This document shows, piece after piece, positions 1-64,000 of a stretch of DNA of 64,000 bases (its first letter is position 1; every line of letters begins with the position of its first letter). Origin of the DNA: an uncultured virus (IMG/VR IMGVR_UViG_3300022939_000006) (Duplodnaviria > Heunggongvirae > Uroviricota > Caudoviricetes); the IMG/VR virus record IMGVR_UViG_3300022939_000006. One strand, 5' to 3'. Both the position numbers and the translations under genes were made by a program. Under the pieces are notes generated by a model that saw only the letters and a list, made by a program, of their open reading frames with translations, was not told where the DNA came from and ran no database searches.

Positions 1-2
1 AC

Positions 3-494
3 ACATCTACAAATGGCTTAGAATTTTACATAAAAAATAATAAAATTGCTGACATGGGATATCCTAATTCTACCACTTTCAATAGAGTAGAACTAGCAGG
101 TATTGACATTGATGGAAACTTAATTACTTCAAATATTACTAATAGTGATTTGCTATTGTTGCCAGAACAAGGAACTGGTGCAGTAACTATAGACAACTGG
201 CGTTTTTTAGACAATAATATACAAATTACAGGCACCGATAATCATGGTGAATTTGCAGGTACAGGCGATGGTTATGTTAAATTTGACGGTGTAAAAGGTG
301 TTGTTATTCCTACAGGCGGAAGCGGAACTAGAGAGCCAAATCCAGAACAAGGACACATTAGATACAATACTTCATTGGCATTTTTAGAAGTATATGACGG
401 TGCATCTTGGGTAACATCGGCAGGTAGCGGCGCAGGTACAAGTGAAGCAGAAATGCAAGAAATTATGAATGAATACATTCTAATCTTTGGGTAA
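3..494 (+). CDS. C-terminal part of a tail-fibre/virion structural protein (5'-truncated by the window)
   Basis: The frame is open from position 3. The C-terminus (GYVKFDGVKGVVIP...IRYNT...EVYDG..W...EYILIFG) is paralogous to that of the next 1702-aa protein. Confidence 0.75.
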   Translation, partial: TSTNGLEFYIKNNKIADMGYPNSTTFNRVELAGIDIDGNLITSNITNSDLLLLPEQGTGAVTIDNWRFLDNNIQITGTDNHGEFAGTGDGYVKFDGVKGVVIPTGGSGTREPNPEQGHIRYNTSLAFLEVYDGASWVTSAGSGAGTSEAEMQEIMNEYILIFG

Positions 495-516
495 GCTGTA
501 CATTATTTCATAATCA

Positions 517-524
517 CATAAATA
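517..524 (+). promoter_or_regulatory. T4-type late promoter-like element (CATAAATA)
   Basis: Resembles T4 TATAAATA. The same NATAAATA core recurs upstream of most structural genes in the window. Confidence 0.6.
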
Positions 525-569
525 CATTATATAACATTAAATCAGACCTAAAATTTGATGTTATCATAC

Positions 570-716
570 TGTGGTCAACCCGCAATGTAAGGTGGTTGGT
601 GGCACAAGATGCCCGTATTGAGGAGAAGAGATGGCTGTAGGTCGCATATCCGGTCCGCTCTTAAAGTCAAATCTCGTTAGAAACGGGATTGACCTGGCTT
701 TTGAGACGGATCTTCT
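570..716 (+). promoter_or_regulatory. Putative structured RNA element spanning the 5' UTR and first codons of the 1702-aa gene
   Basis: Locally GC-rich. Stems at 574-580/594-600, 601-604/610-613 and 666-678/682-693, with an enclosing stem at 652-660/703-712. Confidence 0.45.
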
Positions 717-3700
717 ATATTTGGATGTCAACAACTCGCGAGTTGGAATTAACACCAGCAATCCACAATACGATTTAGAAGTTAACGGCACAATTAGAGC
801 AGACAATCTAATAGCAGATAATGTTATTGTTGACTCTCTTACATTTGAAAACAACAATATTTCAAGTGATACGGATATTATTAATCTAGGTACAGCTGAC
901 AATGTTGTTTATCAAAACAAACTTGTTGTAAACAGTATTGAAATTAACGATAATACTATTAGAGTAATCGACAGTAATGCAAATTTAGAATTAGATGCCT
1001 CTGGTACAGGAACAATAGAATTACTTGCAGATACTAACGTAAGCGGTAATTTAAATGTTACAGGAAATGTAACAACAGATGGTAATATTACTTTAGGTGA
1101 CTCTGCAACAGATAGTATTGATTTTAATGCTGAACTAGCAAGTGATCTAATTCCAAATATCAATGACACATATAGTTTAGGTACACCAACAAAAAGATGG
1201 AATGCTGGTTATATACAAAGTGTAAATGCTAGTAATATTACAACTGATACACTGTCAGTTGATGGTATAGATTTACAAACTAGATACGGAAACATAGTTT
1301 ATGTTGCAGAAAATGGTGACAATGCTAACACAGGAACGCACCCGCAAGATCCAGTAGCAACTATTGAAAAAGCATTACAAGTTGTTACTGCTGGAGACAC
1401 AGTGCATATTATGCCAGGAGTGTATCAAGAAAGACTTCCGTTAGTAGTACCAGCAGGAGTAACAGTAAAAGGTCATAGTTTAAGAAGTGTTACAGTTCGA
1501 CCTGATAGTGTTGACTCTGAAGATGTATTTCATTTAAATGGTGAAACTACAGTTGAAGATTTAACAATACAAGATTTTTACTATAACAGCGGAACAGATG
1601 TTGGATATGCTTTTAGATTTGCACCAAACTTTGAAGTTACATCTCGTAGCCCATATATTAGAAACGTAACAGTTTTAACAAAAGGTAGTGTAACAAACGC
1701 TAGTGATCCTAGAGGATTTAATCAAGGTGACGCAGGTAAAGGTGCATATTTAGATGGTAGTGTCGCAACAGCAAATTCAAAAGAAGCAAGCGTTTTATTC
1801 CATGCTGTAACTTTTATTACTCCTGGAGTTGACGCATTGACTATTACAAACGGAGTAAGAGTTGAATGGTTAAATTCGTTTACATACTTTGCAAATAAAG
1901 GTATAAATGCAATTAACGGCGCTACTGGCCTCAAAGGCGCAGGTCAAACAGCAATTAGAGTTAGTGACCTAGACGGTTCGTTTAGTGCAGGAGAAACTTT
2001 TACTCTAAGCAGTGTTGACGGTAGTACTGTTTTAGCAACAGGAACTATTGCAGACAAAGATACAGATGGTAAATTTTATATAAACGGTAATCTTACAAAC
2101 TTAACTGAAAGAACACTAAGACTAAAGAAAATAATTGGATTCAAAGGCGGCGCAGTTTTACAAACAGCAAACAAAAAATTTGGTTCAAGTAGTTTATTTT
2201 TAGACGGTGTTGACAGTTACATTTCTATTACAGCTAATGAAGATTTTGGTTTTGCACAAGGAGATTTCACATTAGAATGTTGGATCGATCCAGATACAGT
2301 AACTGGTAATCAAACTATATTTGACCTAAGAGCAGGAGTTGCTGGAGACTTTACACCCCATGTATTCTTAGACGGATCTACATTAAAGTATGCAACAGCT
2401 GACACAACTAGAATACAAGGCGGCACAATTACTACAGGTTCTTGGCAACACATTGCGGTTAGTAGATTTAATGGATGGACAAGACTGTATTTGAATGGCA
2501 CACAAGTTGGAGTAACTTATAGAGATCTTACAAACTATGGAGATATTAAGCCAACTAAAATTGGCGGCAATTATCTAGGACAAAATTTATTTACAGGACA
2601 CATTGACGATATAAGAATTAGCAACAGTTCTCGCTATGCTACAGGAACTTATACAGTACCTACATCACAACAGGTTGGTGATGCAAACACTGTGTTTATG
2701 ACACATTTCGACGGTGCTAATGGTGCAACTGAATTAGAAGAAGATGTAAAAGAAAGACAAACAATTTCTTTTAGTGGCGGCGCAACTGCAAACTATGTAG
2801 AACTTGCAGACTTTACAGATTTTGGTGGAGAAATTAGGAGTATAGGAAGTGCTAACATATATGGCAACTATGGAGCGTATGGCGACGGAAACGGCGTTAT
2901 AATGTATCTAATAGGCCATAATTTTGCATACATTGGTAACGGAAAAGAAGTAACTAACGATGAAACAACTGTTATACAAGCTAATGAGACTACAGAACTT
3001 AATAATGCAAAAGTAAGATATACAAGCGTTGATCACAGAGGTGATTTTAGAGTAGGCGATAGTTTTTATGTAGATCAAGAAACAGGACAAGTTGTGTTTA
3101 ATGCGGCAACATTAGATGTTGTTACACCTAATGGATTAACATTCACAACAGGCGGAGATACTACTTTTGTTGATGGTACTAAAATAGAAACTGGTGATTT
3201 TAGAATAAGCGGAAACACTATAGAAACTCTTACACAAGATTTTGACATTGATAGTGCAACAAATATTGTTAATATACAAACCAACACAAACATATCTGGT
3301 AATTTAGATGTTACTGGAAATGTAACAGTAGGTGGTAATGTAACAATTGGTGATGAAGATACTGATTCAATTAATATTAATGCTGATGTTGACAGTAATA
3401 TTACACCTAATATTGATGCAACATATGATTTAGGATCTGATGCAAAACGTTGGAAAAATGTTTACGCAAATAACTTTGACAATGGTAATATTAAAATTGA
3501 AGGCAATCAAATTATTTCAACAGAAAGTAATAGCGATATTGAGATAAATGCATCAGGTACAGGCAATGTTGTTATTGACAGTGATTTACAGGTAACAGGA
3601 AATACAGCATATGATGGTGCAGTTACAATCAACAGTGATGTACAAATTACAGGTCAATCAACATTTGACGGAGATATTGTACAAACGTCCGGTTCAATTA

Positions 3701-5739
3701 ATATTAATCAAAGTTTGACTGTAGCAGATACTTTAACAGTTTCAGGACAAGCTGATTTTGAAAATATACAGATTGCTGGCAATGTTGTTCAAACAACAGA
3801 AAGCAACAGTGACTTAGAACTATCAGCCGCAGGAACAGGAAAGGTTATTTTTCCTGATAGTGATTTAGAAATTGGCGGAGACTTAACAGTTACTGGCACT
3901 ACTACTTTTAATAACCTAGCGGCGACTGGTACAATTACTACAGATACTCTAGTTGCTAATACAGCAACAATAAATGGCCAAGCTAACTTTGAAGATATAG
4001 AAATTAACGATAATTATATTACTACAACTCAAAGTAATAGTAATTTAGAGTTACGTGCGGCAGGTACAGGACAAATATTAATACCTGACAATAATGTTAA
4101 CATTACTAATGATTTAAATGTAGACGGAACTATTACCTTTAACAATAGTTCAGGTAATTTTTTAACTACAGATAGATTGACTGTAAATGATTTGTTAACT
4201 ATTAATGGTCAAGCACAATTCGAAGATATAGAAATAAACGACAACTATATTACAACAACATTGTCAAACAGTGACTTGGAATTAAGAACAAGTGGTACTG
4301 GTCAAATTGTTTTACAAGAAGATGTTACTATAACTGGAAATTTAACAGTAGACGGAACCACAACATTTACCGGAAGCGTTACTGGAACAACAGCTACTAT
4401 TGATAACTTGATTATCAACAATAACATGACTATACAAGGTCAAATTAATTTTGATAATATTGAAATCAATGACAATTACATTACAACTACAGAAAGTAAT
4501 AGTGATTTAGAATTAAGAGCAAATGGAACAGGACAAGTTATAGTTCCAGATAACAATGTTGAAATTACAAATGATTTAAATGTTTTAGGAACAACTACAG
4601 TCCAAGATATTACAGGTACAAATATTACTACTGACATTCTTAATGTAAATGATACTTTAACTGTAGACGGGAAAGCAGATTTTGATGATATAGTTATTCA
4701 AGGTAACACTATACAAACTACACAATCAAATAGTGATTTAGAATTATCTGCAAGCGGGACCGGACAAGTTGTTATACCTAATAACGATGTAGTTATAAAT
4801 CAAAATCTTACTGTTTTAGGTGACATAAGTGCAAGTGGATTGCAATCACAAGGTAGAGTAACAGCAAACAGTTTCTTCACAGGGGACTTGTTAATTGATG
4901 ACAATTTTATTACAACTACCCTAAGCAACAGTGATTTAGAATTAAGAGCAAACGGAACTGGTAGTATTGTAATAGATGATTACAGTTTTAATAACAATAT
5001 TATGTCGACTACAGGAACAATGGTTATTAGTCCTGCAAGTGGCACTTTGGAAATAGACAGTACAGATAGTATTATACTACCAAACGGTGACACATCACAA
5101 AGAAATGCAACACCGCAAACTGGTATGATTAGATACAACAATCAAACAAATAATTTTGAAGGCTACAACGGAAATTGGGTAAATTTAGACGAAGGTGTTG
5201 TAGACAGTGACGGAGATACAAAAATAACAGCTGAACTTACTCCTGGTGCAAATGATGATGTAATTAGATTCTACAACGCAGGCGTATTGACAGCAGATCT
5301 TACTGCAACTAGATTTAGTACAACTAAACTTATTGTAGATGATTTAGAGTTCGAAGATAATACCATAAAAACGATAACTACTAATAGTGATTTGCAGTTA
5401 TCGGGCAACGGTACAGGCGGTGTTGTCATCGATAACTTCCAAATAAAAGACTCAACTATATTAAATACAGTAACAGATAATGTTACGGTTTTTGACTCTA
5501 ATGCAAACGGATACTTTAAGTTTGCAGGAACAAAAGGTGTTGTTATACCAGTTGGAGACAACTTAAACAGACCTGCTTTTGTTAATTCAGAAACTGGTAT
5601 GTTAAGGTACAATACAGCTGATGAAAGAGTTGAGATTTTTGATGGTACAAACTGGACAAGTGTCGCAGGTAGTGCTAGTGGTATTAGTAGAAACGATGCT
5701 GAAGCGATTGCTTTAGAATATGTATTAGTGTTAGGATAA
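631..5739 (+). CDS. Large tail-fibre/virion structural protein (beta-helix-like region, LamG/ConA-like domain, 77-aa repeats)
   Basis: 1702 aa with SD AGGAG. YVAENG...PVATIEKAL...GDTVHIMPGVYQE is a beta-helix cap. GDFTLECW...WQHIAVSR...LYLNG...GHIDDIRIS is LamG-like. Repeated NxIxTTxSNSDLELxAxGTG. Confidence 0.8.
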   Translation: MAVGRISGPLLKSNLVRNGIDLAFETDLLYLDVNNSRVGINTSNPQYDLEVNGTIRADNLIADNVIVDSLTFENNNISSDTDIINLGTADNVVYQNKLVVNSIEINDNTIRVIDSNANLELDASGTGTIELLADTNVSGNLNVTGNVTTDGNITLGDSATDSIDFNAELASDLIPNINDTYSLGTPTKRWNAGYIQSVNASNITTDTLSVDGIDLQTRYGNIVYVAENGDNANTGTHPQDPVATIEKALQVVTAGDTVHIMPGVYQERLPLVVPAGVTVKGHSLRSVTVRPDSVDSEDVFHLNGETTVEDLTIQDFYYNSGTDVGYAFRFAPNFEVTSRSPYIRNVTVLTKGSVTNASDPRGFNQGDAGKGAYLDGSVATANSKEASVLFHAVTFITPGVDALTITNGVRVEWLNSFTYFANKGINAINGATGLKGAGQTAIRVSDLDGSFSAGETFTLSSVDGSTVLATGTIADKDTDGKFYINGNLTNLTERTLRLKKIIGFKGGAVLQTANKKFGSSSLFLDGVDSYISITANEDFGFAQGDFTLECWIDPDTVTGNQTIFDLRAGVAGDFTPHVFLDGSTLKYATADTTRIQGGTITTGSWQHIAVSRFNGWTRLYLNGTQVGVTYRDLTNYGDIKPTKIGGNYLGQNLFTGHIDDIRISNSSRYATGTYTVPTSQQVGDANTVFMTHFDGANGATELEEDVKERQTISFSGGATANYVELADFTDFGGEIRSIGSANIYGNYGAYGDGNGVIMYLIGHNFAYIGNGKEVTNDETTVIQANETTELNNAKVRYTSVDHRGDFRVGDSFYVDQETGQVVFNAATLDVVTPNGLTFTTGGDTTFVDGTKIETGDFRISGNTIETLTQDFDIDSATNIVNIQTNTNISGNLDVTGNVTVGGNVTIGDEDTDSININADVDSNITPNIDATYDLGSDAKRWKNVYANNFDNGNIKIEGNQIISTESNSDIEINASGTGNVVIDSDLQVTGNTAYDGAVTINSDVQITGQSTFDGDIVQTSGSININQSLTVADTLTVSGQADFENIQIAGNVVQTTESNSDLELSAAGTGKVIFPDSDLEIGGDLTVTGTTTFNNLAATGTITTDTLVANTATINGQANFEDIEINDNYITTTQSNSNLELRAAGTGQILIPDNNVNITNDLNVDGTITFNNSSGNFLTTDRLTVNDLLTINGQAQFEDIEINDNYITTTLSNSDLELRTSGTGQIVLQEDVTITGNLTVDGTTTFTGSVTGTTATIDNLIINNNMTIQGQINFDNIEINDNYITTTESNSDLELRANGTGQVIVPDNNVEITNDLNVLGTTTVQDITGTNITTDILNVNDTLTVDGKADFDDIVIQGNTIQTTQSNSDLELSASGTGQVVIPNNDVVINQNLTVLGDISASGLQSQGRVTANSFFTGDLLIDDNFITTTLSNSDLELRANGTGSIVIDDYSFNNNIMSTTGTMVISPASGTLEIDSTDSIILPNGDTSQRNATPQTGMIRYNNQTNNFEGYNGNWVNLDEGVVDSDGDTKITAELTPGANDDVIRFYNAGVLTADLTATRFSTTKLIVDDLEFEDNTIKTITTNSDLQLSGNGTGGVVIDNFQIKDSTILNTVTDNVTVFDSNANGYFKFAGTKGVVIPVGDNLNRPAFVNSETGMLRYNTADERVEIFDGTNWTSVAGSASGISRNDAEAIALEYVLVLG
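3757..4970 (+). repeat. Tandem coding repeat, 231-nt (77-aa) period
   Basis: F(E/D)(D/N)IxI units begin at 3757, 3988, 4219, 4450 and 4681, with degenerate copies on either side. Confidence 0.85.
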
Positions 5740-5743
5740 GATA

Positions 5744-6073
5744 ATGGCAACATTTTTTAGACAAAAAATTATTAAAGACGTAGGCACACAAAAGATTGAA
5801 GTGTTTGAAGCCGCACCAGGAACAAATGCTACAATTATTGGTTTGAATTTAGCTAACACTTCAGAATTTGCTATTCAAGCAAGTATATTAATTAGAGACG
5901 ATACGAGTGTAGAAGCGTTTTATGTGAAAGATGTTATGATAGCACCCCAGACAGCTTTCAAAGCAATGATAGGTGGTGAAAAGGTTATTATACCAAGTGG
6001 ATATTCAATACTTGTGCAGTCTGATCAAGATGATTCGATTGATGCAATCATAAGTTATGTGGATATTACGTAA
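5744..6073 (+). CDS. Small virion structural/fibre-adaptor protein
   Basis: 109 aa and beta-rich. Similar in size and pattern to 16805..17125. Directly follows a large fibre gene. Confidence 0.6.
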   Translation: MATFFRQKIIKDVGTQKIEVFEAAPGTNATIIGLNLANTSEFAIQASILIRDDTSVEAFYVKDVMIAPQTAFKAMIGGEKVIIPSGYSILVQSDQDDSIDAIISYVDIT

Positions 6074-6083
6074 GGAGTAAATT

Positions 6084-6797
6084 ATGTCACAGTATGCAGG
6101 TAATGAAGCAGGTTATATTACAGGAAATTTAGACGGAAGGTTTTTTTACGGTCTTAGACGTACAGAACAAGGCGAACTGTTTTTTACAAAAATTGATCAA
6201 ATGGATGCAACTGCTTCTTTACAAGTAAACAAACCAGGTGACCCTAGTAATAATTTTCCAGACTTTGAACAAGGACAAGATTTTTACGAAGGTAGAGATC
6301 AAAATCATGAAATAATATATGAAAACTTAAATTATGAACAATTTAGATGGGATAATAGACATATTAATTATTACATCAATGACGATGGAGAATTTGTTGT
6401 ACGTGTAAATGCAAAACATACATATTCAAATGATATTAGTAGTGACGGCTTAACAAACTATAATAAAAACTATTATCAAGTAACTGTTGCAAATTCAGGC
6501 GGAAACAAATACTTCTTTAATGGTATACTAACTCCTACTTTAAATTTATATGAAGGACAAGTATACACATTTGGTCAAGCAGATGCTTCTAATAATACAC
6601 ACCCTCTAAGATTAAGCACAACAGCAGATGGTACACACAATGGTGGAGTGCAGTATACAACAGGAGTAGAAGTATTTGGTACGCCAGGAGTTGAAGGAAG
6701 TTATGTGAAATTTACTGTTCCAGTAAATGCACCAACTTTATATTATTATTGCGTAAACCATCCAGGTATGGGTGGACAAATAAATACACTAACATAA
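6084..6797 (+). CDS. Virion-associated protein with C-terminal cupredoxin-like domain
   Basis: SD AAGGAG. The C-terminal NTHPLRLS...LYYYCVNHPGMGG carries a type-1 copper-like ligand set (His, Cys, His, Met). Confidence 0.65.
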   Translation: MSQYAGNEAGYITGNLDGRFFYGLRRTEQGELFFTKIDQMDATASLQVNKPGDPSNNFPDFEQGQDFYEGRDQNHEIIYENLNYEQFRWDNRHINYYINDDGEFVVRVNAKHTYSNDISSDGLTNYNKNYYQVTVANSGGNKYFFNGILTPTLNLYEGQVYTFGQADASNNTHPLRLSTTADGTHNGGVQYTTGVEVFGTPGVEGSYVKFTVPVNAPTLYYYCVNHPGMGGQINTLT

Positions 6798-6815
6798 TGA
6801 TTAGGAATGTAAAAA

Positions 6816-9800
6816 ATGGCTGAATTTAGAATAGATAGACTTCGTTTTAACTGGATAGGTACATGGAGCGCAGGCACAGTATATAGAAAAGATGATGTTG
6901 TGCAATATGGTGGTAAGGTATTTGTTGCACTAGCTAACCATACAGCGAGTGCAGATTTCAATGACGACCTAGATAATTTTGTTGCAGGGGTTGCTACTCC
7001 TAAATGGGAACAAATGCTAGATGGATATGAATGGAAGGGCGAATGGCAACCTGAAACTTTTTATAAAGTACATGATATTACAAAATATAGAGGAATAGTG
7101 TACACTTGTATTGACAGCCATACAAGCCAGGCTACTATTGCACTTGGTTTAGAATTCGATCAAGAAAAATGGAAAATATTTTCAAAAGGTCCTAATTATC
7201 TTGTAACATGGACAGCAAACACATATTATAAGAAAAATGATTTAATAAAATACGGTGGCAGTTTATATTCTTGTACACAAGATCATCAAAGTAACGATGC
7301 AGTCAACGGTTTAGAATTTGATATAGATAAATGGGCAATTTATAATAGAAGTGATAATTGGAAAAATATATGGACAGTTAACACTAGATATGTAAAAGAT
7401 GACATTGTAAGATATGGTGGTAACATATACAGATGTATTGTTGGTCACACAAGTAACAGCGACATACGAGAAGGTATCGGAACTGATTTAGGTTTAGATT
7501 CTTCTGTAGCAAAATGGGAATTAGTTGCAGAAGGAATTGAATACAAAGGAGCATGGTCAGGTTCACAATGGTATAAAACAAATGACATTGTAACATATGG
7601 ATCAAACTTGTATAGAGCAAGAAGAGGTATGAGTGGTACTGATACATTTGATGACACAGACGATTGGGATATTTGGTTACCTGGTTTAGGTTATGAAAAT
7701 GTGTGGAGTGACAATGAAGTTTATCAACCAGGAGATGTAGTAACATACGGTGGGTATTCTTACATAGCATTAACAATTAATATTGGTTCAAATCCAAGTG
7801 CATTTGATGTCCAACAAGACGGTGTTGGAGCAGATTGGGAAATTATAACTAGAGGTTACAATTTAAGAGGTGAATGGGATATTTTAGTTCAATATAAACC
7901 TGGTGATGTTGTACGCAAAGGCGGCTACTTATACGAAGCACTTTTAAACATACTACCTGTTGAACAAACAGAACCGGGCGATCCAGACAATGACACAACT
8001 GCAAGTTGGAGATTAATTACTACAGCGATTGCATGGAAAGGCGAATGGAAAGATTCTGCTAGTGAAGATAGTTCTTTTTTCCAATATTACCCCGGCGATG
8101 TAGTTATGGACGAAAGCATTTCTTATATTTGTAAAAAACAACACTATAGCAATATTATCGAAGCTAGACCAAAATTTGATTTACAAAAAAATAGTCCAGG
8201 ACCAGATTATTGGAGTGTTTATGCTGGAGCAAATGAAACTAGTGTAACTAATAATGTATTGCGTTACAAAGGTGATTTAAGAACTTACAGCGTTAGAGAT
8301 GATGGTAGCACAGCTGGTCCTTCGAGACTAGCTATAGGAACATCTGGTAATGTACTTAAGGTAGATGAAGACAGTACATTAAAATGGGCTAATTTAGGAG
8401 AAATAAACAAAGTTTGGTATGTTGCTGGACAGGGAGAAGATATTCCTGAAAACGGCAGAAGCCAATCAACTCCTTTTAAAACAGTCAAATATGCACTACA
8501 GTATTTACAAGGTAATTTATTAGAAAGAACACCTGCTACTGTGTTTGTAGCAACAGGTGCATATAAAGAAATACTTCCAATAGTTATACCAAAAGATGTT
8601 GCAGTAGTTGGAGACGAATTGCGTAGCACAACAATTATGCCTGCAGATGGATATGAAACTAGTGACATGTTTTATATGCATAACGGTAGTGGATTAAGAA
8701 ACTGTACATTACAAGGTTTAAACGGAACATTAGGAGATCCAAATGACAATTTAACTAGACGTCCGTCAGCTGGTGCTTACGTTTCATTAGACCCTACAGC
8801 AGGAGATCCAAGCCAAGACTATGCTTGGATTGAAACAAAATCTCCTTATGTACAAAACGTAACAACATTTGGTACAGGATGTATAGGAATGAAAGTAGAT
8901 GGTGATCTACACAACGGAGGCAATAAGTCAATAGTTGCAAATGACTTTACACAAATTTTAAGTGATGGTATTGGTTATTGGGCTAACGGTGAAGGTAAAT
9001 CAGAACTTGTGTCAGTGTTTACGTACTATTGCCATATAGGTTACCTTTCAACTGATGGTGGTAAAGTTCGTGCATTGAACGGAAATAATTCATATGGAGA
9101 GTATGGTTGTGTTGCTGAAGGTTATGATATAAATGAAACACCGATCACAGGATCTGTTGATAACAGAAGTAAACAGGCACAAATTGCATTTACGTACACA
9201 AACAAAGATAAGGTATTTGGAGTTGCATATACAAATGCAGGAGAAGCATATACAAGTGCAACATTAAACATTGCTGGTAATGGTACAGGTTTTGCTTCAA
9301 CATTGGACAGTGATATTAGAGACGGTGCAATTACTGAAATATTTGTTACAGAAGAAGATTCTAACTTTATTGGTGGTAGTAACTATACATTCCTAGCAAA
9401 CAAAGCACAAATAGGAACAACAACGACACTTACACTTAGTGGCGCAGATGATCAAGATGATCCAAACAAATATATTGGTCAAAGACTTTTTATATATGAC
9501 GGTAAAGGTACAGGACAGTACGGAAGAATTACAGGCCTTAACACAACAAATAAGATTGTAACTGTAGCAAAAGAATCAAATGGTGAACCAGGATGGGAAC
9601 ATGTTTCCGGAAGACCGATAGAAGCAAGCCTAAACGATACAACAAGATATTATATTGAGCCACGAGTAGATATTTCTCCTCCTAATTACACTACAGGAAC
9701 AGTAAGTTTAGGAAGCTCAGATACGTGGACAGATTGCGCTTCAGGAACTTATAATAGTTCACCTATATATGTAGCAACAGCAAATGAAGGTACTGTTGTA

Positions 9801-11684
9801 ACTAGTAACGACGGTGAAGGTTGGAATCCAGCTACTACGTCAAATGGAAAATTTGTTGCAATAGCAAATGGAAACATTTTTGTTGCGAACGATGCAGGTG
9901 CAGGTGATTACAGTACAGACGGCGGCGCTACATGGGCAAACAGCGGTAGTTTTACATATACCGGTGTTGTAACAGATATAACTGGCAGACCAGATAATAA
10001 TACAATGTTAGCAACACTAGGAGGTGGCGGAACTACTACCGATCTTGCACGTTCTAGTGATGGTGGCCAATCATGGTCAACCGTTACACTTCCAACTTCA
10101 GATTTTTGGACTTGTACTGCCTACGGAAACGGAACTTGGGTAGCACTTGCAGGTACTGATAGTAATAGAAGCAACAACTATGTCTATTCAACAGATGATG
10201 GATCAAATTGGACAGCAGGTACGTTGCCAGCAACTAGCGCATGGAGCCATGTAACTTTTGCAAAAGACAGATTTGTAGCAATTACAAATAAAACAGATAG
10301 TTCAGTAGCAGAAACAGCAGTAAGCTATGATGGTATAACTTGGTACGAAGGATCTATGGAGCCAGGCGAATGGTCAGGCATTGCATGGAACAATGGTACA
10401 TTTTTATGTCCAAAAAGTGATACAGGCGCATCATCAGATGTTATTGCAGTAAGTAGAGACGGGTTTCATTGGACATCTAAACTAGTTGACTCTGCATTTG
10501 AAAAACGCGGAGGTGTTATTGCAACACAAAATGGAGTATGGATTATTCCTACTGCTACAGAAGCAAATGCTGTTAAAATTAATTACGGAACACCAGCTTT
10601 GGCTAGAGCGTCTGTTGCAAGTGGTAGAATAGGATCTTTTTACATACACGAGACAGGATCAAATTACACAGACACTCCAACTGTAACAGTTTTTGATAAT
10701 ACAAAAACATCAGATGTAACAGTTAATCCTAGGGTAGGCAATGGTGTGCTATCACAACCAGCTATAACTAATTTTGGTAGTAACTACTTTAGATCTAGTG
10801 CTACAGTCAGCGGTGACGGTTATGCAGATCTATTGCAAATTGCAGATGAATTAATAGTTACTGGAATCTCAAAACTTCCAGGACCTGGTGATAATATTAC
10901 CATAGGCGGCATTGACGATGTTACATATTTTGTTGTTAAAATTAAAGAATCTAGTGGAGGTGTAGGTAACTATAATCTAACACTTCAAATTAGTCCTAAT
11001 TTAGGTAGAGCAGAAGCTCCAACTCACGGAGAAAATGTTGTTATAAGACAAAAATACAGTCAAATTAGATTGACTGGACATGATTTCTTAGACATAGGTA
11101 CAGGTAACTTTGGAAGTACAAATTATCCAGGATTATATGTGTTTGGATACGATCCAGATGCAAATGCTGAACCAAAACAGTTCCAAGAAGTTGTACAATT
11201 CAACGGTGGTCGTGTGTTCTATACAAGTACAGACCAAGACGGTAACTTTAGAGTTGGTGAACTATTTGAAGTTGAACAGGCTACAGGTACAATTAGTATT
11301 AATGCGGCATTCTTTGAACTAGATGGTTTAGAAGAACTTAGACTAGGCGGTGTTGTACTAGGTGGTACAGGTGCTGTGGTTAGAGAATTTTCAACTGATC
11401 CAACCTTTGCGGCAAACAGTAATAACATTGTTCCAACACAAAAAGCTATTGCCGCATATGTACAATCTAGAGTATCATCAGGTGGATCTGATTTGAAAGT
11501 AAACAGACTTAATGCAGGTAATATTAGCTTCGAAGGCAATAAAATTTTCAAAGTACTAGGAGGTTCAATTAGTACTTTAGTACCTGTAAACTTTAAACAA
11601 GGAGTTGATGGTGAAATTGCGGCACAAGCATACTTTAGATTTGGTGGCGTTGGCGCAGTAGGCGGAAACTTTGTGGAAGAATAA
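6816..11684 (+). CDS. Large tail-fibre/appendage protein (CBM5/12-like repeats, beta-helix, Asp-box propeller)
   Basis: 1622 aa. N-terminal W..xxxYxxxD(V/I)VxYGG repeats. Asp-box motifs STDGGATW, SSDGGQSW, STDDGSNW, SYDGITW. Paralog of 11719..16791. Confidence 0.8.
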   Translation: MAEFRIDRLRFNWIGTWSAGTVYRKDDVVQYGGKVFVALANHTASADFNDDLDNFVAGVATPKWEQMLDGYEWKGEWQPETFYKVHDITKYRGIVYTCIDSHTSQATIALGLEFDQEKWKIFSKGPNYLVTWTANTYYKKNDLIKYGGSLYSCTQDHQSNDAVNGLEFDIDKWAIYNRSDNWKNIWTVNTRYVKDDIVRYGGNIYRCIVGHTSNSDIREGIGTDLGLDSSVAKWELVAEGIEYKGAWSGSQWYKTNDIVTYGSNLYRARRGMSGTDTFDDTDDWDIWLPGLGYENVWSDNEVYQPGDVVTYGGYSYIALTINIGSNPSAFDVQQDGVGADWEIITRGYNLRGEWDILVQYKPGDVVRKGGYLYEALLNILPVEQTEPGDPDNDTTASWRLITTAIAWKGEWKDSASEDSSFFQYYPGDVVMDESISYICKKQHYSNIIEARPKFDLQKNSPGPDYWSVYAGANETSVTNNVLRYKGDLRTYSVRDDGSTAGPSRLAIGTSGNVLKVDEDSTLKWANLGEINKVWYVAGQGEDIPENGRSQSTPFKTVKYALQYLQGNLLERTPATVFVATGAYKEILPIVIPKDVAVVGDELRSTTIMPADGYETSDMFYMHNGSGLRNCTLQGLNGTLGDPNDNLTRRPSAGAYVSLDPTAGDPSQDYAWIETKSPYVQNVTTFGTGCIGMKVDGDLHNGGNKSIVANDFTQILSDGIGYWANGEGKSELVSVFTYYCHIGYLSTDGGKVRALNGNNSYGEYGCVAEGYDINETPITGSVDNRSKQAQIAFTYTNKDKVFGVAYTNAGEAYTSATLNIAGNGTGFASTLDSDIRDGAITEIFVTEEDSNFIGGSNYTFLANKAQIGTTTTLTLSGADDQDDPNKYIGQRLFIYDGKGTGQYGRITGLNTTNKIVTVAKESNGEPGWEHVSGRPIEASLNDTTRYYIEPRVDISPPNYTTGTVSLGSSDTWTDCASGTYNSSPIYVATANEGTVVTSNDGEGWNPATTSNGKFVAIANGNIFVANDAGAGDYSTDGGATWANSGSFTYTGVVTDITGRPDNNTMLATLGGGGTTTDLARSSDGGQSWSTVTLPTSDFWTCTAYGNGTWVALAGTDSNRSNNYVYSTDDGSNWTAGTLPATSAWSHVTFAKDRFVAITNKTDSSVAETAVSYDGITWYEGSMEPGEWSGIAWNNGTFLCPKSDTGASSDVIAVSRDGFHWTSKLVDSAFEKRGGVIATQNGVWIIPTATEANAVKINYGTPALARASVASGRIGSFYIHETGSNYTDTPTVTVFDNTKTSDVTVNPRVGNGVLSQPAITNFGSNYFRSSATVSGDGYADLLQIADELIVTGISKLPGPGDNITIGGIDDVTYFVVKIKESSGGVGNYNLTLQISPNLGRAEAPTHGENVVIRQKYSQIRLTGHDFLDIGTGNFGSTNYPGLYVFGYDPDANAEPKQFQEVVQFNGGRVFYTSTDQDGNFRVGELFEVEQATGTISINAAFFELDGLEELRLGGVVLGGTGAVVREFSTDPTFAANSNNIVPTQKAIAAYVQSRVSSGGSDLKVNRLNAGNISFEGNKIFKVLGGSISTLVPVNFKQGVDGEIAAQAYFRFGGVGAVGGNFVEE

Positions 11685-11689
11685 GATAT

Positions 11690-11697
11690 GATAAATA
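11690..11697 (+). promoter_or_regulatory. Late promoter-like GATAAATA
   Basis: Intergenic, upstream of SD GGAG and ATG 11719. Confidence 0.6.
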
Positions 11698-11718
11698 TAA
11701 CATACACTGGAGTAATCA

Positions 11719-14700
11719 ATGGCTGAATTTAAACTTGGTAGAATACGTTTTATATGGAAGGACGAATGGTCTGAAAGTACAACTTATTACAAAGACGATG
11801 TAATAAGATATGGCGGTAGAACGTTTATGTGTGTTGTAGGACACATTTCGCAGACTGACTTTATGTTGGATCTAAATGATGCAACACCTAAGTGGCAACA
11901 GTTTGCAGACGGTCAAACATGGAGAGGCGATTGGGCTCCACAAACAGTTTATAAAATTAATGATATTGTAAAATATGGCGGTCAGTTATATATTGCAAAC
12001 ACAGGACATATTTCAGACACAGATACTATTGGTGGATTAGAAAGTAATTTAGGAGATGACAGTACTTCAGCCTACTGGGATCTATTTGGAGAAGGTTTTG
12101 ATTACAAAGGTGACTGGACAAACGCAACTAGATATAAAGTTAACGATATTGTAAAATATGGTTCTAGAGTTTACATATGTACAGTTTATCATGTTAGTGC
12201 GGCTGATATAGTTACTGGTTTAGAAGTTGATCAAGCTAAATGGGATGTTATTAGTGATGGTTTTGCTTGGAAAGCAGATTGGACAATTAATACAAGATAT
12301 AAAGTTGGCGATTTAGTTAAGTACGGCGGTCAGGTATATAATTGTAATCAAGGACATACGTCTGCCGCAACTGCAACATTAGGACTTGAAGCTGATCAGT
12401 CTAAATGGGATTACTATCACAAAGGAATTGAATACAAAGGTGATTGGACAAGTGCAACACGCTATAAAATTAATGACGTTGTAAAAGATTCAGGAACAAT
12501 TTGGATTTGTACAACTTATCATACATCTAGTGTGTCTCCAAATTTAACAGCCGATGAGGCAAATTGGGCCGTGTTTGTTCCAGGATTAGAATTCGAGGAC
12601 ACTTGGGGTCCTTATTCAAATTATCAAATTGGTGATATTGTAACATACGGTGGTTACACTTATATTGCTAAAACAAATAACTCACAACAAAAACCAGCAG
12701 AACAACCTACACACTGGGATGTTTTCATTACAGGATTTAATCTCCGCGGAGATTGGGGTGATGATTCTACTAGCCAAGATTACAGAACAGGTGACGTTGT
12801 AAGACTCGGAGGTTGGACATATCTTGCAATAGCAAATTCAAACGGCATCAAACCACCTAATACTACATATTGGGAAAAATTAAATGAAGGTGCAAGTTGG
12901 AAAGATACTTGGACAGATGCTACTGATTATAACAAAGGTGACGTAGTGCAACAAGGTGTAAATTCTTACATCTGTGTTCTTGAACATACATCAAGCAATA
13001 GTGTTAATGATCCTGCTACAGATGTTGCAGGCACTTATTGGAATTTCTTTAGTGGCGGTGCAGAATCAGGAAATTTAACTACAGCAGGTGATATTGTTTA
13101 TTATGGAGGCTCTGGTCCAGTTAGGTTACCAGCAGGAAGTCCAGGACAAGTTTTAAAAGTAAATGATGCAGGTGATGCACCAGAATGGACAAGTTTTGGT
13201 TCGATTAATCATGTATACTATGTTGACACACAAAGTGGAGTTGACAATAGAACACCTGATAGAGGTATTACGTTAGATAGACCATTCAAAACAGTAAGAT
13301 TTGCTTGTGAACAAATTGAATTAGGATCTGCAAATGCTGATGATAGATATCTAATGGAAGTAAATAGAGCATTTATACAGGCAGAGACAGTAGAATGGGT
13401 TGACTATCAAATAGCAAATGCCATTGCACCTTTTACTGGTGCATTTACATACAATAAAGATAAGTGTCGTAGAGATACAGGTATTATTGTTGATGCAATA
13501 GCATGGGACATCAGTCATGGTGGTAATGTTAGATCAAGAGAATCAGCATTATCTTACTTTACTACAGGTGGTTTAAGTTATATTAGCGGACAAGAAGCTG
13601 AAACAGTAGCGGCTTTACAATATGCAGAAACTGTTATTCAAAATGTTTTAGAAAAAACTGACCCTACTAACAATTACCAAACATTAAATTCTGTTGCAAG
13701 TCCTATTACACAGGTTAAACCAACAGGATATACTACAAATAATATAGATACTGTTGTAGCTAATTTGTTTGATATTATTACAGATGCAATTACAGCAGGA
13801 AATACAAATAATGTTCCAGCAGAACTTAAAGCAAACAAAACAATTTTTGTAAAAACTGGACAATACAACGAAGTACTTCCGATTATAGTACCTGAAGATA
13901 CTGCGGTTGTAGGAGACGAATTACGTTCAACTAAAATATCTCCAGCAGGTAGTTTAGTAGCGGGTAGTGATGTTGCCTATAGTTTAGCATCGATAGCAAG
14001 AATAAGAGATATTGCTAGTGATATTGTAACAAACGTTTCCATTACAAAATCAGCAGGCAACGCAGAAACACAAGTTACTTCAAGACCTGCAGGTAGTGCA
14101 GGAGCAGGCACAGCGGCGGCGGCGTTATTCCAAGAAATTTATGATTATATTGATTGGGCAATCAATGGTGCGACAGGAGATTCTACAGAACCAACTAAAC
14201 GTGGTTCAAATACTCCTGAAACGTCTACAGATTACACATATGCTATTGAAGTACTTGAACAAAACAAAGATTTTATAGTAGCAGAAGTACATGCTTATAT
14301 TGCTGTAACATATCCAGCTTATACATACGATATTGCGGCATGTTCTAGAGATGTAAGAGCATACATTGATGCAGTCAAATTTGATTTGAAATACACTGGT
14401 AACTATAAATCATTACTTGCGGCACTTTATTATACAAACAGTGTAGGCGGTAGTACATTAAATGATGTTTTCTTTATGAGAAATGCTACAGGACTTAGAA
14501 ACTGTACACTAACAGGACTTGTTGGTAACCTTTCAGTAGCAAATGCTTACGGTACAAAACGCCCAACAGCAGGTGCTTATGTGTCACTTGACCCAGGTTG
14601 GGGTCCAACACACGAAGCAGTATGGATTAAAAACAAATCACCTTATGTACAAAACGTATCAACTTTTGGTACAGCATGTATTGGAATGAAAGTTGATGGA

Positions 14701-16791
14701 AACTTACACGACGGTGGTAATGACTCAATTGTTGCTAACGACTTTACACAAATTCTAAGTGATGGTATTGGTTACTGGGTAACAAATCTAGGACGTTCAG
14801 AACTTGTTTCAGTGTTTACATACTACTGTCATATCGGTTATCTAGCAGAAGAAGGTGGTAAAATACGTGCTACAAATGGTAACAATTCTTATGGTGACTT
14901 TGGTTCAGTAGCAGAAGGTATTGATCAAACTGAAGTTCCTATTTTAGGTGAAGTTGACAACCAACAATTAGAAGCACAAATAGCTTTTGTACAAACCGAC
15001 GGTGCTAATGAAATTTTACAATTAGAATATTTGAATGCTGGTACTGGTTATACAGATACAAGTACAGCAATCGTAAGTATAACAAACATAGGCGGTACTG
15101 ATAATCTTAGAACACCTGGAACATACAAAGGTATAGTAGGTTCTAGTGCAGGATCTGGTACTGGACAAGAATTTGATGTTACAGTAGGTAATGTTGGTGA
15201 AATAGAATTACTTACAATTATCAAAGGCGGTACAGGACATGCTCCAACAGATACTATTACTATTTCAGATAGTCTTTTAGGAGGCGGCGGAGCGGCTGAC
15301 TTAACATTTGATGTTGATACCATAGGAGCGGCAACTAGATATACACTAGCTGGTGAAGGTTTTGGAGCGGCAGTAAGTGGTGTTACAGTTAGAAATGGTG
15401 GTGTATTTGAAGTACAACTTGAAGAAGATTCAACAGTGTACGGTGGAGATGGTTTTGTAACTACTGCATCAAATGCACAAGCAGGTAATACAACGCAAAT
15501 TACACTAGCGGCAACTGATGTACAACCTACAGGAGCATACAACGGAATGATGATCTATCTAGTCAGTGGACTAGGTGCAGGTCAATACGGTGTAATTGAT
15601 ACTTTTGATGCGGCAACAAAAATTGCTACTATAACAAAAGAATCAGATGGTACACCGGGATGGGAACATATTATTGGTAACGCTATTGAAGCAACACTTG
15701 ATGCAACATCTGCATATGATATTACACCAAGAGTAATTTTTGATGCTCCATCTAGCGGTACAAGAGCAAGAGGTCGTGCAAGAGTTGCAGACGAAAAAGT
15801 TGTTGAAGTCAAAATAATCGAACCAGGAAGTGGATATAGTTCACCTCCACAAATGACTATTATTGATCCAAATTCTACAGTTCTTGTTCCTCACACTGTA
15901 AGAATAGGAAACGGAGTTTTAGGACAGCCTACATTCTCTAACAGAGGTACAGGATTTGTTACAGCAAGTGCAGAAGTTGTTGGTGACGGTTTTGCAGATA
16001 TTAGACAATTAGGAACAAAAATAAGAGTTGATAATTTAGGTAGTATACCACAAAAAGGTGCAAATGTTGAATTTGCAAGTTTACCTAACAGATGGTTTAA
16101 ACTAGTGTCAATTACAAACTTAACAGGTAATAGTCCTTATCAAGCTCTACTACAAATTAGTCCTGCATTAGAAGCAGACGAAAGACCACCACATCAAGAT
16201 CAAATTACAATTAGACGTAGATATTCACAAGTTCGTTTAACTGGACACGATTTCCTTGATATTGGTACTGGTAACTTTACACAAACAAATTATCCAGGAG
16301 ATCCATTATCAGCTCCTCAACCTGATAGAGAAACTAATGATTTCGGTGGAGGAAGAGTATTCTATACATCCACTGACCAAGATGGTAACTTTAGAGTTGG
16401 TGGATTGTTTAATGTTGAACAGGCAACTGGTATTGCAACATTGAACGTTGAAGCGTTTAACATTTCAGGTTTGAACGAGCTACAACTGGGTAGTGTGGCA
16501 CTTGGTGGAGCAGGAGCAGTAATTACTGAATTTAGCACTGACGGAACGTTTAGTGCAGACTCGGACAGTATTGTTCCTACACAAAAGGCTATTAAAACTT
16601 ACATCACATCACAAATTGGTGGTGGTGTTGCTACATTGAATGTGAACAGTGTAACAGCAGGTGTGGTTGAAATTACAGGAGATCAAATTTCAACAACGTC
16701 CGGCGGTAAGATAAATATAGAAAACACAGTAAACTTTAAAGGCGGCATAGATGGTGCACCAGTAGCACTACAAATGTTCCTACTAAACTAA
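11719..16791 (+). CDS. Large tail-fibre/appendage protein, paralog of 6816..11684
   Basis: 1690 aa. Shares the MAEF(K/R)..R.RF.W start and the KSPYVQNV.TFGT.CIGMKVDG, SIVANDFTQILSDGIGYW and RLTGHDFLDIGTGNF blocks. Has extra YN.DKC.RD helical inserts. Confidence 0.8.
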   Translation: MAEFKLGRIRFIWKDEWSESTTYYKDDVIRYGGRTFMCVVGHISQTDFMLDLNDATPKWQQFADGQTWRGDWAPQTVYKINDIVKYGGQLYIANTGHISDTDTIGGLESNLGDDSTSAYWDLFGEGFDYKGDWTNATRYKVNDIVKYGSRVYICTVYHVSAADIVTGLEVDQAKWDVISDGFAWKADWTINTRYKVGDLVKYGGQVYNCNQGHTSAATATLGLEADQSKWDYYHKGIEYKGDWTSATRYKINDVVKDSGTIWICTTYHTSSVSPNLTADEANWAVFVPGLEFEDTWGPYSNYQIGDIVTYGGYTYIAKTNNSQQKPAEQPTHWDVFITGFNLRGDWGDDSTSQDYRTGDVVRLGGWTYLAIANSNGIKPPNTTYWEKLNEGASWKDTWTDATDYNKGDVVQQGVNSYICVLEHTSSNSVNDPATDVAGTYWNFFSGGAESGNLTTAGDIVYYGGSGPVRLPAGSPGQVLKVNDAGDAPEWTSFGSINHVYYVDTQSGVDNRTPDRGITLDRPFKTVRFACEQIELGSANADDRYLMEVNRAFIQAETVEWVDYQIANAIAPFTGAFTYNKDKCRRDTGIIVDAIAWDISHGGNVRSRESALSYFTTGGLSYISGQEAETVAALQYAETVIQNVLEKTDPTNNYQTLNSVASPITQVKPTGYTTNNIDTVVANLFDIITDAITAGNTNNVPAELKANKTIFVKTGQYNEVLPIIVPEDTAVVGDELRSTKISPAGSLVAGSDVAYSLASIARIRDIASDIVTNVSITKSAGNAETQVTSRPAGSAGAGTAAAALFQEIYDYIDWAINGATGDSTEPTKRGSNTPETSTDYTYAIEVLEQNKDFIVAEVHAYIAVTYPAYTYDIAACSRDVRAYIDAVKFDLKYTGNYKSLLAALYYTNSVGGSTLNDVFFMRNATGLRNCTLTGLVGNLSVANAYGTKRPTAGAYVSLDPGWGPTHEAVWIKNKSPYVQNVSTFGTACIGMKVDGNLHDGGNDSIVANDFTQILSDGIGYWVTNLGRSELVSVFTYYCHIGYLAEEGGKIRATNGNNSYGDFGSVAEGIDQTEVPILGEVDNQQLEAQIAFVQTDGANEILQLEYLNAGTGYTDTSTAIVSITNIGGTDNLRTPGTYKGIVGSSAGSGTGQEFDVTVGNVGEIELLTIIKGGTGHAPTDTITISDSLLGGGGAADLTFDVDTIGAATRYTLAGEGFGAAVSGVTVRNGGVFEVQLEEDSTVYGGDGFVTTASNAQAGNTTQITLAATDVQPTGAYNGMMIYLVSGLGAGQYGVIDTFDAATKIATITKESDGTPGWEHIIGNAIEATLDATSAYDITPRVIFDAPSSGTRARGRARVADEKVVEVKIIEPGSGYSSPPQMTIIDPNSTVLVPHTVRIGNGVLGQPTFSNRGTGFVTASAEVVGDGFADIRQLGTKIRVDNLGSIPQKGANVEFASLPNRWFKLVSITNLTGNSPYQALLQISPALEADERPPHQDQITIRRRYSQVRLTGHDFLDIGTGNFTQTNYPGDPLSAPQPDRETNDFGGGRVFYTSTDQDGNFRVGGLFNVEQATGIATLNVEAFNISGLNELQLGSVALGGAGAVITEFSTDGTFSADSDSIVPTQKAIKTYITSQIGGGVATLNVNSVTAGVVEITGDQISTTSGGKINIENTVNFKGGIDGAPVALQMFLLN

Positions 16792-16804
16792 CGGAGACAA
16801 AAAA

Positions 16805-17125
16805 ATGGCAACAGGAAGAATAGGAGCGGCGGATTTAGCAAGTGGTACAAATACTACCGTATATACGTGTCCAGCAGATACGTATACTGTAGCAAGTGTT
16901 AACATCTGCAATAGAGGTAACCAAGCTACCGCTGTAAGAGTGGCTGTAGCGGCCGCTGATGTTCCAATAAACAGCGAATATATAGAATATAACACTGAAA
17001 TATTATCAAAAGGTGTTTTAGAACGTACAGGTATAGTACTAGCGGCTGGGCAAAAAATTGTAGTTTATAGCTCAAGCGCAAATATATCGGCAGTAGCTAT
17101 GGGGATAGAAACCTCAACGGCATAA
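16805..17125 (+). CDS. Small virion structural/fibre-adaptor protein
   Basis: 106 aa with SD GGAG. GATAAATA at 16710 upstream. Resembles 5744..6073. Confidence 0.6.
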   Translation: MATGRIGAADLASGTNTTVYTCPADTYTVASVNICNRGNQATAVRVAVAAADVPINSEYIEYNTEILSKGVLERTGIVLAAGQKIVVYSSSANISAVAMGIETSTA

Positions 17126-17149
17126 ATACAATAGGAGAAGGATAAAACC

Positions 17150-17482
17150 ATGGGAAGATACATAACAACAACTGGTACTGCTGGGGTTACTACCAAGACA
17201 GTCAGTGGAAGCGTAGACGCTGTAGTTAATGACAGACTTTTAGTTGATACATCAGGCGGCGCTTATACAGTCACGTTACCGGCAAACGCAACTTTACTTG
17301 TTGATGACACAATACAAATTATTGATATTGCAAACAACGCGGCAAGTAATAATATTACTGTTGCTCGTAACGGAAGTGAAATTAACGACGCGGCAGACAA
17401 TCTAACAATTGATGTTAACGGTGCTATTGTAACTTTGATTTACAGTGGATCAACATACGGTTGGATCGTTGGCGCAGTATAA
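17150..17482 (+). CDS. Short tail-fibre hinge/connector-like protein
   Basis: VNDRLLVDTSGGAYTVTLPA...DTIQIID...NNITVARNG...GW resembles T4 gp34-type proximal fibre repeats. CATAAATA at 17121. Confidence 0.6.
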   Translation: MGRYITTTGTAGVTTKTVSGSVDAVVNDRLLVDTSGGAYTVTLPANATLLVDDTIQIIDIANNAASNNITVARNGSEINDAADNLTIDVNGAIVTLIYSGSTYGWIVGAV

Positions 17483-17504
17483 TAGATAGTAAAGGAAAGT
17501 AGAT

Positions 17505-18461
17505 ATGGCATCATTAGAAGCGTTATTAAAAGCTAAGATACCCGCAGGTACAGAAGACAACCTTGAAACGGGGCGTATCTACAGTTTTACTGAGGGTAAC
17601 ACTTATACAAAATTTTGTAAACAAATTTGTTGGTGTCCAAATAGTAATGGTACAGCAATAATTGAAATTTGGGGTGCTGGTGGTTCCGGTGCAAAAATGT
17701 GTTGTTGCGGTGGAGGAATTCCAGGTAATTCAGGATCATATTCAAGAAAAGAAATTTCTATGAGTTCGAGCAATACTATTACGGGTTGTACAGGATTTGC
17801 TTGTGGTAATTCTGATGCACTATGTTTTAGAGGTTGTTCAGAACCTACAATGATTTGTTGGTTTAGTACAACTAGTAATGGTTGTATGTGTGCTAGAGGT
17901 GGTAAAGGTGGTGTAAGTATTTGTTCAACGTCTCCGAGCATGTACTGTTGCTTTAGAGCAAACGGATTTTGTTACACTAACACAGGACCAAACTGCGGAA
18001 CAATTTGTAATCAGTGTACAGGACAATGGGACGCTATTGCATATGGCGGTGATATTAACAGATGCGGAAATATAGGGTGTATGGGATTCCATGGTTGCTA
18101 TCCACAATGTATTTGTCTGTTTAGATCATTTGTTGCATTTCCTCCGGGCATGATTGCAGAATGTGGTGGATTTGTATCCTACGGAATGGCAGGTGATTCA
18201 GCTCACGCTCGTTGGTCAGGAGGTGGTCAACTAGAAGCTATTGCAATGATTAACGGAGCAGGTAAATCACCAGGACACGGTATTCCTTGGAAGGGTTGTT
18301 ATAGAAGTGATACAAGCTGTGGCTGTTACAATACAAACGGATGTATGAGTACATTGCCATACGGTGTTGGTGGTCCTGGACCTCAACCATGCCCAGGTGT
18401 GAGAGATCATGCTACCAGAGGTGGTATGGGAGCATTAAGAATTAAGTTTATAGAATCGTAG
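17505..18461 (+). CDS. Cys/Gly-rich putative fibre-tip (adhesin-like) protein A
   Basis: 318 aa with 31 Cys (counted). IEIWGAGGSG...GNSGSY and a C-terminal GGMGALRIKF give a Gly-rich adhesin-like frame. Confidence 0.6.
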   Translation: MASLEALLKAKIPAGTEDNLETGRIYSFTEGNTYTKFCKQICWCPNSNGTAIIEIWGAGGSGAKMCCCGGGIPGNSGSYSRKEISMSSSNTITGCTGFACGNSDALCFRGCSEPTMICWFSTTSNGCMCARGGKGGVSICSTSPSMYCCFRANGFCYTNTGPNCGTICNQCTGQWDAIAYGGDINRCGNIGCMGFHGCYPQCICLFRSFVAFPPGMIAECGGFVSYGMAGDSAHARWSGGGQLEAIAMINGAGKSPGHGIPWKGCYRSDTSCGCYNTNGCMSTLPYGVGGPGPQPCPGVRDHATRGGMGALRIKFIES

Positions 18462-18470
18462 AGGTAAGAA

Positions 18471-19427
18471 ATGGCAAGTTTAAAAAGTATTTTAGTATCC
18501 AGAAGTGGAACAAGTCAAGAAGAAAACATCGAAAAAGGAAAGGTGTTTGCTTATTCAACGGTTGCTTCTTATACTACATACCCAGGATGTTTTTGTTGGA
18601 TTTCTCCAGGAACAGGTGACGTAGAAATTGAAGTTATTGGTGCAGGCGGATCAGGATCTAGAATGTGCTGTTGTTCAGCAACCATTTCAGGAAACTCAGG
18701 TGCATATGCCAAAAAAGCAATTACAGTAGCGGCAGGATGCTGGATTTGTGGACATGCTGGAAAGAGTTGTAGAAATAATTCACTTTGCCATAGAGGATGT
18801 TCAGAACCTGGCAGGGTATGTTGGCAAGGTAACAGCGGATCAAATGGCTGTATGTGTGCTCAAGGCGGTTGGTCAGGAGCAAGTTGGTGTACAACTGGTA
18901 CAGCACGTAGATGCTGTTTTGCGGCAAACTCATGGTGTAATACATCATACAACGGTTACTGCGGTATTGTTTGTAACAGATGTACAAATAGTTGGTGTAA
19001 CCAGGCTTACGGTGGAGATGTAAACAGAGATGGCGTACTTAGTTGTGTAACATTTTGGCACTGCTATCCAAACTGTAACTGTTCAACTATTCATCATACT
19101 GCACTTCCTCCAGGAATGTTTAGTGAGTGCGGCGGTGTAGCATCATATTCAATGGACAGTGATAATGGACACGCTCAATGGTCCGGTATGGCACTTAATG
19201 GCTATATCAATGCACTAAATAGTTTGTCGAGAATGCCAGGTTCAGGTACTTTATGGTCTGAATGTTGGGATGGAAACAGACAGTGTCAGTGTTATGACAC
19301 ACAAGGTTGTTCAATGTTTGTACCACACGGTTCAGGTGGTCCAGCGGCGAGTCCATGTAGCGGTGTTCGCGACAATGGTTGGGCAGGCGGCGATGCCTTA
19401 ATTAGAATCAAATATGTAGAAAGTTAA
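18471..19427 (+). CDS. Cys/Gly-rich putative fibre-tip protein B (paralog of A)
   Basis: 318 aa with 31 Cys. Colinear with A: MCCC, RGCSEP, NGCMCA, AYGGD.NR, PPGM..ECGG, PC.GVRD. Confidence 0.6.
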   Translation: MASLKSILVSRSGTSQEENIEKGKVFAYSTVASYTTYPGCFCWISPGTGDVEIEVIGAGGSGSRMCCCSATISGNSGAYAKKAITVAAGCWICGHAGKSCRNNSLCHRGCSEPGRVCWQGNSGSNGCMCAQGGWSGASWCTTGTARRCCFAANSWCNTSYNGYCGIVCNRCTNSWCNQAYGGDVNRDGVLSCVTFWHCYPNCNCSTIHHTALPPGMFSECGGVASYSMDSDNGHAQWSGMALNGYINALNSLSRMPGSGTLWSECWDGNRQCQCYDTQGCSMFVPHGSGGPAASPCSGVRDNGWAGGDALIRIKYVES

Positions 19428-19441
19428 ATGGAGATAGAGAA

Positions 19442-20137
19442 ATGCCTATTAGAAAAACAATAACAGTTGCTTATCCAGACGAACCGTACAAAACAACAAC
19501 GGACGCTGGTAAGACATTTGAAATGACCTATACAGGTCCGAGATACATTCTTTGTCAAGTAGACAGAGATGATGATCAAGTAAGAGAAGCTGGCAGAGGT
19601 GACAAAGCTGATGCGAAAGAACTTGATCCAGCAGGATACGAGCAGGATGATTATGATTATATCGTAATTGATGCTTCAGAAAGCGATGCAATGTGCCTAA
19701 GAGCGGCATATATGACAGACGAATATGAACATGCTGATATTGCTGATTATGAAGAAACTATTACAGATGCAAACGGAGATACATCTACGTATAACCACAT
19801 ATACGAAGGTACTACTGGAATGCTACCAAACATTTATTGGGCAGACAGCTTGTATTACAATCATGAAACAAGCACATGGTCAGGTCCAAACTTTAGAGAA
19901 CATGTAAATTCAAGAGAAAGCACAGTACAAAGCTACGCAAATATTGCGGCGTGTATGAGACGTGCTTTAGCAGATTCTAACCAAACATTTACAGATGAAG
20001 AGCGTACACTAATGACTAATCATTGTACTTGGTTGGAAAATGTTGACACATTGTATGCTGGTATTAATCACTGGAAATGGCCTTTCCCAGAAACAGTAAT
20101 GCCATACTACTTTGATCCAGACACAGATACAGCATAA
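19442..20137 (+). CDS. Hypothetical acidic protein, possible fibre assembly chaperone
   Basis: 231 aa with SD GGAG. Sits after the adhesin-like genes. The C-terminal helix plus HWKWPFP recalls Tfa-like chaperones (inference). Confidence 0.45.
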   Translation: MPIRKTITVAYPDEPYKTTTDAGKTFEMTYTGPRYILCQVDRDDDQVREAGRGDKADAKELDPAGYEQDDYDYIVIDASESDAMCLRAAYMTDEYEHADIADYEETITDANGDTSTYNHIYEGTTGMLPNIYWADSLYYNHETSTWSGPNFREHVNSRESTVQSYANIAACMRRALADSNQTFTDEERTLMTNHCTWLENVDTLYAGINHWKWPFPETVMPYYFDPDTDTA

Positions 20138-20145
20138 TTTAAAAA

Positions 20146-20222
20146 TTTCTCTATCCAATATTAACCGGACTTAACCTATATTAAGAATATATACTGTTGA
20201 GTCCGGTTTTTTAATGGAGAAA
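20146..20222 (+). terminator. Long hairpin plus U-run (terminator/attenuator) with anti-SD pairing
   Basis: 13-bp stem 20163-20175/20196-20208, inner stem 20177-20182/20186-20191, T6 at 20207-20212. Bases 20146-20153 pair with the SD region 20215-20222. Confidence 0.65.
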
Positions 20223-20229
20223 ATTTAAT

Positions 20230-21180
20230 ATGACAAAAAGATCAAAAGCCTTTTTCTTAAACGGAGGTGCTGGCCGTATGCTTTGTTCAATACCAGCATT
20301 AGAACTATACGCCAAAGAATCAGGTGATGATGATTTTGTAATTGTATGCGAAGGCGGTACAGATATGTTTAAAGGTCATCCTGTACTACATGAAAAAGCA
20401 TACGATCCTTGGCATAAAAATTTATTTAAAGATGTCATAAAACACAGACAAGTTGTTAATCCAGAACCATACCAAGTGTGGGAATACTATAATCAAAAAT
20501 GTAGTTTGGCACAAGCGTTTGATATTATTTTAAACAATAAAGGTGTTAGAGAATTACCTAAGCCATACTTAAAGTTAAGTAAAGATGAATTACTGGTAGG
20601 TAGAAAACTAGTAAATGAAGTTAAAGAAAAATTAAAGAAAGATAAAATTATAGTTTTCCAACCTTTTGGTAGAGGAATTGAGATAATAGACGATACACCT
20701 ATTGACCATACAGCAAGAAGTTTTGAATTTAAAGATGTAAAAAAATTATTAAAAATCTTAGAAAAAGATTATGGCATAGTAATGATGAGTGAATTAAAAA
20801 TAGAACTCAAAGGCGAGGGACTTAAACACGAGGTAGCTATGCCTGAAGGTTTAAGTTTAAGACAATGGGTTGGATTAATAAAATTTGCAGATCATTTTTT
20901 AGGATGTGACAGCGTAGGACAACATTTATCGTATGCAGTTGATACACCAACTACAGCAGTAATAGGAAGTACTTTTCCTATAAATGTAAGTTATCCTAAT
21001 CAAGAAACATTAAAAATTGTAGATCTAGGAATGAATGATAGGATATACGATCCTATTAGAATTACTATGGATGAAGGTACTACAAGACATAATGAAAATA
21101 TAATGGCTATGAATGATGAAATTATTAAATATCTAGTAGGCGTTATCAACCGAGAAATAGATCCTGACAAAGAAAAATGA
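20230..21180 (+). CDS. GT9-family (ADP-heptose:LPS heptosyltransferase-like) glycosyltransferase
   Basis: LSLRQWVGLIKFADHFLGCDSVGQHLSYAVDTPTTAVIGST matches the GT9 C-terminal DS..xH..xA...P signature. Also IVFQPFG and N-terminal GGAGR. Confidence 0.7.
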   Translation: MTKRSKAFFLNGGAGRMLCSIPALELYAKESGDDDFVIVCEGGTDMFKGHPVLHEKAYDPWHKNLFKDVIKHRQVVNPEPYQVWEYYNQKCSLAQAFDIILNNKGVRELPKPYLKLSKDELLVGRKLVNEVKEKLKKDKIIVFQPFGRGIEIIDDTPIDHTARSFEFKDVKKLLKILEKDYGIVMMSELKIELKGEGLKHEVAMPEGLSLRQWVGLIKFADHFLGCDSVGQHLSYAVDTPTTAVIGSTFPINVSYPNQETLKIVDLGMNDRIYDPIRITMDEGTTRHNENIMAMNDEIIKYLVGVINREIDPDKEK

Positions 21181-22037
21181 AACGCTTATTTTCAATAGGT
21201 TGCTCATTTACAAATTATGCATGGCCTACATGGGCTGATATGTTAGGTAATCACTTTGACCATTATGAAAATTGGGCATTTGCAGGTTTAGGCAATACTG
21301 CTATTGCAGAACGTCTTGCAGAATTACATGCTAGAGAAAATCTAACACAAAATGATACTGTTGTAATTCAATGGACAAGTCATTTAAGACATGACTGGCA
21401 TACTAATGATCAACGACACGAAGTAGCAAAAGGTATTGGTTGGAAAACTTCTGGTAGTATTTTTAATTATATTAATCAAGATATTTTTGATAGACGCTGG
21501 ATAGAAACATTTTGGGACGAAAATAGTTATATGATGCACACTTGTAATCATATACTCTTAGCTCAAAATTTTTTGCGTAGTATAGGTTGTACTTGGCGTA
21601 TGACTAGTATGGGATATATCCATAAAATGAATAGTGATTATCCAGTAGACGAACATGGAGAAAAAACACCGCAGTCTAACTTATGGAAAGATGTACCTTC
21701 TTTGAAAATATACCAAAAAATATTTGAAAATAAAAAAGACTGGATTATACCTATTGGAACTTTTGCATGGAACCATAGTACACCACCTTATAAATTTAAA
21801 AGCCATAATAGTCCTACATTTACAGATGATAAACATCCCACAGTATTACAACATGCAGACTATGTTAAAACACATGTACTACCTAGTTTAGGCATGAACC
21901 AGAATCTAGCCGAGAAAACAAAAAATTGGATAGATAATGTAAACAACTTATATGAAAACAGTCATAAAGATTTTGATTACTTTTGTGAAAGTGTAGATAA
22001 AACTTTAGACTGGAGAACAGATTACAGAGGATTTTAA
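21177..22037 (+). CDS. SGNH/GDSL-like hypothetical protein
   Basis: FSIGCSFT (block I-like), N.AFAGLGN, VVIQWT and DKHP. Paralog of 59859..60725. Confidence 0.5.
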   Translation: MKRLFSIGCSFTNYAWPTWADMLGNHFDHYENWAFAGLGNTAIAERLAELHARENLTQNDTVVIQWTSHLRHDWHTNDQRHEVAKGIGWKTSGSIFNYINQDIFDRRWIETFWDENSYMMHTCNHILLAQNFLRSIGCTWRMTSMGYIHKMNSDYPVDEHGEKTPQSNLWKDVPSLKIYQKIFENKKDWIIPIGTFAWNHSTPPYKFKSHNSPTFTDDKHPTVLQHADYVKTHVLPSLGMNQNLAEKTKNWIDNVNNLYENSHKDFDYFCESVDKTLDWRTDYRGF

Positions 22038-22038
22038 T

Positions 22039-23841
22039 ATGAGCAAACCAGTTTGGATAGCAGGCATAGCACGAGGTCATAACGCAGGTGTTTGTTTACT
22101 TAAAGACGGAGAAGTAGTTTTTTCAATTGAAGAGGAGAGACTAAGTAGACAGAAATACGACGGCGGTCCTTTTGCTTCAATGGTAAAAATTTTAGAATAC
22201 ACAGACAAACTAGATTATTTGGTTGTAGCTCACACACAACCATTAGCAGAAACTGCCGGAAGAGTTGATTATAGTGGAGATGATGTATATACAGGTTTAG
22301 CTCGTAAATTAGGATTAATTGATGCAAAAGCAAATGCATACACTATGGAGCATCCTCAAGTAATTGACTTAGCATTCATGCATCACAAATTACACAGTGC
22401 TTGTGCGTTTTATCGTAGTGGATTTGATAGTGCAGTTAGTGTTATTGTAGATGGCGCAGGTACTTTTGTTCCTCTAGGTATTAACAATGAACAAATTATG
22501 AGTTGGGAAACAGAAAGTATTATTGACTGCGAATATCCGTCCAATTTTACAACCTTACATAAAGTTTATGGAGTTAGAGAACCTGTCCAAGGCGGCATTG
22601 TTGAAATGGACAGTAAACAGTTTGGAGAAAACGGAAAAACACATACAGCTATTGTAAGTGATAGAGCAGGTATTGTAAAAGCATACGAAGCGGCTACAAT
22701 GTACTGTGGTTGGTCAAGTATTGAAGCAGGTAAAACTATGGGGTTATTTCCTTATGGTAAATCAAACGATAATTTTCCAAAATTATTTGAAGAAGATGTA
22801 GACTATCCGTTAACAAATAGGAATGTTGTTGTACCTAACTATCCTAACGGTGCATTCATAAATGCAGGGTTGTATAAAGAATTAAATGAAGTTCCTAAAC
22901 CTAATGAAGATGTAACACTATTACAAAGTAGAAGAGACATTGCGTATGCTGTACAAACAGAAACACAAGAAAAAGTTCTAGAATTAATTTTAAAAGCTGT
23001 TGAAATGACTGGCAAAAATAAAGTTGTACTTAGTGGTGGCTACGGATTAAATTGTGTAGCAAATTATTACTACTTAGAAACTTTACGTGAAAAAGGTATA
23101 GAACTTTATGTAGAGCCTGTATCTAATGATGCTGGTACTGCAATGGGCGCGGCAATGATGTTCTGGTATGGCTTAGAAGATGAAATAGAAAAGCGTCAAA
23201 CGCAAACTTTATATCTAGGACCAAGATATCTTTATACAGATCAACAGTTAAATGATCTAACAAATGAAGATGGCATTGAAATGAAAAATGCTACACTTGA
23301 AGATATTGTAGATTTATTAACAGAAAAAAACATTGTAACAATTTTCCAAGGACAAAGCGAAAACGGACCAAGAGCATTGGGTAATAGAAGTGTGCTATTT
23401 GATCCTAGTTTTGAAGATGGTAAGGATTATGTTAATCAAGTAAAACGTAGAGAATATTTTAGACCTTTTGCAGGATCTATTCTAGCAGAAGATGTACACG
23501 AATGGTTCGATCTACGAGGAATGAAAGATAGTCCGCATATGATGTATGCTGTGAATTGTAAAGATGGTATAGCAGAAAAAATTCCTAGTATTATTCATAT
23601 TGATGGTACATGCCGTATTCAAACTGTTACTAGAGAACAGAATCCACATTATTATGATCTAATATCAAAATTTAAAGAAAAAACAGGATTACCTATTGTA
23701 TTTAACACTAGCTTCAATCTAGGTGGTGAACCTTTAGTTGAAAAACTTGAAGATGCTATATGGACCTTAAAAAATAGTGAAATAGAATATCTATACCTAG
23801 CAGAATATGGAAAATTAATTACAATTAAAAATCCATCTTAG
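22039..23841 (+). CDS. Carbamoyltransferase, NodU/CmcH/TobZ family
   Basis: EEERLSRQK, HHKLH, VDGAG, AGKTMGL, SGGYGLNCVAN, DAGTAMGAA, GPRALGNRS, KRREYFRPFA, DGTCRIQTV, NTSFNLGGEP. Confidence 0.92.
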   Translation: MSKPVWIAGIARGHNAGVCLLKDGEVVFSIEEERLSRQKYDGGPFASMVKILEYTDKLDYLVVAHTQPLAETAGRVDYSGDDVYTGLARKLGLIDAKANAYTMEHPQVIDLAFMHHKLHSACAFYRSGFDSAVSVIVDGAGTFVPLGINNEQIMSWETESIIDCEYPSNFTTLHKVYGVREPVQGGIVEMDSKQFGENGKTHTAIVSDRAGIVKAYEAATMYCGWSSIEAGKTMGLFPYGKSNDNFPKLFEEDVDYPLTNRNVVVPNYPNGAFINAGLYKELNEVPKPNEDVTLLQSRRDIAYAVQTETQEKVLELILKAVEMTGKNKVVLSGGYGLNCVANYYYLETLREKGIELYVEPVSNDAGTAMGAAMMFWYGLEDEIEKRQTQTLYLGPRYLYTDQQLNDLTNEDGIEMKNATLEDIVDLLTEKNIVTIFQGQSENGPRALGNRSVLFDPSFEDGKDYVNQVKRREYFRPFAGSILAEDVHEWFDLRGMKDSPHMMYAVNCKDGIAEKIPSIIHIDGTCRIQTVTREQNPHYYDLISKFKEKTGLPIVFNTSFNLGGEPLVEKLEDAIWTLKNSEIEYLYLAEYGKLITIKNPS

Positions 23842-23883
23842 GCTTTGAGTAAACTCCGATAAATACTACAAAGCGAGTTTATT

Positions 23884-24276
23884 ATGATTGATTTAAACAA
23901 ATATTTCAAAAAAGGTTTACGTAACACTGTATTATTAGCTAATAATGCACAACTTTCTTATGCAGGCCGATGGCAAGAGGTTTATAGTAATCTACCTATT
24001 GACAGATGGCATGTAGGTGATTTTTCTAGTGCAGAATATACACTCAATGTAGAATTAGGAAAAGACAGAAAAGAAATTATTAAATGTTTGGTCTCTGCAA
24101 CACCTAATAAAGCAAGCATAGTTGTGTACGGACGCACTAGCACGAATGGTGATATTGTTGATGTAAGTGCTACTGTTACAGATTCATATGTAGAACTTGT
24201 TCTAAATCCAAAAACAACTGCTGAACAAGGCGCAAAAGCATTCTTTGCGGCGCAATATTTTAGAAGTCATACATAA
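23884..24276 (+). CDS. Hypothetical virion protein
   Basis: 130-aa ORF downstream of GATAAATA (23858). Confidence 0.55.
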   Translation: MIDLNKYFKKGLRNTVLLANNAQLSYAGRWQEVYSNLPIDRWHVGDFSSAEYTLNVELGKDRKEIIKCLVSATPNKASIVVYGRTSTNGDIVDVSATVTDSYVELVLNPKTTAEQGAKAFFAAQYFRSHT

Positions 24277-24315
24277 ACTGTATACGGATAAATATATTAT
24301 ATTGGAGAAGAATTA

Positions 24316-25239
24316 ATGGCAGTTGATAATCGTCAGTTTGAATCAGAGTTTGGATTTAAAAGTCCTGGATTTTCTGTTGATGCAAACGGAAACATAACTG
24401 CAACAAGTATTAATGCGGCAGGAGCCGGCGGCGGTGGCGGCGCTTCTGGTGATTATAGTGTAACTACAACGGGTGGAAATTTTAGATTTACAAGTAATGA
24501 CTTTACTGTAGGTGCAGGAGATAATCCCGAAATTACACTTACAAGAGGAACAAGTTATTCGTTTACTTTATCTATCACAACAGGTACTTGGAACATTTTA
24601 ACAACAGGTAATGTTTTATATAGCACAGGAATTGAACATACTGCTGATGATGGATCTATAACGAATGGAGCAGATGCTCAAGGTAAAACATCTGGTAAGT
24701 TTGTTTTCCAAGTTCCAGGTGATGCACCTGATACATTAAGATATGGTGATGCAGATGGTAATCCGTTTGGTGTTATAACTGTAACTGATCCTGCGGCACT
24801 AGATGCTACTTTTGCAAACCTAACTGCAACTGGTACAACTACTCTACAAAATTTAACAGCAAGTGAGCTTACAGTCTCAGGTAATGGTACTGTTTCTGGA
24901 GACTTTAAAGTTGAAGGTAAGTTAACCGGTGATAGTTTGATTATCGATGGTAGAGGTGTTGCAGAAATTAATTCACAAACAAATATTGTTTTAGATGCTG
25001 GCAATAAAATTGATATTATTGTCAACAACGGATTAATAGGTGTAGTAGAAGAAGATGGTACAACATTGCCTGTTAAAGATACATCTATAAACAACACCAC
25101 TATAGGAGTTACAACGCCGAGCTCAGCAGTATTTACAACTGGTTCAGTAAACACACAACCTACTACTGCAAATGGCATAAGTAATAAGATATATACAGAT
25201 AACACAGCTACAGCATTAGCGATTGCACTTGGGGTATAA
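24316..25239 (+). CDS. Virion structural protein with degenerate cupredoxin-like domain
   Basis: NPEITLTRGTSYSF...FQVPGDAPDTLRY aligns by eye with the 6084 C-terminal domain but lacks the C/H/M ligands. Ends ALAIALGV. GATAAATA at 24287. Confidence 0.6.
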   Translation: MAVDNRQFESEFGFKSPGFSVDANGNITATSINAAGAGGGGGASGDYSVTTTGGNFRFTSNDFTVGAGDNPEITLTRGTSYSFTLSITTGTWNILTTGNVLYSTGIEHTADDGSITNGADAQGKTSGKFVFQVPGDAPDTLRYGDADGNPFGVITVTDPAALDATFANLTATGTTTLQNLTASELTVSGNGTVSGDFKVEGKLTGDSLIIDGRGVAEINSQTNIVLDAGNKIDIIVNNGLIGVVEEDGTTLPVKDTSINNTTIGVTTPSSAVFTTGSVNTQPTTANGISNKIYTDNTATALAIALGV

Positions 25240-25242
25240 TTA

Positions 25243-28200
25243 ATGGCGAAGAGAAAGATTAATAACTATAAATTTAAACCTGGAATAGGGTACACAGAAA
25301 ATTTATATCCTAATGGTTATGCTCTTTTAAACAACAACAAAAGTTTTTTAGTTGCAGAAACTTCAGCATTTATTTTAAACAGAATTACAGATGCAGATAC
25401 ATATGCATTAGAACTTGTAGATATTATTAATGGTATCAAGTTTGACATGTTTTTTGGAAATGCCGCACAAAGATTGTACGGGGAAGTTGAATCAAGAAAA
25501 CCCGATACAACAAAATTACTTAGACAAAGAACTTTAGACAGAATTAAAACAAGTTTAAGTGCATTATCAAATGTGACTGGAACTTTTCAAACTAATATAG
25601 AAACTACAATTACAAACATAAATTCTATTTCAGATGGAGGCACGTCTCCAACACTTAATATTACAGATCCAGCAGGAATCACAGTAAATTTAGGATATGC
25701 AAAAACTAGAATTACAAATAACAGAGCATTCTTAATTGAAGAAGTAAAAGCATACATAGATACAGATACTCCGGGAAATGCAATTACTACAGATACAAAT
25801 TTTTCTACAGATATTGGACTTTTAATTGATTGTGTACAATTTGATTTAGTACATCAATCTAATATTTTGTCAAATGCAATCGCGACTTATATATTTGTTA
25901 ATACGCCATCTGCAAACAGAACACTATTAGGCGAAGGACTTTCTAGACTAGGTGTAGTTATCAAACAGGTAATAGAAGGTGATACTGTTACAGTATCTGA
26001 AGGTAACAGTCTTACACAAAATGGCACTGGAGTCAATGCAAGTACAGCTGAAGGTAACTATGCACAAGCAAGAGTTGATGATGTTCAGGTAGTAACTTCG
26101 AATGGTACTGTAGCATCTTTACCAGGTGATGTTGCTCCAGATATTACTGGAGAGTCTGCAGGTGGCCAAGCGGCCGCAACAGATATTGACAATAACTTAG
26201 CAACAATTATTGCTACAGATAATGCTTTCAAAGATTACACATATAACCAATCTAAGTGTGAACGAGATGTTAACTTTATTTTGTCAGCTTATTTGTTTGA
26301 CTTACGCTATGGCGGAAACAGTAAAACTTATGACTATGCAGGAAAATATTGGGAAGGTACAGTAGCACAGGTTGACGGCACACGTTATCCTGAACTAGAT
26401 ACACACGCTTGGATTAAATTTGTTATAAAAGAATACATATGGGACAAACAAGCATATCCAGCTGAACAAACAGGAACAGTTCAAACTGTTTCAGGAGACG
26501 ATGCTGAAAGTGCATTAGATAATAGAATAGACACACTCAACAGTATTGTTTTAGATGTTATTGCCGGCGGACTTACTGCATTACCTACTTTTGAAGATAC
26601 GGGTGCAGGTTATGTTAAGTTTATAGGCAACTACGACAGTAGTGATATTTTGCTTATAACTGACACTGTAGAAAACAAAGTAATCTATTCATTTAATGAC
26701 GCTAATACAGGTGGCGTAACTGAACTTACAACATTTACATCTAGTAACGGAGTAGTTTACGAAACAGATCCAGACTTTCCAGCTTTTTTAGATACAGCAG
26801 ATGCAATTACAAAAGTATTTTTTAACACAAGTACCAGTACAAGTTTAAGTACAAATAAATTACAAATTTTTGTCGACAATGATGAGCTTGTAATTAGACC
26901 TTATGAGTTTGGTACTGATGCTATTGAAAGAAACAGAACAGCAGAACCGTTATCAATGCTTGATGCTGACTTCGAGTATGGTTTACAGCCAACTAAATGG
27001 AGTGCTATCGCAACTATGAGAGGCTATCCATCTGTGTACGAAGTTCCGGGAACAGAAACTGACGTTAGTCAAGTTATAACAGATGCAAGTTCAGGAACAA
27101 ATGATGTAGGTTCTTCACTAATTACGGTTACTACACTTGGCGCTCACGGCTTAGTAGAAGGTGATGCTATAACATTAAAAGGATTAAATCCACAAACATT
27201 TGGATATAGTAGAGCTGAAGGTGCATTCATTATCACAACAGTGCCTAACTCAATTAGTTTTACTTTTTATGCAAAAGCAAAAGTTGGTACTACAGACGGT
27301 GATAGTTTACAATCTGAATCTACGCAGTTAAGAAAAGCAGGTTTTTATACAGGTGCAGATATTGGTGTACCTACGTTTAGTGTTACAAGCCAAGGTTCTA
27401 ACGGAGTTGTTGCTCCGGCCCTTATTGTTCCGTCAGGTGAAGATGTTATTCCATTTACTGTTGTTAGTGGAGGTGCACCAGAAACAGGTGCTCCGGTAAC
27501 AGCCGATACCGGTATTCCACTAGGTACACAGATAACTGGTAGAGTAGGAACTGGTGGTGTTGTTACTACACCTGTAGTTACAGCAGATTTTAACGAAGGT
27601 GAAACAGCTATCACAGTTCAAGATACAGCAGGAGTTGTACAAAATCTAGCGGCAGATAGAGGTGATGGTCAAGCAATGCTTGTTAACACTGTTGTTGGAA
27701 ACACAATTAATTTTAACACAGGGATAACAAGTGACTTTTCAGGCAACTTGGTTACATACACAGCAATAGAAGGTACTAATGTTGTAAGTTTAGGTTTTGG
27801 AGCAACCTTTGATATTAGCAGATCCGGCGGTACTTATACTATACAAGCTATTGCTAACAGCGGACAAAACTATGAAGTAGACGATGTATTAGAAATTCAA
27901 GGTGAATTTTTAGGAGGTATTACTCCTACAAACGATGCACAAATTACAGTAGATAGTGTTGATACTGGAGGAGAGATTTTAACAGCTACAATCTCTGGTA
28001 GTGCATTTAACGGAACTGGTAACTTTGCAAACATTACAGGAAATTATAATCATGGTAATGGACAAGGTGGAATATTTGATATAACCTATACAAACAATGT
28101 ATTTACAGCCACACTTTCTGATCCTGTATATAATAATGTTACAGGAACTTCAACAGGCGGCGCAGGAACAGGAGCAATATTTAATATAACTCAAACTAAC

Positions 28201-31200
28201 AATGTTTATTCTGTTACTGTAGATCCACAAACTATTGGAGTAACAGGTTATGCGATAAACGACATAATTAAAATTGCAGGTACAGAGCTTGGAGGTAGTA
28301 CTCCTAATAATGATGCACAAATTAGTGTTACAAGTGTAGATAGTGAAGGATATCCAACAGGTGTAAATATAGCTGGTGTAGCGGCGAATGCTCAAAATAC
28401 ATATACAGGTGTTACTTACAGTACTAACAACTCAGGTATTGGAGCGCAAATAAATGTTAATACAAATGGCACAGGTTACAGTGCAACATTTAGTCAACAA
28501 GGTACAGGTTTTGCGGCAAGTGATACAATAACTGTTTTAGGAAGCCAATTAGGCGGTGTTGATGGAGTTAACGATTTAACAATTACAATTAATACTGTTG
28601 ATACTGGTGGTGAGATTTTAACTTATACTGAGTCAGGCACAGCAGTCAATACATCATCTTTTTCTAATATTACAAACCATACAAACTTAATTGGTAGCGG
28701 TGCATCATTTAATGTAACTGTAAACAATTTAGCAGAAACTTATAGTGTAGTTATTGATCAAGGTGGTAGTGACTATGGTCCTAATCAAACTATTGTTATT
28801 CCTGGAGACCAATTAGGCGGCGCAAGCCCTGCCAATGATTTAACATTAACTATAACAGATGTTGACAATGACAGTACACTTGTTGCTGGACCTATACTAA
28901 CAGTTAGTACCAGCGGAACATCATTAAAAGCTACAACAAATTACACAGTAGAAGATAGACTTAAAATACCTGGAACACAGTTTAGTGGAGGTGTTGACGG
29001 CACAAACGATTGTATTATCAGAGTGACTGGAGTAGATAGCGATGGCGGAATCACAACGTTTACTGTAAGCGGAACAGCGCCAGACGGAAATGTAACTTAT
29101 CCAGCACTAGCAGGAACAACAACCGGTAGTGGTACAGCTGGTGCATTTGATGTTACTAGAACAGGAACTACATATACAGTTGGAGTAAGTAATGGAGGTG
29201 CAAACTATGCGGCTCTTGATACTGTTACTATTGTTGGTACTGATTTAGGCGGCACATCACCGGCAAATGACGCAACAATTACTATAGATACAGTTGATGG
29301 AAGTGGTGCAGTGTTGACTGCAAGCATAGCAGGTACTGCGGCTAATGTAGGTAGTGCAGATAATCAGTCTGGTACTGCTTTGATAGGTAACGGTGCAACA
29401 TTCAATGTAGCACTTTCAGGTGGTGCCTACACTACAACCGTTGCACAAGGCGGACAAGAATATTTTGCAGGACAAACATTTACTGTACCAGGTAACCAAT
29501 TAGCTGGTGCGACACCAACTAACGATCTTACAATTACAATTTCTACAGTAGGTGCAACAGGAGATATTACAGCAGTTACAGATTCTGGAAGTGCAAGTAC
29601 AGATGTAGCAAGTTTTGCTAATGTTGTTGCAAACGTTGCTGGTTCAACAGGTAACGGTGCAAGTTTTGATGTAGTCAGAGACGGAACAAATGCGGCATCG
29701 AGCGTAGGAACATATACAGTATCATTAAATGCATCTGGCGGTAACTATGCACCTGGTAACAAAATACGTTTAGACGGCGGCAATTTAGGCGGAACAACAT
29801 CTGTAAATGACATTCTGTTAACAGTTCAAACAGTAGATAGTGCTGGAGCAGTGTTAACATATACCTATAGCGGAGCGGCATATGCAGGCGATGATTTATC
29901 TCTGTATTCAACATTTACAATTGATACACAAACAGATGCACAATTACAAACTACATTACAAATTAGTTTTAGTGCATTGGCAACATTGTTAATTACATTT
30001 ACAACTGCACACGGGCTTGTGCCTGGAGATACATTTATCACTACAGTAGGTAGTGATGACGGGTCAAATAATCATAATTTAGGCGCAGGATCATTCCTAA
30101 TTACAAGTGTTCCTAGTGCAACAACATTAACTTACACAGCAAGAGCGGCAGGCTCAATAGATACTTCAAATGATGAAATTACAGGAACAGTTTATCCTAG
30201 ACCAGATTCTTTCTTTGTACACAGACCATTTGACGGTGGTGTACAGCTAGGTACAGGCGGTCCACAACATGGTGCTCAAGCAATACGTCAGAGTAAAAAG
30301 TATATTCGTTACCAATCAGGTAAAGGTATTATGTATACTACTGGTGCCCTATTTGCTCCAAGTTATGATTTACGTTCTTGTACATCAGACGGAGTTGAAG
30401 TAGGTTCAACAATCACTATAACTTGTGACGATAACGACCACGGTTTACAAATTGGTGCTAAAGTACAACTAATTGGAATAGAAACTGTAGGCTATAACGG
30501 AACGTATACCGTTAATGATATAATTAGTGAAAGAACATTTGAAGTTTCAGCAGTAAATAGACTTGGAGACACAACTGCCGTATTAAGTTTTGGTGCACAA
30601 GTTTCTACTTATCAATGGCACGGTGCAACAGTGCGTTCGGGTGTGTTTGATGATCAAAACGGAATCTATTGGGAATATGATGGCACTAACTTGTTAGCAT
30701 GTCAACGTACTGCTACTAAACAAGTTTCAGGGACAGGCACTATTAACCCTGATGAGAATACAGTTAACGGAACAAACACTAGATTTAGAGATCAGTTAAA
30801 AGCTGGGGATAGAGTTGTTATCAGAGGTATGACACATGTAGTAACGAGTGTTGTAGATCAAACAACAATGACTGTTTCACCAGATTATCGAGGTGTAAAC
30901 ACAGCTACAGGTACAAAAATATGTTTAATTAGCGATAAAAAAGTTAGACAAAGAGACTTTAATATAGATGCAATGGACGGCAATGGTCCAAGCGGATATA
31001 ATTTTGTAGCAAGTAAAATGCAGATGATTGGTATTGAGTATTCATGGTATGGTGCAGGTTTTATTGATTATATGGTACGTGGTGCAGACGGTAATTTTGT
31101 TTATGCACATAGAATTAGAAATTCAAACGTGAACACAGAAGCATATATGCGTTCAGGTAACTTGCCTGTACGTTACGAAATTACGAATGAAGGACAAAAT

Positions 31201-32655
31201 ACAAAACTTTCAGCAGACATCGATGATGCAGTTACAACAATACCTGTAGAAAGTGTAGAGTTTTTACCAGAAGCAGGCACTGTATACATTGACAATGAAC
31301 TTGTAGCATATACAGGTTTAGATACAGCTAATAATACGTTGACCGGTTGTACTAGGTCAGCTAACCTAACAAACTTCCAATCAGGCGCACAACGTACATA
31401 TACAGCTGGAGCGGCAATTAGCCATACTGAGAGAACTGGAGTTGTACTTGTAAGTAATACAACAACACCTCTTATTTCACACTGGGGTTCAGCATTTATA
31501 ACAGACGGTGGGTTTGATGAAGATCGTGGATATATTTTCAGTTACACAGAAACAAACATAACCGTAACAAATTCTAGACAAACAGCGTTTATGATTAGAC
31601 TAGCACCTAGTGTGTCAAATGCTATTCCAGGCGATCTGGGAGATAGAGAATTACTTAACAGAGCTCAACTATTACTACAGAGTTTGGAAATAACTACGGA
31701 TCAACCAACTGCGTCAGACCCAGGAACGATTGTTGTTGAAGGAATTCTAAATCCTCAAAACTATCCTGTCAACCCTAATCTAATTAGTTGGTCAGGCCTA
31801 AGTACACTTGCACAAGGTGGTCAACCTAGCTTTGCCCAAGTAGCATCAGGTACTGGTATTACTTGGACTACTGGTGCTTCAACAACTACAGCTAACCTTA
31901 CTGCACAGGCAACTATTCAAGCTGTATTAGATTCAGGTCAAAACAGATCGAACAATGGTAATAGTTTTATATGGGTAAGTGCTGTTGATTATAGAACAAC
32001 TTTTGGTACAAATTTGTTAGACATTGTTACAGGTAAAACAATTATTGGAAACAATATTCCAAACGGTGCCTATATAACTGGTGGATATATTAGTCCATCT
32101 AGTAACTATGGCTATTTCTTTATATCACAAAATATTACAGGAAATATTCAAAGAAATGTAAGCAATGCCTACACAATCCAATCACACAGTGATTTAAATA
32201 ATGCTCCAAATGCATTTATTACAAAAGCAAGCTGGGAAGCAAGCGGCGGCACAAATGGCACAGCAGTAAGTAGCACCAGCTCAAATCCAAGTTGGCCTGC
32301 TGGTACAGTTATAAACAAAATTTCATTGGAAGATTTTGCAGGTACAGAATACTATCAAATTGAATTTAACCAAGCGGCTCAAGGAACACTACAACAAGGT
32401 AGTGGCACAATTACACTAGAATTTAGTGCTCCTGCATACGGACAACCAGGTGAAACTGTGCTTTCATTTATATCTCAACCAGGAGAAAGAGCAACTTTAA
32501 GTCTTGCAGAATTGAAAGAACTTACGAATACTACACTTGGAGGTAGAGGTACATTCCCGAATGGACCAGACGTTCTTGCAATCAACATTTATAAAACATC
32601 TGGTGCAGACATAGGCGCTAACTTAATTCTAAGATGGGGTGAAGCTCAAGCGTAA
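25243..32655 (+). CDS. Giant (2470 aa) virion structural/fibre protein
   Basis: Thr/Gly-rich. Contains a YNQSKCERD helical repeat, eight LGG.(T/S)P.ND.x.I repeats and a DADFEYGLQPTKW block. Confidence 0.75.
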   Translation: MAKRKINNYKFKPGIGYTENLYPNGYALLNNNKSFLVAETSAFILNRITDADTYALELVDIINGIKFDMFFGNAAQRLYGEVESRKPDTTKLLRQRTLDRIKTSLSALSNVTGTFQTNIETTITNINSISDGGTSPTLNITDPAGITVNLGYAKTRITNNRAFLIEEVKAYIDTDTPGNAITTDTNFSTDIGLLIDCVQFDLVHQSNILSNAIATYIFVNTPSANRTLLGEGLSRLGVVIKQVIEGDTVTVSEGNSLTQNGTGVNASTAEGNYAQARVDDVQVVTSNGTVASLPGDVAPDITGESAGGQAAATDIDNNLATIIATDNAFKDYTYNQSKCERDVNFILSAYLFDLRYGGNSKTYDYAGKYWEGTVAQVDGTRYPELDTHAWIKFVIKEYIWDKQAYPAEQTGTVQTVSGDDAESALDNRIDTLNSIVLDVIAGGLTALPTFEDTGAGYVKFIGNYDSSDILLITDTVENKVIYSFNDANTGGVTELTTFTSSNGVVYETDPDFPAFLDTADAITKVFFNTSTSTSLSTNKLQIFVDNDELVIRPYEFGTDAIERNRTAEPLSMLDADFEYGLQPTKWSAIATMRGYPSVYEVPGTETDVSQVITDASSGTNDVGSSLITVTTLGAHGLVEGDAITLKGLNPQTFGYSRAEGAFIITTVPNSISFTFYAKAKVGTTDGDSLQSESTQLRKAGFYTGADIGVPTFSVTSQGSNGVVAPALIVPSGEDVIPFTVVSGGAPETGAPVTADTGIPLGTQITGRVGTGGVVTTPVVTADFNEGETAITVQDTAGVVQNLAADRGDGQAMLVNTVVGNTINFNTGITSDFSGNLVTYTAIEGTNVVSLGFGATFDISRSGGTYTIQAIANSGQNYEVDDVLEIQGEFLGGITPTNDAQITVDSVDTGGEILTATISGSAFNGTGNFANITGNYNHGNGQGGIFDITYTNNVFTATLSDPVYNNVTGTSTGGAGTGAIFNITQTNNVYSVTVDPQTIGVTGYAINDIIKIAGTELGGSTPNNDAQISVTSVDSEGYPTGVNIAGVAANAQNTYTGVTYSTNNSGIGAQINVNTNGTGYSATFSQQGTGFAASDTITVLGSQLGGVDGVNDLTITINTVDTGGEILTYTESGTAVNTSSFSNITNHTNLIGSGASFNVTVNNLAETYSVVIDQGGSDYGPNQTIVIPGDQLGGASPANDLTLTITDVDNDSTLVAGPILTVSTSGTSLKATTNYTVEDRLKIPGTQFSGGVDGTNDCIIRVTGVDSDGGITTFTVSGTAPDGNVTYPALAGTTTGSGTAGAFDVTRTGTTYTVGVSNGGANYAALDTVTIVGTDLGGTSPANDATITIDTVDGSGAVLTASIAGTAANVGSADNQSGTALIGNGATFNVALSGGAYTTTVAQGGQEYFAGQTFTVPGNQLAGATPTNDLTITISTVGATGDITAVTDSGSASTDVASFANVVANVAGSTGNGASFDVVRDGTNAASSVGTYTVSLNASGGNYAPGNKIRLDGGNLGGTTSVNDILLTVQTVDSAGAVLTYTYSGAAYAGDDLSLYSTFTIDTQTDAQLQTTLQISFSALATLLITFTTAHGLVPGDTFITTVGSDDGSNNHNLGAGSFLITSVPSATTLTYTARAAGSIDTSNDEITGTVYPRPDSFFVHRPFDGGVQLGTGGPQHGAQAIRQSKKYIRYQSGKGIMYTTGALFAPSYDLRSCTSDGVEVGSTITITCDDNDHGLQIGAKVQLIGIETVGYNGTYTVNDIISERTFEVSAVNRLGDTTAVLSFGAQVSTYQWHGATVRSGVFDDQNGIYWEYDGTNLLACQRTATKQVSGTGTINPDENTVNGTNTRFRDQLKAGDRVVIRGMTHVVTSVVDQTTMTVSPDYRGVNTATGTKICLISDKKVRQRDFNIDAMDGNGPSGYNFVASKMQMIGIEYSWYGAGFIDYMVRGADGNFVYAHRIRNSNVNTEAYMRSGNLPVRYEITNEGQNTKLSADIDDAVTTIPVESVEFLPEAGTVYIDNELVAYTGLDTANNTLTGCTRSANLTNFQSGAQRTYTAGAAISHTERTGVVLVSNTTTPLISHWGSAFITDGGFDEDRGYIFSYTETNITVTNSRQTAFMIRLAPSVSNAIPGDLGDRELLNRAQLLLQSLEITTDQPTASDPGTIVVEGILNPQNYPVNPNLISWSGLSTLAQGGQPSFAQVASGTGITWTTGASTTTANLTAQATIQAVLDSGQNRSNNGNSFIWVSAVDYRTTFGTNLLDIVTGKTIIGNNIPNGAYITGGYISPSSNYGYFFISQNITGNIQRNVSNAYTIQSHSDLNNAPNAFITKASWEASGGTNGTAVSSTSSNPSWPAGTVINKISLEDFAGTEYYQIEFNQAAQGTLQQGSGTITLEFSAPAYGQPGETVLSFISQPGERATLSLAELKELTNTTLGGRGTFPNGPDVLAINIYKTSGADIGANLILRWGEAQA
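27800..29890 (+). repeat. Eight imperfect beta-rich coding repeats (G.xLGG.xP.NDxTI)
   Basis: Copies near 27901, 28279, 28540, 28804, 28972, 29236, 29491 and 29776. Confidence 0.8.
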
Positions 32656-33173
32656 ATGTTATAATTTACAATACATCTAGGCTTGTCTGTAGGATATCCA
32701 CCTGCATGTAAAGTATTACCGTCAAACAATACTATACGTCCTTTTTTAGGTGACACACGTTCTATGATTTTTTCATTTTCAAAAAATACAGTGTCTCCGT
32801 CGCTGTCGTTTAGATAGTAAATTAAGCCTAAATGCTCTTCTGGACGATCTGTATGCGGAGCATAATGTTCCAAACTAGTTTTGTGTGGCACAGTTATAAA
32901 AAGTCTAGCCGCAATAATATCAATTAAATTTATATCTAAATTTGCACACACAATTTGTGGTACTTTACTAAAGTTACCATAATGTTCTGTAAGTTTTGTA
33001 CTGCTTTTTAAAACATGTTCAAAACTGACAGGTAAAATATTTCCGTCATACGCAGTTGGTTCATACTTACATACTAGTGGTAACATAGCATTAACATTAT
33101 TATTACCAAATACAAGTGTATGGTAATAGTCCTGTAAATCTAAAGGAATAATATCGTCTTTAATTACTATCAT
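32646..33173 (-). CDS. 2OG-Fe(II) oxygenase superfamily protein
   Basis: PHTD...IYYLNDSDGDT.FF...PKKGRIVLFDG...HAG...R.IVN: HxD...H facial triad plus Arg. Confidence 0.8.
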   Translation of the reverse strand: MIVIKDDIIPLDLQDYYHTLVFGNNNVNAMLPLVCKYEPTAYDGNILPVSFEHVLKSSTKLTEHYGNFSKVPQIVCANLDINLIDIIAARLFITVPHKTSLEHYAPHTDRPEEHLGLIYYLNDSDGDTVFFENEKIIERVSPKKGRIVLFDGNTLHAGGYPTDKPRCIVNYNIYA

Positions 33174-33795
33174 CTAAGCTATCCACAAACGCGGCTAGAT
33201 TGTCAAACACTTTTGTTGCTTTTCTAATATTTTTATATGTAAATCTTTTTTTAATTAATTGTTCAGTTTCTTTACCATGTCCTGTACGTACAAGTATAGG
33301 TTTAGCACCCATTTTTAGAGCGGCCTTTAAATCTCTAATTCTGTCACCTACATAATAACCCTTAGAAAATTTTACATGAGGTACTTCTTTTTCGCAACGC
33401 TTGAACATACCAGTGTTTGGTTTAGCATACATATCATTTTTTGCGCTACTTGCACTATAATACAACCCATCTATACTAGGACATCCTGCTTTGCCTAGTT
33501 CTTCAAACATATAAGTGTGTAATTTATCTACATCTTCTTGTGTGTATAATCCTTTTTCTATACCACCTTGATTTGTAATGATTACAATTTTATGACCAAG
33601 TTTACGCAATTTTACAATAGCATCTAAACTTCCATCTTCAAATTTCCAGTCATCTTTTTTGTATACATAGTCTCCTATGTCTACATTTATAACTCCGTCT
33701 CTATCTAAACCAACTACACATTTTGGTGCAATATAGTCTGGTTTATAAAAATCGATGTCAACGTCATCACTCCATACTATCTTGGGATTGTTCAT
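33160..33795 (-). CDS. gmhB: D,D-heptose 1,7-bisphosphate phosphatase (HAD class III)
   Basis: LDRDGVIN, ITNQGGI, KPNTGM, VGDRIRD, LVRTGHG. Co-operonic with hldD and hldE. Confidence 0.85.
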   Translation of the reverse strand: MNNPKIVWSDDVDIDFYKPDYIAPKCVVGLDRDGVINVDIGDYVYKKDDWKFEDGSLDAIVKLRKLGHKIVIITNQGGIEKGLYTQEDVDKLHTYMFEELGKAGCPSIDGLYYSASSAKNDMYAKPNTGMFKRCEKEVPHVKFSKGYYVGDRIRDLKAALKMGAKPILVRTGHGKETEQLIKKRFTYKNIRKATKVFDNLAAFVDSLDDSN

Positions 33796-34192
33796 CTTGT
33801 ATTTCTTTCAATTTTGCAGTTATTTCTCCTTGACTATCGCCAGGAATAATTCTATAGTTATCTTCTACACTATCAGCTGTACTTACTTCTGTAATACTAC
33901 TTCCATCTTCTAGAGCTTCTAGTTGATGTGGTAATAGTGGAGGATTATGCCATGTGCTACCTGTAGTTAAAGTTTGACTAAACAATGTAGCAGTTTTTGT
34001 ATCAATCCATCTCAATAAAAAACTACCGTTATTAACAAACCAAGTTTCGTCTTTTTCTCTGTGGAAATGCATACTAAATTTGTTTCCTTTTTTAGTAAAA
34101 ACTAACATTTTACCACAGTATTTGTCATTGCTTGCCCAAATTACTTCATAACCCCAACCTTTTTCTACTTTACCATTTAATCTATCTGTCAT
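33767..34192 (-). CDS. Cupin-fold sugar isomerase-like protein
   Basis: VEKGWGYE...FSMHFH.EKDETW...PHQL.ALE...EVST...DNYR resembles the type II PMI-like cupin. Confidence 0.7.
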   Translation of the reverse strand: MTDRLNGKVEKGWGYEVIWASNDKYCGKMLVFTKKGNKFSMHFHREKDETWFVNNGSFLLRWIDTKTATLFSQTLTTGSTWHNPPLLPHQLEALEDGSSITEVSTADSVEDNYRIIPGDSQGEITAKLKEIQDEQSQDSME

Positions 34193-35015
34193 TTATCCAT
34201 TCCTTTGTTGTAGTGAATTTAAATTCACCAATAGTTTTTAGTAACTTGTCATTATTACTACACGTATAATTTTGATATTGATTTTTTAATATATCAGGCA
34301 TTGGTATTGGGTTTATCTTTGCATCATATTTCTCTGCAATATCTTCTGCAATACTTTGAAAACTTGTTGCTACACCAGTACCACAATTCCATATACCACT
34401 TTCGTCAATATCTAATAATTTTTCTACAATTTTACAAACATCACCAACATATATAAAATCTCTTTTGTAGTTTGCACTATTTTCAAAAGGTTGTACAATA
34501 CCTTTAGTTTGAGCTTGTTCAGTAAATTTATGAAATACACTCATTTGATTGCCTTTGTGTTCTTCATGCTCTCCATAAACATTGAAGAAACGTAGTCCTT
34601 GTATTTTACATTTATATTGTTCCCAATCTAACAGCGTTATACTTCGGTCAAATAAGTATTTGCTCCATGCATAAGGGCTTTGTGGTTGTAAAGGCCCATC
34701 TTCTGTAAAATGCTGTGTATCTCCATATACGCTGGCACTAGATGCATACAGAAAATCAACACCCTGCATGTCACAAACTTGTAATAATCTATGACTAAAA
34801 TCTAAGTTGTATTGTAATATTTTTTCAACATCTCTTTCTGTTGTGCTACTAATTGCACCCATGTGTATAACTTTATCAAATTGACTACAATCTGGCACTA
34901 CATTCAATGTAGGTTCATTGTATTCAGCAATGCCGTGTCCTTTAGACATAAGGTAATTTTTTAAATTTTTACCAATAAAACCTGCGGCACCAGTAATTAA
35001 AATTTTATAACTCAT
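34182..35015 (-). CDS. hldD: ADP-L-glycero-D-manno-heptose 6-epimerase
   Basis: ITGAAGFIG, HMGAISSTTE, YASSASVYG, Y..SK, RFFNVYGEHEEHKG.Q.SV, RDFIYV.D, YQNYT. Confidence 0.88.
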   Translation of the reverse strand: MSYKILITGAAGFIGKNLKNYLMSKGHGIAEYNEPTLNVVPDCSQFDKVIHMGAISSTTERDVEKILQYNLDFSHRLLQVCDMQGVDFLYASSASVYGDTQHFTEDGPLQPQSPYAWSKYLFDRSITLLDWEQYKCKIQGLRFFNVYGEHEEHKGNQMSVFHKFTEQAQTKGIVQPFENSANYKRDFIYVGDVCKIVEKLLDIDESGIWNCGTGVATSFQSIAEDIAEKYDAKINPIPMPDILKNQYQNYTCSNNDKLLKTIGEFKFTTTKEWINDR

Positions 35016-36150
35016 TTATTTTCTCTAATGTTGCTGTTGTAGAAAATCCTTTTACTGTAGGAACAATATGCACTGGTGCTAAATCGTGCCCTACAATTTC
35101 TTCTACAGTGTAATCTCCGCCTTTAACTATAAGATCAGGCTTTAATTTTTTTATTAATTCATATGGAGTATCTTCAGTAAATGTATGCACTTCGTCGATC
35201 CATGGTAGTACTTCTAGTTGTGCTACTCTTGTTGCAACATCGTTAATAGGACGATCACTTCCTTTAAGTCGTTTCACACTACCGTCACTGTTTACTCCTA
35301 CTATAAGTTTATCACCTAAACTTCTAGCTTCTTTTAGTAATGTTAAATGTCCTTTATGCAAAACATCAAAACAACCATTTGTGAATACAACACGCTTTTG
35401 TAGATCTTTTTCAGTTAAAATATACGTGCCTAAATGTTTTACACTTTCAGAAGAACCTCGTATAGCAAGTTCTAAACATTTTTTATAATCGTACTCTTTA
35501 GTAAGAGCATACACAAATCCTGCTATAAAACAATCACCTGCGCCTGTTACATCAGATACTTCAACTGTTTCTACAGACATATCATATTCTTTGTCTTCTA
35601 TTTTTGCAATAACATTATTACCTGCATCTGTAGTAATGATATTGCCTTTCCACTCATCAAATTCAAAATTAGTAAATTCATTATAATTAGGTTTTACTAA
35701 CCAAGCTCCTTCGTAATCATGAGCGTAACGTTTTGGATCTACAATTATTTTACAATTAAATTTGTTAATATGTTTTATAATTTTTTTGGAATTATCTAAT
35801 ACACCTTTATCATAGTCACTTAAAACTACAATATCGTAACTAGAAAAATCTGATTGTTTTATTTGCTCTAATACAGCACCCGAATCTGCATCTTTGTCAT
35901 CATCTATACGTGTGATGTAATGCCCGTCACAAATTACTCTAGTCTTAACACTGTTATGTCCTTGGTAATTAAATAGATCTACATTAACACCTAAACTTTT
36001 CAAGTTCTCGTATACTAATCCTGCACCACCAATAGTTTCTACAATTCTTTCTTGTGATACAACAGGCACTGGTGCTTCTGGACTCAAACGTGTGCTTGTT
36101 CCATATATGTATTTGTCTATTATTATATCACCAATTACTAAAACTTTCAT
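35005..36150 (-). CDS. hldE: Bifunctional heptose-7-P kinase / heptose-1-P adenylyltransferase
   Basis: RLSPEAPVPV, LSDYDKG, VDPK and DVTGAGD (PfkB) fused to FTNGCFDVLHKGH, NSD.SVKRLKG..RP and VKGGDY. Confidence 0.92.
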   Translation of the reverse strand: MKVLVIGDIIIDKYIYGTSTRLSPEAPVPVVSQERIVETIGGAGLVYENLKSLGVNVDLFNYQGHNSVKTRVICDGHYITRIDDDKDADSGAVLEQIKQSDFSSYDIVVLSDYDKGVLDNSKKIIKHINKFNCKIIVDPKRYAHDYEGAWLVKPNYNEFTNFEFDEWKGNIITTDAGNNVIAKIEDKEYDMSVETVEVSDVTGAGDCFIAGFVYALTKEYDYKKCLELAIRGSSESVKHLGTYILTEKDLQKRVVFTNGCFDVLHKGHLTLLKEARSLGDKLIVGVNSDGSVKRLKGSDRPINDVATRVAQLEVLPWIDEVHTFTEDTPYELIKKLKPDLIVKGGDYTVEEIVGHDLAPVHIVPTVKGFSTTATLEKINEL

Positions 36151-36155
36151 AACTT

Positions 36156-36184
36156 ATTATACTACATTTAAGAAAGTAAATCAA
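36156..36184 (-). promoter_or_regulatory. Sigma70-type promoter (TTGATT-17-TATAAT) driving a near-leaderless hldE operon
   Basis: -35 at 36184-36179, -10 at 36161-36156, ATG 5 nt downstream. Confidence 0.75.
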
Positions 36185-36602
36185 GCACTTTTGTTAAAGT
36201 TTCTAACTTATTTTGATTAACTTTACTATTCAATGTATTCCGTAATCCTTGGTGTAATGGTTTAGGCCAACTTCCGCTTTTTACCCAAGCATAGCCGTCG
36301 TGTTCATCATTTAATATTGGAATAAACTCATTATCTATAACACACAAATATGTGTGAAAGAAGAATTTTTGATCAGTTGATATAAATGTTTCTAATGGAA
36401 TTGTTTTTTTAATATCAGGGATCTGTCCAATTTCTTCTTTTATTTCACGTTTTAGTGCCTCCCAAGGAGTTTCGCTATTTTCGTTAGTACCGCCTACTAA
36501 TCCCCAAACATTTTTTTGCTTAGTATTTGTCCTACGAAGTAATAGATATCTCTTTGTGGATAGAGAATAAAACAGAGTTCCACTGCAAATAATCTTGTTC
36601 AT
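36168..36602 (-). CDS. Nudix hydrolase
   Basis: Nudix box WGLVGGTNENSETPWEALKREIKEEIG, plus LNDEHDGYAW. Confidence 0.85.
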   Translation of the reverse strand: MNKIICSGTLFYSLSTKRYLLLRRTNTKQKNVWGLVGGTNENSETPWEALKREIKEEIGQIPDIKKTIPLETFISTDQKFFFHTYLCVIDNEFIPILNDEHDGYAWVKSGSWPKPLHQGLRNTLNSKVNQNKLETLTKVLDLLS

Positions 36603-36610
36603 GTAATTAA

Positions 36611-38041
36611 TTAGCCGTTAAGACTTATGCGCCAAGTGCCTCTTGGATACAGACCTTCTACACTTAGTAGCCATTCTTCGCTATTCCAACGATATTGTAC
36701 ACCAGTATTAAGATTTGTAGTGTATGTAACATCTGTTGTTTCGCTTGCATCAAATACTATTTGCCATTCAGTACCAGTCCACTCTATAATATCATTTTTA
36801 TCAGCTAAGAAATCAGTGCCGTTACCATTTTTCCAAGCATCTGGACCATCTGTATTACTTGCATCTCCTATGCTATCTAACAATAATATCCTTGCACCAA
36901 TACCTTTCATATTAGTAGGTGGTGTTTTTGTAGGATCTACAATGTAATCAATTGACGTCCATTGTGCATTTTGTCTTGCAGGACCTTCGATAATTGAATT
37001 ACTAGGAAATGTATCTATATCCCAATTTATAACCATTTCTGTTTCATCGTTTGGATTAATACTTATTGTACCTGTAACTTCTTGTGATTCATCTAATTTT
37101 CTAATATAAACTCTACTAATATCATCTTGGTATTGTCCAGGATATGATTCTAGAATTTGACGCCAATTTGATTCGCCAACTCTTCCATTTTTAACAAGTT
37201 GAATTATATTACCAGTTACATACAATCCAAATCCTTGATAAGTGGATGCAATAACTTCTGCATCTGTACCTAATGTACCTATTTCAGCAGGATTACCTGT
37301 TGCACCTGGCACTATAGAATCATCGTATCTGTTTAATTCTGGCATACTTAAACTTAAATCAATCGTTCCTGTTTTTTCATCAAATATACTTGTAATTATA
37401 TTTGTGATAACACCTAAGCGTTTTACTTTTACTGGAGGTGAAATGTAAATTGGTGTACTGAAATCTAATTTTCCTACATCTATCTCACTGTCAACCCCTA
37501 CAGGTATACTCCTTGTACTAAAAGTTATACCTTCCATGTTAACTACACTTAAACTTGTCCAGTCAATATAGTTATCTGTGGTTTGTATTTCTAAACTAGG
37601 ATTAAACAGCATAAGTATCTGTTCCATTATTTGTAATTTTTGATCCGTGTTTGTTGCCCATATGTCTACACTCATACGTAATGTGTATGGACTTGGTTGA
37701 AGTCTTTCTACTGTATAATTTTTACCTTGATAATTAAGATATTCATTATTGTTCTCGTCATATGCACGTTCTCTTATATTAACTTTATTGATATAACTTG
37801 AATCAGCAGTTCTAGTTCTGTCCATTTCTAAACCTGTAATATAAACAGCTATTCTAGGAGCAGTGGGTATTTTGTTTTCACTATTATCTCTAATAATGTT
37901 TGCAACTTGTCTTGTAAGATCTCCGTACATAACCGGTACTTGTTTTAGTGTACCACTACCATCTTTAACAGAGAAATTACTAAACAATCTCACCATTTGT
38001 GTTACATAACGTCTTATTTGTGCATCGTAAAAATGTTGCAT
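36611..38041 (-). CDS. gp15: Tail sheath stabiliser/terminator with C-terminal extension
   Basis: HFYD.QIRRY...VPVMYG...PSPY.L...QKLQIMEQIL.LFNP. Adjacent to the neck genes. Confidence 0.7.
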   Translation of the reverse strand: MQHFYDAQIRRYVTQMVRLFSNFSVKDGSGTLKQVPVMYGDLTRQVANIIRDNSENKIPTAPRIAVYITGLEMDRTRTADSSYINKVNIRERAYDENNNEYLNYQGKNYTVERLQPSPYTLRMSVDIWATNTDQKLQIMEQILMLFNPSLEIQTTDNYIDWTSLSVVNMEGITFSTRSIPVGVDSEIDVGKLDFSTPIYISPPVKVKRLGVITNIITSIFDEKTGTIDLSLSMPELNRYDDSIVPGATGNPAEIGTLGTDAEVIASTYQGFGLYVTGNIIQLVKNGRVGESNWRQILESYPGQYQDDISRVYIRKLDESQEVTGTISINPNDETEMVINWDIDTFPSNSIIEGPARQNAQWTSIDYIVDPTKTPPTNMKGIGARILLLDSIGDASNTDGPDAWKNGNGTDFLADKNDIIEWTGTEWQIVFDASETTDVTYTTNLNTGVQYRWNSEEWLLSVEGLYPRGTWRISLNG

Positions 38042-39198
38042 TAATTATCTGCCTTAGGTCTAAGTGCTTTTGATAAGCTCTGTCTTTCTTGGACTTGTTC
38101 ACCACCAATTGTACTTGTTTTTGTATTGTTAACAAAGGTACCTTTTTGTGTATCTTTTGTATCTGTGTTTGTTAAATCTGTCCTTACACCGTCTTGTAAT
38201 TTCATCCATCTATTATTTGTATATTTAAACAATCTTTTTGGCATAAAATCTGTCCTTAAGAAGTAATCACCTTCTAATGGCTGATTAGGAAATTGAATTC
38301 CCATGCCGTAAGGTGCTCCGTTTGGCGCATCTTCAACGCCTAACAAGTATCCTTTATATCCATGTCTATCAGGTCTATCAGCTATTTCGTCTGTAGTTGT
38401 GTTTATTCCACTAGCGTCTATATCAGTTTCATCAGCAGTTTGTAAAGCAACAGAACCATCATCATTCGTACTAAGTGTGTAAAAGTTTGTAATGTCATAT
38501 CCAGATTTACTTGCATCAGCTTCAGCTTGTTCTATTACTGCATTGTTAATTTGCATTTCTTTTTCATAAGTTGAAAGCAGATCTCTAAGTGTATTATCCG
38601 AACCTTCTTCTGCAGGTAAATCAAGTATTTCTTTGAATTCTTGTGAATCAACAATTTGTTTTAATTTCATTCTATACAAATGTGGATACCAAGTTGGTGA
38701 AAATCCTTCAGCCGCTCTGTTAACATCTTCAACAACATAAAATCTTTTAAGAGCAAACGAATAGTCATTTAGTGCATATTCGTCTTTTAAATGAGGTAGT
38801 TCTATTACATCACCGCTCATAATTTTTCTACCAAGAGTCTTTACACTACTGTTAATATGAACAGTCATAAACAGTGTATCATTTTGCAAAAATAATCCAA
38901 ATTGACTAAGGTCAAAATCTATGTCATTTACATTGTATATTGCTCTCATTGTATAGATGTCTGGATCGTATTTTCTATCTCTATTTTCTAAAAACAACAT
39001 ATCTTGTATATTAGTTTCTTTTACTGCATCATATCTAGGCTGATCAGCAGTAGCATTAGCTTCATCAGGATTTGAAGGTCCTAAATACTTATGGACATGT
39101 ATATCTGTACCGCCTACGGTAAACATTTCAAGGATTTGCTTGTCTAAAAAGTTGTAATCCTTGCCTTTTTCTGGTTTATATAAAGATAGTCTTGGCAT
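38041..39198 (-). CDS. gp14: Neck/head-closure protein
   Basis: LSQFGLFL.ND..F.T...GDVIELPH...VVEDV resembles gp14. Lies between gp15 and gp13. Start MPRLS chosen from promoter spacing. Confidence 0.6.
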   Translation of the reverse strand: MPRLSLYKPEKGKDYNFLDKQILEMFTVGGTDIHVHKYLGPSNPDEANATADQPRYDAVKETNIQDMLFLENRDRKYDPDIYTMRAIYNVNDIDFDLSQFGLFLQNDTLFMTVHINSSVKTLGRKIMSGDVIELPHLKDEYALNDYSFALKRFYVVEDVNRAAEGFSPTWYPHLYRMKLKQIVDSQEFKEILDLPAEEGSDNTLRDLLSTYEKEMQINNAVIEQAEADASKSGYDITNFYTLSTNDDGSVALQTADETDIDASGINTTTDEIADRPDRHGYKGYLLGVEDAPNGAPYGMGIQFPNQPLEGDYFLRTDFMPKRLFKYTNNRWMKLQDGVRTDLTNTDTKDTQKGTFVNNTKTSTIGGEQVQERQSLSKALRPKADN

Positions 39199-39203
39199 AT
39201 ACA

Positions 39204-39224
39204 TATTTATCGTAACGATAAATA
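39204..39224. promoter_or_regulatory. Back-to-back divergent late promoters forming a perfect palindrome
   Basis: TATTTATCG-TAA-CGATAAATA, giving CGATAAATA on both strands between the divergent neck genes. Confidence 0.75.
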
Positions 39225-39242
39225 CTAGTGGAGAAAGTTCTT

Positions 39243-40001
39243 ATGGCTACACTAGCAACAAAAAAACAAGAAGTATATGATTATGTTTACACCCTTTTAG
39301 GCGGTGGTATGGTTGATGTGGAGTTAGATCCTGCACATTACGAAACAGCATTAGACAAAGCACTATCAAGATTTAGACAAAGATCTGACAACTCAGTTGA
39401 AGAGTCTTATCTTTTTATGCCAACTGTAGAAGACCAGAATACATATGTTCTTCCACAAAACGTAATTGAAGTTAGAAGATTATTTAGACGTTCAATTGGT
39501 TCACGCACAGGTGGAGGCGACGGTGGTACTTTATTCGAACCATTTAATATGGCATACACAAATACATATTTGCTTAGTTCATCTAACATGGGCGGACTTG
39601 CTACATACGATTTGTTTAGTCAATATCAAGAATTAGTAGGTAGAATGTTTGGTTCTTTTATAGAATTCAAATGGAATACAACAACTAAAGAACTGACACT
39701 TTTACAAAGACCTAGAACAGAAGAAACACTTTTACTTTTTGCATATAACTATCGTCCAGATGAACAATTATTGGAAGATTATCTTGCAAAACAATGGATA
39801 AAAGATTATACACTTGCTACGTGTAAATACATGCTTGGTGAAGCACGTAGTAAATTTGCTACTATTGCTGGACCACAAGGTGGATCAGCACTTAATGGTG
39901 ATGCACTAAAAGCTGAAGCACAAGCTGAAATGGAAAAATTAGAAGCAGAAGTAAGCACAGCAATACCTGGTGGCATGGGATATGGATTCACAATAGGTTA
40001 A
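39243..40001 (+). CDS. gp13: Neck protein
   Basis: LGGGMVDVELD...WIKDY.LA..K..LGEARSKF....GPQGG..LNG..L...A..E...LE. SD GGAG at 39231. Confidence 0.8.
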   Translation: MATLATKKQEVYDYVYTLLGGGMVDVELDPAHYETALDKALSRFRQRSDNSVEESYLFMPTVEDQNTYVLPQNVIEVRRLFRRSIGSRTGGGDGGTLFEPFNMAYTNTYLLSSSNMGGLATYDLFSQYQELVGRMFGSFIEFKWNTTTKELTLLQRPRTEETLLLFAYNYRPDEQLLEDYLAKQWIKDYTLATCKYMLGEARSKFATIAGPQGGSALNGDALKAEAQAEMEKLEAEVSTAIPGGMGYGFTIG

Positions 40002-40008
40002 AAAACAC

Positions 40009-40037
40009 TTGACAAACTAATTTTTTTATTGTATATT
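40009..40037 (+). promoter_or_regulatory. Sigma70-type promoter (TTGACA-17-TATATT), leaderless
   Basis: ATG 40044 lies at the expected +1. Confidence 0.75.
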
Positions 40038-40043
40038 TTATAC

Positions 40044-40688
40044 ATGCAGTATGAAATTACACCCTTATTTTCCACACCTCTATTGAAAACACATCTAGGA
40101 GCACTTGATCCTATTACACTTGCTTGGATGAAAAAATTAGATTATCCTAGTTCAGCTGTAGCATCTTATTCCGGAGAAGAAGAATTACCTCTAACTGAGA
40201 GAGGATTTAATGTTTTAAATCAACCTAAACTACAAGGATTAAAAACACTTATTGAACAAGCAGTTCATTATTTTGCACACACAGTATTAGATGTTGTTGA
40301 TGATGTAGACTTTACATTAACAACAAGTTGGATTAATAAAATGAATACAGGTAGTGATATTGTATTACACAATCATGCAAATGCAGTTATAAGTGGAGTG
40401 TATTATCCAGATGTAGGTCCAACTTCTAATCCACTAACTTTTAAAAAAAATAGACAACATTTAAATAGTTTTCCAGAACATGTACGTCCGGATACTAAAG
40501 GTAATTATAATCAATATACTATAGGTGCATGGACAGTACAGCCTATTACAGGTGATTGTTTAATATTTCCTAGTCACTTAGAACATGAAGTTGCACAAAG
40601 TTTAGATAAACAAGATAGATACAGTTTGGCATTTAATTATTTTCCAAAAGGATCGTTAGGACAAAATTCAGTAAGAGTAAACATATGA
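40044..40688 (+). CDS. Putative 2OG-Fe(II) oxygenase (TIGR02466-like)
   Basis: PLFSTP, SWIN, HNHANAVISGVYY, LIFPSHLEHEV, RYSLAFN. Confidence 0.8.
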   Translation: MQYEITPLFSTPLLKTHLGALDPITLAWMKKLDYPSSAVASYSGEEELPLTERGFNVLNQPKLQGLKTLIEQAVHYFAHTVLDVVDDVDFTLTTSWINKMNTGSDIVLHNHANAVISGVYYPDVGPTSNPLTFKKNRQHLNSFPEHVRPDTKGNYNQYTIGAWTVQPITGDCLIFPSHLEHEVAQSLDKQDRYSLAFNYFPKGSLGQNSVRVNI

Positions 40689-41293
40689 CAGTAACATCTT
40701 TATTTCCGATACCATTATACTACTCAAATATAGGTGTAGTTAATGATATGACTAAACAATGGGTCTACAAACTAGATTATCCACATGAAGCGGCAGGCCA
40801 CGATCATACAGGTAATAAAAAAATATTAGATGAAGTGCCTCTAAAAAACTTAAAAGAAAAAATTATTGATAGCTGTAATAAATTCATTACAGAAGAATTA
40901 AAAGTATCCGACGTTACTTTTGAATTACAAAACAGTTGGATTAACAGACATGATAAAGGTGAATATAATACTACTCATTGGCATAGTAATTCAATGTTAA
41001 GCGGTGTTTATTATATACAAAATGCGCCAGGCGCAGGCGATATAGTATTTCAAAAATCTCATTTATATTACAATTTATTTCATGATACTGTAAGAGTAAA
41101 TTTTAAAGAGCCTAATGCATTTAACACAAATGAATTTTATATAACACCAAACGAAGGAGACATTGTGATTTTTCCAAGTCATTTAGAACATATGGTAACG
41201 CCAAACGAAACTGATATCCCTAGATACAGTTTGGCGTTTAATTTATTTGCTAGAGGTACCGTAGGCGGCGGAACATCGGAGTTAACTGTATGA
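40685..41293 (+). CDS. Putative 2OG-Fe(II) oxygenase (TIGR02466-like), tandem paralog
   Basis: SWIN, HWHSNSMLSGVYY, IFPSHLEHMV, RYSLAFN. Confidence 0.8.
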   Translation: MTVTSLFPIPLYYSNIGVVNDMTKQWVYKLDYPHEAAGHDHTGNKKILDEVPLKNLKEKIIDSCNKFITEELKVSDVTFELQNSWINRHDKGEYNTTHWHSNSMLSGVYYIQNAPGAGDIVFQKSHLYYNLFHDTVRVNFKEPNAFNTNEFYITPNEGDIVIFPSHLEHMVTPNETDIPRYSLAFNLFARGTVGGGTSELTV

Positions 41294-41907
41294 GGCAAGT
41301 AATAGGTATTTGTGGATTGATCAGTAGTGGTAAAGGTACTGTTGCTGATATTTTAGTAAATGAACACAATTTTACAAAAATTAGTTTTGCTGACAAGCTC
41401 AAAGACGGTGTAGCAAGCGTATTTGGTTGGGACAGACAAATGCTAGAAGGCGACACAGAAGAAAGTAGACAATGGAGAGAAACTGTTGATAGTTTTTGGA
41501 CTAAAGAAACTGGTAGAACTGTTACGCCAAGATTAATACTACAAGAATTTGGCACAGAATGTATGCGTAAAGGTTTTTATGACGGTATATGGGTAAGTGT
41601 AATCAAACAAGAAATAGTTAGAAATCCAGATACAAATTTTGTTATTCCGGATGTGCGTTTTCCTAATGAAGCAAATATGCTTAAAACCATATATGGAGAA
41701 GTTTGGCGTGTACGTAGAGGTCCTGATCCTGTATGGTTTAGAATGTACCAAGATATAGGGGTGGAACCGAAAGAAATACACGAATCAGAATGGCGCTGGG
41801 CTAATGTTGCATTCAATGAAGTTATTGAAAACCAAGGAACTATTGAACAACTTAAAAGTCAGGTAAAAGGTCGCCTTGTTTCCAACGGATCCCTTGTTTC
41901 TGCATAA
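41290..41907 (+). CDS. gp1: Deoxynucleoside monophosphate kinase
   Basis: GICGLISSGKGT P-loop, SFADKLK, TPRLILQEFGTE, IPDVRFPNE, HESE. Confidence 0.85.
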   Translation: MRQVIGICGLISSGKGTVADILVNEHNFTKISFADKLKDGVASVFGWDRQMLEGDTEESRQWRETVDSFWTKETGRTVTPRLILQEFGTECMRKGFYDGIWVSVIKQEIVRNPDTNFVIPDVRFPNEANMLKTIYGEVWRVRRGPDPVWFRMYQDIGVEPKEIHESEWRWANVAFNEVIENQGTIEQLKSQVKGRLVSNGSLVSA

Positions 41908-42190
41908 GTCTTTGACAGTTAGCACATATTGTTTTTAGATTCATAGGCAAGCAATTATTTAGATCACCATCTATGTGAAACACATTAAACTGCTCTTTGT
42001 GCTTACTTTTAAAATTGCATTTTTCACATACATCCTTTTTTACATAGCCGGCCATTTTCCATTTAGGAATACCGTACCCTACGTGTCCATGCTTCAAACA
42101 AATTTCACACTTTTTTCTATAAAAGGTTCTGCCATTCTTTTTATAATTAATTGCCGCAGGTCTTTGTTTGCATATACATAATGGTCTCAT
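41852..42190 (-). CDS. Zn-finger/HNH-like protein
   Basis: CxC and CxxC pairs. HIDGDLNNC...NLKTICANCQ is a degenerate HNH motif. Confidence 0.65.
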   Translation of the reverse strand: MRPLCICKQRPAAINYKKNGRTFYRKKCEICLKHGHVGYGIPKWKMAGYVKKDVCEKCNFKSKHKEQFNVFHIDGDLNNCLPMNLKTICANCQRLMQKQGIRWKQGDLLPDF

Positions 42191-42257
42191 AACGTATTTA
42201 CCACACCTTTATAACCCCTTTTTCTGGGTGTATTTTAGGTAATCTTTATCGAATTCA

Positions 42258-42265
42258 TATAAATA
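42258..42265 (+). promoter_or_regulatory. Canonical T4 late promoter TATAAATA
   Basis: Exact match upstream of SD AAGGAG of the tail sheath gene. Confidence 0.8.
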
Positions 42266-42298
42266 CATTAGAACACTTTATTTGAAGGAGAAACTATC

Positions 42299-45200
42299 AT
42301 GGCATTATCATCACCAGGTGTTGAGGTTAAGGTAATTGACGAAAGTTTTTACACGCCAGCCGAACCCGGCACCGTACCAATGATTTTTGTCGCAACAGCC
42401 CAAGATAAACAAAATGGGTCAGCTACAGGCACAGCGCCTGGAACTACAGCGGCAAATGCAGGTAAACCCTACCTGATTACATCACAAAGGGATTTAGTAG
42501 AAACATTCGGAGAGCCTTTATTCTATACAGATAGCAACAACAATCCAATACATGGAGGTGAGCTAAATGAGTATGGTCTACAAGCGGCTTATTCATTATT
42601 AGGCGTAAGCAATAGAGCATACGTTGTAAGAGCAGGAATTGACTTAGGTGGCATTACAGCTACAGCAGATGCACCGACAAGCGATCCAGCAGATGGAACA
42701 TATTGGGTAGATACAGCATCTACAATTTATGGTTTATTTGAGTGGAACGGCGCGGCAGGTTCAACAGCAACTGGTCAAAGTTTTGTTTACAATGCACCTA
42801 TTGTTATTACAGATGCAACAAAATTAGACGGCGGAGTACCAAAAACATCAGTAGGTGCTATTGGTGACTACGCAATCACAGCAACAACTACACTACAAAA
42901 AATGTATTACAAAAATTTAAGTGGTGCATGGGTAGAGGTTGGAAGTTCAGCATGGAAAGCAAGCTGGCCAACAGTGTCAGGTTCAACTGCACCATCAACA
43001 ACTTCAGGCTTTGATATGACAATTAACGGCTCAACAGTTACAACAGCCGGTACAGATGCAACAGCGGCGGCGGCGGCAATTAATAGTGCGGCCATTGCAG
43101 GAGTTACAGCAGACGTAGATACAGCAAACGATATTTTGAGAATATACTCAACAGGCGCAAACCTAGTGCTTGCAGAAGGAACAGGTCTTATGGGAGACAT
43201 GGGCTTAACAGCAGGAACTTACTACGCACCTGAGTTGAATATTGCCCCTCATACAAGTGTTCCTGAGTTTGGTGAAAACGATGCTACTCCACGTCCAACT
43301 GGATCTGTTTGGGTAAAAACAACAACACCTAACAAAGGTGCTAATTGGGCAATTAAAGTTTGGAATGATGCAACTAAATTATGGGATACAAAAAGTGTTT
43401 CGATTTTTGCAGACAACCAAACTGCTATCTACAACTTAGATAAGTCCGGTGGTGGATTGAATCTTAACTCAGACGCATTATTTGTAAAATTTAATGATGC
43501 AGAAGAATCAACACTAGTAGCAAACTTTAAAGTATACAAAAGAAATGCTACAGGAGCAACTACAATTACTGGTAGCGCAGTTACTACACAAGTTTCAGCT
43601 GGTGGAGTAACATTTAGCATCCAAGAATCAATTGTAGGTAGTGCAAGTTTAAACAGTGCAGTGGCTATTAGTGCTACAGCAACTGGTGCGGCAACTGATG
43701 CAGATGTAATTGCAGGTGCTATTAACAGTGCTGGCTTTACAAATGTTTCTGCAAGCGTTGACACTGCAAACAGAATTGTAATTTCACACAGCAAAGGTGG
43801 CGAATTTAGAATTGCTGACACAAGTGGACATTTAGCAGAGGCTGGATTTAGCACAAGTGATACAACAAATCTTTACGCGGCGCCAGCAGGTGATACAACT
43901 AACGATTTTGTAGCAACAAACTGGAAAGTACTTACTGCGACTAACAGTGCAAATGCACCAACTGCACTTGCAACTGACGGCACATTATGGTATAATTCAG
44001 TAGTTGATGAAGTTGATATCATGGTACACAATGGAACAACTTGGGTAGGTTATTTAGATTCTACAAGTCCGTTCTATAGTGCAAGTGCTAACGATCAAAC
44101 TGATCCAGCAGGACCGATTGTAAGTGCAACAGAACCAACTTTACAATCAGATGGTACAGCTCTTAAAAATGGAGATTTATGGATAAGCACAGCAAGCATT
44201 GACAAATATCCAGAAATTTACAAATGGAGCGGTGCTAAATCACAATGGATCCAGTTAGATACAGGTGATCAAACTACTCAAGATGGTATCTTATTTGCAG
44301 ATGCACGTTGGAGCACAGCAGGTGCAAACAGCGCAGAAGCAACTATTGCTGACTTGTTAGTTAATAACTACTTAGACTTTGATGCTCCAGATCCTGCATT
44401 ATATCCAAAAGGTATGTTACTATGGAACTTACGTAGAAGCGGATTTAACGTAAAGAAATTTGTACGTAATTACATTGATGTAACAGCAGACAATGGACGT
44501 TTTGAAGTTAACAACGCAGACGAGCCTATGACAAATTACTATCCACACAGATGGGTAACTGAATCAGCAAATAATTCAAACGGTTCAGGACGTTTTGGTC
44601 AATCTGCACAAAGAGCTGTAGTTGTTCAAAGTTTACAAGCAACTGTAAACAGTAATGATGAAATACGTGATGACGAATCGCGCATATTTAACATTATGGC
44701 AACTCCAGGTTATCCAGAACTAATTGGTGAAATGATTTCACTAAATTACGATAGAGGTTTAACAGCATTTATCGTAGGTGACTCACCAAGTTCACTACTA
44801 CCAAATGCAACGTCATTAAACGAATGGGGAACAAATGTTAACCTTGCAGTTGAAGATAATGCAGATGGATTAGTAAGTAGAGATGAATATCTAGGCGTTT
44901 ACTATCCATGGGGTTTCACAAGTGATAACTTTGGTAACAACGTTGTTGTTCCACCGTCACACATGATGCTACGTACTATCGCACTTAGCGACCAAGTATC
45001 GTTTCCATGGTTTGCACCAGCAGGTACAAGACGTGGTGGTATTACAAACGCAACAGCAACAGGTTACATTGATAACGAAGGCGAATTTGTATCAGTAGCG
45101 TTGAACGAAGGACAACGTGATACACTATTTGGAATTAGTGTTAACCCAATTACATTCATTACAGGAGCAGGACTTGTTGCATTTGGTCAAAAGACTAGAG

Positions 45201-45538
45201 CAAGAAATGCAAGTGCATTGGATAGAATTAATGTTGCTAGATTGGTTATCTACTTACGTAGTCAGCTTAACAAACTTGCTAAGCCTTATATCTTTGAGCC
45301 AAATGATAAAATCACACGTGATGAAATTAAACAAGCGGCTGAAAGTTTAATGCTTGAACTAGTAGGTTCGAGAGCACTATACGATTACATTGTAGTATGT
45401 GACGAAACAAACAACACACCAGCTAGAATTGATAGAAATGAACTATACTTAGACATTGCTATTGAGCCAGTGAAAGCAGTGGAATTTATTTACATTCCAT
45501 TGAGATTGAAAAACACAGGAGAAATAGCAGGTTTATAA
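42299..45538 (+). CDS. gp18: Tail sheath protein (enlarged, 1079 aa)
   Basis: LSSPGVEVKVIDES start. YYPW, VPPS, PWFAPAG.RRG, FGQKT, LDRINVARL, FEPND..TR, VVCDETNN, IEPVKAVEFIYI. Confidence 0.95.
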   Translation: MALSSPGVEVKVIDESFYTPAEPGTVPMIFVATAQDKQNGSATGTAPGTTAANAGKPYLITSQRDLVETFGEPLFYTDSNNNPIHGGELNEYGLQAAYSLLGVSNRAYVVRAGIDLGGITATADAPTSDPADGTYWVDTASTIYGLFEWNGAAGSTATGQSFVYNAPIVITDATKLDGGVPKTSVGAIGDYAITATTTLQKMYYKNLSGAWVEVGSSAWKASWPTVSGSTAPSTTSGFDMTINGSTVTTAGTDATAAAAAINSAAIAGVTADVDTANDILRIYSTGANLVLAEGTGLMGDMGLTAGTYYAPELNIAPHTSVPEFGENDATPRPTGSVWVKTTTPNKGANWAIKVWNDATKLWDTKSVSIFADNQTAIYNLDKSGGGLNLNSDALFVKFNDAEESTLVANFKVYKRNATGATTITGSAVTTQVSAGGVTFSIQESIVGSASLNSAVAISATATGAATDADVIAGAINSAGFTNVSASVDTANRIVISHSKGGEFRIADTSGHLAEAGFSTSDTTNLYAAPAGDTTNDFVATNWKVLTATNSANAPTALATDGTLWYNSVVDEVDIMVHNGTTWVGYLDSTSPFYSASANDQTDPAGPIVSATEPTLQSDGTALKNGDLWISTASIDKYPEIYKWSGAKSQWIQLDTGDQTTQDGILFADARWSTAGANSAEATIADLLVNNYLDFDAPDPALYPKGMLLWNLRRSGFNVKKFVRNYIDVTADNGRFEVNNADEPMTNYYPHRWVTESANNSNGSGRFGQSAQRAVVVQSLQATVNSNDEIRDDESRIFNIMATPGYPELIGEMISLNYDRGLTAFIVGDSPSSLLPNATSLNEWGTNVNLAVEDNADGLVSRDEYLGVYYPWGFTSDNFGNNVVVPPSHMMLRTIALSDQVSFPWFAPAGTRRGGITNATATGYIDNEGEFVSVALNEGQRDTLFGISVNPITFITGAGLVAFGQKTRARNASALDRINVARLVIYLRSQLNKLAKPYIFEPNDKITRDEIKQAAESLMLELVGSRALYDYIVVCDETNNTPARIDRNELYLDIAIEPVKAVEFIYIPLRLKNTGEIAGL

Positions 45539-45544
45539 TTTAAA

Positions 45545-45572
45545 AATGAGCCCTTGAAATACAGGGCTCATT
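45545..45572 (+). terminator. 10-bp hairpin after the sheath gene
   Basis: AATGAGCCCT/AGGGCTCATT with a weak plus-strand U-tail. GATAAATA follows at 45577. Confidence 0.55.
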
Positions 45573-45604
45573 AAATGATAAATACTTGTAAGGAGTAAAA
45601 CATT

Positions 45605-46237
45605 ATGGCAATATCAACACTCTCAAAGATTACAGTACCACTAGCAAGCGATAATAGCGCAAGCACTCAAGGCTTATTAATGCCTAAATTGCAGTATCGC
45701 TTTAGAGTGACACTTGAGAATTTCGGTGTATCAACACCAACAACAGAACTAACAAAACAGGTAATTGATGTAACACGCCCAAGTGTAACATTCGAAGAAA
45801 TGGAAATACCTGTTTACAACAGTAGAGCATACCTAGCTGGTAGACACAGCTTTGAGCCTATTACACTAAACTTACGTGAAGATGTAAACAACAGTGTACA
45901 AAGACTAGTTGGCGAACAGTTACAGAAACAGTTCGACTTCTTTGAACAGTCTGGTGCGGCATCAGGTATTGACTACAAATTTTTAACAAGAATTGAAATA
46001 CTAGATGGCGGTAACGGAGCAAATACTCCAAACACACTAGAAACATTTGAACTATATGGTTGTTTTGTACAAAATGCTAATTACAACTCATTAGCTTACA
46101 GTGCAAACGAACCAGTAACAGTAACACTAAGCATACGCTTTGACAATGCTATACAGACACCACAAGGTGAAGGAATTGGTACAGCAGTTGGTAGAACTAT
46201 TAATAGCTTAGTAACTGGTGGCGGCGGTATTGGTTAA
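45605..46237 (+). CDS. gp19: Tail tube protein
   Basis: Follows the sheath. PKLQYRFRV...RP.V.FEE..I...YLAGR..FEPITL...FELYGCF...L.Y...V.LSIRFD. Confidence 0.85.
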   Translation: MAISTLSKITVPLASDNSASTQGLLMPKLQYRFRVTLENFGVSTPTTELTKQVIDVTRPSVTFEEMEIPVYNSRAYLAGRHSFEPITLNLREDVNNSVQRLVGEQLQKQFDFFEQSGAASGIDYKFLTRIEILDGGNGANTPNTLETFELYGCFVQNANYNSLAYSANEPVTVTLSIRFDNAIQTPQGEGIGTAVGRTINSLVTGGGGIG

Positions 46238-46262
46238 TACCTAAGTCAATTGCCATAATTAC

Positions 46263-46292
46263 AAAAAGGGGTCTTTTTAAGGCCCCTTTTTT
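46263..46292 (+). terminator. Rho-independent terminator
   Basis: AAAAAGGGGTCT/AGGCCCCTTTTT stem with U-tract. Confidence 0.8.
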
Positions 46293-46330
46293 ATTTTATA
46301 CGTACTTTTCTTTCATGGATAAATATTAGT

Positions 46331-47740
46331 ATGGCAAACTTTTTAAATGGATTTTTAGATAATTTATTCAAGGGTGCTCTTAATCCAGGAGGCACTTTTA
46401 AAGATTATCAACACGCGGCAAGGTTGTTTTCTGATAACGGTTTTCGTCTTGCACCTAAAGCAAAATTTCTCTATCATGTTGTTTTTGAATTAACTGAAGA
46501 AGCAAGAAATACTGTTCCTCAATTAGATCAAAGGCATAAACAAGAAATAAACATGCTTGTAAAACAAGCAGATCTTCCCAAATTTAGTGTACAAACACAA
46601 ACAAAAAATATGTACAATAGGAAGAAAAATTTACAAACTAGTTTAGAATATGATCCTATTAATATAACATTCCACGATGATAACTTAGGTCTTACTACAC
46701 TTCTATTAGAATCTTATTATAGATATTATTTTAGAGATGGAAATTATAATACAGAAGGAGTGAGTCCTCCTTATTCTCCGAGAAATACATACGGAAAACC
46801 AGAAGAACAAAATTACAGATATGGTTTAGATAACAATCATAAAAGTCCATTTTTTGATAAAATTACAATATATCAATTATCACGAAAAGAATATACTGCA
46901 TATACTCTTGTAAATCCACTTGTTACAGGATTAACTCATGACAGTGTAGATGCGTATGAAAGCGCAGGCTTAATGCAAAACCAAATGACGGTTGCTTACG
47001 AAGCTGTATTCTATAGCAGAGGACCAGTAGGTGAAGATAGTCCAAAAGGATTTGCTACTGTACATTATGATAAAACTCCTAGTCCATTAAGCATACAAGG
47101 CGGCGGAACATCTAGCTTATTAGGTCAAGGAGGTGTCTTTGGTGGCTTGACAACAGTATTAAATGATATTGCAGGCGGGCAATTTAATCTAGGCACAGCA
47201 TTAACAGCATTTAATACCTACAAAAATGCAAAAAGTTTATCTAAAGAAGGTTTGCGAGAAGAAGGATTTAATATATTGAAAGGTGCTCTTGGAGATATTA
47301 GAAAAGAAGGCATAGGTGGCATACCTGGTGTAAATGTTCCTAAGCAAAATGGTGCAGGCGGATACAATGATCCTGTGCTAACTAATGGTGGCATTGTTGA
47401 TACACGCTCTAGTTTGTATAGTAGCAAAATAAATGAAAGTTATTCAAACAACGGATTAACATATAGTCCAGGTGATCTTGCTATACCAAGTATAAAATCT
47501 GAACCGTTAGTACCCGGCACAGGACAAACATTAGACGAAATTTTAGCAAGTCCACCAACAGTAAGTAGCAGTTCGGTCACAAGAAGTAGCAGTAGTAGCT
47601 CACAAACAGTAACTACAACAGGTGGAGGAGTTACTACACGTACTGGAGTACAACGAACACCTTTGAGAGAACAAATAGCAAATAGAAAAGCGGCAAGAGC
47701 AGAACGCCGTGCATTAAGAAACCAAGTAGGGGACTTTTAA
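46331..47740 (+). CDS. Tail-tube-like baseplate/tube initiator protein (gp54-like)
   Basis: LVKQADLPKF...YNRK...YDPINITFHDD...MTVAYE tube-family pattern. Low-complexity C-terminal tail. GATAAATA at 46318. Confidence 0.55.
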   Translation: MANFLNGFLDNLFKGALNPGGTFKDYQHAARLFSDNGFRLAPKAKFLYHVVFELTEEARNTVPQLDQRHKQEINMLVKQADLPKFSVQTQTKNMYNRKKNLQTSLEYDPINITFHDDNLGLTTLLLESYYRYYFRDGNYNTEGVSPPYSPRNTYGKPEEQNYRYGLDNNHKSPFFDKITIYQLSRKEYTAYTLVNPLVTGLTHDSVDAYESAGLMQNQMTVAYEAVFYSRGPVGEDSPKGFATVHYDKTPSPLSIQGGGTSSLLGQGGVFGGLTTVLNDIAGGQFNLGTALTAFNTYKNAKSLSKEGLREEGFNILKGALGDIRKEGIGGIPGVNVPKQNGAGGYNDPVLTNGGIVDTRSSLYSSKINESYSNNGLTYSPGDLAIPSIKSEPLVPGTGQTLDEILASPPTVSSSSVTRSSSSSSQTVTTTGGGVTTRTGVQRTPLREQIANRKAARAERRALRNQVGDF

Positions 47741-48099
47741 TGAGTGATTATAAATTAGAACCTGTAGATAGTGGCTCTGTTGTAAAAGAATTTTTTAACA
47801 AATATTTTTCTGAACCAATTACATACAACGCAAACACAGTAGACAGTGTAGTAGGATTTTTTAAAAGACGTGGGTTCGATGATACAAGTGCAACAGGAGT
47901 TGCGACAGTGTTGTTAGAACAAGCAAAAATAGATGGTGTAAATGTTTATACATTGTTAGACACATTAAAAGGTGTAGATGACATTCAAATTAGTGCTATT
48001 GTTGCACAAGTTTTAAATTACAATAGACAAAAAGTAAGTTCTTTAGGTTTTACATCAGATAAAATTGCAAGAGAAGAATCAAGAAATATAGTGGTATGA
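47740..48099 (+). CDS. Hypothetical protein
   Basis: 119-aa ORF translationally coupled (TAATG) to the upstream gene. Confidence 0.6.
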   Translation: MSDYKLEPVDSGSVVKEFFNKYFSEPITYNANTVDSVVGFFKRRGFDDTSATGVATVLLEQAKIDGVNVYTLLDTLKGVDDIQISAIVAQVLNYNRQKVSSLGFTSDKIAREESRNIVV

Positions 48100-48100
48100 T

Positions 48101-48535
48101 ATGCCTAGATTTGCTCAAGGAAAATTTGGTCTAAAAAACCCAGCAAAGTATATTGGAGGCAGAACACCGACTTACAGATCAAGTTGGGAATTTGCTTTTA
48201 TGAAATTCCTAGATGAACATCCTAGTGTAGCAAAGTGGGCAAGCGAAGCTATAAAAATTCCATATAGGAATCCACTAACAGGTAAACACACAATTTATGT
48301 ACCAGATTTTTTTATAGTATATGCAGATAAAAGAAGTAAACAGCATGTAGAATTAATAGAAGTAAAACCTGCAAATCAAGCTATAAGAGAAAAGGTAGGA
48401 CGTAGTAAGATTAATCAAGCACATTTTATTGTTAACCAAGCAAAATGGGAAGCCGCAAGGGCCTACTGTAAACAAAAAGGCATTTTCTTTAGGGTTATTA
48501 GTGAAAATGATATTTTCCATAACGGTAAACGATAA
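48101..48535 (+). CDS. gp4: Head completion nuclease (TnsA-like)
   Basis: NPAKY.G...YRSSWE..FM...D..P.V..WASE...IPY...YVPDF...IEVKP...NQAKWEAA...F.VISE. Confidence 0.85.
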   Translation: MPRFAQGKFGLKNPAKYIGGRTPTYRSSWEFAFMKFLDEHPSVAKWASEAIKIPYRNPLTGKHTIYVPDFFIVYADKRSKQHVELIEVKPANQAIREKVGRSKINQAHFIVNQAKWEAARAYCKQKGIFFRVISENDIFHNGKR

Positions 48536-48565
48536 ATAATAGTAGCATATAATACTGGAAAGACT

Positions 48566-49063
48566 ATGACAAAAAAACTACAAGACCTACTTGATTTACC
48601 AGATTCTAAAGAAATAATTCAAAACGAATTAGAAGATGATATAAAATCTAAATCAGTTATAGAACAAAAAGATACATTGCGTGATATTTCTGAACTTGAT
48701 AAGATTGAAGCGGCATTACCTACTGTAAAAGGATTAGGTGAAATGGCAGATGCTGAACTTAATGATGTTGCACAGAGAGCATTACAAAGTTATGAAGACT
48801 TAATGGATTTAGGAATGAATGTTGAAAGTCGTTATAGTGGCAGAGTGTTTGAGGTAGCAGGAGGTATGCTGAAAACGTCTCTTGATGCTAAGGTAGCAAA
48901 ATTAGATAAAAAACTAAAAATGGTAGAGCTTCAACTTAAAAAAGAAAAACTAGATCAAGATAAACCTATTGAAGAAGCAGGTATTATTAGCGGAACAGGC
49001 GCTATTGTAGCTGATAGGAATAGCCTACTACAACGTTTAAAAGATCTAGATAAAGATAAATAG
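48566..49063 (+). CDS. Hypothetical helical protein, possibly terminase small subunit
   Basis: Coiled-coil with R.FEVAG.M...LLQRLK, upstream of gp17. GATAAATA at 48531. The function is an inference. Confidence 0.45.
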   Translation: MTKKLQDLLDLPDSKEIIQNELEDDIKSKSVIEQKDTLRDISELDKIEAALPTVKGLGEMADAELNDVAQRALQSYEDLMDLGMNVESRYSGRVFEVAGGMLKTSLDAKVAKLDKKLKMVELQLKKEKLDQDKPIEEAGIISGTGAIVADRNSLLQRLKDLDKDK

Positions 49064-49080
49064 TATTAGAGGTATTAAAC

Positions 49081-49644
49081 ATGAAGACATTTACAGAAGT
49101 ACTTACAGAATCAAAAAAAACCTATGAATTTAAAGTAGGTGTTGCAGGTGAACTAGGTGAAAATTTTACTGATGCACTAGAAACTTGTATGAAAAAATAT
49201 CAAGTTGTATCTATGTCAAACGGCAAAAAGACACCAATACAAGAACGTCCATTAGATTTCCCCCAGCTAGAAAATATGGAAGTAACGTATTGGGACGTAG
49301 AAGTTGCATATCCAACAACACCGCAAGTGTTAGAAGAATACATTGAAAAATGTTGCCCATGTGACCCTAATCATGTAATTGTACGTACAGCAAATGCACC
49401 TCAAGAAGAATACCAAGTGCCTAAGTCAGGCGAGCCATACCAGTCAAAATTAGATACATTAGAAATGGAACAGGCAGAACCAGATGCACAGAAAAAAGTA
49501 GCTGGAGACAGAGTTATGGATCTATTAAAAGAATTAGAAACAGCTCGCAAAGAAAGAAATGTCGATCCTATGGAAGCCGCTCCTAAAGGCGAAAGTGCAG
49601 ACATAGATGATAAAATAAACACAAAAGCAGTTGTAGGAGGCTAA
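49081..49644 (+). CDS. Hypothetical protein with T4 capsid-targeting-like N-terminus
   Basis: MKTFTEVLTE resembles the T4 IPIII CTS MKTYQEFIAE. GATAAATA at 49055. Confidence 0.55.
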   Translation: MKTFTEVLTESKKTYEFKVGVAGELGENFTDALETCMKKYQVVSMSNGKKTPIQERPLDFPQLENMEVTYWDVEVAYPTTPQVLEEYIEKCCPCDPNHVIVRTANAPQEEYQVPKSGEPYQSKLDTLEMEQAEPDAQKKVAGDRVMDLLKELETARKERNVDPMEAAPKGESADIDDKINTKAVVGG

Positions 49645-49645
49645 T

Positions 49646-50362
49646 ATGAAAGACATACTACAAAAATTAGATGAACTAGATAAAGCAATTGATCAAAGAG
49701 ATCCAGCTCCAGAAATAACAAGATTGGACGAACAAGCAAATATGAATATTTCTATGAGCGGAGAAACAGCTGATGAAGTAGCTAGTTTGTTACGTATCAT
49801 GCAAGGCGGCGGTGCACCTGAAGCAAAGCCAGTTGGTCCTGACATGATGCCAATGAAAAAATTAATCAAAATTGCTAATCCAGATATGGATGATCCAGAA
49901 GCGCCAAGCGATGGAGATATGAATGATCTAAAACCTGGCATACAAAAAGAACCATGCAAAGTTTGCGGCAAAGTACACTTAGGCAATAGTGGTTGTGGTG
50001 GACATGAATCTACAGAAGAAGAATGGGATAATTCTCCAGACGAAGAATACAAAGATACACAATACATGACGAAAGATTTGTCAGGCGGAGCGAACAGAGA
50101 AAAAGGTCAATACAAAGCATCTGTTAGAGGCGACAATGCAATGGCAATGGAAGAATTACAAACCGAATTACGTGATCAACTAATGGCTAAAATGAACGAA
50201 GCCAAAGATGAAGAAAAATTTGATGAAATGGGTTGTGTAAAGGAAATGAAAAAACTTTATGCAAGCGGTTGCACTAAAGCAGAAAACTACAAAAAGTGCA
50301 AAGAAGGATACGGTTGTTCAAGAGGACAATTTGAAAAACTATACGCATCCAATTGCGGTTAA
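49646..50362 (+). CDS. Hypothetical acidic protein (possible internal head protein)
   Basis: 238 aa with SD GGAGG. Contains CKVCGKVH and a Cys-containing C-terminal tail. Confidence 0.55.
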   Translation: MKDILQKLDELDKAIDQRDPAPEITRLDEQANMNISMSGETADEVASLLRIMQGGGAPEAKPVGPDMMPMKKLIKIANPDMDDPEAPSDGDMNDLKPGIQKEPCKVCGKVHLGNSGCGGHESTEEEWDNSPDEEYKDTQYMTKDLSGGANREKGQYKASVRGDNAMAMEELQTELRDQLMAKMNEAKDEEKFDEMGCVKEMKKLYASGCTKAENYKKCKEGYGCSRGQFEKLYASNCG

Positions 50363-50370
50363 CATAATTC

Positions 50371-50397
50371 AATAGGGCCTACGGGCCCTATTCTTTT
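50371..50397 (+). terminator. Rho-independent terminator with cUACGg tetraloop
   Basis: AATAGGGCC-TACG-GGCCCTATT followed by CTTTT. Confidence 0.85.
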
Positions 50398-50410
50398 GAG
50401 TAAATACAAC

Positions 50411-51991
50411 ATGTCGAAAAGTTTAGATGGCGTATTAACAAAGAAAGCCAACCAAAGAGAAACATTTACCGAAGAACAAATACAAGACTTAATGGCTTGT
50501 ATGGATCCTCAAAACGGTTATTTGTATTTTGCAGAAAAGTTTGGTTATATACAGCATCCAGTAAAAGGCAAACTATTGTTTGAACCTTTCACTTATCAGT
50601 GCAGACTTTTAGAAAGTTATCATAATTATAGATTTAACATTAATATGTTACCTAGGCAAACAGGCAAAACTACATGTGCCGCCATTTATCTATTATGGTA
50701 TGCAATGTTTCAACCAGATCAAACTGTACTGATTGCCGCACACAAATATACTGGTGCACAAGAAATTATGCAACGAATTAGATATGCATATGAATTATGT
50801 CCTGATCACATTAGAGCAGGTGTAATTAATTACAACAAAGGTACTATAGAGTTTGAAAATGGATCACGTATTGTAAGTCAAACAACAACTGGCAATACAG
50901 GCAGAGGTATGTCTATTTCATTACTATACTGCGACGAGTTTGCATTTGTACAACCTAATATAGCCCAAGACTTTTGGACTTCAATATCACCTACACTAGC
51001 TACAGGTGGTCGTGCTATTATTACAAGCACACCTAACTCAGACGAAGATACATTTGCTACAATTTGGAAACAAGCAGAACAAAAATTTGACGAACACGGT
51101 AATGAAAATGAAGTTGGCATAAATGGCTTTCATAGTTTTACTTGTCATTGGAGTGAACATCCTGATCGAGATGATAAATGGAAAGAAGAAGAACTAGGAA
51201 GAATTGGTGAAGAAAGATTTAGACGTGAATACGAATGCGAATTCCTTGTATTTGACGAAACACTAATTAATGCTATAAAACTTGCTACACTAGAAGGAAC
51301 ATCTCCTATAATTAATATGGGACAAACAAGATGGTATAAAAAACCTACTAGTGAGTTTACATATGCTGTTGCCCTTGATCCTAGTATGGGTACAGGAGGA
51401 GATTATTCAGCTATACAAGTTTATGAATTACCTAGTTATGAACAAGTAGCAGAATGGCAACACAATACTACAGCTATACCAGGACAAATTAGAGTGCTTG
51501 CTGATATATGTAAGTATATAGAAAGCGAAACAAAGGCACCACAATCAATTTACTGGAGTGTAGAAAACAATGGCTTAGGTGAAGCCGCACTTATTGTAAT
51601 AAATGATTACGGTGAAGAAAATATACCAGGGCTTTTTGTAAGCGAACCTATTAGAAAAGGTCATGTTAGAAAATTCCGTAAAGGATTTAATACTACCCAT
51701 AGTACAAAGGTTACAGCTTGTAGTAGGCTTAAAACTATGGTTGAAAACGATAAATTAATGATTAAATCGAAACCACTTGTATCTGAACTTAAAAATTTTG
51801 TAGCTACAGGATCTAGCTATCAAGCTAAATTAGGGCATAGCGATGATTTAATAAGTGCTACTCTACTAGCATTAAGAATGATGGATGTAATGAAAGATTG
51901 GGATCCTAGGGTATATAACACCTTCAATCAAACCGAAGAAATAGAAGATTACGAACCGCCAATGCCTATCTTCATAAGTACAAACTATTGA
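50411..51991 (+). CDS. gp17: Terminase large subunit
   Basis: LPRQTGKT Walker A, LLYCDEFAF Walker B, ITSTPN, FRREYECEF, ALDPSMG.GGDYS, VENN, HSDDL. ATG 50411 follows GTAAATA. Confidence 0.95.
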   Translation: MSKSLDGVLTKKANQRETFTEEQIQDLMACMDPQNGYLYFAEKFGYIQHPVKGKLLFEPFTYQCRLLESYHNYRFNINMLPRQTGKTTCAAIYLLWYAMFQPDQTVLIAAHKYTGAQEIMQRIRYAYELCPDHIRAGVINYNKGTIEFENGSRIVSQTTTGNTGRGMSISLLYCDEFAFVQPNIAQDFWTSISPTLATGGRAIITSTPNSDEDTFATIWKQAEQKFDEHGNENEVGINGFHSFTCHWSEHPDRDDKWKEEELGRIGEERFRREYECEFLVFDETLINAIKLATLEGTSPIINMGQTRWYKKPTSEFTYAVALDPSMGTGGDYSAIQVYELPSYEQVAEWQHNTTAIPGQIRVLADICKYIESETKAPQSIYWSVENNGLGEAALIVINDYGEENIPGLFVSEPIRKGHVRKFRKGFNTTHSTKVTACSRLKTMVENDKLMIKSKPLVSELKNFVATGSSYQAKLGHSDDLISATLLALRMMDVMKDWDPRVYNTFNQTEEIEDYEPPMPIFISTNY

Positions 51992-52002
51992 TAAATACTA
52001 AC

Positions 52003-54048
52003 ATGAAAGACTTGAATAAAATAGCATCTGAACTTTTTGCAAAATTACGTGGTAAATTTAAAGAAATTACTATAGGTAATGAAGCAGGAGATATAACAAA
52101 TCTACCTGAAGAAGGCAGATTTTATGAATTTACATTTAACGGTAAAAAAGTTAGTGTTAGTTTAGATGAAGAAAACGTTGCTGTCATGTATAGTGAAAAA
52201 CTATTCGACGACGACGAAGGTGCTACAAAAAAGTCTTGGTATGATTTTTTGAAAGAACTACGGGAGTTTGCACGTAAAAGACTTTTAAATTTTGATACCC
52301 GAAATATACAAAAAACAAATTTAGATAGAAGAGACTATAAATTTTTAGCAAAGAACAATACTTCCGGAGAAGATACCATGACAGAATCAAAACTTTACGG
52401 AACGTCAAAAGTAAGTTATCAAGACGTTGACAACGCAAAGATTGTTATTAAACATACAGAGAGCGTTGGTGAAAATAGAAATATCAAAATAGGTAGCATT
52501 TATATTGAAAGCTCAAATGGAGAACGTTTTAAGTATCCATTTAGACATATCAATGGTGCTAGAGCAATGGCAAGGCATGTAAGTGAAGGCGGCAATCCTT
52601 ATGACGACTTTGGTAAACACATTGTTGGACTTTCGGAAGAGTTAAACAAATTACGTAAATTTAAAACATATATGTCAAGAAGCGGTGTCATGGCCGAAGG
52701 TCTTGCACAATACATGGATATTGTAAATGAGCGTTTAGATTCTGTTAAAGATACAATTTTTAAATTACAAAGAACATCTGCATACAAAGAAGCATTTGAA
52801 AGTTTTGAATCTAAAGTATTAGAAGAAGTTCCAGCAGATGTTGCAGGTGATTGGATAGACCAACTTACTATTAGACAATTTAATGAAGAACTGAAAGACG
52901 TATTTCCTTATATCTATAGATTAGTAAGCGAAGCCACAGCAGTGAAAGAATTAGGTCCAGATGAATTAGTTGCAGAAGCAAGCGATGAAGAAGTAGACGG
53001 AGAGATTACCAAAGACTCAGTCAAGAAGAGTGCATTAGAATTACTAGTAGATATTGCAAAAACTTCTAAACAATACAAAGGTGAAGTCACAGACGACCAA
53101 GTTCATTATTTAGGCAGTCTTGTACACGATTTTGATATGGCTGGTATTGAAACAGAAAAGTATAGTGAAATAGAAAAATTATTCAGAACAGCGTCAAAAA
53201 CTAATAAAGCAGACATGTCAATGATTCAACCAGCATATGCCCAAGCAAAGACATTAGACGAAGGCGGAATGAAAGATCAGCTTATCGACGCAATGGAAAA
53301 GATTGCAAGTGATACTAGCGGACAGTTGCTATACAAAGCATTAAGTAAAGGCTCAATGGGTCCAGACGTACAAAACTATCTACAAGATATGTACGATGAA
53401 GTGGCGAGAGATAATGGATGGCATCCAGATGATGACCATGACGAAATCGAACAACGCATGTGGGATGAAATTAATGACGAATATGGAATGGGCGAAGGTA
53501 TTCCTACTACAGACGACATTGAAGCGGCATTTGATAAATCAATGGGACAATTTAGTGATAAAGAAATTCCAGTAACAATAGGCAAAGATGGTAGCATGGC
53601 TAAAATAAATCCAGACGATGAAGATGAAAAACCAGAGCCAACAGTTTCATTGCCTGAAAAGATTTTATCATTATTTGATAGAGAAAAGGGAATGTTTCCA
53701 AAAGGAGAAACAGCAATACTAACAATGGTTGAAAAGGATTATGGTGAGGAACATATTGAGCCAGCAAAAGATTTTATTGAAAGAATTAAGGCAAAATATG
53801 AAGAAGTAATGATTCCTATGGAACCAGTAGAAGATGAGGGCGATATGCAAATTGAGTTCAAAACGGACACAAAGGACAAAGAAGACTTAGACGCAAAGCA
53901 AAAAGAACTGGAGCGTATTAAAAGAGACAAAAATACACATAAAGATCCAGAACTTAAGACAGCATTAATGAAACGTCAAGCAGAGCTTAATAAAGACAAA
54001 GAAGCTATGGCGGCTATGGAAACTTTAAAGTCACTAGCAGGAATTTAA
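52003..54048 (+). CDS. Large acidic hypothetical protein (late gene)
   Basis: ATG lies 5 nt after GATAAATA (51990). Contains GERFKYPFRHINGARAMARH and ends LKSLAGI. Confidence 0.65.
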   Translation: MKDLNKIASELFAKLRGKFKEITIGNEAGDITNLPEEGRFYEFTFNGKKVSVSLDEENVAVMYSEKLFDDDEGATKKSWYDFLKELREFARKRLLNFDTRNIQKTNLDRRDYKFLAKNNTSGEDTMTESKLYGTSKVSYQDVDNAKIVIKHTESVGENRNIKIGSIYIESSNGERFKYPFRHINGARAMARHVSEGGNPYDDFGKHIVGLSEELNKLRKFKTYMSRSGVMAEGLAQYMDIVNERLDSVKDTIFKLQRTSAYKEAFESFESKVLEEVPADVAGDWIDQLTIRQFNEELKDVFPYIYRLVSEATAVKELGPDELVAEASDEEVDGEITKDSVKKSALELLVDIAKTSKQYKGEVTDDQVHYLGSLVHDFDMAGIETEKYSEIEKLFRTASKTNKADMSMIQPAYAQAKTLDEGGMKDQLIDAMEKIASDTSGQLLYKALSKGSMGPDVQNYLQDMYDEVARDNGWHPDDDHDEIEQRMWDEINDEYGMGEGIPTTDDIEAAFDKSMGQFSDKEIPVTIGKDGSMAKINPDDEDEKPEPTVSLPEKILSLFDREKGMFPKGETAILTMVEKDYGEEHIEPAKDFIERIKAKYEEVMIPMEPVEDEGDMQIEFKTDTKDKEDLDAKQKELERIKRDKNTHKDPELKTALMKRQAELNKDKEAMAAMETLKSLAGI

Positions 54049-54078
54049 TAAAAAAATCAATTTATTAGCAAAAAGAGG

Positions 54079-54107
54079 TTGACTTTTGCTAATTAATATC
54101 GTATAGT
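54079..54107 (+). promoter_or_regulatory. Sigma70-type promoter (TTGACT-17-TATAGT) of gp32-uvsX-uvsY
   Basis: 17-bp spacer. The -35 box is flanked by a 10-bp inverted repeat (54064-54073/54084-54093). Confidence 0.75.
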
Positions 54108-54173
54108 ACATAATATGTGCTGTACAAAACAACTAGGCACAAAGCTAAAGGCAACAAATAGGAGGCATATAAT

Positions 54174-55175
54174 ATGGCATCATTAGCTGAAATCCGAGCA
54201 AAGCTCAAAGAACAAGAGAACCGCACAAGTGGTAACTCTTCCGGCGGCGGCGACAACGCAATTTACCCATTTTGGAATATGAAAGAAGGCGACACTGCAA
54301 CGTTGCGTTTCTTACCTGATGGGAATAAAGATAACACTTTTTTCTGGGTAGAACGTTTGTTAATTAAACTTCCGTTCCAAGGTATTAAAGGTGAAACTGA
54401 TTCACGTCCAGTACAAGTACAAGTTCCATGTATGGAAATGTATGGAGAATCATGTAATATTCTTAATGAAGTACGTGGTTGGTTTAAAGATCCAAGTCTT
54501 GAAGATATGGGTCGTAAATATTGGAAGAAACGTTCATATGTATTCCAAGGTTTTGTAACTGATAATCCTTTATCGGAAGATACAACTCCAGAAAATCCAA
54601 TTAGACGTTTTATAATTGGTCCGCAAATTTTCCAAATCATCAAGCAAGCATTGATGGATCCAGACATGGAAGAATTGCCAACTGATTACACAGCTGGTGT
54701 AGACTTCCGTCTTAACAAAGCAAGCAAAGGCGGTTATGCTGACTATTCAACATCAACTTGGGCACGTAGAGATCGTCCATTAGGTGATTCAGAAATGAAT
54801 GCTATTAATACGCATGGGTTGTTTAACCTAAGTGATTTCCTTCCTAAAAAACCAGGTGATGTAGAACTTAAAGTTATGCAAGAAATGTTTGAAGCATCAG
54901 TAGATGGTGAAGCATACGATATGGACAGATTTGGTCAATATTTCCGTCCAGCAGGTATGGCGGCACGTACAGGTGATCCAAAAGCACAAGCAACACAAGC
55001 AACACCTGTTGCAACAAAAACAGAAGCACCTAAGCAAGCTGAACCAGTTGTAGAAACAGCACCTGCAACTGCACCAGTAGCAGAAGCGGCTCCTGTTGCT
55101 GAAACTGCTCCAACAGCATCTGGTGGTGATGCACAAGACATTCTAGCAATGATCCGTGCAAGACAAAACCAGTAA
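54174..55175 (+). CDS. gp32: Single-stranded DNA-binding protein
   Basis: ATLRFLPD, YWKKRSY, G.DF.L.K..KGGYADY..S, Ala/Pro-rich linker. SD AGGAGG. Upstream of uvsX. Confidence 0.85.
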   Translation: MASLAEIRAKLKEQENRTSGNSSGGGDNAIYPFWNMKEGDTATLRFLPDGNKDNTFFWVERLLIKLPFQGIKGETDSRPVQVQVPCMEMYGESCNILNEVRGWFKDPSLEDMGRKYWKKRSYVFQGFVTDNPLSEDTTPENPIRRFIIGPQIFQIIKQALMDPDMEELPTDYTAGVDFRLNKASKGGYADYSTSTWARRDRPLGDSEMNAINTHGLFNLSDFLPKKPGDVELKVMQEMFEASVDGEAYDMDRFGQYFRPAGMAARTGDPKAQATQATPVATKTEAPKQAEPVVETAPATAPVAEAAPVAETAPTASGGDAQDILAMIRARQNQ

Positions 55176-55183
55176 ACAAAATA

Positions 55184-55203
55184 TGTGGGGGGAAACCCCC
55201 ACA
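55184..55203 (+). terminator. GC-rich hairpin with GAAA tetraloop after gp32
   Basis: TGTGGGGG-GAAA-CCCCCACA with no clear U-tail. Confidence 0.55.
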
Positions 55204-55222
55204 CTAACTTTAAGGAGTAACT

Positions 55223-56302
55223 ATGGCAAAAGCATTTGATCCTAGTAAATTTAGGACATCATTAACGAAATCTATTTCAGGTATGAGTGCAGGATTTAAC
55301 GATCCAACTGATTGGATTTCAACAGGCAACTATGCACTCAACTATCTAGTATCAGGAGACTTCCATAAAGGTGTTCCACTAGGTAAAGTAACTGTATTTG
55401 CAGGCGAAAGTGGTGCAGGTAAAAGTTATATTTGTGCAGGTAACATTGTGAAAGCCGCACAAGAGCAAGGTATCTTTGTAGTTCTAATTGATAGTGAAAA
55501 CGCTCTTGACGAAGCGTGGTTACATGCACTTGATGTAGATACAAGCGAAGATAAACTACTTAAACTTAACATGTCAATGATCGATGACGTTGCTAAAACT
55601 ATTAGTGTGTTTATGGCAGACTACAAAGCAATGGACGAAGAAGAACGACCTAAGGTGTTGTTTGTTATTGATAGTTTAGGTATGTTACTAACACCTACAG
55701 ATGTTGATCAGTTTAACAAGGGTGATATGAAAGGTGATATGGGCCGTAAGCCTAAGGCACTAACTGCACTTGTTCGTAACACAGTTAACATGATTGGTTC
55801 ACATAACGTAGGACTTGTATGTACTAACCATACGTATGCATCGCAAGATATGTTTGACCCAGATGACAAGATCTCAGGCGGTCAAGGATTTATCTATGCA
55901 TCTTCGATTGTTGTAGCAATGAAAAAACTAAAACTAAAAGAAGATGAAGATGGCAACAAGATCAGCGAAGTACGTGGTATTCGTGCTGGTTGTAAAGTAA
56001 TGAAAACACGTTACGCAAAACCTTTCGAAGGCGTACAAGTAAAGATTCCTTATGAAACAGGAATGAATCCTTACAGCGGACTTGTTGAACTTTTTGAAAA
56101 ACAAGGTATGATTGTTAAAGATGGAAATAGGTTAAAGTATATAGATTCATCTGGTACAGAACACAAAGAGTACAGAAAAAATTGGACGGGTGAATTACTC
56201 GATATGGTAATGAATGATTATAAAAATCTAGAGTCAGAGGTAAATACCGCAGACGACGATGTCATAGAAAACCATAACGAGGAGCCTGTATTAAATGACT
56301 GA
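55223..56302 (+). CDS. uvsX: RecA-like recombinase
   Basis: ISTGNYALN, AGESGAGKS, IDSENA, VIDSLG, TNHTY, SGGQG..YASS, KTRYAKPF. Confidence 0.92.
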   Translation: MAKAFDPSKFRTSLTKSISGMSAGFNDPTDWISTGNYALNYLVSGDFHKGVPLGKVTVFAGESGAGKSYICAGNIVKAAQEQGIFVVLIDSENALDEAWLHALDVDTSEDKLLKLNMSMIDDVAKTISVFMADYKAMDEEERPKVLFVIDSLGMLLTPTDVDQFNKGDMKGDMGRKPKALTALVRNTVNMIGSHNVGLVCTNHTYASQDMFDPDDKISGGQGFIYASSIVVAMKKLKLKEDEDGNKISEVRGIRAGCKVMKTRYAKPFEGVQVKIPYETGMNPYSGLVELFEKQGMIVKDGNRLKYIDSSGTEHKEYRKNWTGELLDMVMNDYKNLESEVNTADDDVIENHNEEPVLND

Positions 56303-56531
56303 AGAACAAATTCAAGAAATTTGGAATACCTTTAAAGAGTATCTTGACAAAAAACACATAGAAACTGCCGCAGAAAGATTTGTTGATCTTATGGCAGACT
56401 ATGGTGTTGAGGACAAAACATTTTATGATTCTTTAGGTAATGACGAAGTATTAGATAATGCTATTAACTATTACTTAGATGAAGATGCAGAAGATGTTTA
56501 TGATGATGAAGATGAGGATTACTGGAATTAG
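56295..56531 (+). CDS. Small acidic hypothetical protein
   Basis: 78 aa with SD GGAG and a D/E-rich C-terminus. Lies between uvsX and uvsY. Confidence 0.65.
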   Translation: MTEEQIQEIWNTFKEYLDKKHIETAAERFVDLMADYGVEDKTFYDSLGNDEVLDNAINYYLDEDAEDVYDDEDEDYWN

Positions 56532-56533
56532 CA

Positions 56534-56989
56534 ATGGGTTGGTATAGCGAAATATCTCGTGATATAAGTAAGATTCCTACAGCAATACAATTCTTTGAAA
56601 GCGAATTACACGATGCTAGATTAGAATGTAAATTGTCAGGCAACTTAGAAAAAGCGAGTGCGGCTATGCCAGGCATTGTTGAACACCGTTTCAATCAACT
56701 TCAGGAAATTGAAGCTATACTAAACTATTTGAATATTGAGCTACGTAGATTGCGTAGCTCATATTTTAAAAAATATCTTGAAAACTACCAACGTGCATTA
56801 AGCAGTCGTGATGTTGAAAAATATGTCGATGGCGAAGCAGATGTTGTTGACTACGAAAAAATTATTAATGAATTTGCACTTATTCGTAACAAATGGTTAG
56901 GTGTGTTAAAAGCACTTGATCAGAAACAATGGCAAATAACAAACATTGTTAAACTACGAGTAGCCGGAATGGAAGATGCATCAATTTAA
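56534..56989 (+). CDS. uvsY: Recombination mediator
   Basis: Helical, 151 aa. KYVDGEADVV...L..KQWQITNIVKLRVAG. Context next to uvsX. Confidence 0.75.
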   Translation: MGWYSEISRDISKIPTAIQFFESELHDARLECKLSGNLEKASAAMPGIVEHRFNQLQEIEAILNYLNIELRRLRSSYFKKYLENYQRALSSRDVEKYVDGEADVVDYEKIINEFALIRNKWLGVLKALDQKQWQITNIVKLRVAGMEDASI

Positions 56990-57006
56990 TTAAATTAAAT
57001 ATTGGT

Positions 57007-57795
57007 ATGAAATATACCTTTGTTACAAGTCTAAATAAAGACTACTGGAATTCAACAAGTAAAATTAATTTAGAAAGCTGGTGCAACTGCTTACCAGACG
57101 ATGTAAATATCGTTGTTTACAGTGAAGATTTAATACACACTGACAGAGTTAACAAACGTTTAGTTTACAAGCCTTTGTACGACTTATGTAAACCTTTAGT
57201 TGAGTTTAAATTAAAACATAAAGATAATCCTCATTACAATGGGCAAATAGGACGCAAGTTAGAAGGCAGTTCAAAAGCATTTAAATGGAATGGAATAAAG
57301 TTTGCTCATAAAACATTTTCTATTTTTACAGAAGCTAAGACACTTGATGAAGGATATTTGATATGGTTAGATGCTGACGTCCTAATGCATCAGTTTATTG
57401 ATCATGAATATTTAAAAAGATTATTTCCAGAAGACAAAGCTATATCTTACCTAGGACGTCCTAATGAATACGATGAATGCGGATTAATGGGTTATAATTT
57501 AAATAACCCACTAGCAAAAGATTTTTTAAATAAGTTTGAAAATTTATACCTTACCGGTTTAGATCATTTGCGTGAAACACACGATAGTTGGGTCTTTTAT
57601 CAATTGCGACTTAGCTATGATGATCAGAGTCAATTTTTAAATTTAAATCCCAATCCTGTGAATAATAAAAGTCCTTTTAACAATAGCGGTATAAAAGAAG
57701 TTATGGTACACACTAAAGGAAAAAACAAAGAACGTTTACAGCAAAAGTTTTTGAAACGCTTTATGTTAGAAGAAAGACGTAGACAAAATGCTTGA
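57007..57795 (+). CDS. GT-A fold glycosyltransferase-like protein
   Basis: KFAHKTF, LIWLDADV (DxD), ECG..GYNL, HDSWVF, HTKG. Confidence 0.65.
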   Translation: MKYTFVTSLNKDYWNSTSKINLESWCNCLPDDVNIVVYSEDLIHTDRVNKRLVYKPLYDLCKPLVEFKLKHKDNPHYNGQIGRKLEGSSKAFKWNGIKFAHKTFSIFTEAKTLDEGYLIWLDADVLMHQFIDHEYLKRLFPEDKAISYLGRPNEYDECGLMGYNLNNPLAKDFLNKFENLYLTGLDHLRETHDSWVFYQLRLSYDDQSQFLNLNPNPVNNKSPFNNSGIKEVMVHTKGKNKERLQQKFLKRFMLEERRRQNA

Positions 57796-58348
57796 AGAAC
57801 ATCTTGGCGGACATGGAAATAAAACACATCTAGATGAAGGTGTTATTAACTGGTGTATAAAAACATTAGGTATAAAAAGCTATCTTGATATAGGTTGCGG
57901 TCCAGGCGGCATGGTTGAACTTGCTGAAGAGAAAAATTTAAAAGTATTAGGTGTAGATGGCGATCATACTCTTGAAAGAAAAAATGCTAACAATTTTTTA
58001 ATTCATGATTTTACAAAAGGTCCTGCGCCTATAAAAGAAAAATATGATTTAGGTTGGAGTGTAGAATTTGTTGAACATGTGTACGAAGAATACCAACCAA
58101 ATTATATGCCAGCATTTCAACAATGTAAGTATGTGATAATGACATACGCACCTCCAGGCTGGAAAGGTCATCATCATGTAAACTTGCAAGAAGAACAATA
58201 TTGGATTGATAAATTTAAAGAATATGGATTCTTTCATATAAGAGCATATACAGATGTAATTAGACAAGTGAGCACAATGAACGCACACAAACGTAAGAAA
58301 GCGTTTGTTCGAAATAGAGGATTATTTTTTGAAAATAGTAGCTATTAA
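57788..58348 (+). CDS. Class I SAM-dependent methyltransferase
   Basis: YLDIGCGPG, GVDG, YDLGWSVEFVEH, GHHHVN. Confidence 0.8.
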   Translation: MLEEHLGGHGNKTHLDEGVINWCIKTLGIKSYLDIGCGPGGMVELAEEKNLKVLGVDGDHTLERKNANNFLIHDFTKGPAPIKEKYDLGWSVEFVEHVYEEYQPNYMPAFQQCKYVIMTYAPPGWKGHHHVNLQEEQYWIDKFKEYGFFHIRAYTDVIRQVSTMNAHKRKKAFVRNRGLFFENSSY

Positions 58349-59225
58349 AGAACTAATGTGGAGTTATCATCCTTTGCCTAAGGATTGGATAACTGTACCA
58401 TTTAGTGACAAAGGTACAATAGAGAATGCAGATGTACTCGTGCAAAGTAATCAGTCCGGATCAAAAAAAGAAAAGAAAATAGGACACATTTACAAATATG
58501 TAAAAGAATCTGGTAAGCCTTTTATTGTAACTGAAAGTGCAGTGTTTAGAAAAAATATGCCACAACCACCTAATCCAATGGCATATCACAGATACAGTTG
58601 GACAAGTTATTTTAGAGACGAAGGCGATTACTGTAATGAAAATAGTCCATCAGATAGATGGGAGCAGGTTAAAAAAGATCAAAATCTTACAGTTAAAGAT
58701 TGGCGCACAAAAGGTGATTATGTCCTTGTTATGCTACAACGTCCTGGAGATAGTAGCTTAGTAAATTTAATAAAGAAGCACAAAAGTTACGAAGGATTTG
58801 TAACGCATACACTACAAGAGATAAAGCAAAATACTGATAGACCTATTAGAGTACGTATGCATCCATTACGTCAAGATAGACAGTTAGCAATACTGAAGAA
58901 CTTTGATGTTACTATAAGTGATAATATGGAAGGTGCAGGAATTTTAGAAGGTGGTACAGGATTACAAAAAGACTTTGATAATGCTTGGTGTGTTGTAGGC
59001 TTTAACAGTAACGGACTTACAGAAAGTGTTATGGAGGGAATACCAACATTCAGCATGTGTCCTAGTTCAATGGCTTGGGACGTTTCAAATAAAACATTAA
59101 AACTTATTGAACAGCCTATGATGTTTGAAAGACAACAATGGCTCAACAATCTAGCATATTGTCAATGGCGTGAAGATGAATGTGTAGCCGGATTGCCATG
59201 GGAGCACTTAAAGAAGGCTTTGTAA
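58329..59225 (+). CDS. Capsule-synthesis (KpsC/KpsS-like GT-B) glycosyltransferase
   Basis: LVMLQRPGD, IRVRMHP, FNSNGLTESVMEGIP, WL..LAYCQW. TTG start after GAGGA. Confidence 0.6.
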   Translation: MKIVAIKELMWSYHPLPKDWITVPFSDKGTIENADVLVQSNQSGSKKEKKIGHIYKYVKESGKPFIVTESAVFRKNMPQPPNPMAYHRYSWTSYFRDEGDYCNENSPSDRWEQVKKDQNLTVKDWRTKGDYVLVMLQRPGDSSLVNLIKKHKSYEGFVTHTLQEIKQNTDRPIRVRMHPLRQDRQLAILKNFDVTISDNMEGAGILEGGTGLQKDFDNAWCVVGFNSNGLTESVMEGIPTFSMCPSSMAWDVSNKTLKLIEQPMMFERQQWLNNLAYCQWREDECVAGLPWEHLKKAL

Positions 59226-59819
59226 ATACGGTTCAGTAATTTTTACATCTTCTTTAAAATAATCATTAATTAATGTATACAAATTTCCCGACTTTTTAAA
59301 TTTTTCTGCAATTACATGTCCACCAAATACAGTCTGTTTATTAATATTAGGAGTATCAGGCATCATACTCATATGTTTTTGATCTTTGGCTTTGTGTCCT
59401 GTAATTAAACAATAGTTGGTCCAGTTTACAAACGTAGCTTTTGGATATTTAAATTTTTTCCAAGTTATTTGTTTACGCCATCTATCTTCCCAAGGAACTA
59501 TTGTTTTGTCCATACTAAATTGAGGACTAAATGCAAGGACTTTTTGTGTGGGATAAAAATTACTAAACATAATTGCATTGAATCCTCCCATGCTATTACC
59601 TATAGCGTAGACGTTATAAGTTTTAATATGTTTGGTTATTTCATTTATATCTATTGCACTGAAATAACTTTTATTATGATCTAACACCCATATTACATTA
59701 TAACCATTATTTTTTAAATTATAGAATTCTCTATTAACACCTTGTATAGTGTTTCCAATACTAGAGAAACTTACTATTGTGTGTTTACTTCCTGTATATA
59801 AATGTTTGATCTCAACCAT
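59208..59819 (-). CDS. Alpha/beta hydrolase-like protein
   Basis: IGNSMGG nucleophile elbow, AFSPQ and GGH. AATAAATA 5 nt upstream. Confidence 0.7.
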   Translation of the reverse strand: MVEIKHLYTGSKHTIVSFSSIGNTIQGVNREFYNLKNNGYNVIWVLDHNKSYFSAIDINEITKHIKTYNVYAIGNSMGGFNAIMFSNFYPTQKVLAFSPQFSMDKTIVPWEDRWRKQITWKKFKYPKATFVNWTNYCLITGHKAKDQKHMSMMPDTPNINKQTVFGGHVIAEKFKKSGNLYTLINDYFKEDVKITEPYLQSLL

Positions 59820-59858
59820 AATATTATTTATTGTAAAAGTGCGTATATAAATACCTAC

Positions 59859-60725
59859 ATGAAGACCTTACACACATTTGGCTGTTCAATTACACAAGGA
59901 TATGCACTTCCTGATGTTGTAAATCCTGTTCTTAACGAGAATGGCGAGCCATACACTAAAGAAGAAATAAACGCTAAAAACATTAAAATTAATTGGGAAG
60001 ACATTCATATTTTAAAACCTAGTGAACATGCATGGCCAAAAATATTAGCTGATAAGCTAAATGTTCCGGTAATTAATCATGCACGTAGAGGAGCGTGTTT
60101 TCAGCAGATAGCGAGACAGTGTGCAGTAGGTGCAAAAGATATACAACCGGACGACACAGTAATAGTAATGTGGACATATATGTCTAGACTATCATTACAA
60201 TGGCCTGCTAGAACATCGGTTCCTTTTTGTAACATAGCAGATTCAAATTGGGGATGGAAAACAGTAATATTAGGTTTTAATAGATTTTTTGGTTTGTCAG
60301 GATCAGATGAAAATACAAGTGAGGATGATAAAGAAATACAAGAATACATCGAAAAATCTACAAAAGAAACGTATTTGGATCCAATGGGTGTATATAATAG
60401 ATACTATAATAGTTTAGTATTACAGCAAATGGTTGACGGATTTTTAAAAGCAACTGGTGCAAGGGTAATACATTTAAGTGTAGAGACTGAGTCTGTATTA
60501 CGTCAACTTGAATTTGCAAGAGATGAACTGAGTAATACATTAAAAGAACCTTATAATATTCCAAGTCCAGATGAATGGTATAATTTAGATATAGATTACC
60601 AAAGCAGTTTTACGATATTAGATCCTAGTATTCCTCCAGCAGAAAACGACATGCACCCTAGTGTTACTCACCATAAAAATTTTGCTGAATTGATTCATAA
60701 AAAATATTTTGAAGGACAAACATGA
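59859..60725 (+). CDS. SGNH/GDSL-like hypothetical protein
   Basis: TFGCSIT, NHARRGA, VIVMWT..SR, NDMHPS. ATG lies 5 nt after TATAAATA (59846). Confidence 0.55.
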   Translation: MKTLHTFGCSITQGYALPDVVNPVLNENGEPYTKEEINAKNIKINWEDIHILKPSEHAWPKILADKLNVPVINHARRGACFQQIARQCAVGAKDIQPDDTVIVMWTYMSRLSLQWPARTSVPFCNIADSNWGWKTVILGFNRFFGLSGSDENTSEDDKEIQEYIEKSTKETYLDPMGVYNRYYNSLVLQQMVDGFLKATGARVIHLSVETESVLRQLEFARDELSNTLKEPYNIPSPDEWYNLDIDYQSSFTILDPSIPPAENDMHPSVTHHKNFAELIHKKYFEGQT

Positions 60726-61492
60726 AAACTATTGTATTAGTAACAGGAGGATTTGATCCTTTACATTCAGGCCATATTGAATATTTTAAGGCGGCTAAAT
60801 CTTTAGGTGATGAATTACATGTAGGTTTAAATTCAGACGATTGGCTTACAAATAAAAAAGGACGTCCTTTTATGTCTTTTAAGGACAGAGCAAATGTTAT
60901 TGAACAACTAAGTATTGTTGACAGAGTCATAAGTTTTGATGACAGTGACGGCAGTGCATGTGGTGCAATCTATAAAACAATGGCAACTCATGGAGATGTT
61001 AAAATTGTTTTTGCTAACGGTGGAGATAGAACAAACACCACTACACCAGAATATGAAACATACGGAGAATTGCCTAAAGTTGAATTTGCGTTTGGTGTAG
61101 GTGGAGAAAATAAAATAAATTCTAGTAGTTGGATATTAGATGAATGGAAAGCGCCTAAAACAGAACGTAGTTGGGGGTATTATAGAGTGATACATGAATA
61201 TGACAGACATACTAAAGTAAAAGAATTAACAGTACCTCCGGGTAAAAGACTATCAATGCAAAGACATGCAGAACGTAGCGAACATTGGTTTGTAGCTGAA
61301 GGAACTGCAACAGTATATACTCTAGACAGTAGTTCCGACGTTGATTTACTTGGAGTTTATGAACAACACAGAAGTTTACACATACCTGTAAACACATGGC
61401 ATCAACTTGTTAATGAACATAACGAACCATTGAAATTAGTTGAAATACAATATGGAAAAAATTGTGTTGAGGAGGATATAGAAAGAAAATGA
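60722..61492 (+). CDS. Cytidylyltransferase-like (HxGH) domain fused to PMI type II cupin
   Basis: TGGFDPLHSGH, NSDDWL..KKG and FANGGDR, then RSWGYY...LSMQRH..RSEHW...HQL...EIQYG..C.E.DIER. Confidence 0.8.
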   Translation: MKTIVLVTGGFDPLHSGHIEYFKAAKSLGDELHVGLNSDDWLTNKKGRPFMSFKDRANVIEQLSIVDRVISFDDSDGSACGAIYKTMATHGDVKIVFANGGDRTNTTTPEYETYGELPKVEFAFGVGGENKINSSSWILDEWKAPKTERSWGYYRVIHEYDRHTKVKELTVPPGKRLSMQRHAERSEHWFVAEGTATVYTLDSSSDVDLLGVYEQHRSLHIPVNTWHQLVNEHNEPLKLVEIQYGKNCVEEDIERK

Positions 61493-62163
61493 AAATATTT
61501 GTAGGCTATGATACTAGAGAAGATATTGCATATCAAGTGTGCAAGCACAGTATCGAAACAAGAAGTCCCGATGCAGATGTGCGTCCGTTAAAACAACAGG
61601 AATTAAGAGATGCAGGTTGGTATACTCGTCCAATAGATAAACTAGCATCAACTGAATTTACGTTTACACGGTTTCTTATACCTGAACTTGTAAATTTTGA
61701 AGGTTGGGCTGTGTTTATGGATTGTGATATGATCTTAACAACAGATATAAAAGAACTGTTTGATCAAGCAGATGACAAGTATGCTGTAATGTGTGTACAT
61801 CATGACTACAAAGTTAAAGAAGGTACAAAAATGGATGGACAAAAACAAACTATCTATCCACGTAAAAATTGGTCAAGTGTGATGTTGTTTAACTGTGGTC
61901 ATCCTAGTAATGCAAAACTTACTATGGATCTTGTTAATGATAAAGAAATTAATGGTGCCTACTTGCATAGATTTAGTTGGTTAAAAGATGAAGAAATTGG
62001 AGAATTGGATCATACTTGGAATTATCTTGTTGGTGTTTATGACGATGTAGAGACACCAAAACTAATACATTATACAGAAGGTGGTCCTTGGTTTGAAAAC
62101 TACCGAAACTGTGAATACAATGAATTATGGAAACAGGAATTAAAATGCATGATGGATCTGTAA
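61489..62163 (+). CDS. GT8-like glycosyltransferase
   Basis: IFVGYD.RE, STEFTFTRFL.P, FMDCDM, YPRKNWSS, WNYLVG, IHYTEGGPW. Confidence 0.8.
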   Translation: MKIFVGYDTREDIAYQVCKHSIETRSPDADVRPLKQQELRDAGWYTRPIDKLASTEFTFTRFLIPELVNFEGWAVFMDCDMILTTDIKELFDQADDKYAVMCVHHDYKVKEGTKMDGQKQTIYPRKNWSSVMLFNCGHPSNAKLTMDLVNDKEINGAYLHRFSWLKDEEIGELDHTWNYLVGVYDDVETPKLIHYTEGGPWFENYRNCEYNELWKQELKCMMDL

Positions 62164-62978
62164 AACATCATCTAGCAATAGATGAAAATGATCAAATATT
62201 AAAATGTTGGACCAAGGGCATTGGTGCAACTTACATACACGATTGGAAACAACTGAAAGAATATGATACCAATTTACCAGTAAGTTTTAGAGGTATGACT
62301 GGTAGAAAAATTGTTGCTGAATGTGAAAGAACAGGCCGAGATTATTTTTATATTGATACTGGATATTTAGGTAATAGACAAAAAAGAAAAGTATTTCATA
62401 GAGTAGTAAAAAATGGTATGCAACACAGTAACTTTAAAAACTTGCCAAATGATAGATGGAGAGAACTATCTGGTAGAGCTAGAGATTTTAGCTACGCATT
62501 TAGAGGCTGGACTAAATCAAAAAATCAAGGAAGGAATATTTTACTAGTAACACCTTCCGAAAAGCCTTGTAAATTTTATGGAATTAACAGAGATGACTGG
62601 GTAAAAGAAACAACAGAACTAATAAAAAAATATACTGACAAAGAAATAATTGTTAGAGATAAAGGACTACGTCATCAAAGAATAGGTGACGGAAGCATCT
62701 TTAATCAGTTTGATGAAGATAAAATTTTTGCTGTAGTAACATACAACAGTATTGCGGCAACTGAAGCTATTATGTATGGTGTACCAGCATTTACAACTGC
62801 TCCAGGTGCGGCTGATATGCTATGTGAAAAAGACCTTAGTAAATTAGAAACACCCAAGTATAGCGACCCGCAACTTGTGCAAAATTGGTTACACTGGTTA
62901 TGTTACTGTCAGTTTACAACTGATGAACTTGTAAATGGAGAAGCATACAGAATTATACAGGAGCACGACATACGATGA
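62145..62978 (+). CDS. Capsule-synthesis-like glycosyltransferase
   Basis: YIDTGY, IIVRDK, VVTYNSIAATEAIMYGVP, WL..L.YCQF. Start chosen after AGGA. Confidence 0.6.
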   Translation: MHDGSVKHHLAIDENDQILKCWTKGIGATYIHDWKQLKEYDTNLPVSFRGMTGRKIVAECERTGRDYFYIDTGYLGNRQKRKVFHRVVKNGMQHSNFKNLPNDRWRELSGRARDFSYAFRGWTKSKNQGRNILLVTPSEKPCKFYGINRDDWVKETTELIKKYTDKEIIVRDKGLRHQRIGDGSIFNQFDEDKIFAVVTYNSIAATEAIMYGVPAFTTAPGAADMLCEKDLSKLETPKYSDPQLVQNWLHWLCYCQFTTDELVNGEAYRIIQEHDIR

Positions 62979-63916
62979 ATGGATTAACTGTTGCTTCATA
63001 CTTAATGGGTATTCCTCCAGGAAATACCAATCCTGAAAAACCTAGAATTATAAATGATTTTATTAAAGGTGTAAATGCATGTGGAGACAGAGGTGCAGTA
63101 GTAACGGGCTGGCATCCTATGAATACTGATGTAGCAGTAATACAAGGATTTGTTCATGCAAACAGTAAAAACACAAGACACTTACGGTTAAGAAAACAAG
63201 TATACGAAAATCAAATCCTTAGAAATAAAAGATGTGTAATTGTAGATAGTAATTTGTTTTTAAGTTTTGATCCAGGTAATACAAAAACATATTTACGGTA
63301 TAGCTTTGATGGAGTATTTCCAACTACTGGTGAATATTGTTATGATAATCCTAACCCTTACAGGTGGGAAAAACTTAGTAAAGATTTGAACATAAAAGTT
63401 AAACCTTGGCGAAAACCCGACGGTGGTACAATACTTTTATGTTGCCAAAGAGACGGTGGTTGGAGTATGGATTCAGAGCCTGTTGTAAGTTGGATTGTAC
63501 AAACAGTTACTCAAGTAAGACATTATACTGACAAACAAATTGTAGTTAGATTTCATCCTGGAGATAAAAATGTAAGAAATCATATAAGACATCTTGCAAG
63601 ATATAAAATTGGAAATTTAAGAATAAGCAATAGTGAAAATATCTTCACTGATTTTGCAACCGCTTGTGCAGTAGTAAACCATAATAGTAGTCCTGCCGTT
63701 GCAAGTGTTATCGAAGGCATACCTACATTCCAAACAGATGTAGAAAGAAGCCAGGCTAAAGATGTTGTACATAGTGATATGAAATATATTAACGAACCAA
63801 AAGAATTTGAAAGAGAAGGTTGGCTACATAAACTTGCACAATGCCACTGGACTCTTGACGAAGTAGCCGCAGGCGAAGCATGGCGTCACATGCGTAAATG
63901 GGCAGTAAAGGAATAA
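62975..63916 (+). CDS. Capsule-synthesis-like glycosyltransferase
   Basis: LLCCQRDGG, IVVRFHPGD, VVNHNSSPAVASVIEGIP, WLHKLAQCHW. Confidence 0.6.
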   Translation: MNGLTVASYLMGIPPGNTNPEKPRIINDFIKGVNACGDRGAVVTGWHPMNTDVAVIQGFVHANSKNTRHLRLRKQVYENQILRNKRCVIVDSNLFLSFDPGNTKTYLRYSFDGVFPTTGEYCYDNPNPYRWEKLSKDLNIKVKPWRKPDGGTILLCCQRDGGWSMDSEPVVSWIVQTVTQVRHYTDKQIVVRFHPGDKNVRNHIRHLARYKIGNLRISNSENIFTDFATACAVVNHNSSPAVASVIEGIPTFQTDVERSQAKDVVHSDMKYINEPKEFEREGWLHKLAQCHWTLDEVAAGEAWRHMRKWAVKE

Positions 63917-63917
63917 C

Positions 63918-64000
63918 ATGAATATTGTAGCTTTAACAACATTTAATAACGAAGGACTTTTTACATACGGCCAGAGATTAATAGACAGTTGGGCAAAAAA
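63918..64000 (+). CDS. Start of a probable glycosyltransferase-like gene (3'-truncated)
   Basis: MNIVALTTFNNEGLFTYGQRLIDSW resembles the N-terminus of 57007..57795. AAGG upstream. Confidence 0.45.
   Translation, partial: MNIVALTTFNNEGLFTYGQRLIDSWAK

Follow-up and report, generated by a model that had tools for sequence, protein, structure and literature searches.

Sugar transfer to the sulfur of cysteine is known from the glycocin S-glycosyltransferases, e.g. SunS, which have a GT2 fold and modify a secreted peptide at one or two sites. The protein glycosyltransferase TibC requires residue D110, as described in the accessible text (PMC4358343). The fibre of phage Pam3 has been described in a paper whose main text contains none of the terms cysteine, disulfide and glycosyl (PMC9608196). 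In the accessible parts of two cyanomyovirus papers (PMC1079782, PMC3037559), gene clusters T4-GC 302-308 of P-SSM2, S-SSM7 and S-SM2 are regarded as genes for host LPS or as stuffer, their function unknown; 'heptose' appears in the main text of neither, and 'cysteine' is absent from the 2010 text. They are the same genes as those described here: T4-GC 302 is the glycosyltransferase, 303 the carbamoyltransferase and 304-308 the heptose genes, which in P-SSM2, S-SSM7 and S-CAM1 follow the Cys-rich tips. The cassette has thus already been published, under the unexplained 'LPS genes' of cyanophages. It is fairly probable that its products S-heptosylate fibre Cys from ADP-heptose, followed by carbamoylation in the branch with an Arg-type enzyme, a pathway whose chemical steps we infer.

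The window, a 64,000-nucleotide stretch from an uncultured virus of the Caudoviricetes, a large phage of aquatic origin, contained between 16805 and 23841 eight co-oriented open reading frames that filled the interval exactly as the earlier note had claimed:

16805..17125, + strand: small fibre-domain protein, 106 aa, putative 'adaptor' (phrog_11338 and phrog_693, tail fibre domains)
17150..17482, + strand: small fibre-domain protein, 110 aa, putative 'hinge', conserved (phrog_9648, tail protein; phrog_972, proximal tail fibre)
17505..18461, + strand: Cys-rich fibre tip A, 318 aa, 31 Cys, proposed acceptor (TNF-like plus glycine-rich fold model)
18471..19427, + strand: Cys-rich fibre tip B, 318 aa, 31 Cys, proposed acceptor (paralog of A; phrog_4205)
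19442..20137, + strand: probable tail-fibre assembly chaperone, 231 aa (phrog_9740; family-profile match to S-SSM7_118)
20230..21180, + strand: proposed S-heptosyltransferase of Cys, 316 aa, a GT9-fold glycosyltransferase whose Arg16 occupies the position of the catalytic Asp (structure model, Foldseek)
21177..22037, + strand: SGNH-like protein at motif level only, accessory, 286 aa (invariant motif residues)
22039..23841, + strand: NodU/TobZ-family O-carbamoyltransferase, 600 aa (PF02543, PF16861)

The PHROG matches agreed with the earlier description of the first two proteins as fibre components, while the roles of adaptor and hinge are only putative; the position of the 'adaptor' ahead of the tips was conserved. 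The chaperone family profile matched S-SSM7_118 (E 1.5e-5), a protein that contains PF16778, and no Pfam match to this C-terminal assembly-chaperone motif was found in the window protein or in any of six closer homologs.

The glycosyltransferase model (pLDDT 89.9) had a GT9-type GT-B fold. Its Foldseek matches were TibC (E 3.7e-11), 3tov (1.7e-10), and WaaF and WaaC (1psw, 4.2e-10; 2gt1, 1.9e-9), so that TibC was not split from the LPS heptosyltransferases (1.7e-10 to 1.9e-9). The match to PF01075 covered 49 residues only and fell below the gathering score (21.5 bits, cut-off 22, E 1.6e-4). The GT9 label of the earlier note was borne out at the level of fold; the enzyme is not a standard member of GT9 or of the TibC type, as it lacks the catalytic Asp that defines them. 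Position 16 was Arg in 77 of the 81 homologs, Lys in two and Asp in none (about 25% column identity), and this column aligned with D13 of WaaC in a sub-threshold alignment. The equivalent of Asp110 of TibC is this Arg at the GT9 Asp column, as placed by the GT9 alignment rather than by superposition on TibC. A sister clade had Lys at the same column, and four ordinary viral GT9s had D or N. Residues E79-P-Y, D159, R163, D227 and H232 were conserved along with R16, so the active site appears to have been maintained, and the role of the base might be taken over by E79 or D159. The donor-side DSxxxH motif was kept. BAHT enzymes (TibC/AAH) have a four-Cys iron finger and form a dodecamer; in the family here, no Cys was conserved across the 81 homologs (C91 in 13, C226 in 34). 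There were 16 matches to the enzyme in the genome collection, only two of them true, both phage contigs inside MAGs.

A second group of genes corresponded to the ADP-heptose synthesis genes that had been reported at 33160-36150:

33160..33795, - strand: GmhB-like heptose bisphosphate phosphatase (NF006506, E 5.9e-41, below cut-off)
33767..34192, - strand: cupin, possible replacement of the absent isomerase GmhA (weak Cupin_1/2 matches)
34182..35015, - strand: HldD-like ADP-heptose 6-epimerase (TIGR02197, E 1.1e-71, below cut-off)
35005..36150, - strand: HldE-like heptose kinase/adenylyltransferase (NF008454, E 7.3e-86; TIGR02198, TIGR02199; below cut-offs)

GmhB, HldD and HldE were the best NCBIfam matches, all under the equivalog cut-offs; that part of the claim stood, with the reservation that GmhA was absent. 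No gmhA was found in the genome record (G000, 38% complete) or in any of 50 related records, including five at least 90% complete and three cultured genomes. The cupin adjoined hldE in 14 of 17 distant loci and may replace GmhA. In cyanophages and small phages, hldE, gmhB and hldD directly follow the glycosyltransferase and carbamoyltransferase genes, and among the 79 loci with a Lys-type enzyme, three had hldE.

The carbamoyltransferase passed the cut-offs of both NodU/CmcH/TobZ Pfam domains (PF02543, 85 bits; PF16861, 196 bits), as expected from its earlier annotation, and its structure matches were GdmN, NovN-type enzymes and TobZ (E 1e-42 to 1e-53). It keeps G448 and R450 in the motif GPRALGNRS, which correspond to TobZ G421/R423 by inferred numbering. 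SGNH hydrolases are characterized by Ser, Gly, Asn and His blocks with a Ser-His-Asp triad. In the SGNH-like protein, G8-C9-S10, G37, G39 and H220-P221 were invariant among 22 sequences, and no match was found in Pfam, PHROG or NCBIfam. Its look-alikes in the Atlas were viral, with DUF6071 on 13% of one cluster; it is possibly an O-acyltransferase or esterase. The SGNH label of the earlier note is a motif-level one, and the protein is accessory rather than core, its gene having been found in no more than 17 of the 60 tip loci.

The enzymes bear on a reading in which fibre Cys are the target of a GT-fold protein that uses another chemistry or does not catalyse at all: it might take a different nucleotide sugar as donor, protect thiols transiently or help folding. 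Loss of the canonical base, the neighboring assembly chaperones and the lack of heptose genes in most of the Lys branch are consistent with such a role, but we consider it unlikely, given the retained DSxxxH motif, the heptose genes directly behind the two transferases in cyanophages and small phages, and the need of a sugar carbamoyltransferase for a sugar-like acceptor.

Conservation of the cassette was surveyed in 72 loci fetched with the tips as seeds, many of them close kin, of which the 60 with at least 2.5 kb downstream were counted. This was the co-occurrence check suggested earlier, and both transferases were encoded downstream of the Cys-rich tips in 58 of the 60. The same arrangement was found in cultured S-CAM1, S-SSM7 and P-SSM2, and in several loci (L128, L134, L138, L140, L141, L143, L150, L162) the enzyme block was inverted yet still adjoined the tips. 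The order of tip, glycosyltransferase and carbamoyltransferase is far beyond chance. Two loci (L067, L068), in records 32-40% complete, had three tips and no glycosyltransferase was found in them. None of the 79 Lys-type loci contained the carbamoyltransferase; it and the SGNH-like protein are add-ons to a core of glycosyltransferase and fibre. Minimal phages have this core only, and in HTVC111P the glycosyltransferase is encoded directly behind a Cys-bearing fibre, with no annotated heptose or carbamoyl genes.

Tips A and B contain 55 and 45 Gly, are 44% identical, and there are 49-56 Ser plus Thr per tip. The earlier description of a Gly-rich pair with 31 Cys each was correct as to the Cys, but the genome holds three paralogs, the third (32 Cys) at 57242-58198 of G000, outside the window. 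Structure prediction, also suggested in the earlier note, gave a Pam3-type fibre tip for tip A alongside the GT9 fold of the enzyme. The tip A model (pLDDT 80) combined TNF-like and glycine-rich folds; its best Foldseek match was Pam3 fibre gp24 (7ypx, E 1.8e-6, TM 0.45-0.55), followed by the Bxb1 tail tip and the ALK glycine-rich domain. PF21722 was above cut-off in two of seven Cys-rich tail proteins scanned, tip homologs included, and weak in one more. As modelled, the tips have the TNF-like beta-sandwich and glycine-rich lattice of Pam3 gp24 and gp38-like proteins. Of the 31 Cys in tip A, 20 were at least 85% conserved across 79 homologs, which disulfides or metal sites would fit equally well; the Cys count was even in 42 of the 79, with no even bias.

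The glycosyltransferase is coupled to the gain of scattered, unpaired Cys in different fibre folds of unrelated phages. A Cys-rich neighbor was present at 43 of 66 distant Arg-type loci, and these neighbors were visibly different fibre types with up to 146 Cys. Among 12 loci with an ordinary GT9 there was no such neighbor, and among 14 chance loci there were two. The other 23 Arg-type loci had none under the strict rule, some being short or just under it, and the rule was reached nowhere in fragments G130, G131, G133, G134, G136 and G137 (14-30% complete or less). Only 18 of the 79 Lys-type loci passed the rule. Fibre beta-roll repeats containing Cys were found at all 7 Arg-type loci and at 37 of 38 loci with a Lys-type enzyme, compared to 14 of 121 blind-sampled loci. 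The glycosyltransferases at beta-roll loci fell into 18 clusters at 70% identity, and in 17 of these every locus was Cys-positive; the loci are not independent, with five clusters at 50% identity. In the blind sample, an Arg- or Lys-type enzyme was found in 3 of the 10 Cys-positive records and in none of the 82 others; the seven Cys-positive records in which none was found were all fragments, 7-33% complete. In whole records, Cys made up 1.0-3.4% of the repeat region in four positive for the glycosyltransferase and 0-0.6% in seven negative for it. The Cys of two such positive Vibrio phage tails corresponded to Cys at none of 86 aligned positions in negative homologs, which had mostly S, V, D, E, K, Q and T there. 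The repeat Cys were unpaired (within-repeat pairs, 128 observed and 162 expected; adjacent coils, 233 and 252), and a single pair class was enriched among the 54 listed, position 8 to position 1 of the next coil (z 3.0). One clade of the glycosyltransferase adjoins ribonucleotide reductase, with no Cys-rich protein within the fragment.

These data also bear on whether the enzyme O-heptosylates fibre Ser/Thr as TibC does, with the Cys forming tip-stabilizing disulfides or metal ligands. TibC as top fold match, the abundant Ser and Thr of the tips, the conserved tip Cys and a possible base in E79 or D159 fit this reading. It is nevertheless rather unlikely, as it leaves without explanation why Cys were gained in unrelated folds only beside Arg- or Lys-type enzymes, why they are unpaired with no even bias, and why the Asp required by TibC was lost. 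In another reading, the enzymes remodel host LPS with carbamoyl-heptose against superinfection, and their place among the fibre genes reflects chance or a need for late expression. LPS remodelling was put forward for the 'LPS genes' of P-SSM2 in the accessible text (PMC1079782). GT9 and WapO-type enzymes work on LPS core, where carbamoyl-heptose is a known Pseudomonas residue according to the available text (PMC8005017), and the clade beside ribonucleotide reductase would suit such a role. However, it offers no reason for the coupling of the enzyme to Cys, and ordinary viral GT9s had no Cys-rich neighbors. In addition, the LPS of marine picocyanobacteria is reported to contain neither heptose nor Kdo. 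The earlier preference for self-decoration over LPS remodelling therefore holds in the sense that the latter is made less likely; we regard it as quite unlikely. Modification of phage DNA (5-carbamoyloxymethylcytosine or glycosylated bases) is highly improbable, and identity as a 5hmC DNA carbamoyltransferase was rejected: phage NodU-family enzymes do carbamoylate 5hmC, but in the available text these accompany thymidylate synthase homologs and have C/T at TobZ G421/R423 (PMC8670742), whereas the enzyme here lies among fibre genes and keeps G448/R450 at the probable equivalent positions.

S-heptosylation of the fibre would account for the coupling: because the enzyme type tracks Cys-gaining fibres across unrelated phages, it likely attaches a sugar to fibre Cys sulfur. 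The earlier suggestion that the phage decorates itself, possibly on Cys, gained strong comparative support from this tracking, from the Arg or Lys at the catalytic-Asp position and from the minimal phages with no more than glycosyltransferase and fibre. In the proposed chemistry, the enzyme, its catalytic Asp replaced by Arg, would put heptose onto exposed Cys thiols of the three tips, with ADP-heptose as the probable donor in view of the GT9 fold, the DSxxxH motif and the linked hldE, gmhB and hldD. A thiol is the likely acceptor because it ionises easily even without a base, and the resulting thiolate would gain stability from a basic side chain. Modification would occur in the cytoplasm, while the tips are nascent or bound to the chaperone; by analogy with Pseudomonas core LPS the carbamoyl group would be placed on the heptose, which the SGNH-like protein may optionally acylate or edit. 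The purpose, as a guess, may be to shield or tune the receptor-binding surface, whether against proteases, fouling or grazers or for host adhesion.

A broader reading is a serious possibility that falls somewhat short of probable: a widespread phage-specific clade of GT9-fold S-glycosyltransferases, with Arg or Lys for Asp, would put sugars on any surface Cys, and unrelated phages would have recoded their fibres with tens to more than 100 Cys tags to form a dense S-linked (carbamoyl-)heptose coat, with the cupin replacing GmhA in the ADP-heptose route. The phages named in this reading are jumbo T4-like viruses, cyanomyoviruses, pelagiphages, and Vibrio and Aeromonas phages. If correct, these would be the first virion proteins glycosylated on Cys and the first GT9-fold S-glycosyltransferase. 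The cyanophage 'LPS genes', unexplained since 2005-2010, would gain a function, shifting from host metabolism to virion assembly. The oddly Cys-rich fibres of abundant marine phages would be explained, with missing peptides predicted in their proteomes, and the enzyme may be sequence-tolerant enough for Cys-directed protein glycosylation.

Compared to the cyanomyovirus cassette, the heptose genes here are 10 kb away and on the opposite strand. In Pam3 as well, the gene of a receptor-binding protein with TNF-like plus glycine-rich fold, gp24, precedes that of a chaperone, gp25 (7ypx; PMC9608196), whereas the tips here are 10% Cys, have three paralogs and a much shorter N-terminal helix. Mycobacteriophages glycosylate their own particle with phage-encoded glycosyltransferases, as proposed here (Freeman 2023, via PMC12619734), but on the C-termini of capsid and tail tube subunits rather than on fibre Cys, and the accessible text mentions no heptose/carbamoyl module. 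WaaC/WaaF and Pseudomonas WapO, as far as the available descriptions go, share the fold, the DS/TxxxH donor motif and the pairing of heptosyl transfer with heptose O-carbamoylation; the enzyme here differs in being without the catalytic Asp, phage-borne and linked to fibre genes. TibC/AAH (4rap, 4rb4; PMC4358343) resemble it, in the accessible text, in the GT9-like GT-B fold, as the best Foldseek match, and in a protein acceptor with repeats; their donor is ADP-heptose, probably the same here. TibC uses Asp110 and modifies Ser, whereas the enzyme here, at 13-14% identity, has Arg or Lys and Cys as the proposed acceptor. Compared to SunS, with which it would share the proposed Cys-S linkage, it has a GT9 fold, tens of candidate sites and virion proteins as its substrates.

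All eight open reading frames of the cassette, their sizes, and the 31 cysteines in each of the two tip proteins (A and B, 44% identical) were confirmed. The description of the tips as a Cys-rich pair was correct for the window, but the parent viral record (G000) contains a third paralog outside it. The features discussed here are:

Window 16805-23841: cassette of two small fibre-domain genes, tips A and B (318 aa each), a 231-aa predicted chaperone, glycosyltransferase, SGNH protein and carbamoyltransferase
Window 20230..21180: GT9-fold glycosyltransferase (GT) with arginine (R16) at the catalytic-Asp column (Arg-type; the sister clade is the Lys-type)
Window 33160-36150, minus strand: heptose cluster of GmhB-, cupin-, HldD- and HldE-like genes
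G000 57242-58198 (= L081:5242-6198): third tip paralog, located upstream of the window; 318 aa with 32 cysteines, 54% identical to tip A

Two fibre-domain genes of its own (112 aa and 166 aa) precede the third tip (G000:C1:56380-58198). Cysteine made up 9.7-10.1% of the three tips, versus 0-0.7% of the six longest fibre and virion proteins in the record. Most relatives have three tandem tips, hinting at a heterotrimer or at three fibre types. The tip A model (pLDDT 80) matched Pam3 fibre gp24 best (E 1.8e-6), followed by the Bxb1 tail tip and ALK glycine-rich domains; a PDB sequence search with the tip alignment returned nothing useful. The gp24 fold is receptor-binding and chaperone-assisted, with cysteine unmentioned in excerpts of PMC9608196, and the 231-aa gene product is, on indirect evidence, a probable tail-fibre assembly chaperone.

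The co-occurrence of tips and enzymes, raised in the earlier note as a check, was borne out. Sixty of the 72 tip-seeded loci reached at least 2.5 kb beyond the last tip, and 58 of these 60 encoded both the GT and the carbamoyltransferase (SGNH, 17 of 60). The two misses (L067 and L068) were from records 32% and 40% complete, and a search of those records for the GT gave no match. Among the best 80 of 596 GT-seeded near loci, 70 contained a Cys-rich ORF, and in the other 10 the sequence ended early on the side where tips were expected. The enzyme block was inverted yet still adjacent to the tips at eight loci. The same gene order recurred in cultured S-CAM1, P-SSM2 and S-SSM7, where hldE halves, a HAD phosphatase, a cupin and hldD came next. 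Some relatives had two chaperones or two SGNH genes, and in several (including L024:14484-15434 and L036:15215-16195) a second Arg-type GT copy directly followed the carbamoyltransferase, which makes a disaccharide possible.

The association of the GT with fibre cysteines extended to distant relatives. Distant Arg-type GTs were sought with a DNA pattern, which picked out 120 stretches, 80 of them with flanks; 66 of these 80 were true. A neighbor with at least 11 cysteines in 150 residues was encoded at 43 of the 66 loci, compared with 0 of 12 loci retrieved through a motif of ordinary GT9s and 2 of 14 chance loci. These neighbors were different fibre types, some with more than 100 cysteines. 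Eight records of Arg-type loci without such a neighbor were examined further: G129 encoded a small Cys-rich protein (12 cysteines in 170 aa), G132 encoded two proteins slightly below the rule, and no Cys-rich protein was found in G130, G131, G133, G134, G136 or G137, which are fragments 11-30% complete. Loci L188, L214 and L227 (in G130, G134 and G136) represent a clade in which the Arg-type GT adjoins ribonucleotide reductase genes and the fragments lack any Cys-rich protein.

Beta-roll fibre repeats sampled blind to both cysteine and GT (137 stretches) were bimodal in cysteine content, mostly with none, and all seven Arg-type loci with such repeats had 0.5-1.05 Cys per repeat. An independent Lys-type scan yielded 79 true loci of 80, with repeats in 38. 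At least 0.15 Cys per repeat was found in 37 of these 38, versus 14 of 121 blind loci under the same rule, with two contigs common to both sets. The repeat-bearing GT loci fall into few clusters (18 at 70% identity, 5 at 50%), so a nominal p of 2e-23 exaggerates their independence. Only 18 of the 79 Lys-type loci had a neighbor with at least 11 cysteines in 150 residues, because their cysteines are thinly spread.

In the reverse direction, 98 blind loci were taken as the starting set and 92 records were searched for the GT. Of the 10 Cys-positive records, 3 encoded an Arg- or Lys-type GT (in one the sequence stopped short of the motif, and the GT was typed by likeness). Of the 82 others none did, the sole match there being a TPR-fused Asp-type GT9; the seven GT-less Cys-positive records are fragments, 7-33% complete. 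In whole records hand-picked from 112 matches with GT status already known, cysteine content of the repeat region was 2.1% in HTVC111P, 2.7% in HTVC112P, 3.4% in AG-345-L05 and 1.0% in P-SSM2, all GT-positive, and 0-0.6% in seven GT-negative genomes; one contig (0.7%) is ambiguous because its GT belongs to a different, identically named record. Tail proteins of the GT-positive Vibrio phages SBP1 and K479 contained 4.4% and 2.4% cysteine. When these were aligned with five proteins of four GT-negative phages, cysteine was opposite cysteine at 0 of 86 positions, and 52 of 81 non-gap partners were polar or charged.

The GT model (pLDDT 89.9) matched TibC (E 3.7e-11), 3tov, WaaF and WaaC, and the differences between these modelled fold matches are too small to decide the acceptor. 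PDB sequence searches with the GT alone or a close alignment gave nothing useful; the sole matches, weak ones to WaaF/WaaC, came from a wide alignment. The family comprises 3638 clusters at 90% and 610 representatives at 50%. When the window protein was aligned with 80 near-full-length representatives, taken from 150 listed of the family, position 16 was Arg in 77 of 81 sequences, Lys in 2 and Asp in 0, and E79-P-Y, D159, R163, D227 and H232 were conserved. HMMER aligned R16, with a sub-threshold score, to WaaC D13, the catalytic base of WaaC, and in a MAFFT alignment this column was D or N in four ordinary viral GT9s. Of the GT9 identity claimed in the earlier note, the GT9-type fold stands, but the catalytic Asp is replaced.

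The Lys-type clade (motif EGGxGK...EPY) was monophyletic (support 0.997) and grouped weakly with the Arg type (support 0.60). It includes L481-L559, L432:26997-27878 and pelagiphages HTVC111P/112P, with an estimated ~520 stretches in viral contigs. An Aeromonas-phage GT used as query found no viral loci. R or K is built into the GT DNA patterns, which also cover only part of the possible codons; a scan of genome contigs for cellular GTs gave 16 matches (14 chance, 2 phage contigs) with a single C-ending-codon pattern, which cannot prove the GT missing from cells.

The GT probably S-heptosylates exposed fibre cysteines. Heptose would be placed on the cysteine sulfur, Arg16 would substitute for a catalytic base by stabilising the thiolate, and the carbamoyltransferase would then tailor the attached sugar. 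Other thiol chemistry at these cysteines, or a non-catalytic role for the GT, is unlikely.

Across 685 beta-roll repeats from 22 proteins, cysteines were at positions 1, 2, 8, 9, 12 and 13; six positions of the repeat were predetermined by the search pattern. In Cys-free repeats the positions that carry cysteine elsewhere held varied residues (e.g. S, N, D, T, A, Y), and from this variability they are predicted to be surface-exposed. That the GT instead O-heptosylates the fibre, with the cysteines structural, is rather improbable. In tip A, 20 of 31 cysteines are conserved at 85% or more, and therefore part of them may be structural, but cysteine pairs were below expectation both within repeats (128 observed vs 162 expected) and between adjacent coils (233 vs 252), with one pair class of 54 at z 3.0, and tip cysteine counts were even in 42 of 79. 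A fully disulfide-bonded fibre is unsupported by this parity and pairing. On balance, these distributions are more in keeping with bulky tags, spaced and independent, than with disulfides or metal sites.

S-heptosylation would require a donor, and the ADP-heptose synthesis attributed to the window was found in part: HldE-, GmhB- and HldD-like proteins are encoded, but gmhA was found in 0 of 50 records. The HldE adenylyltransferase model matched 22 of 45 records, all 22 among the 37 GT-positive; two matched only at E ~1e-22 and are perhaps another cytidylyltransferase. No HldE match was found in six GT-positive records, including HTVC111P/112P, SBP1, K479 and HJ05, and such phages would rely on host supply. 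A cupin adjoins hldE in 14 of 17 loci; that of the window (33767-34192, minus strand) lies within the heptose cluster and has the PHROGs label 'cysteine dioxygenase'. Cupin mannose-6-phosphate isomerases exist, and by analogy it may perform the GmhA step as a non-orthologous sedoheptulose-7-phosphate isomerase, an idea drawn from context, since its closest PDB sequences are oxalate decarboxylases and D-lyxose isomerase matched only at E 0.28. 'Phosphoheptose isomerase' annotations at L073:15916-16239 (S-CAM1) and L074:16039-16383 (P-SSM2) look wrong, since a HAD-type DxDGT motif opens the S-CAM1 protein and gmhA matched in neither genome.

The carbamoyltransferase is TobZ-like, and SGNH is a motif-level label. 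The carbamoyltransferase (44 of 66 Arg-type loci, 0 of 79 Lys-type) and HldE are patchy, and therefore the core is the GT and a Cys-laden fibre, with the rest modular. Remodelling of host LPS is quite unlikely. Pseudomonas core LPS is known to contain carbamoyl-heptose (excerpt of PMC8005017), and the same cyanophage genes were termed LPS genes of unknown function in excerpts of PMC1079782 and PMC3037559. DNA modification by the cassette enzymes, a very improbable reading, was rejected from the carbamoyltransferase motif and gene context, and the protein lacks the marks of DNA-modifying enzymes described in the excerpted part of PMC8670742.

G000 is viral, 132 kb and 38% complete; its major capsid protein shares 70-72% identity with the counterparts in three jumbo phages, Phosso, Vibrio 2.275.O and Serratia BF. 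Long fibre genes flank the cassette in the window. Three 2OG-Fe(II) oxygenases (32646-33173, 40029-41293) lie close to the heptose cluster and neck genes, and similar genes interrupt the S-SSM7 cassette. A second series of unannotated enzyme-like genes, 200-310 aa each (window 57007-63916 and L082:127-3604), includes a methyltransferase-like ORF (57788) and a cytidylyltransferase-cupin fusion (60722-61492) and is possibly another glycan module. The gap preceding the tail sheath gene contains a 112-aa ORF with 9 cysteines (41852-42190, minus strand) that may be non-genic. The same cassette was found on phage contigs in bacterial MAGs (L451, L461; Chitinophagales, Crocinitomicaceae), which may reflect misbinning or point to Bacteroidota hosts.

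The cassette genes are already in print without assigned function. A literature search, with subscription papers mostly outside it, found nothing on phage-fibre Cys glycosylation, on the arginine of this GT or on a cupin replacing GmhA, and excerpts of PMC12801897 added nothing. New here are the test on blind-sampled repeats, the counts for the Lys clade, the Cys pairing test and the gmhA survey. S-glycosylation is known from glycocins. Phage GTs glycosylate virions in mycobacteriophages (cited second-hand in an excerpt of PMC12619734). These data indicate a real, conserved system, a variant of virion glycosylation whose chemistry is possibly new. TibC, which requires D110 (excerpt of PMC4358343), shares its fold with the GT and a TibC-like mode of working is proposed, but the GT is without the catalytic Asp, which places it outside both GT9 and the TibC/AAH protein heptosyltransferases.
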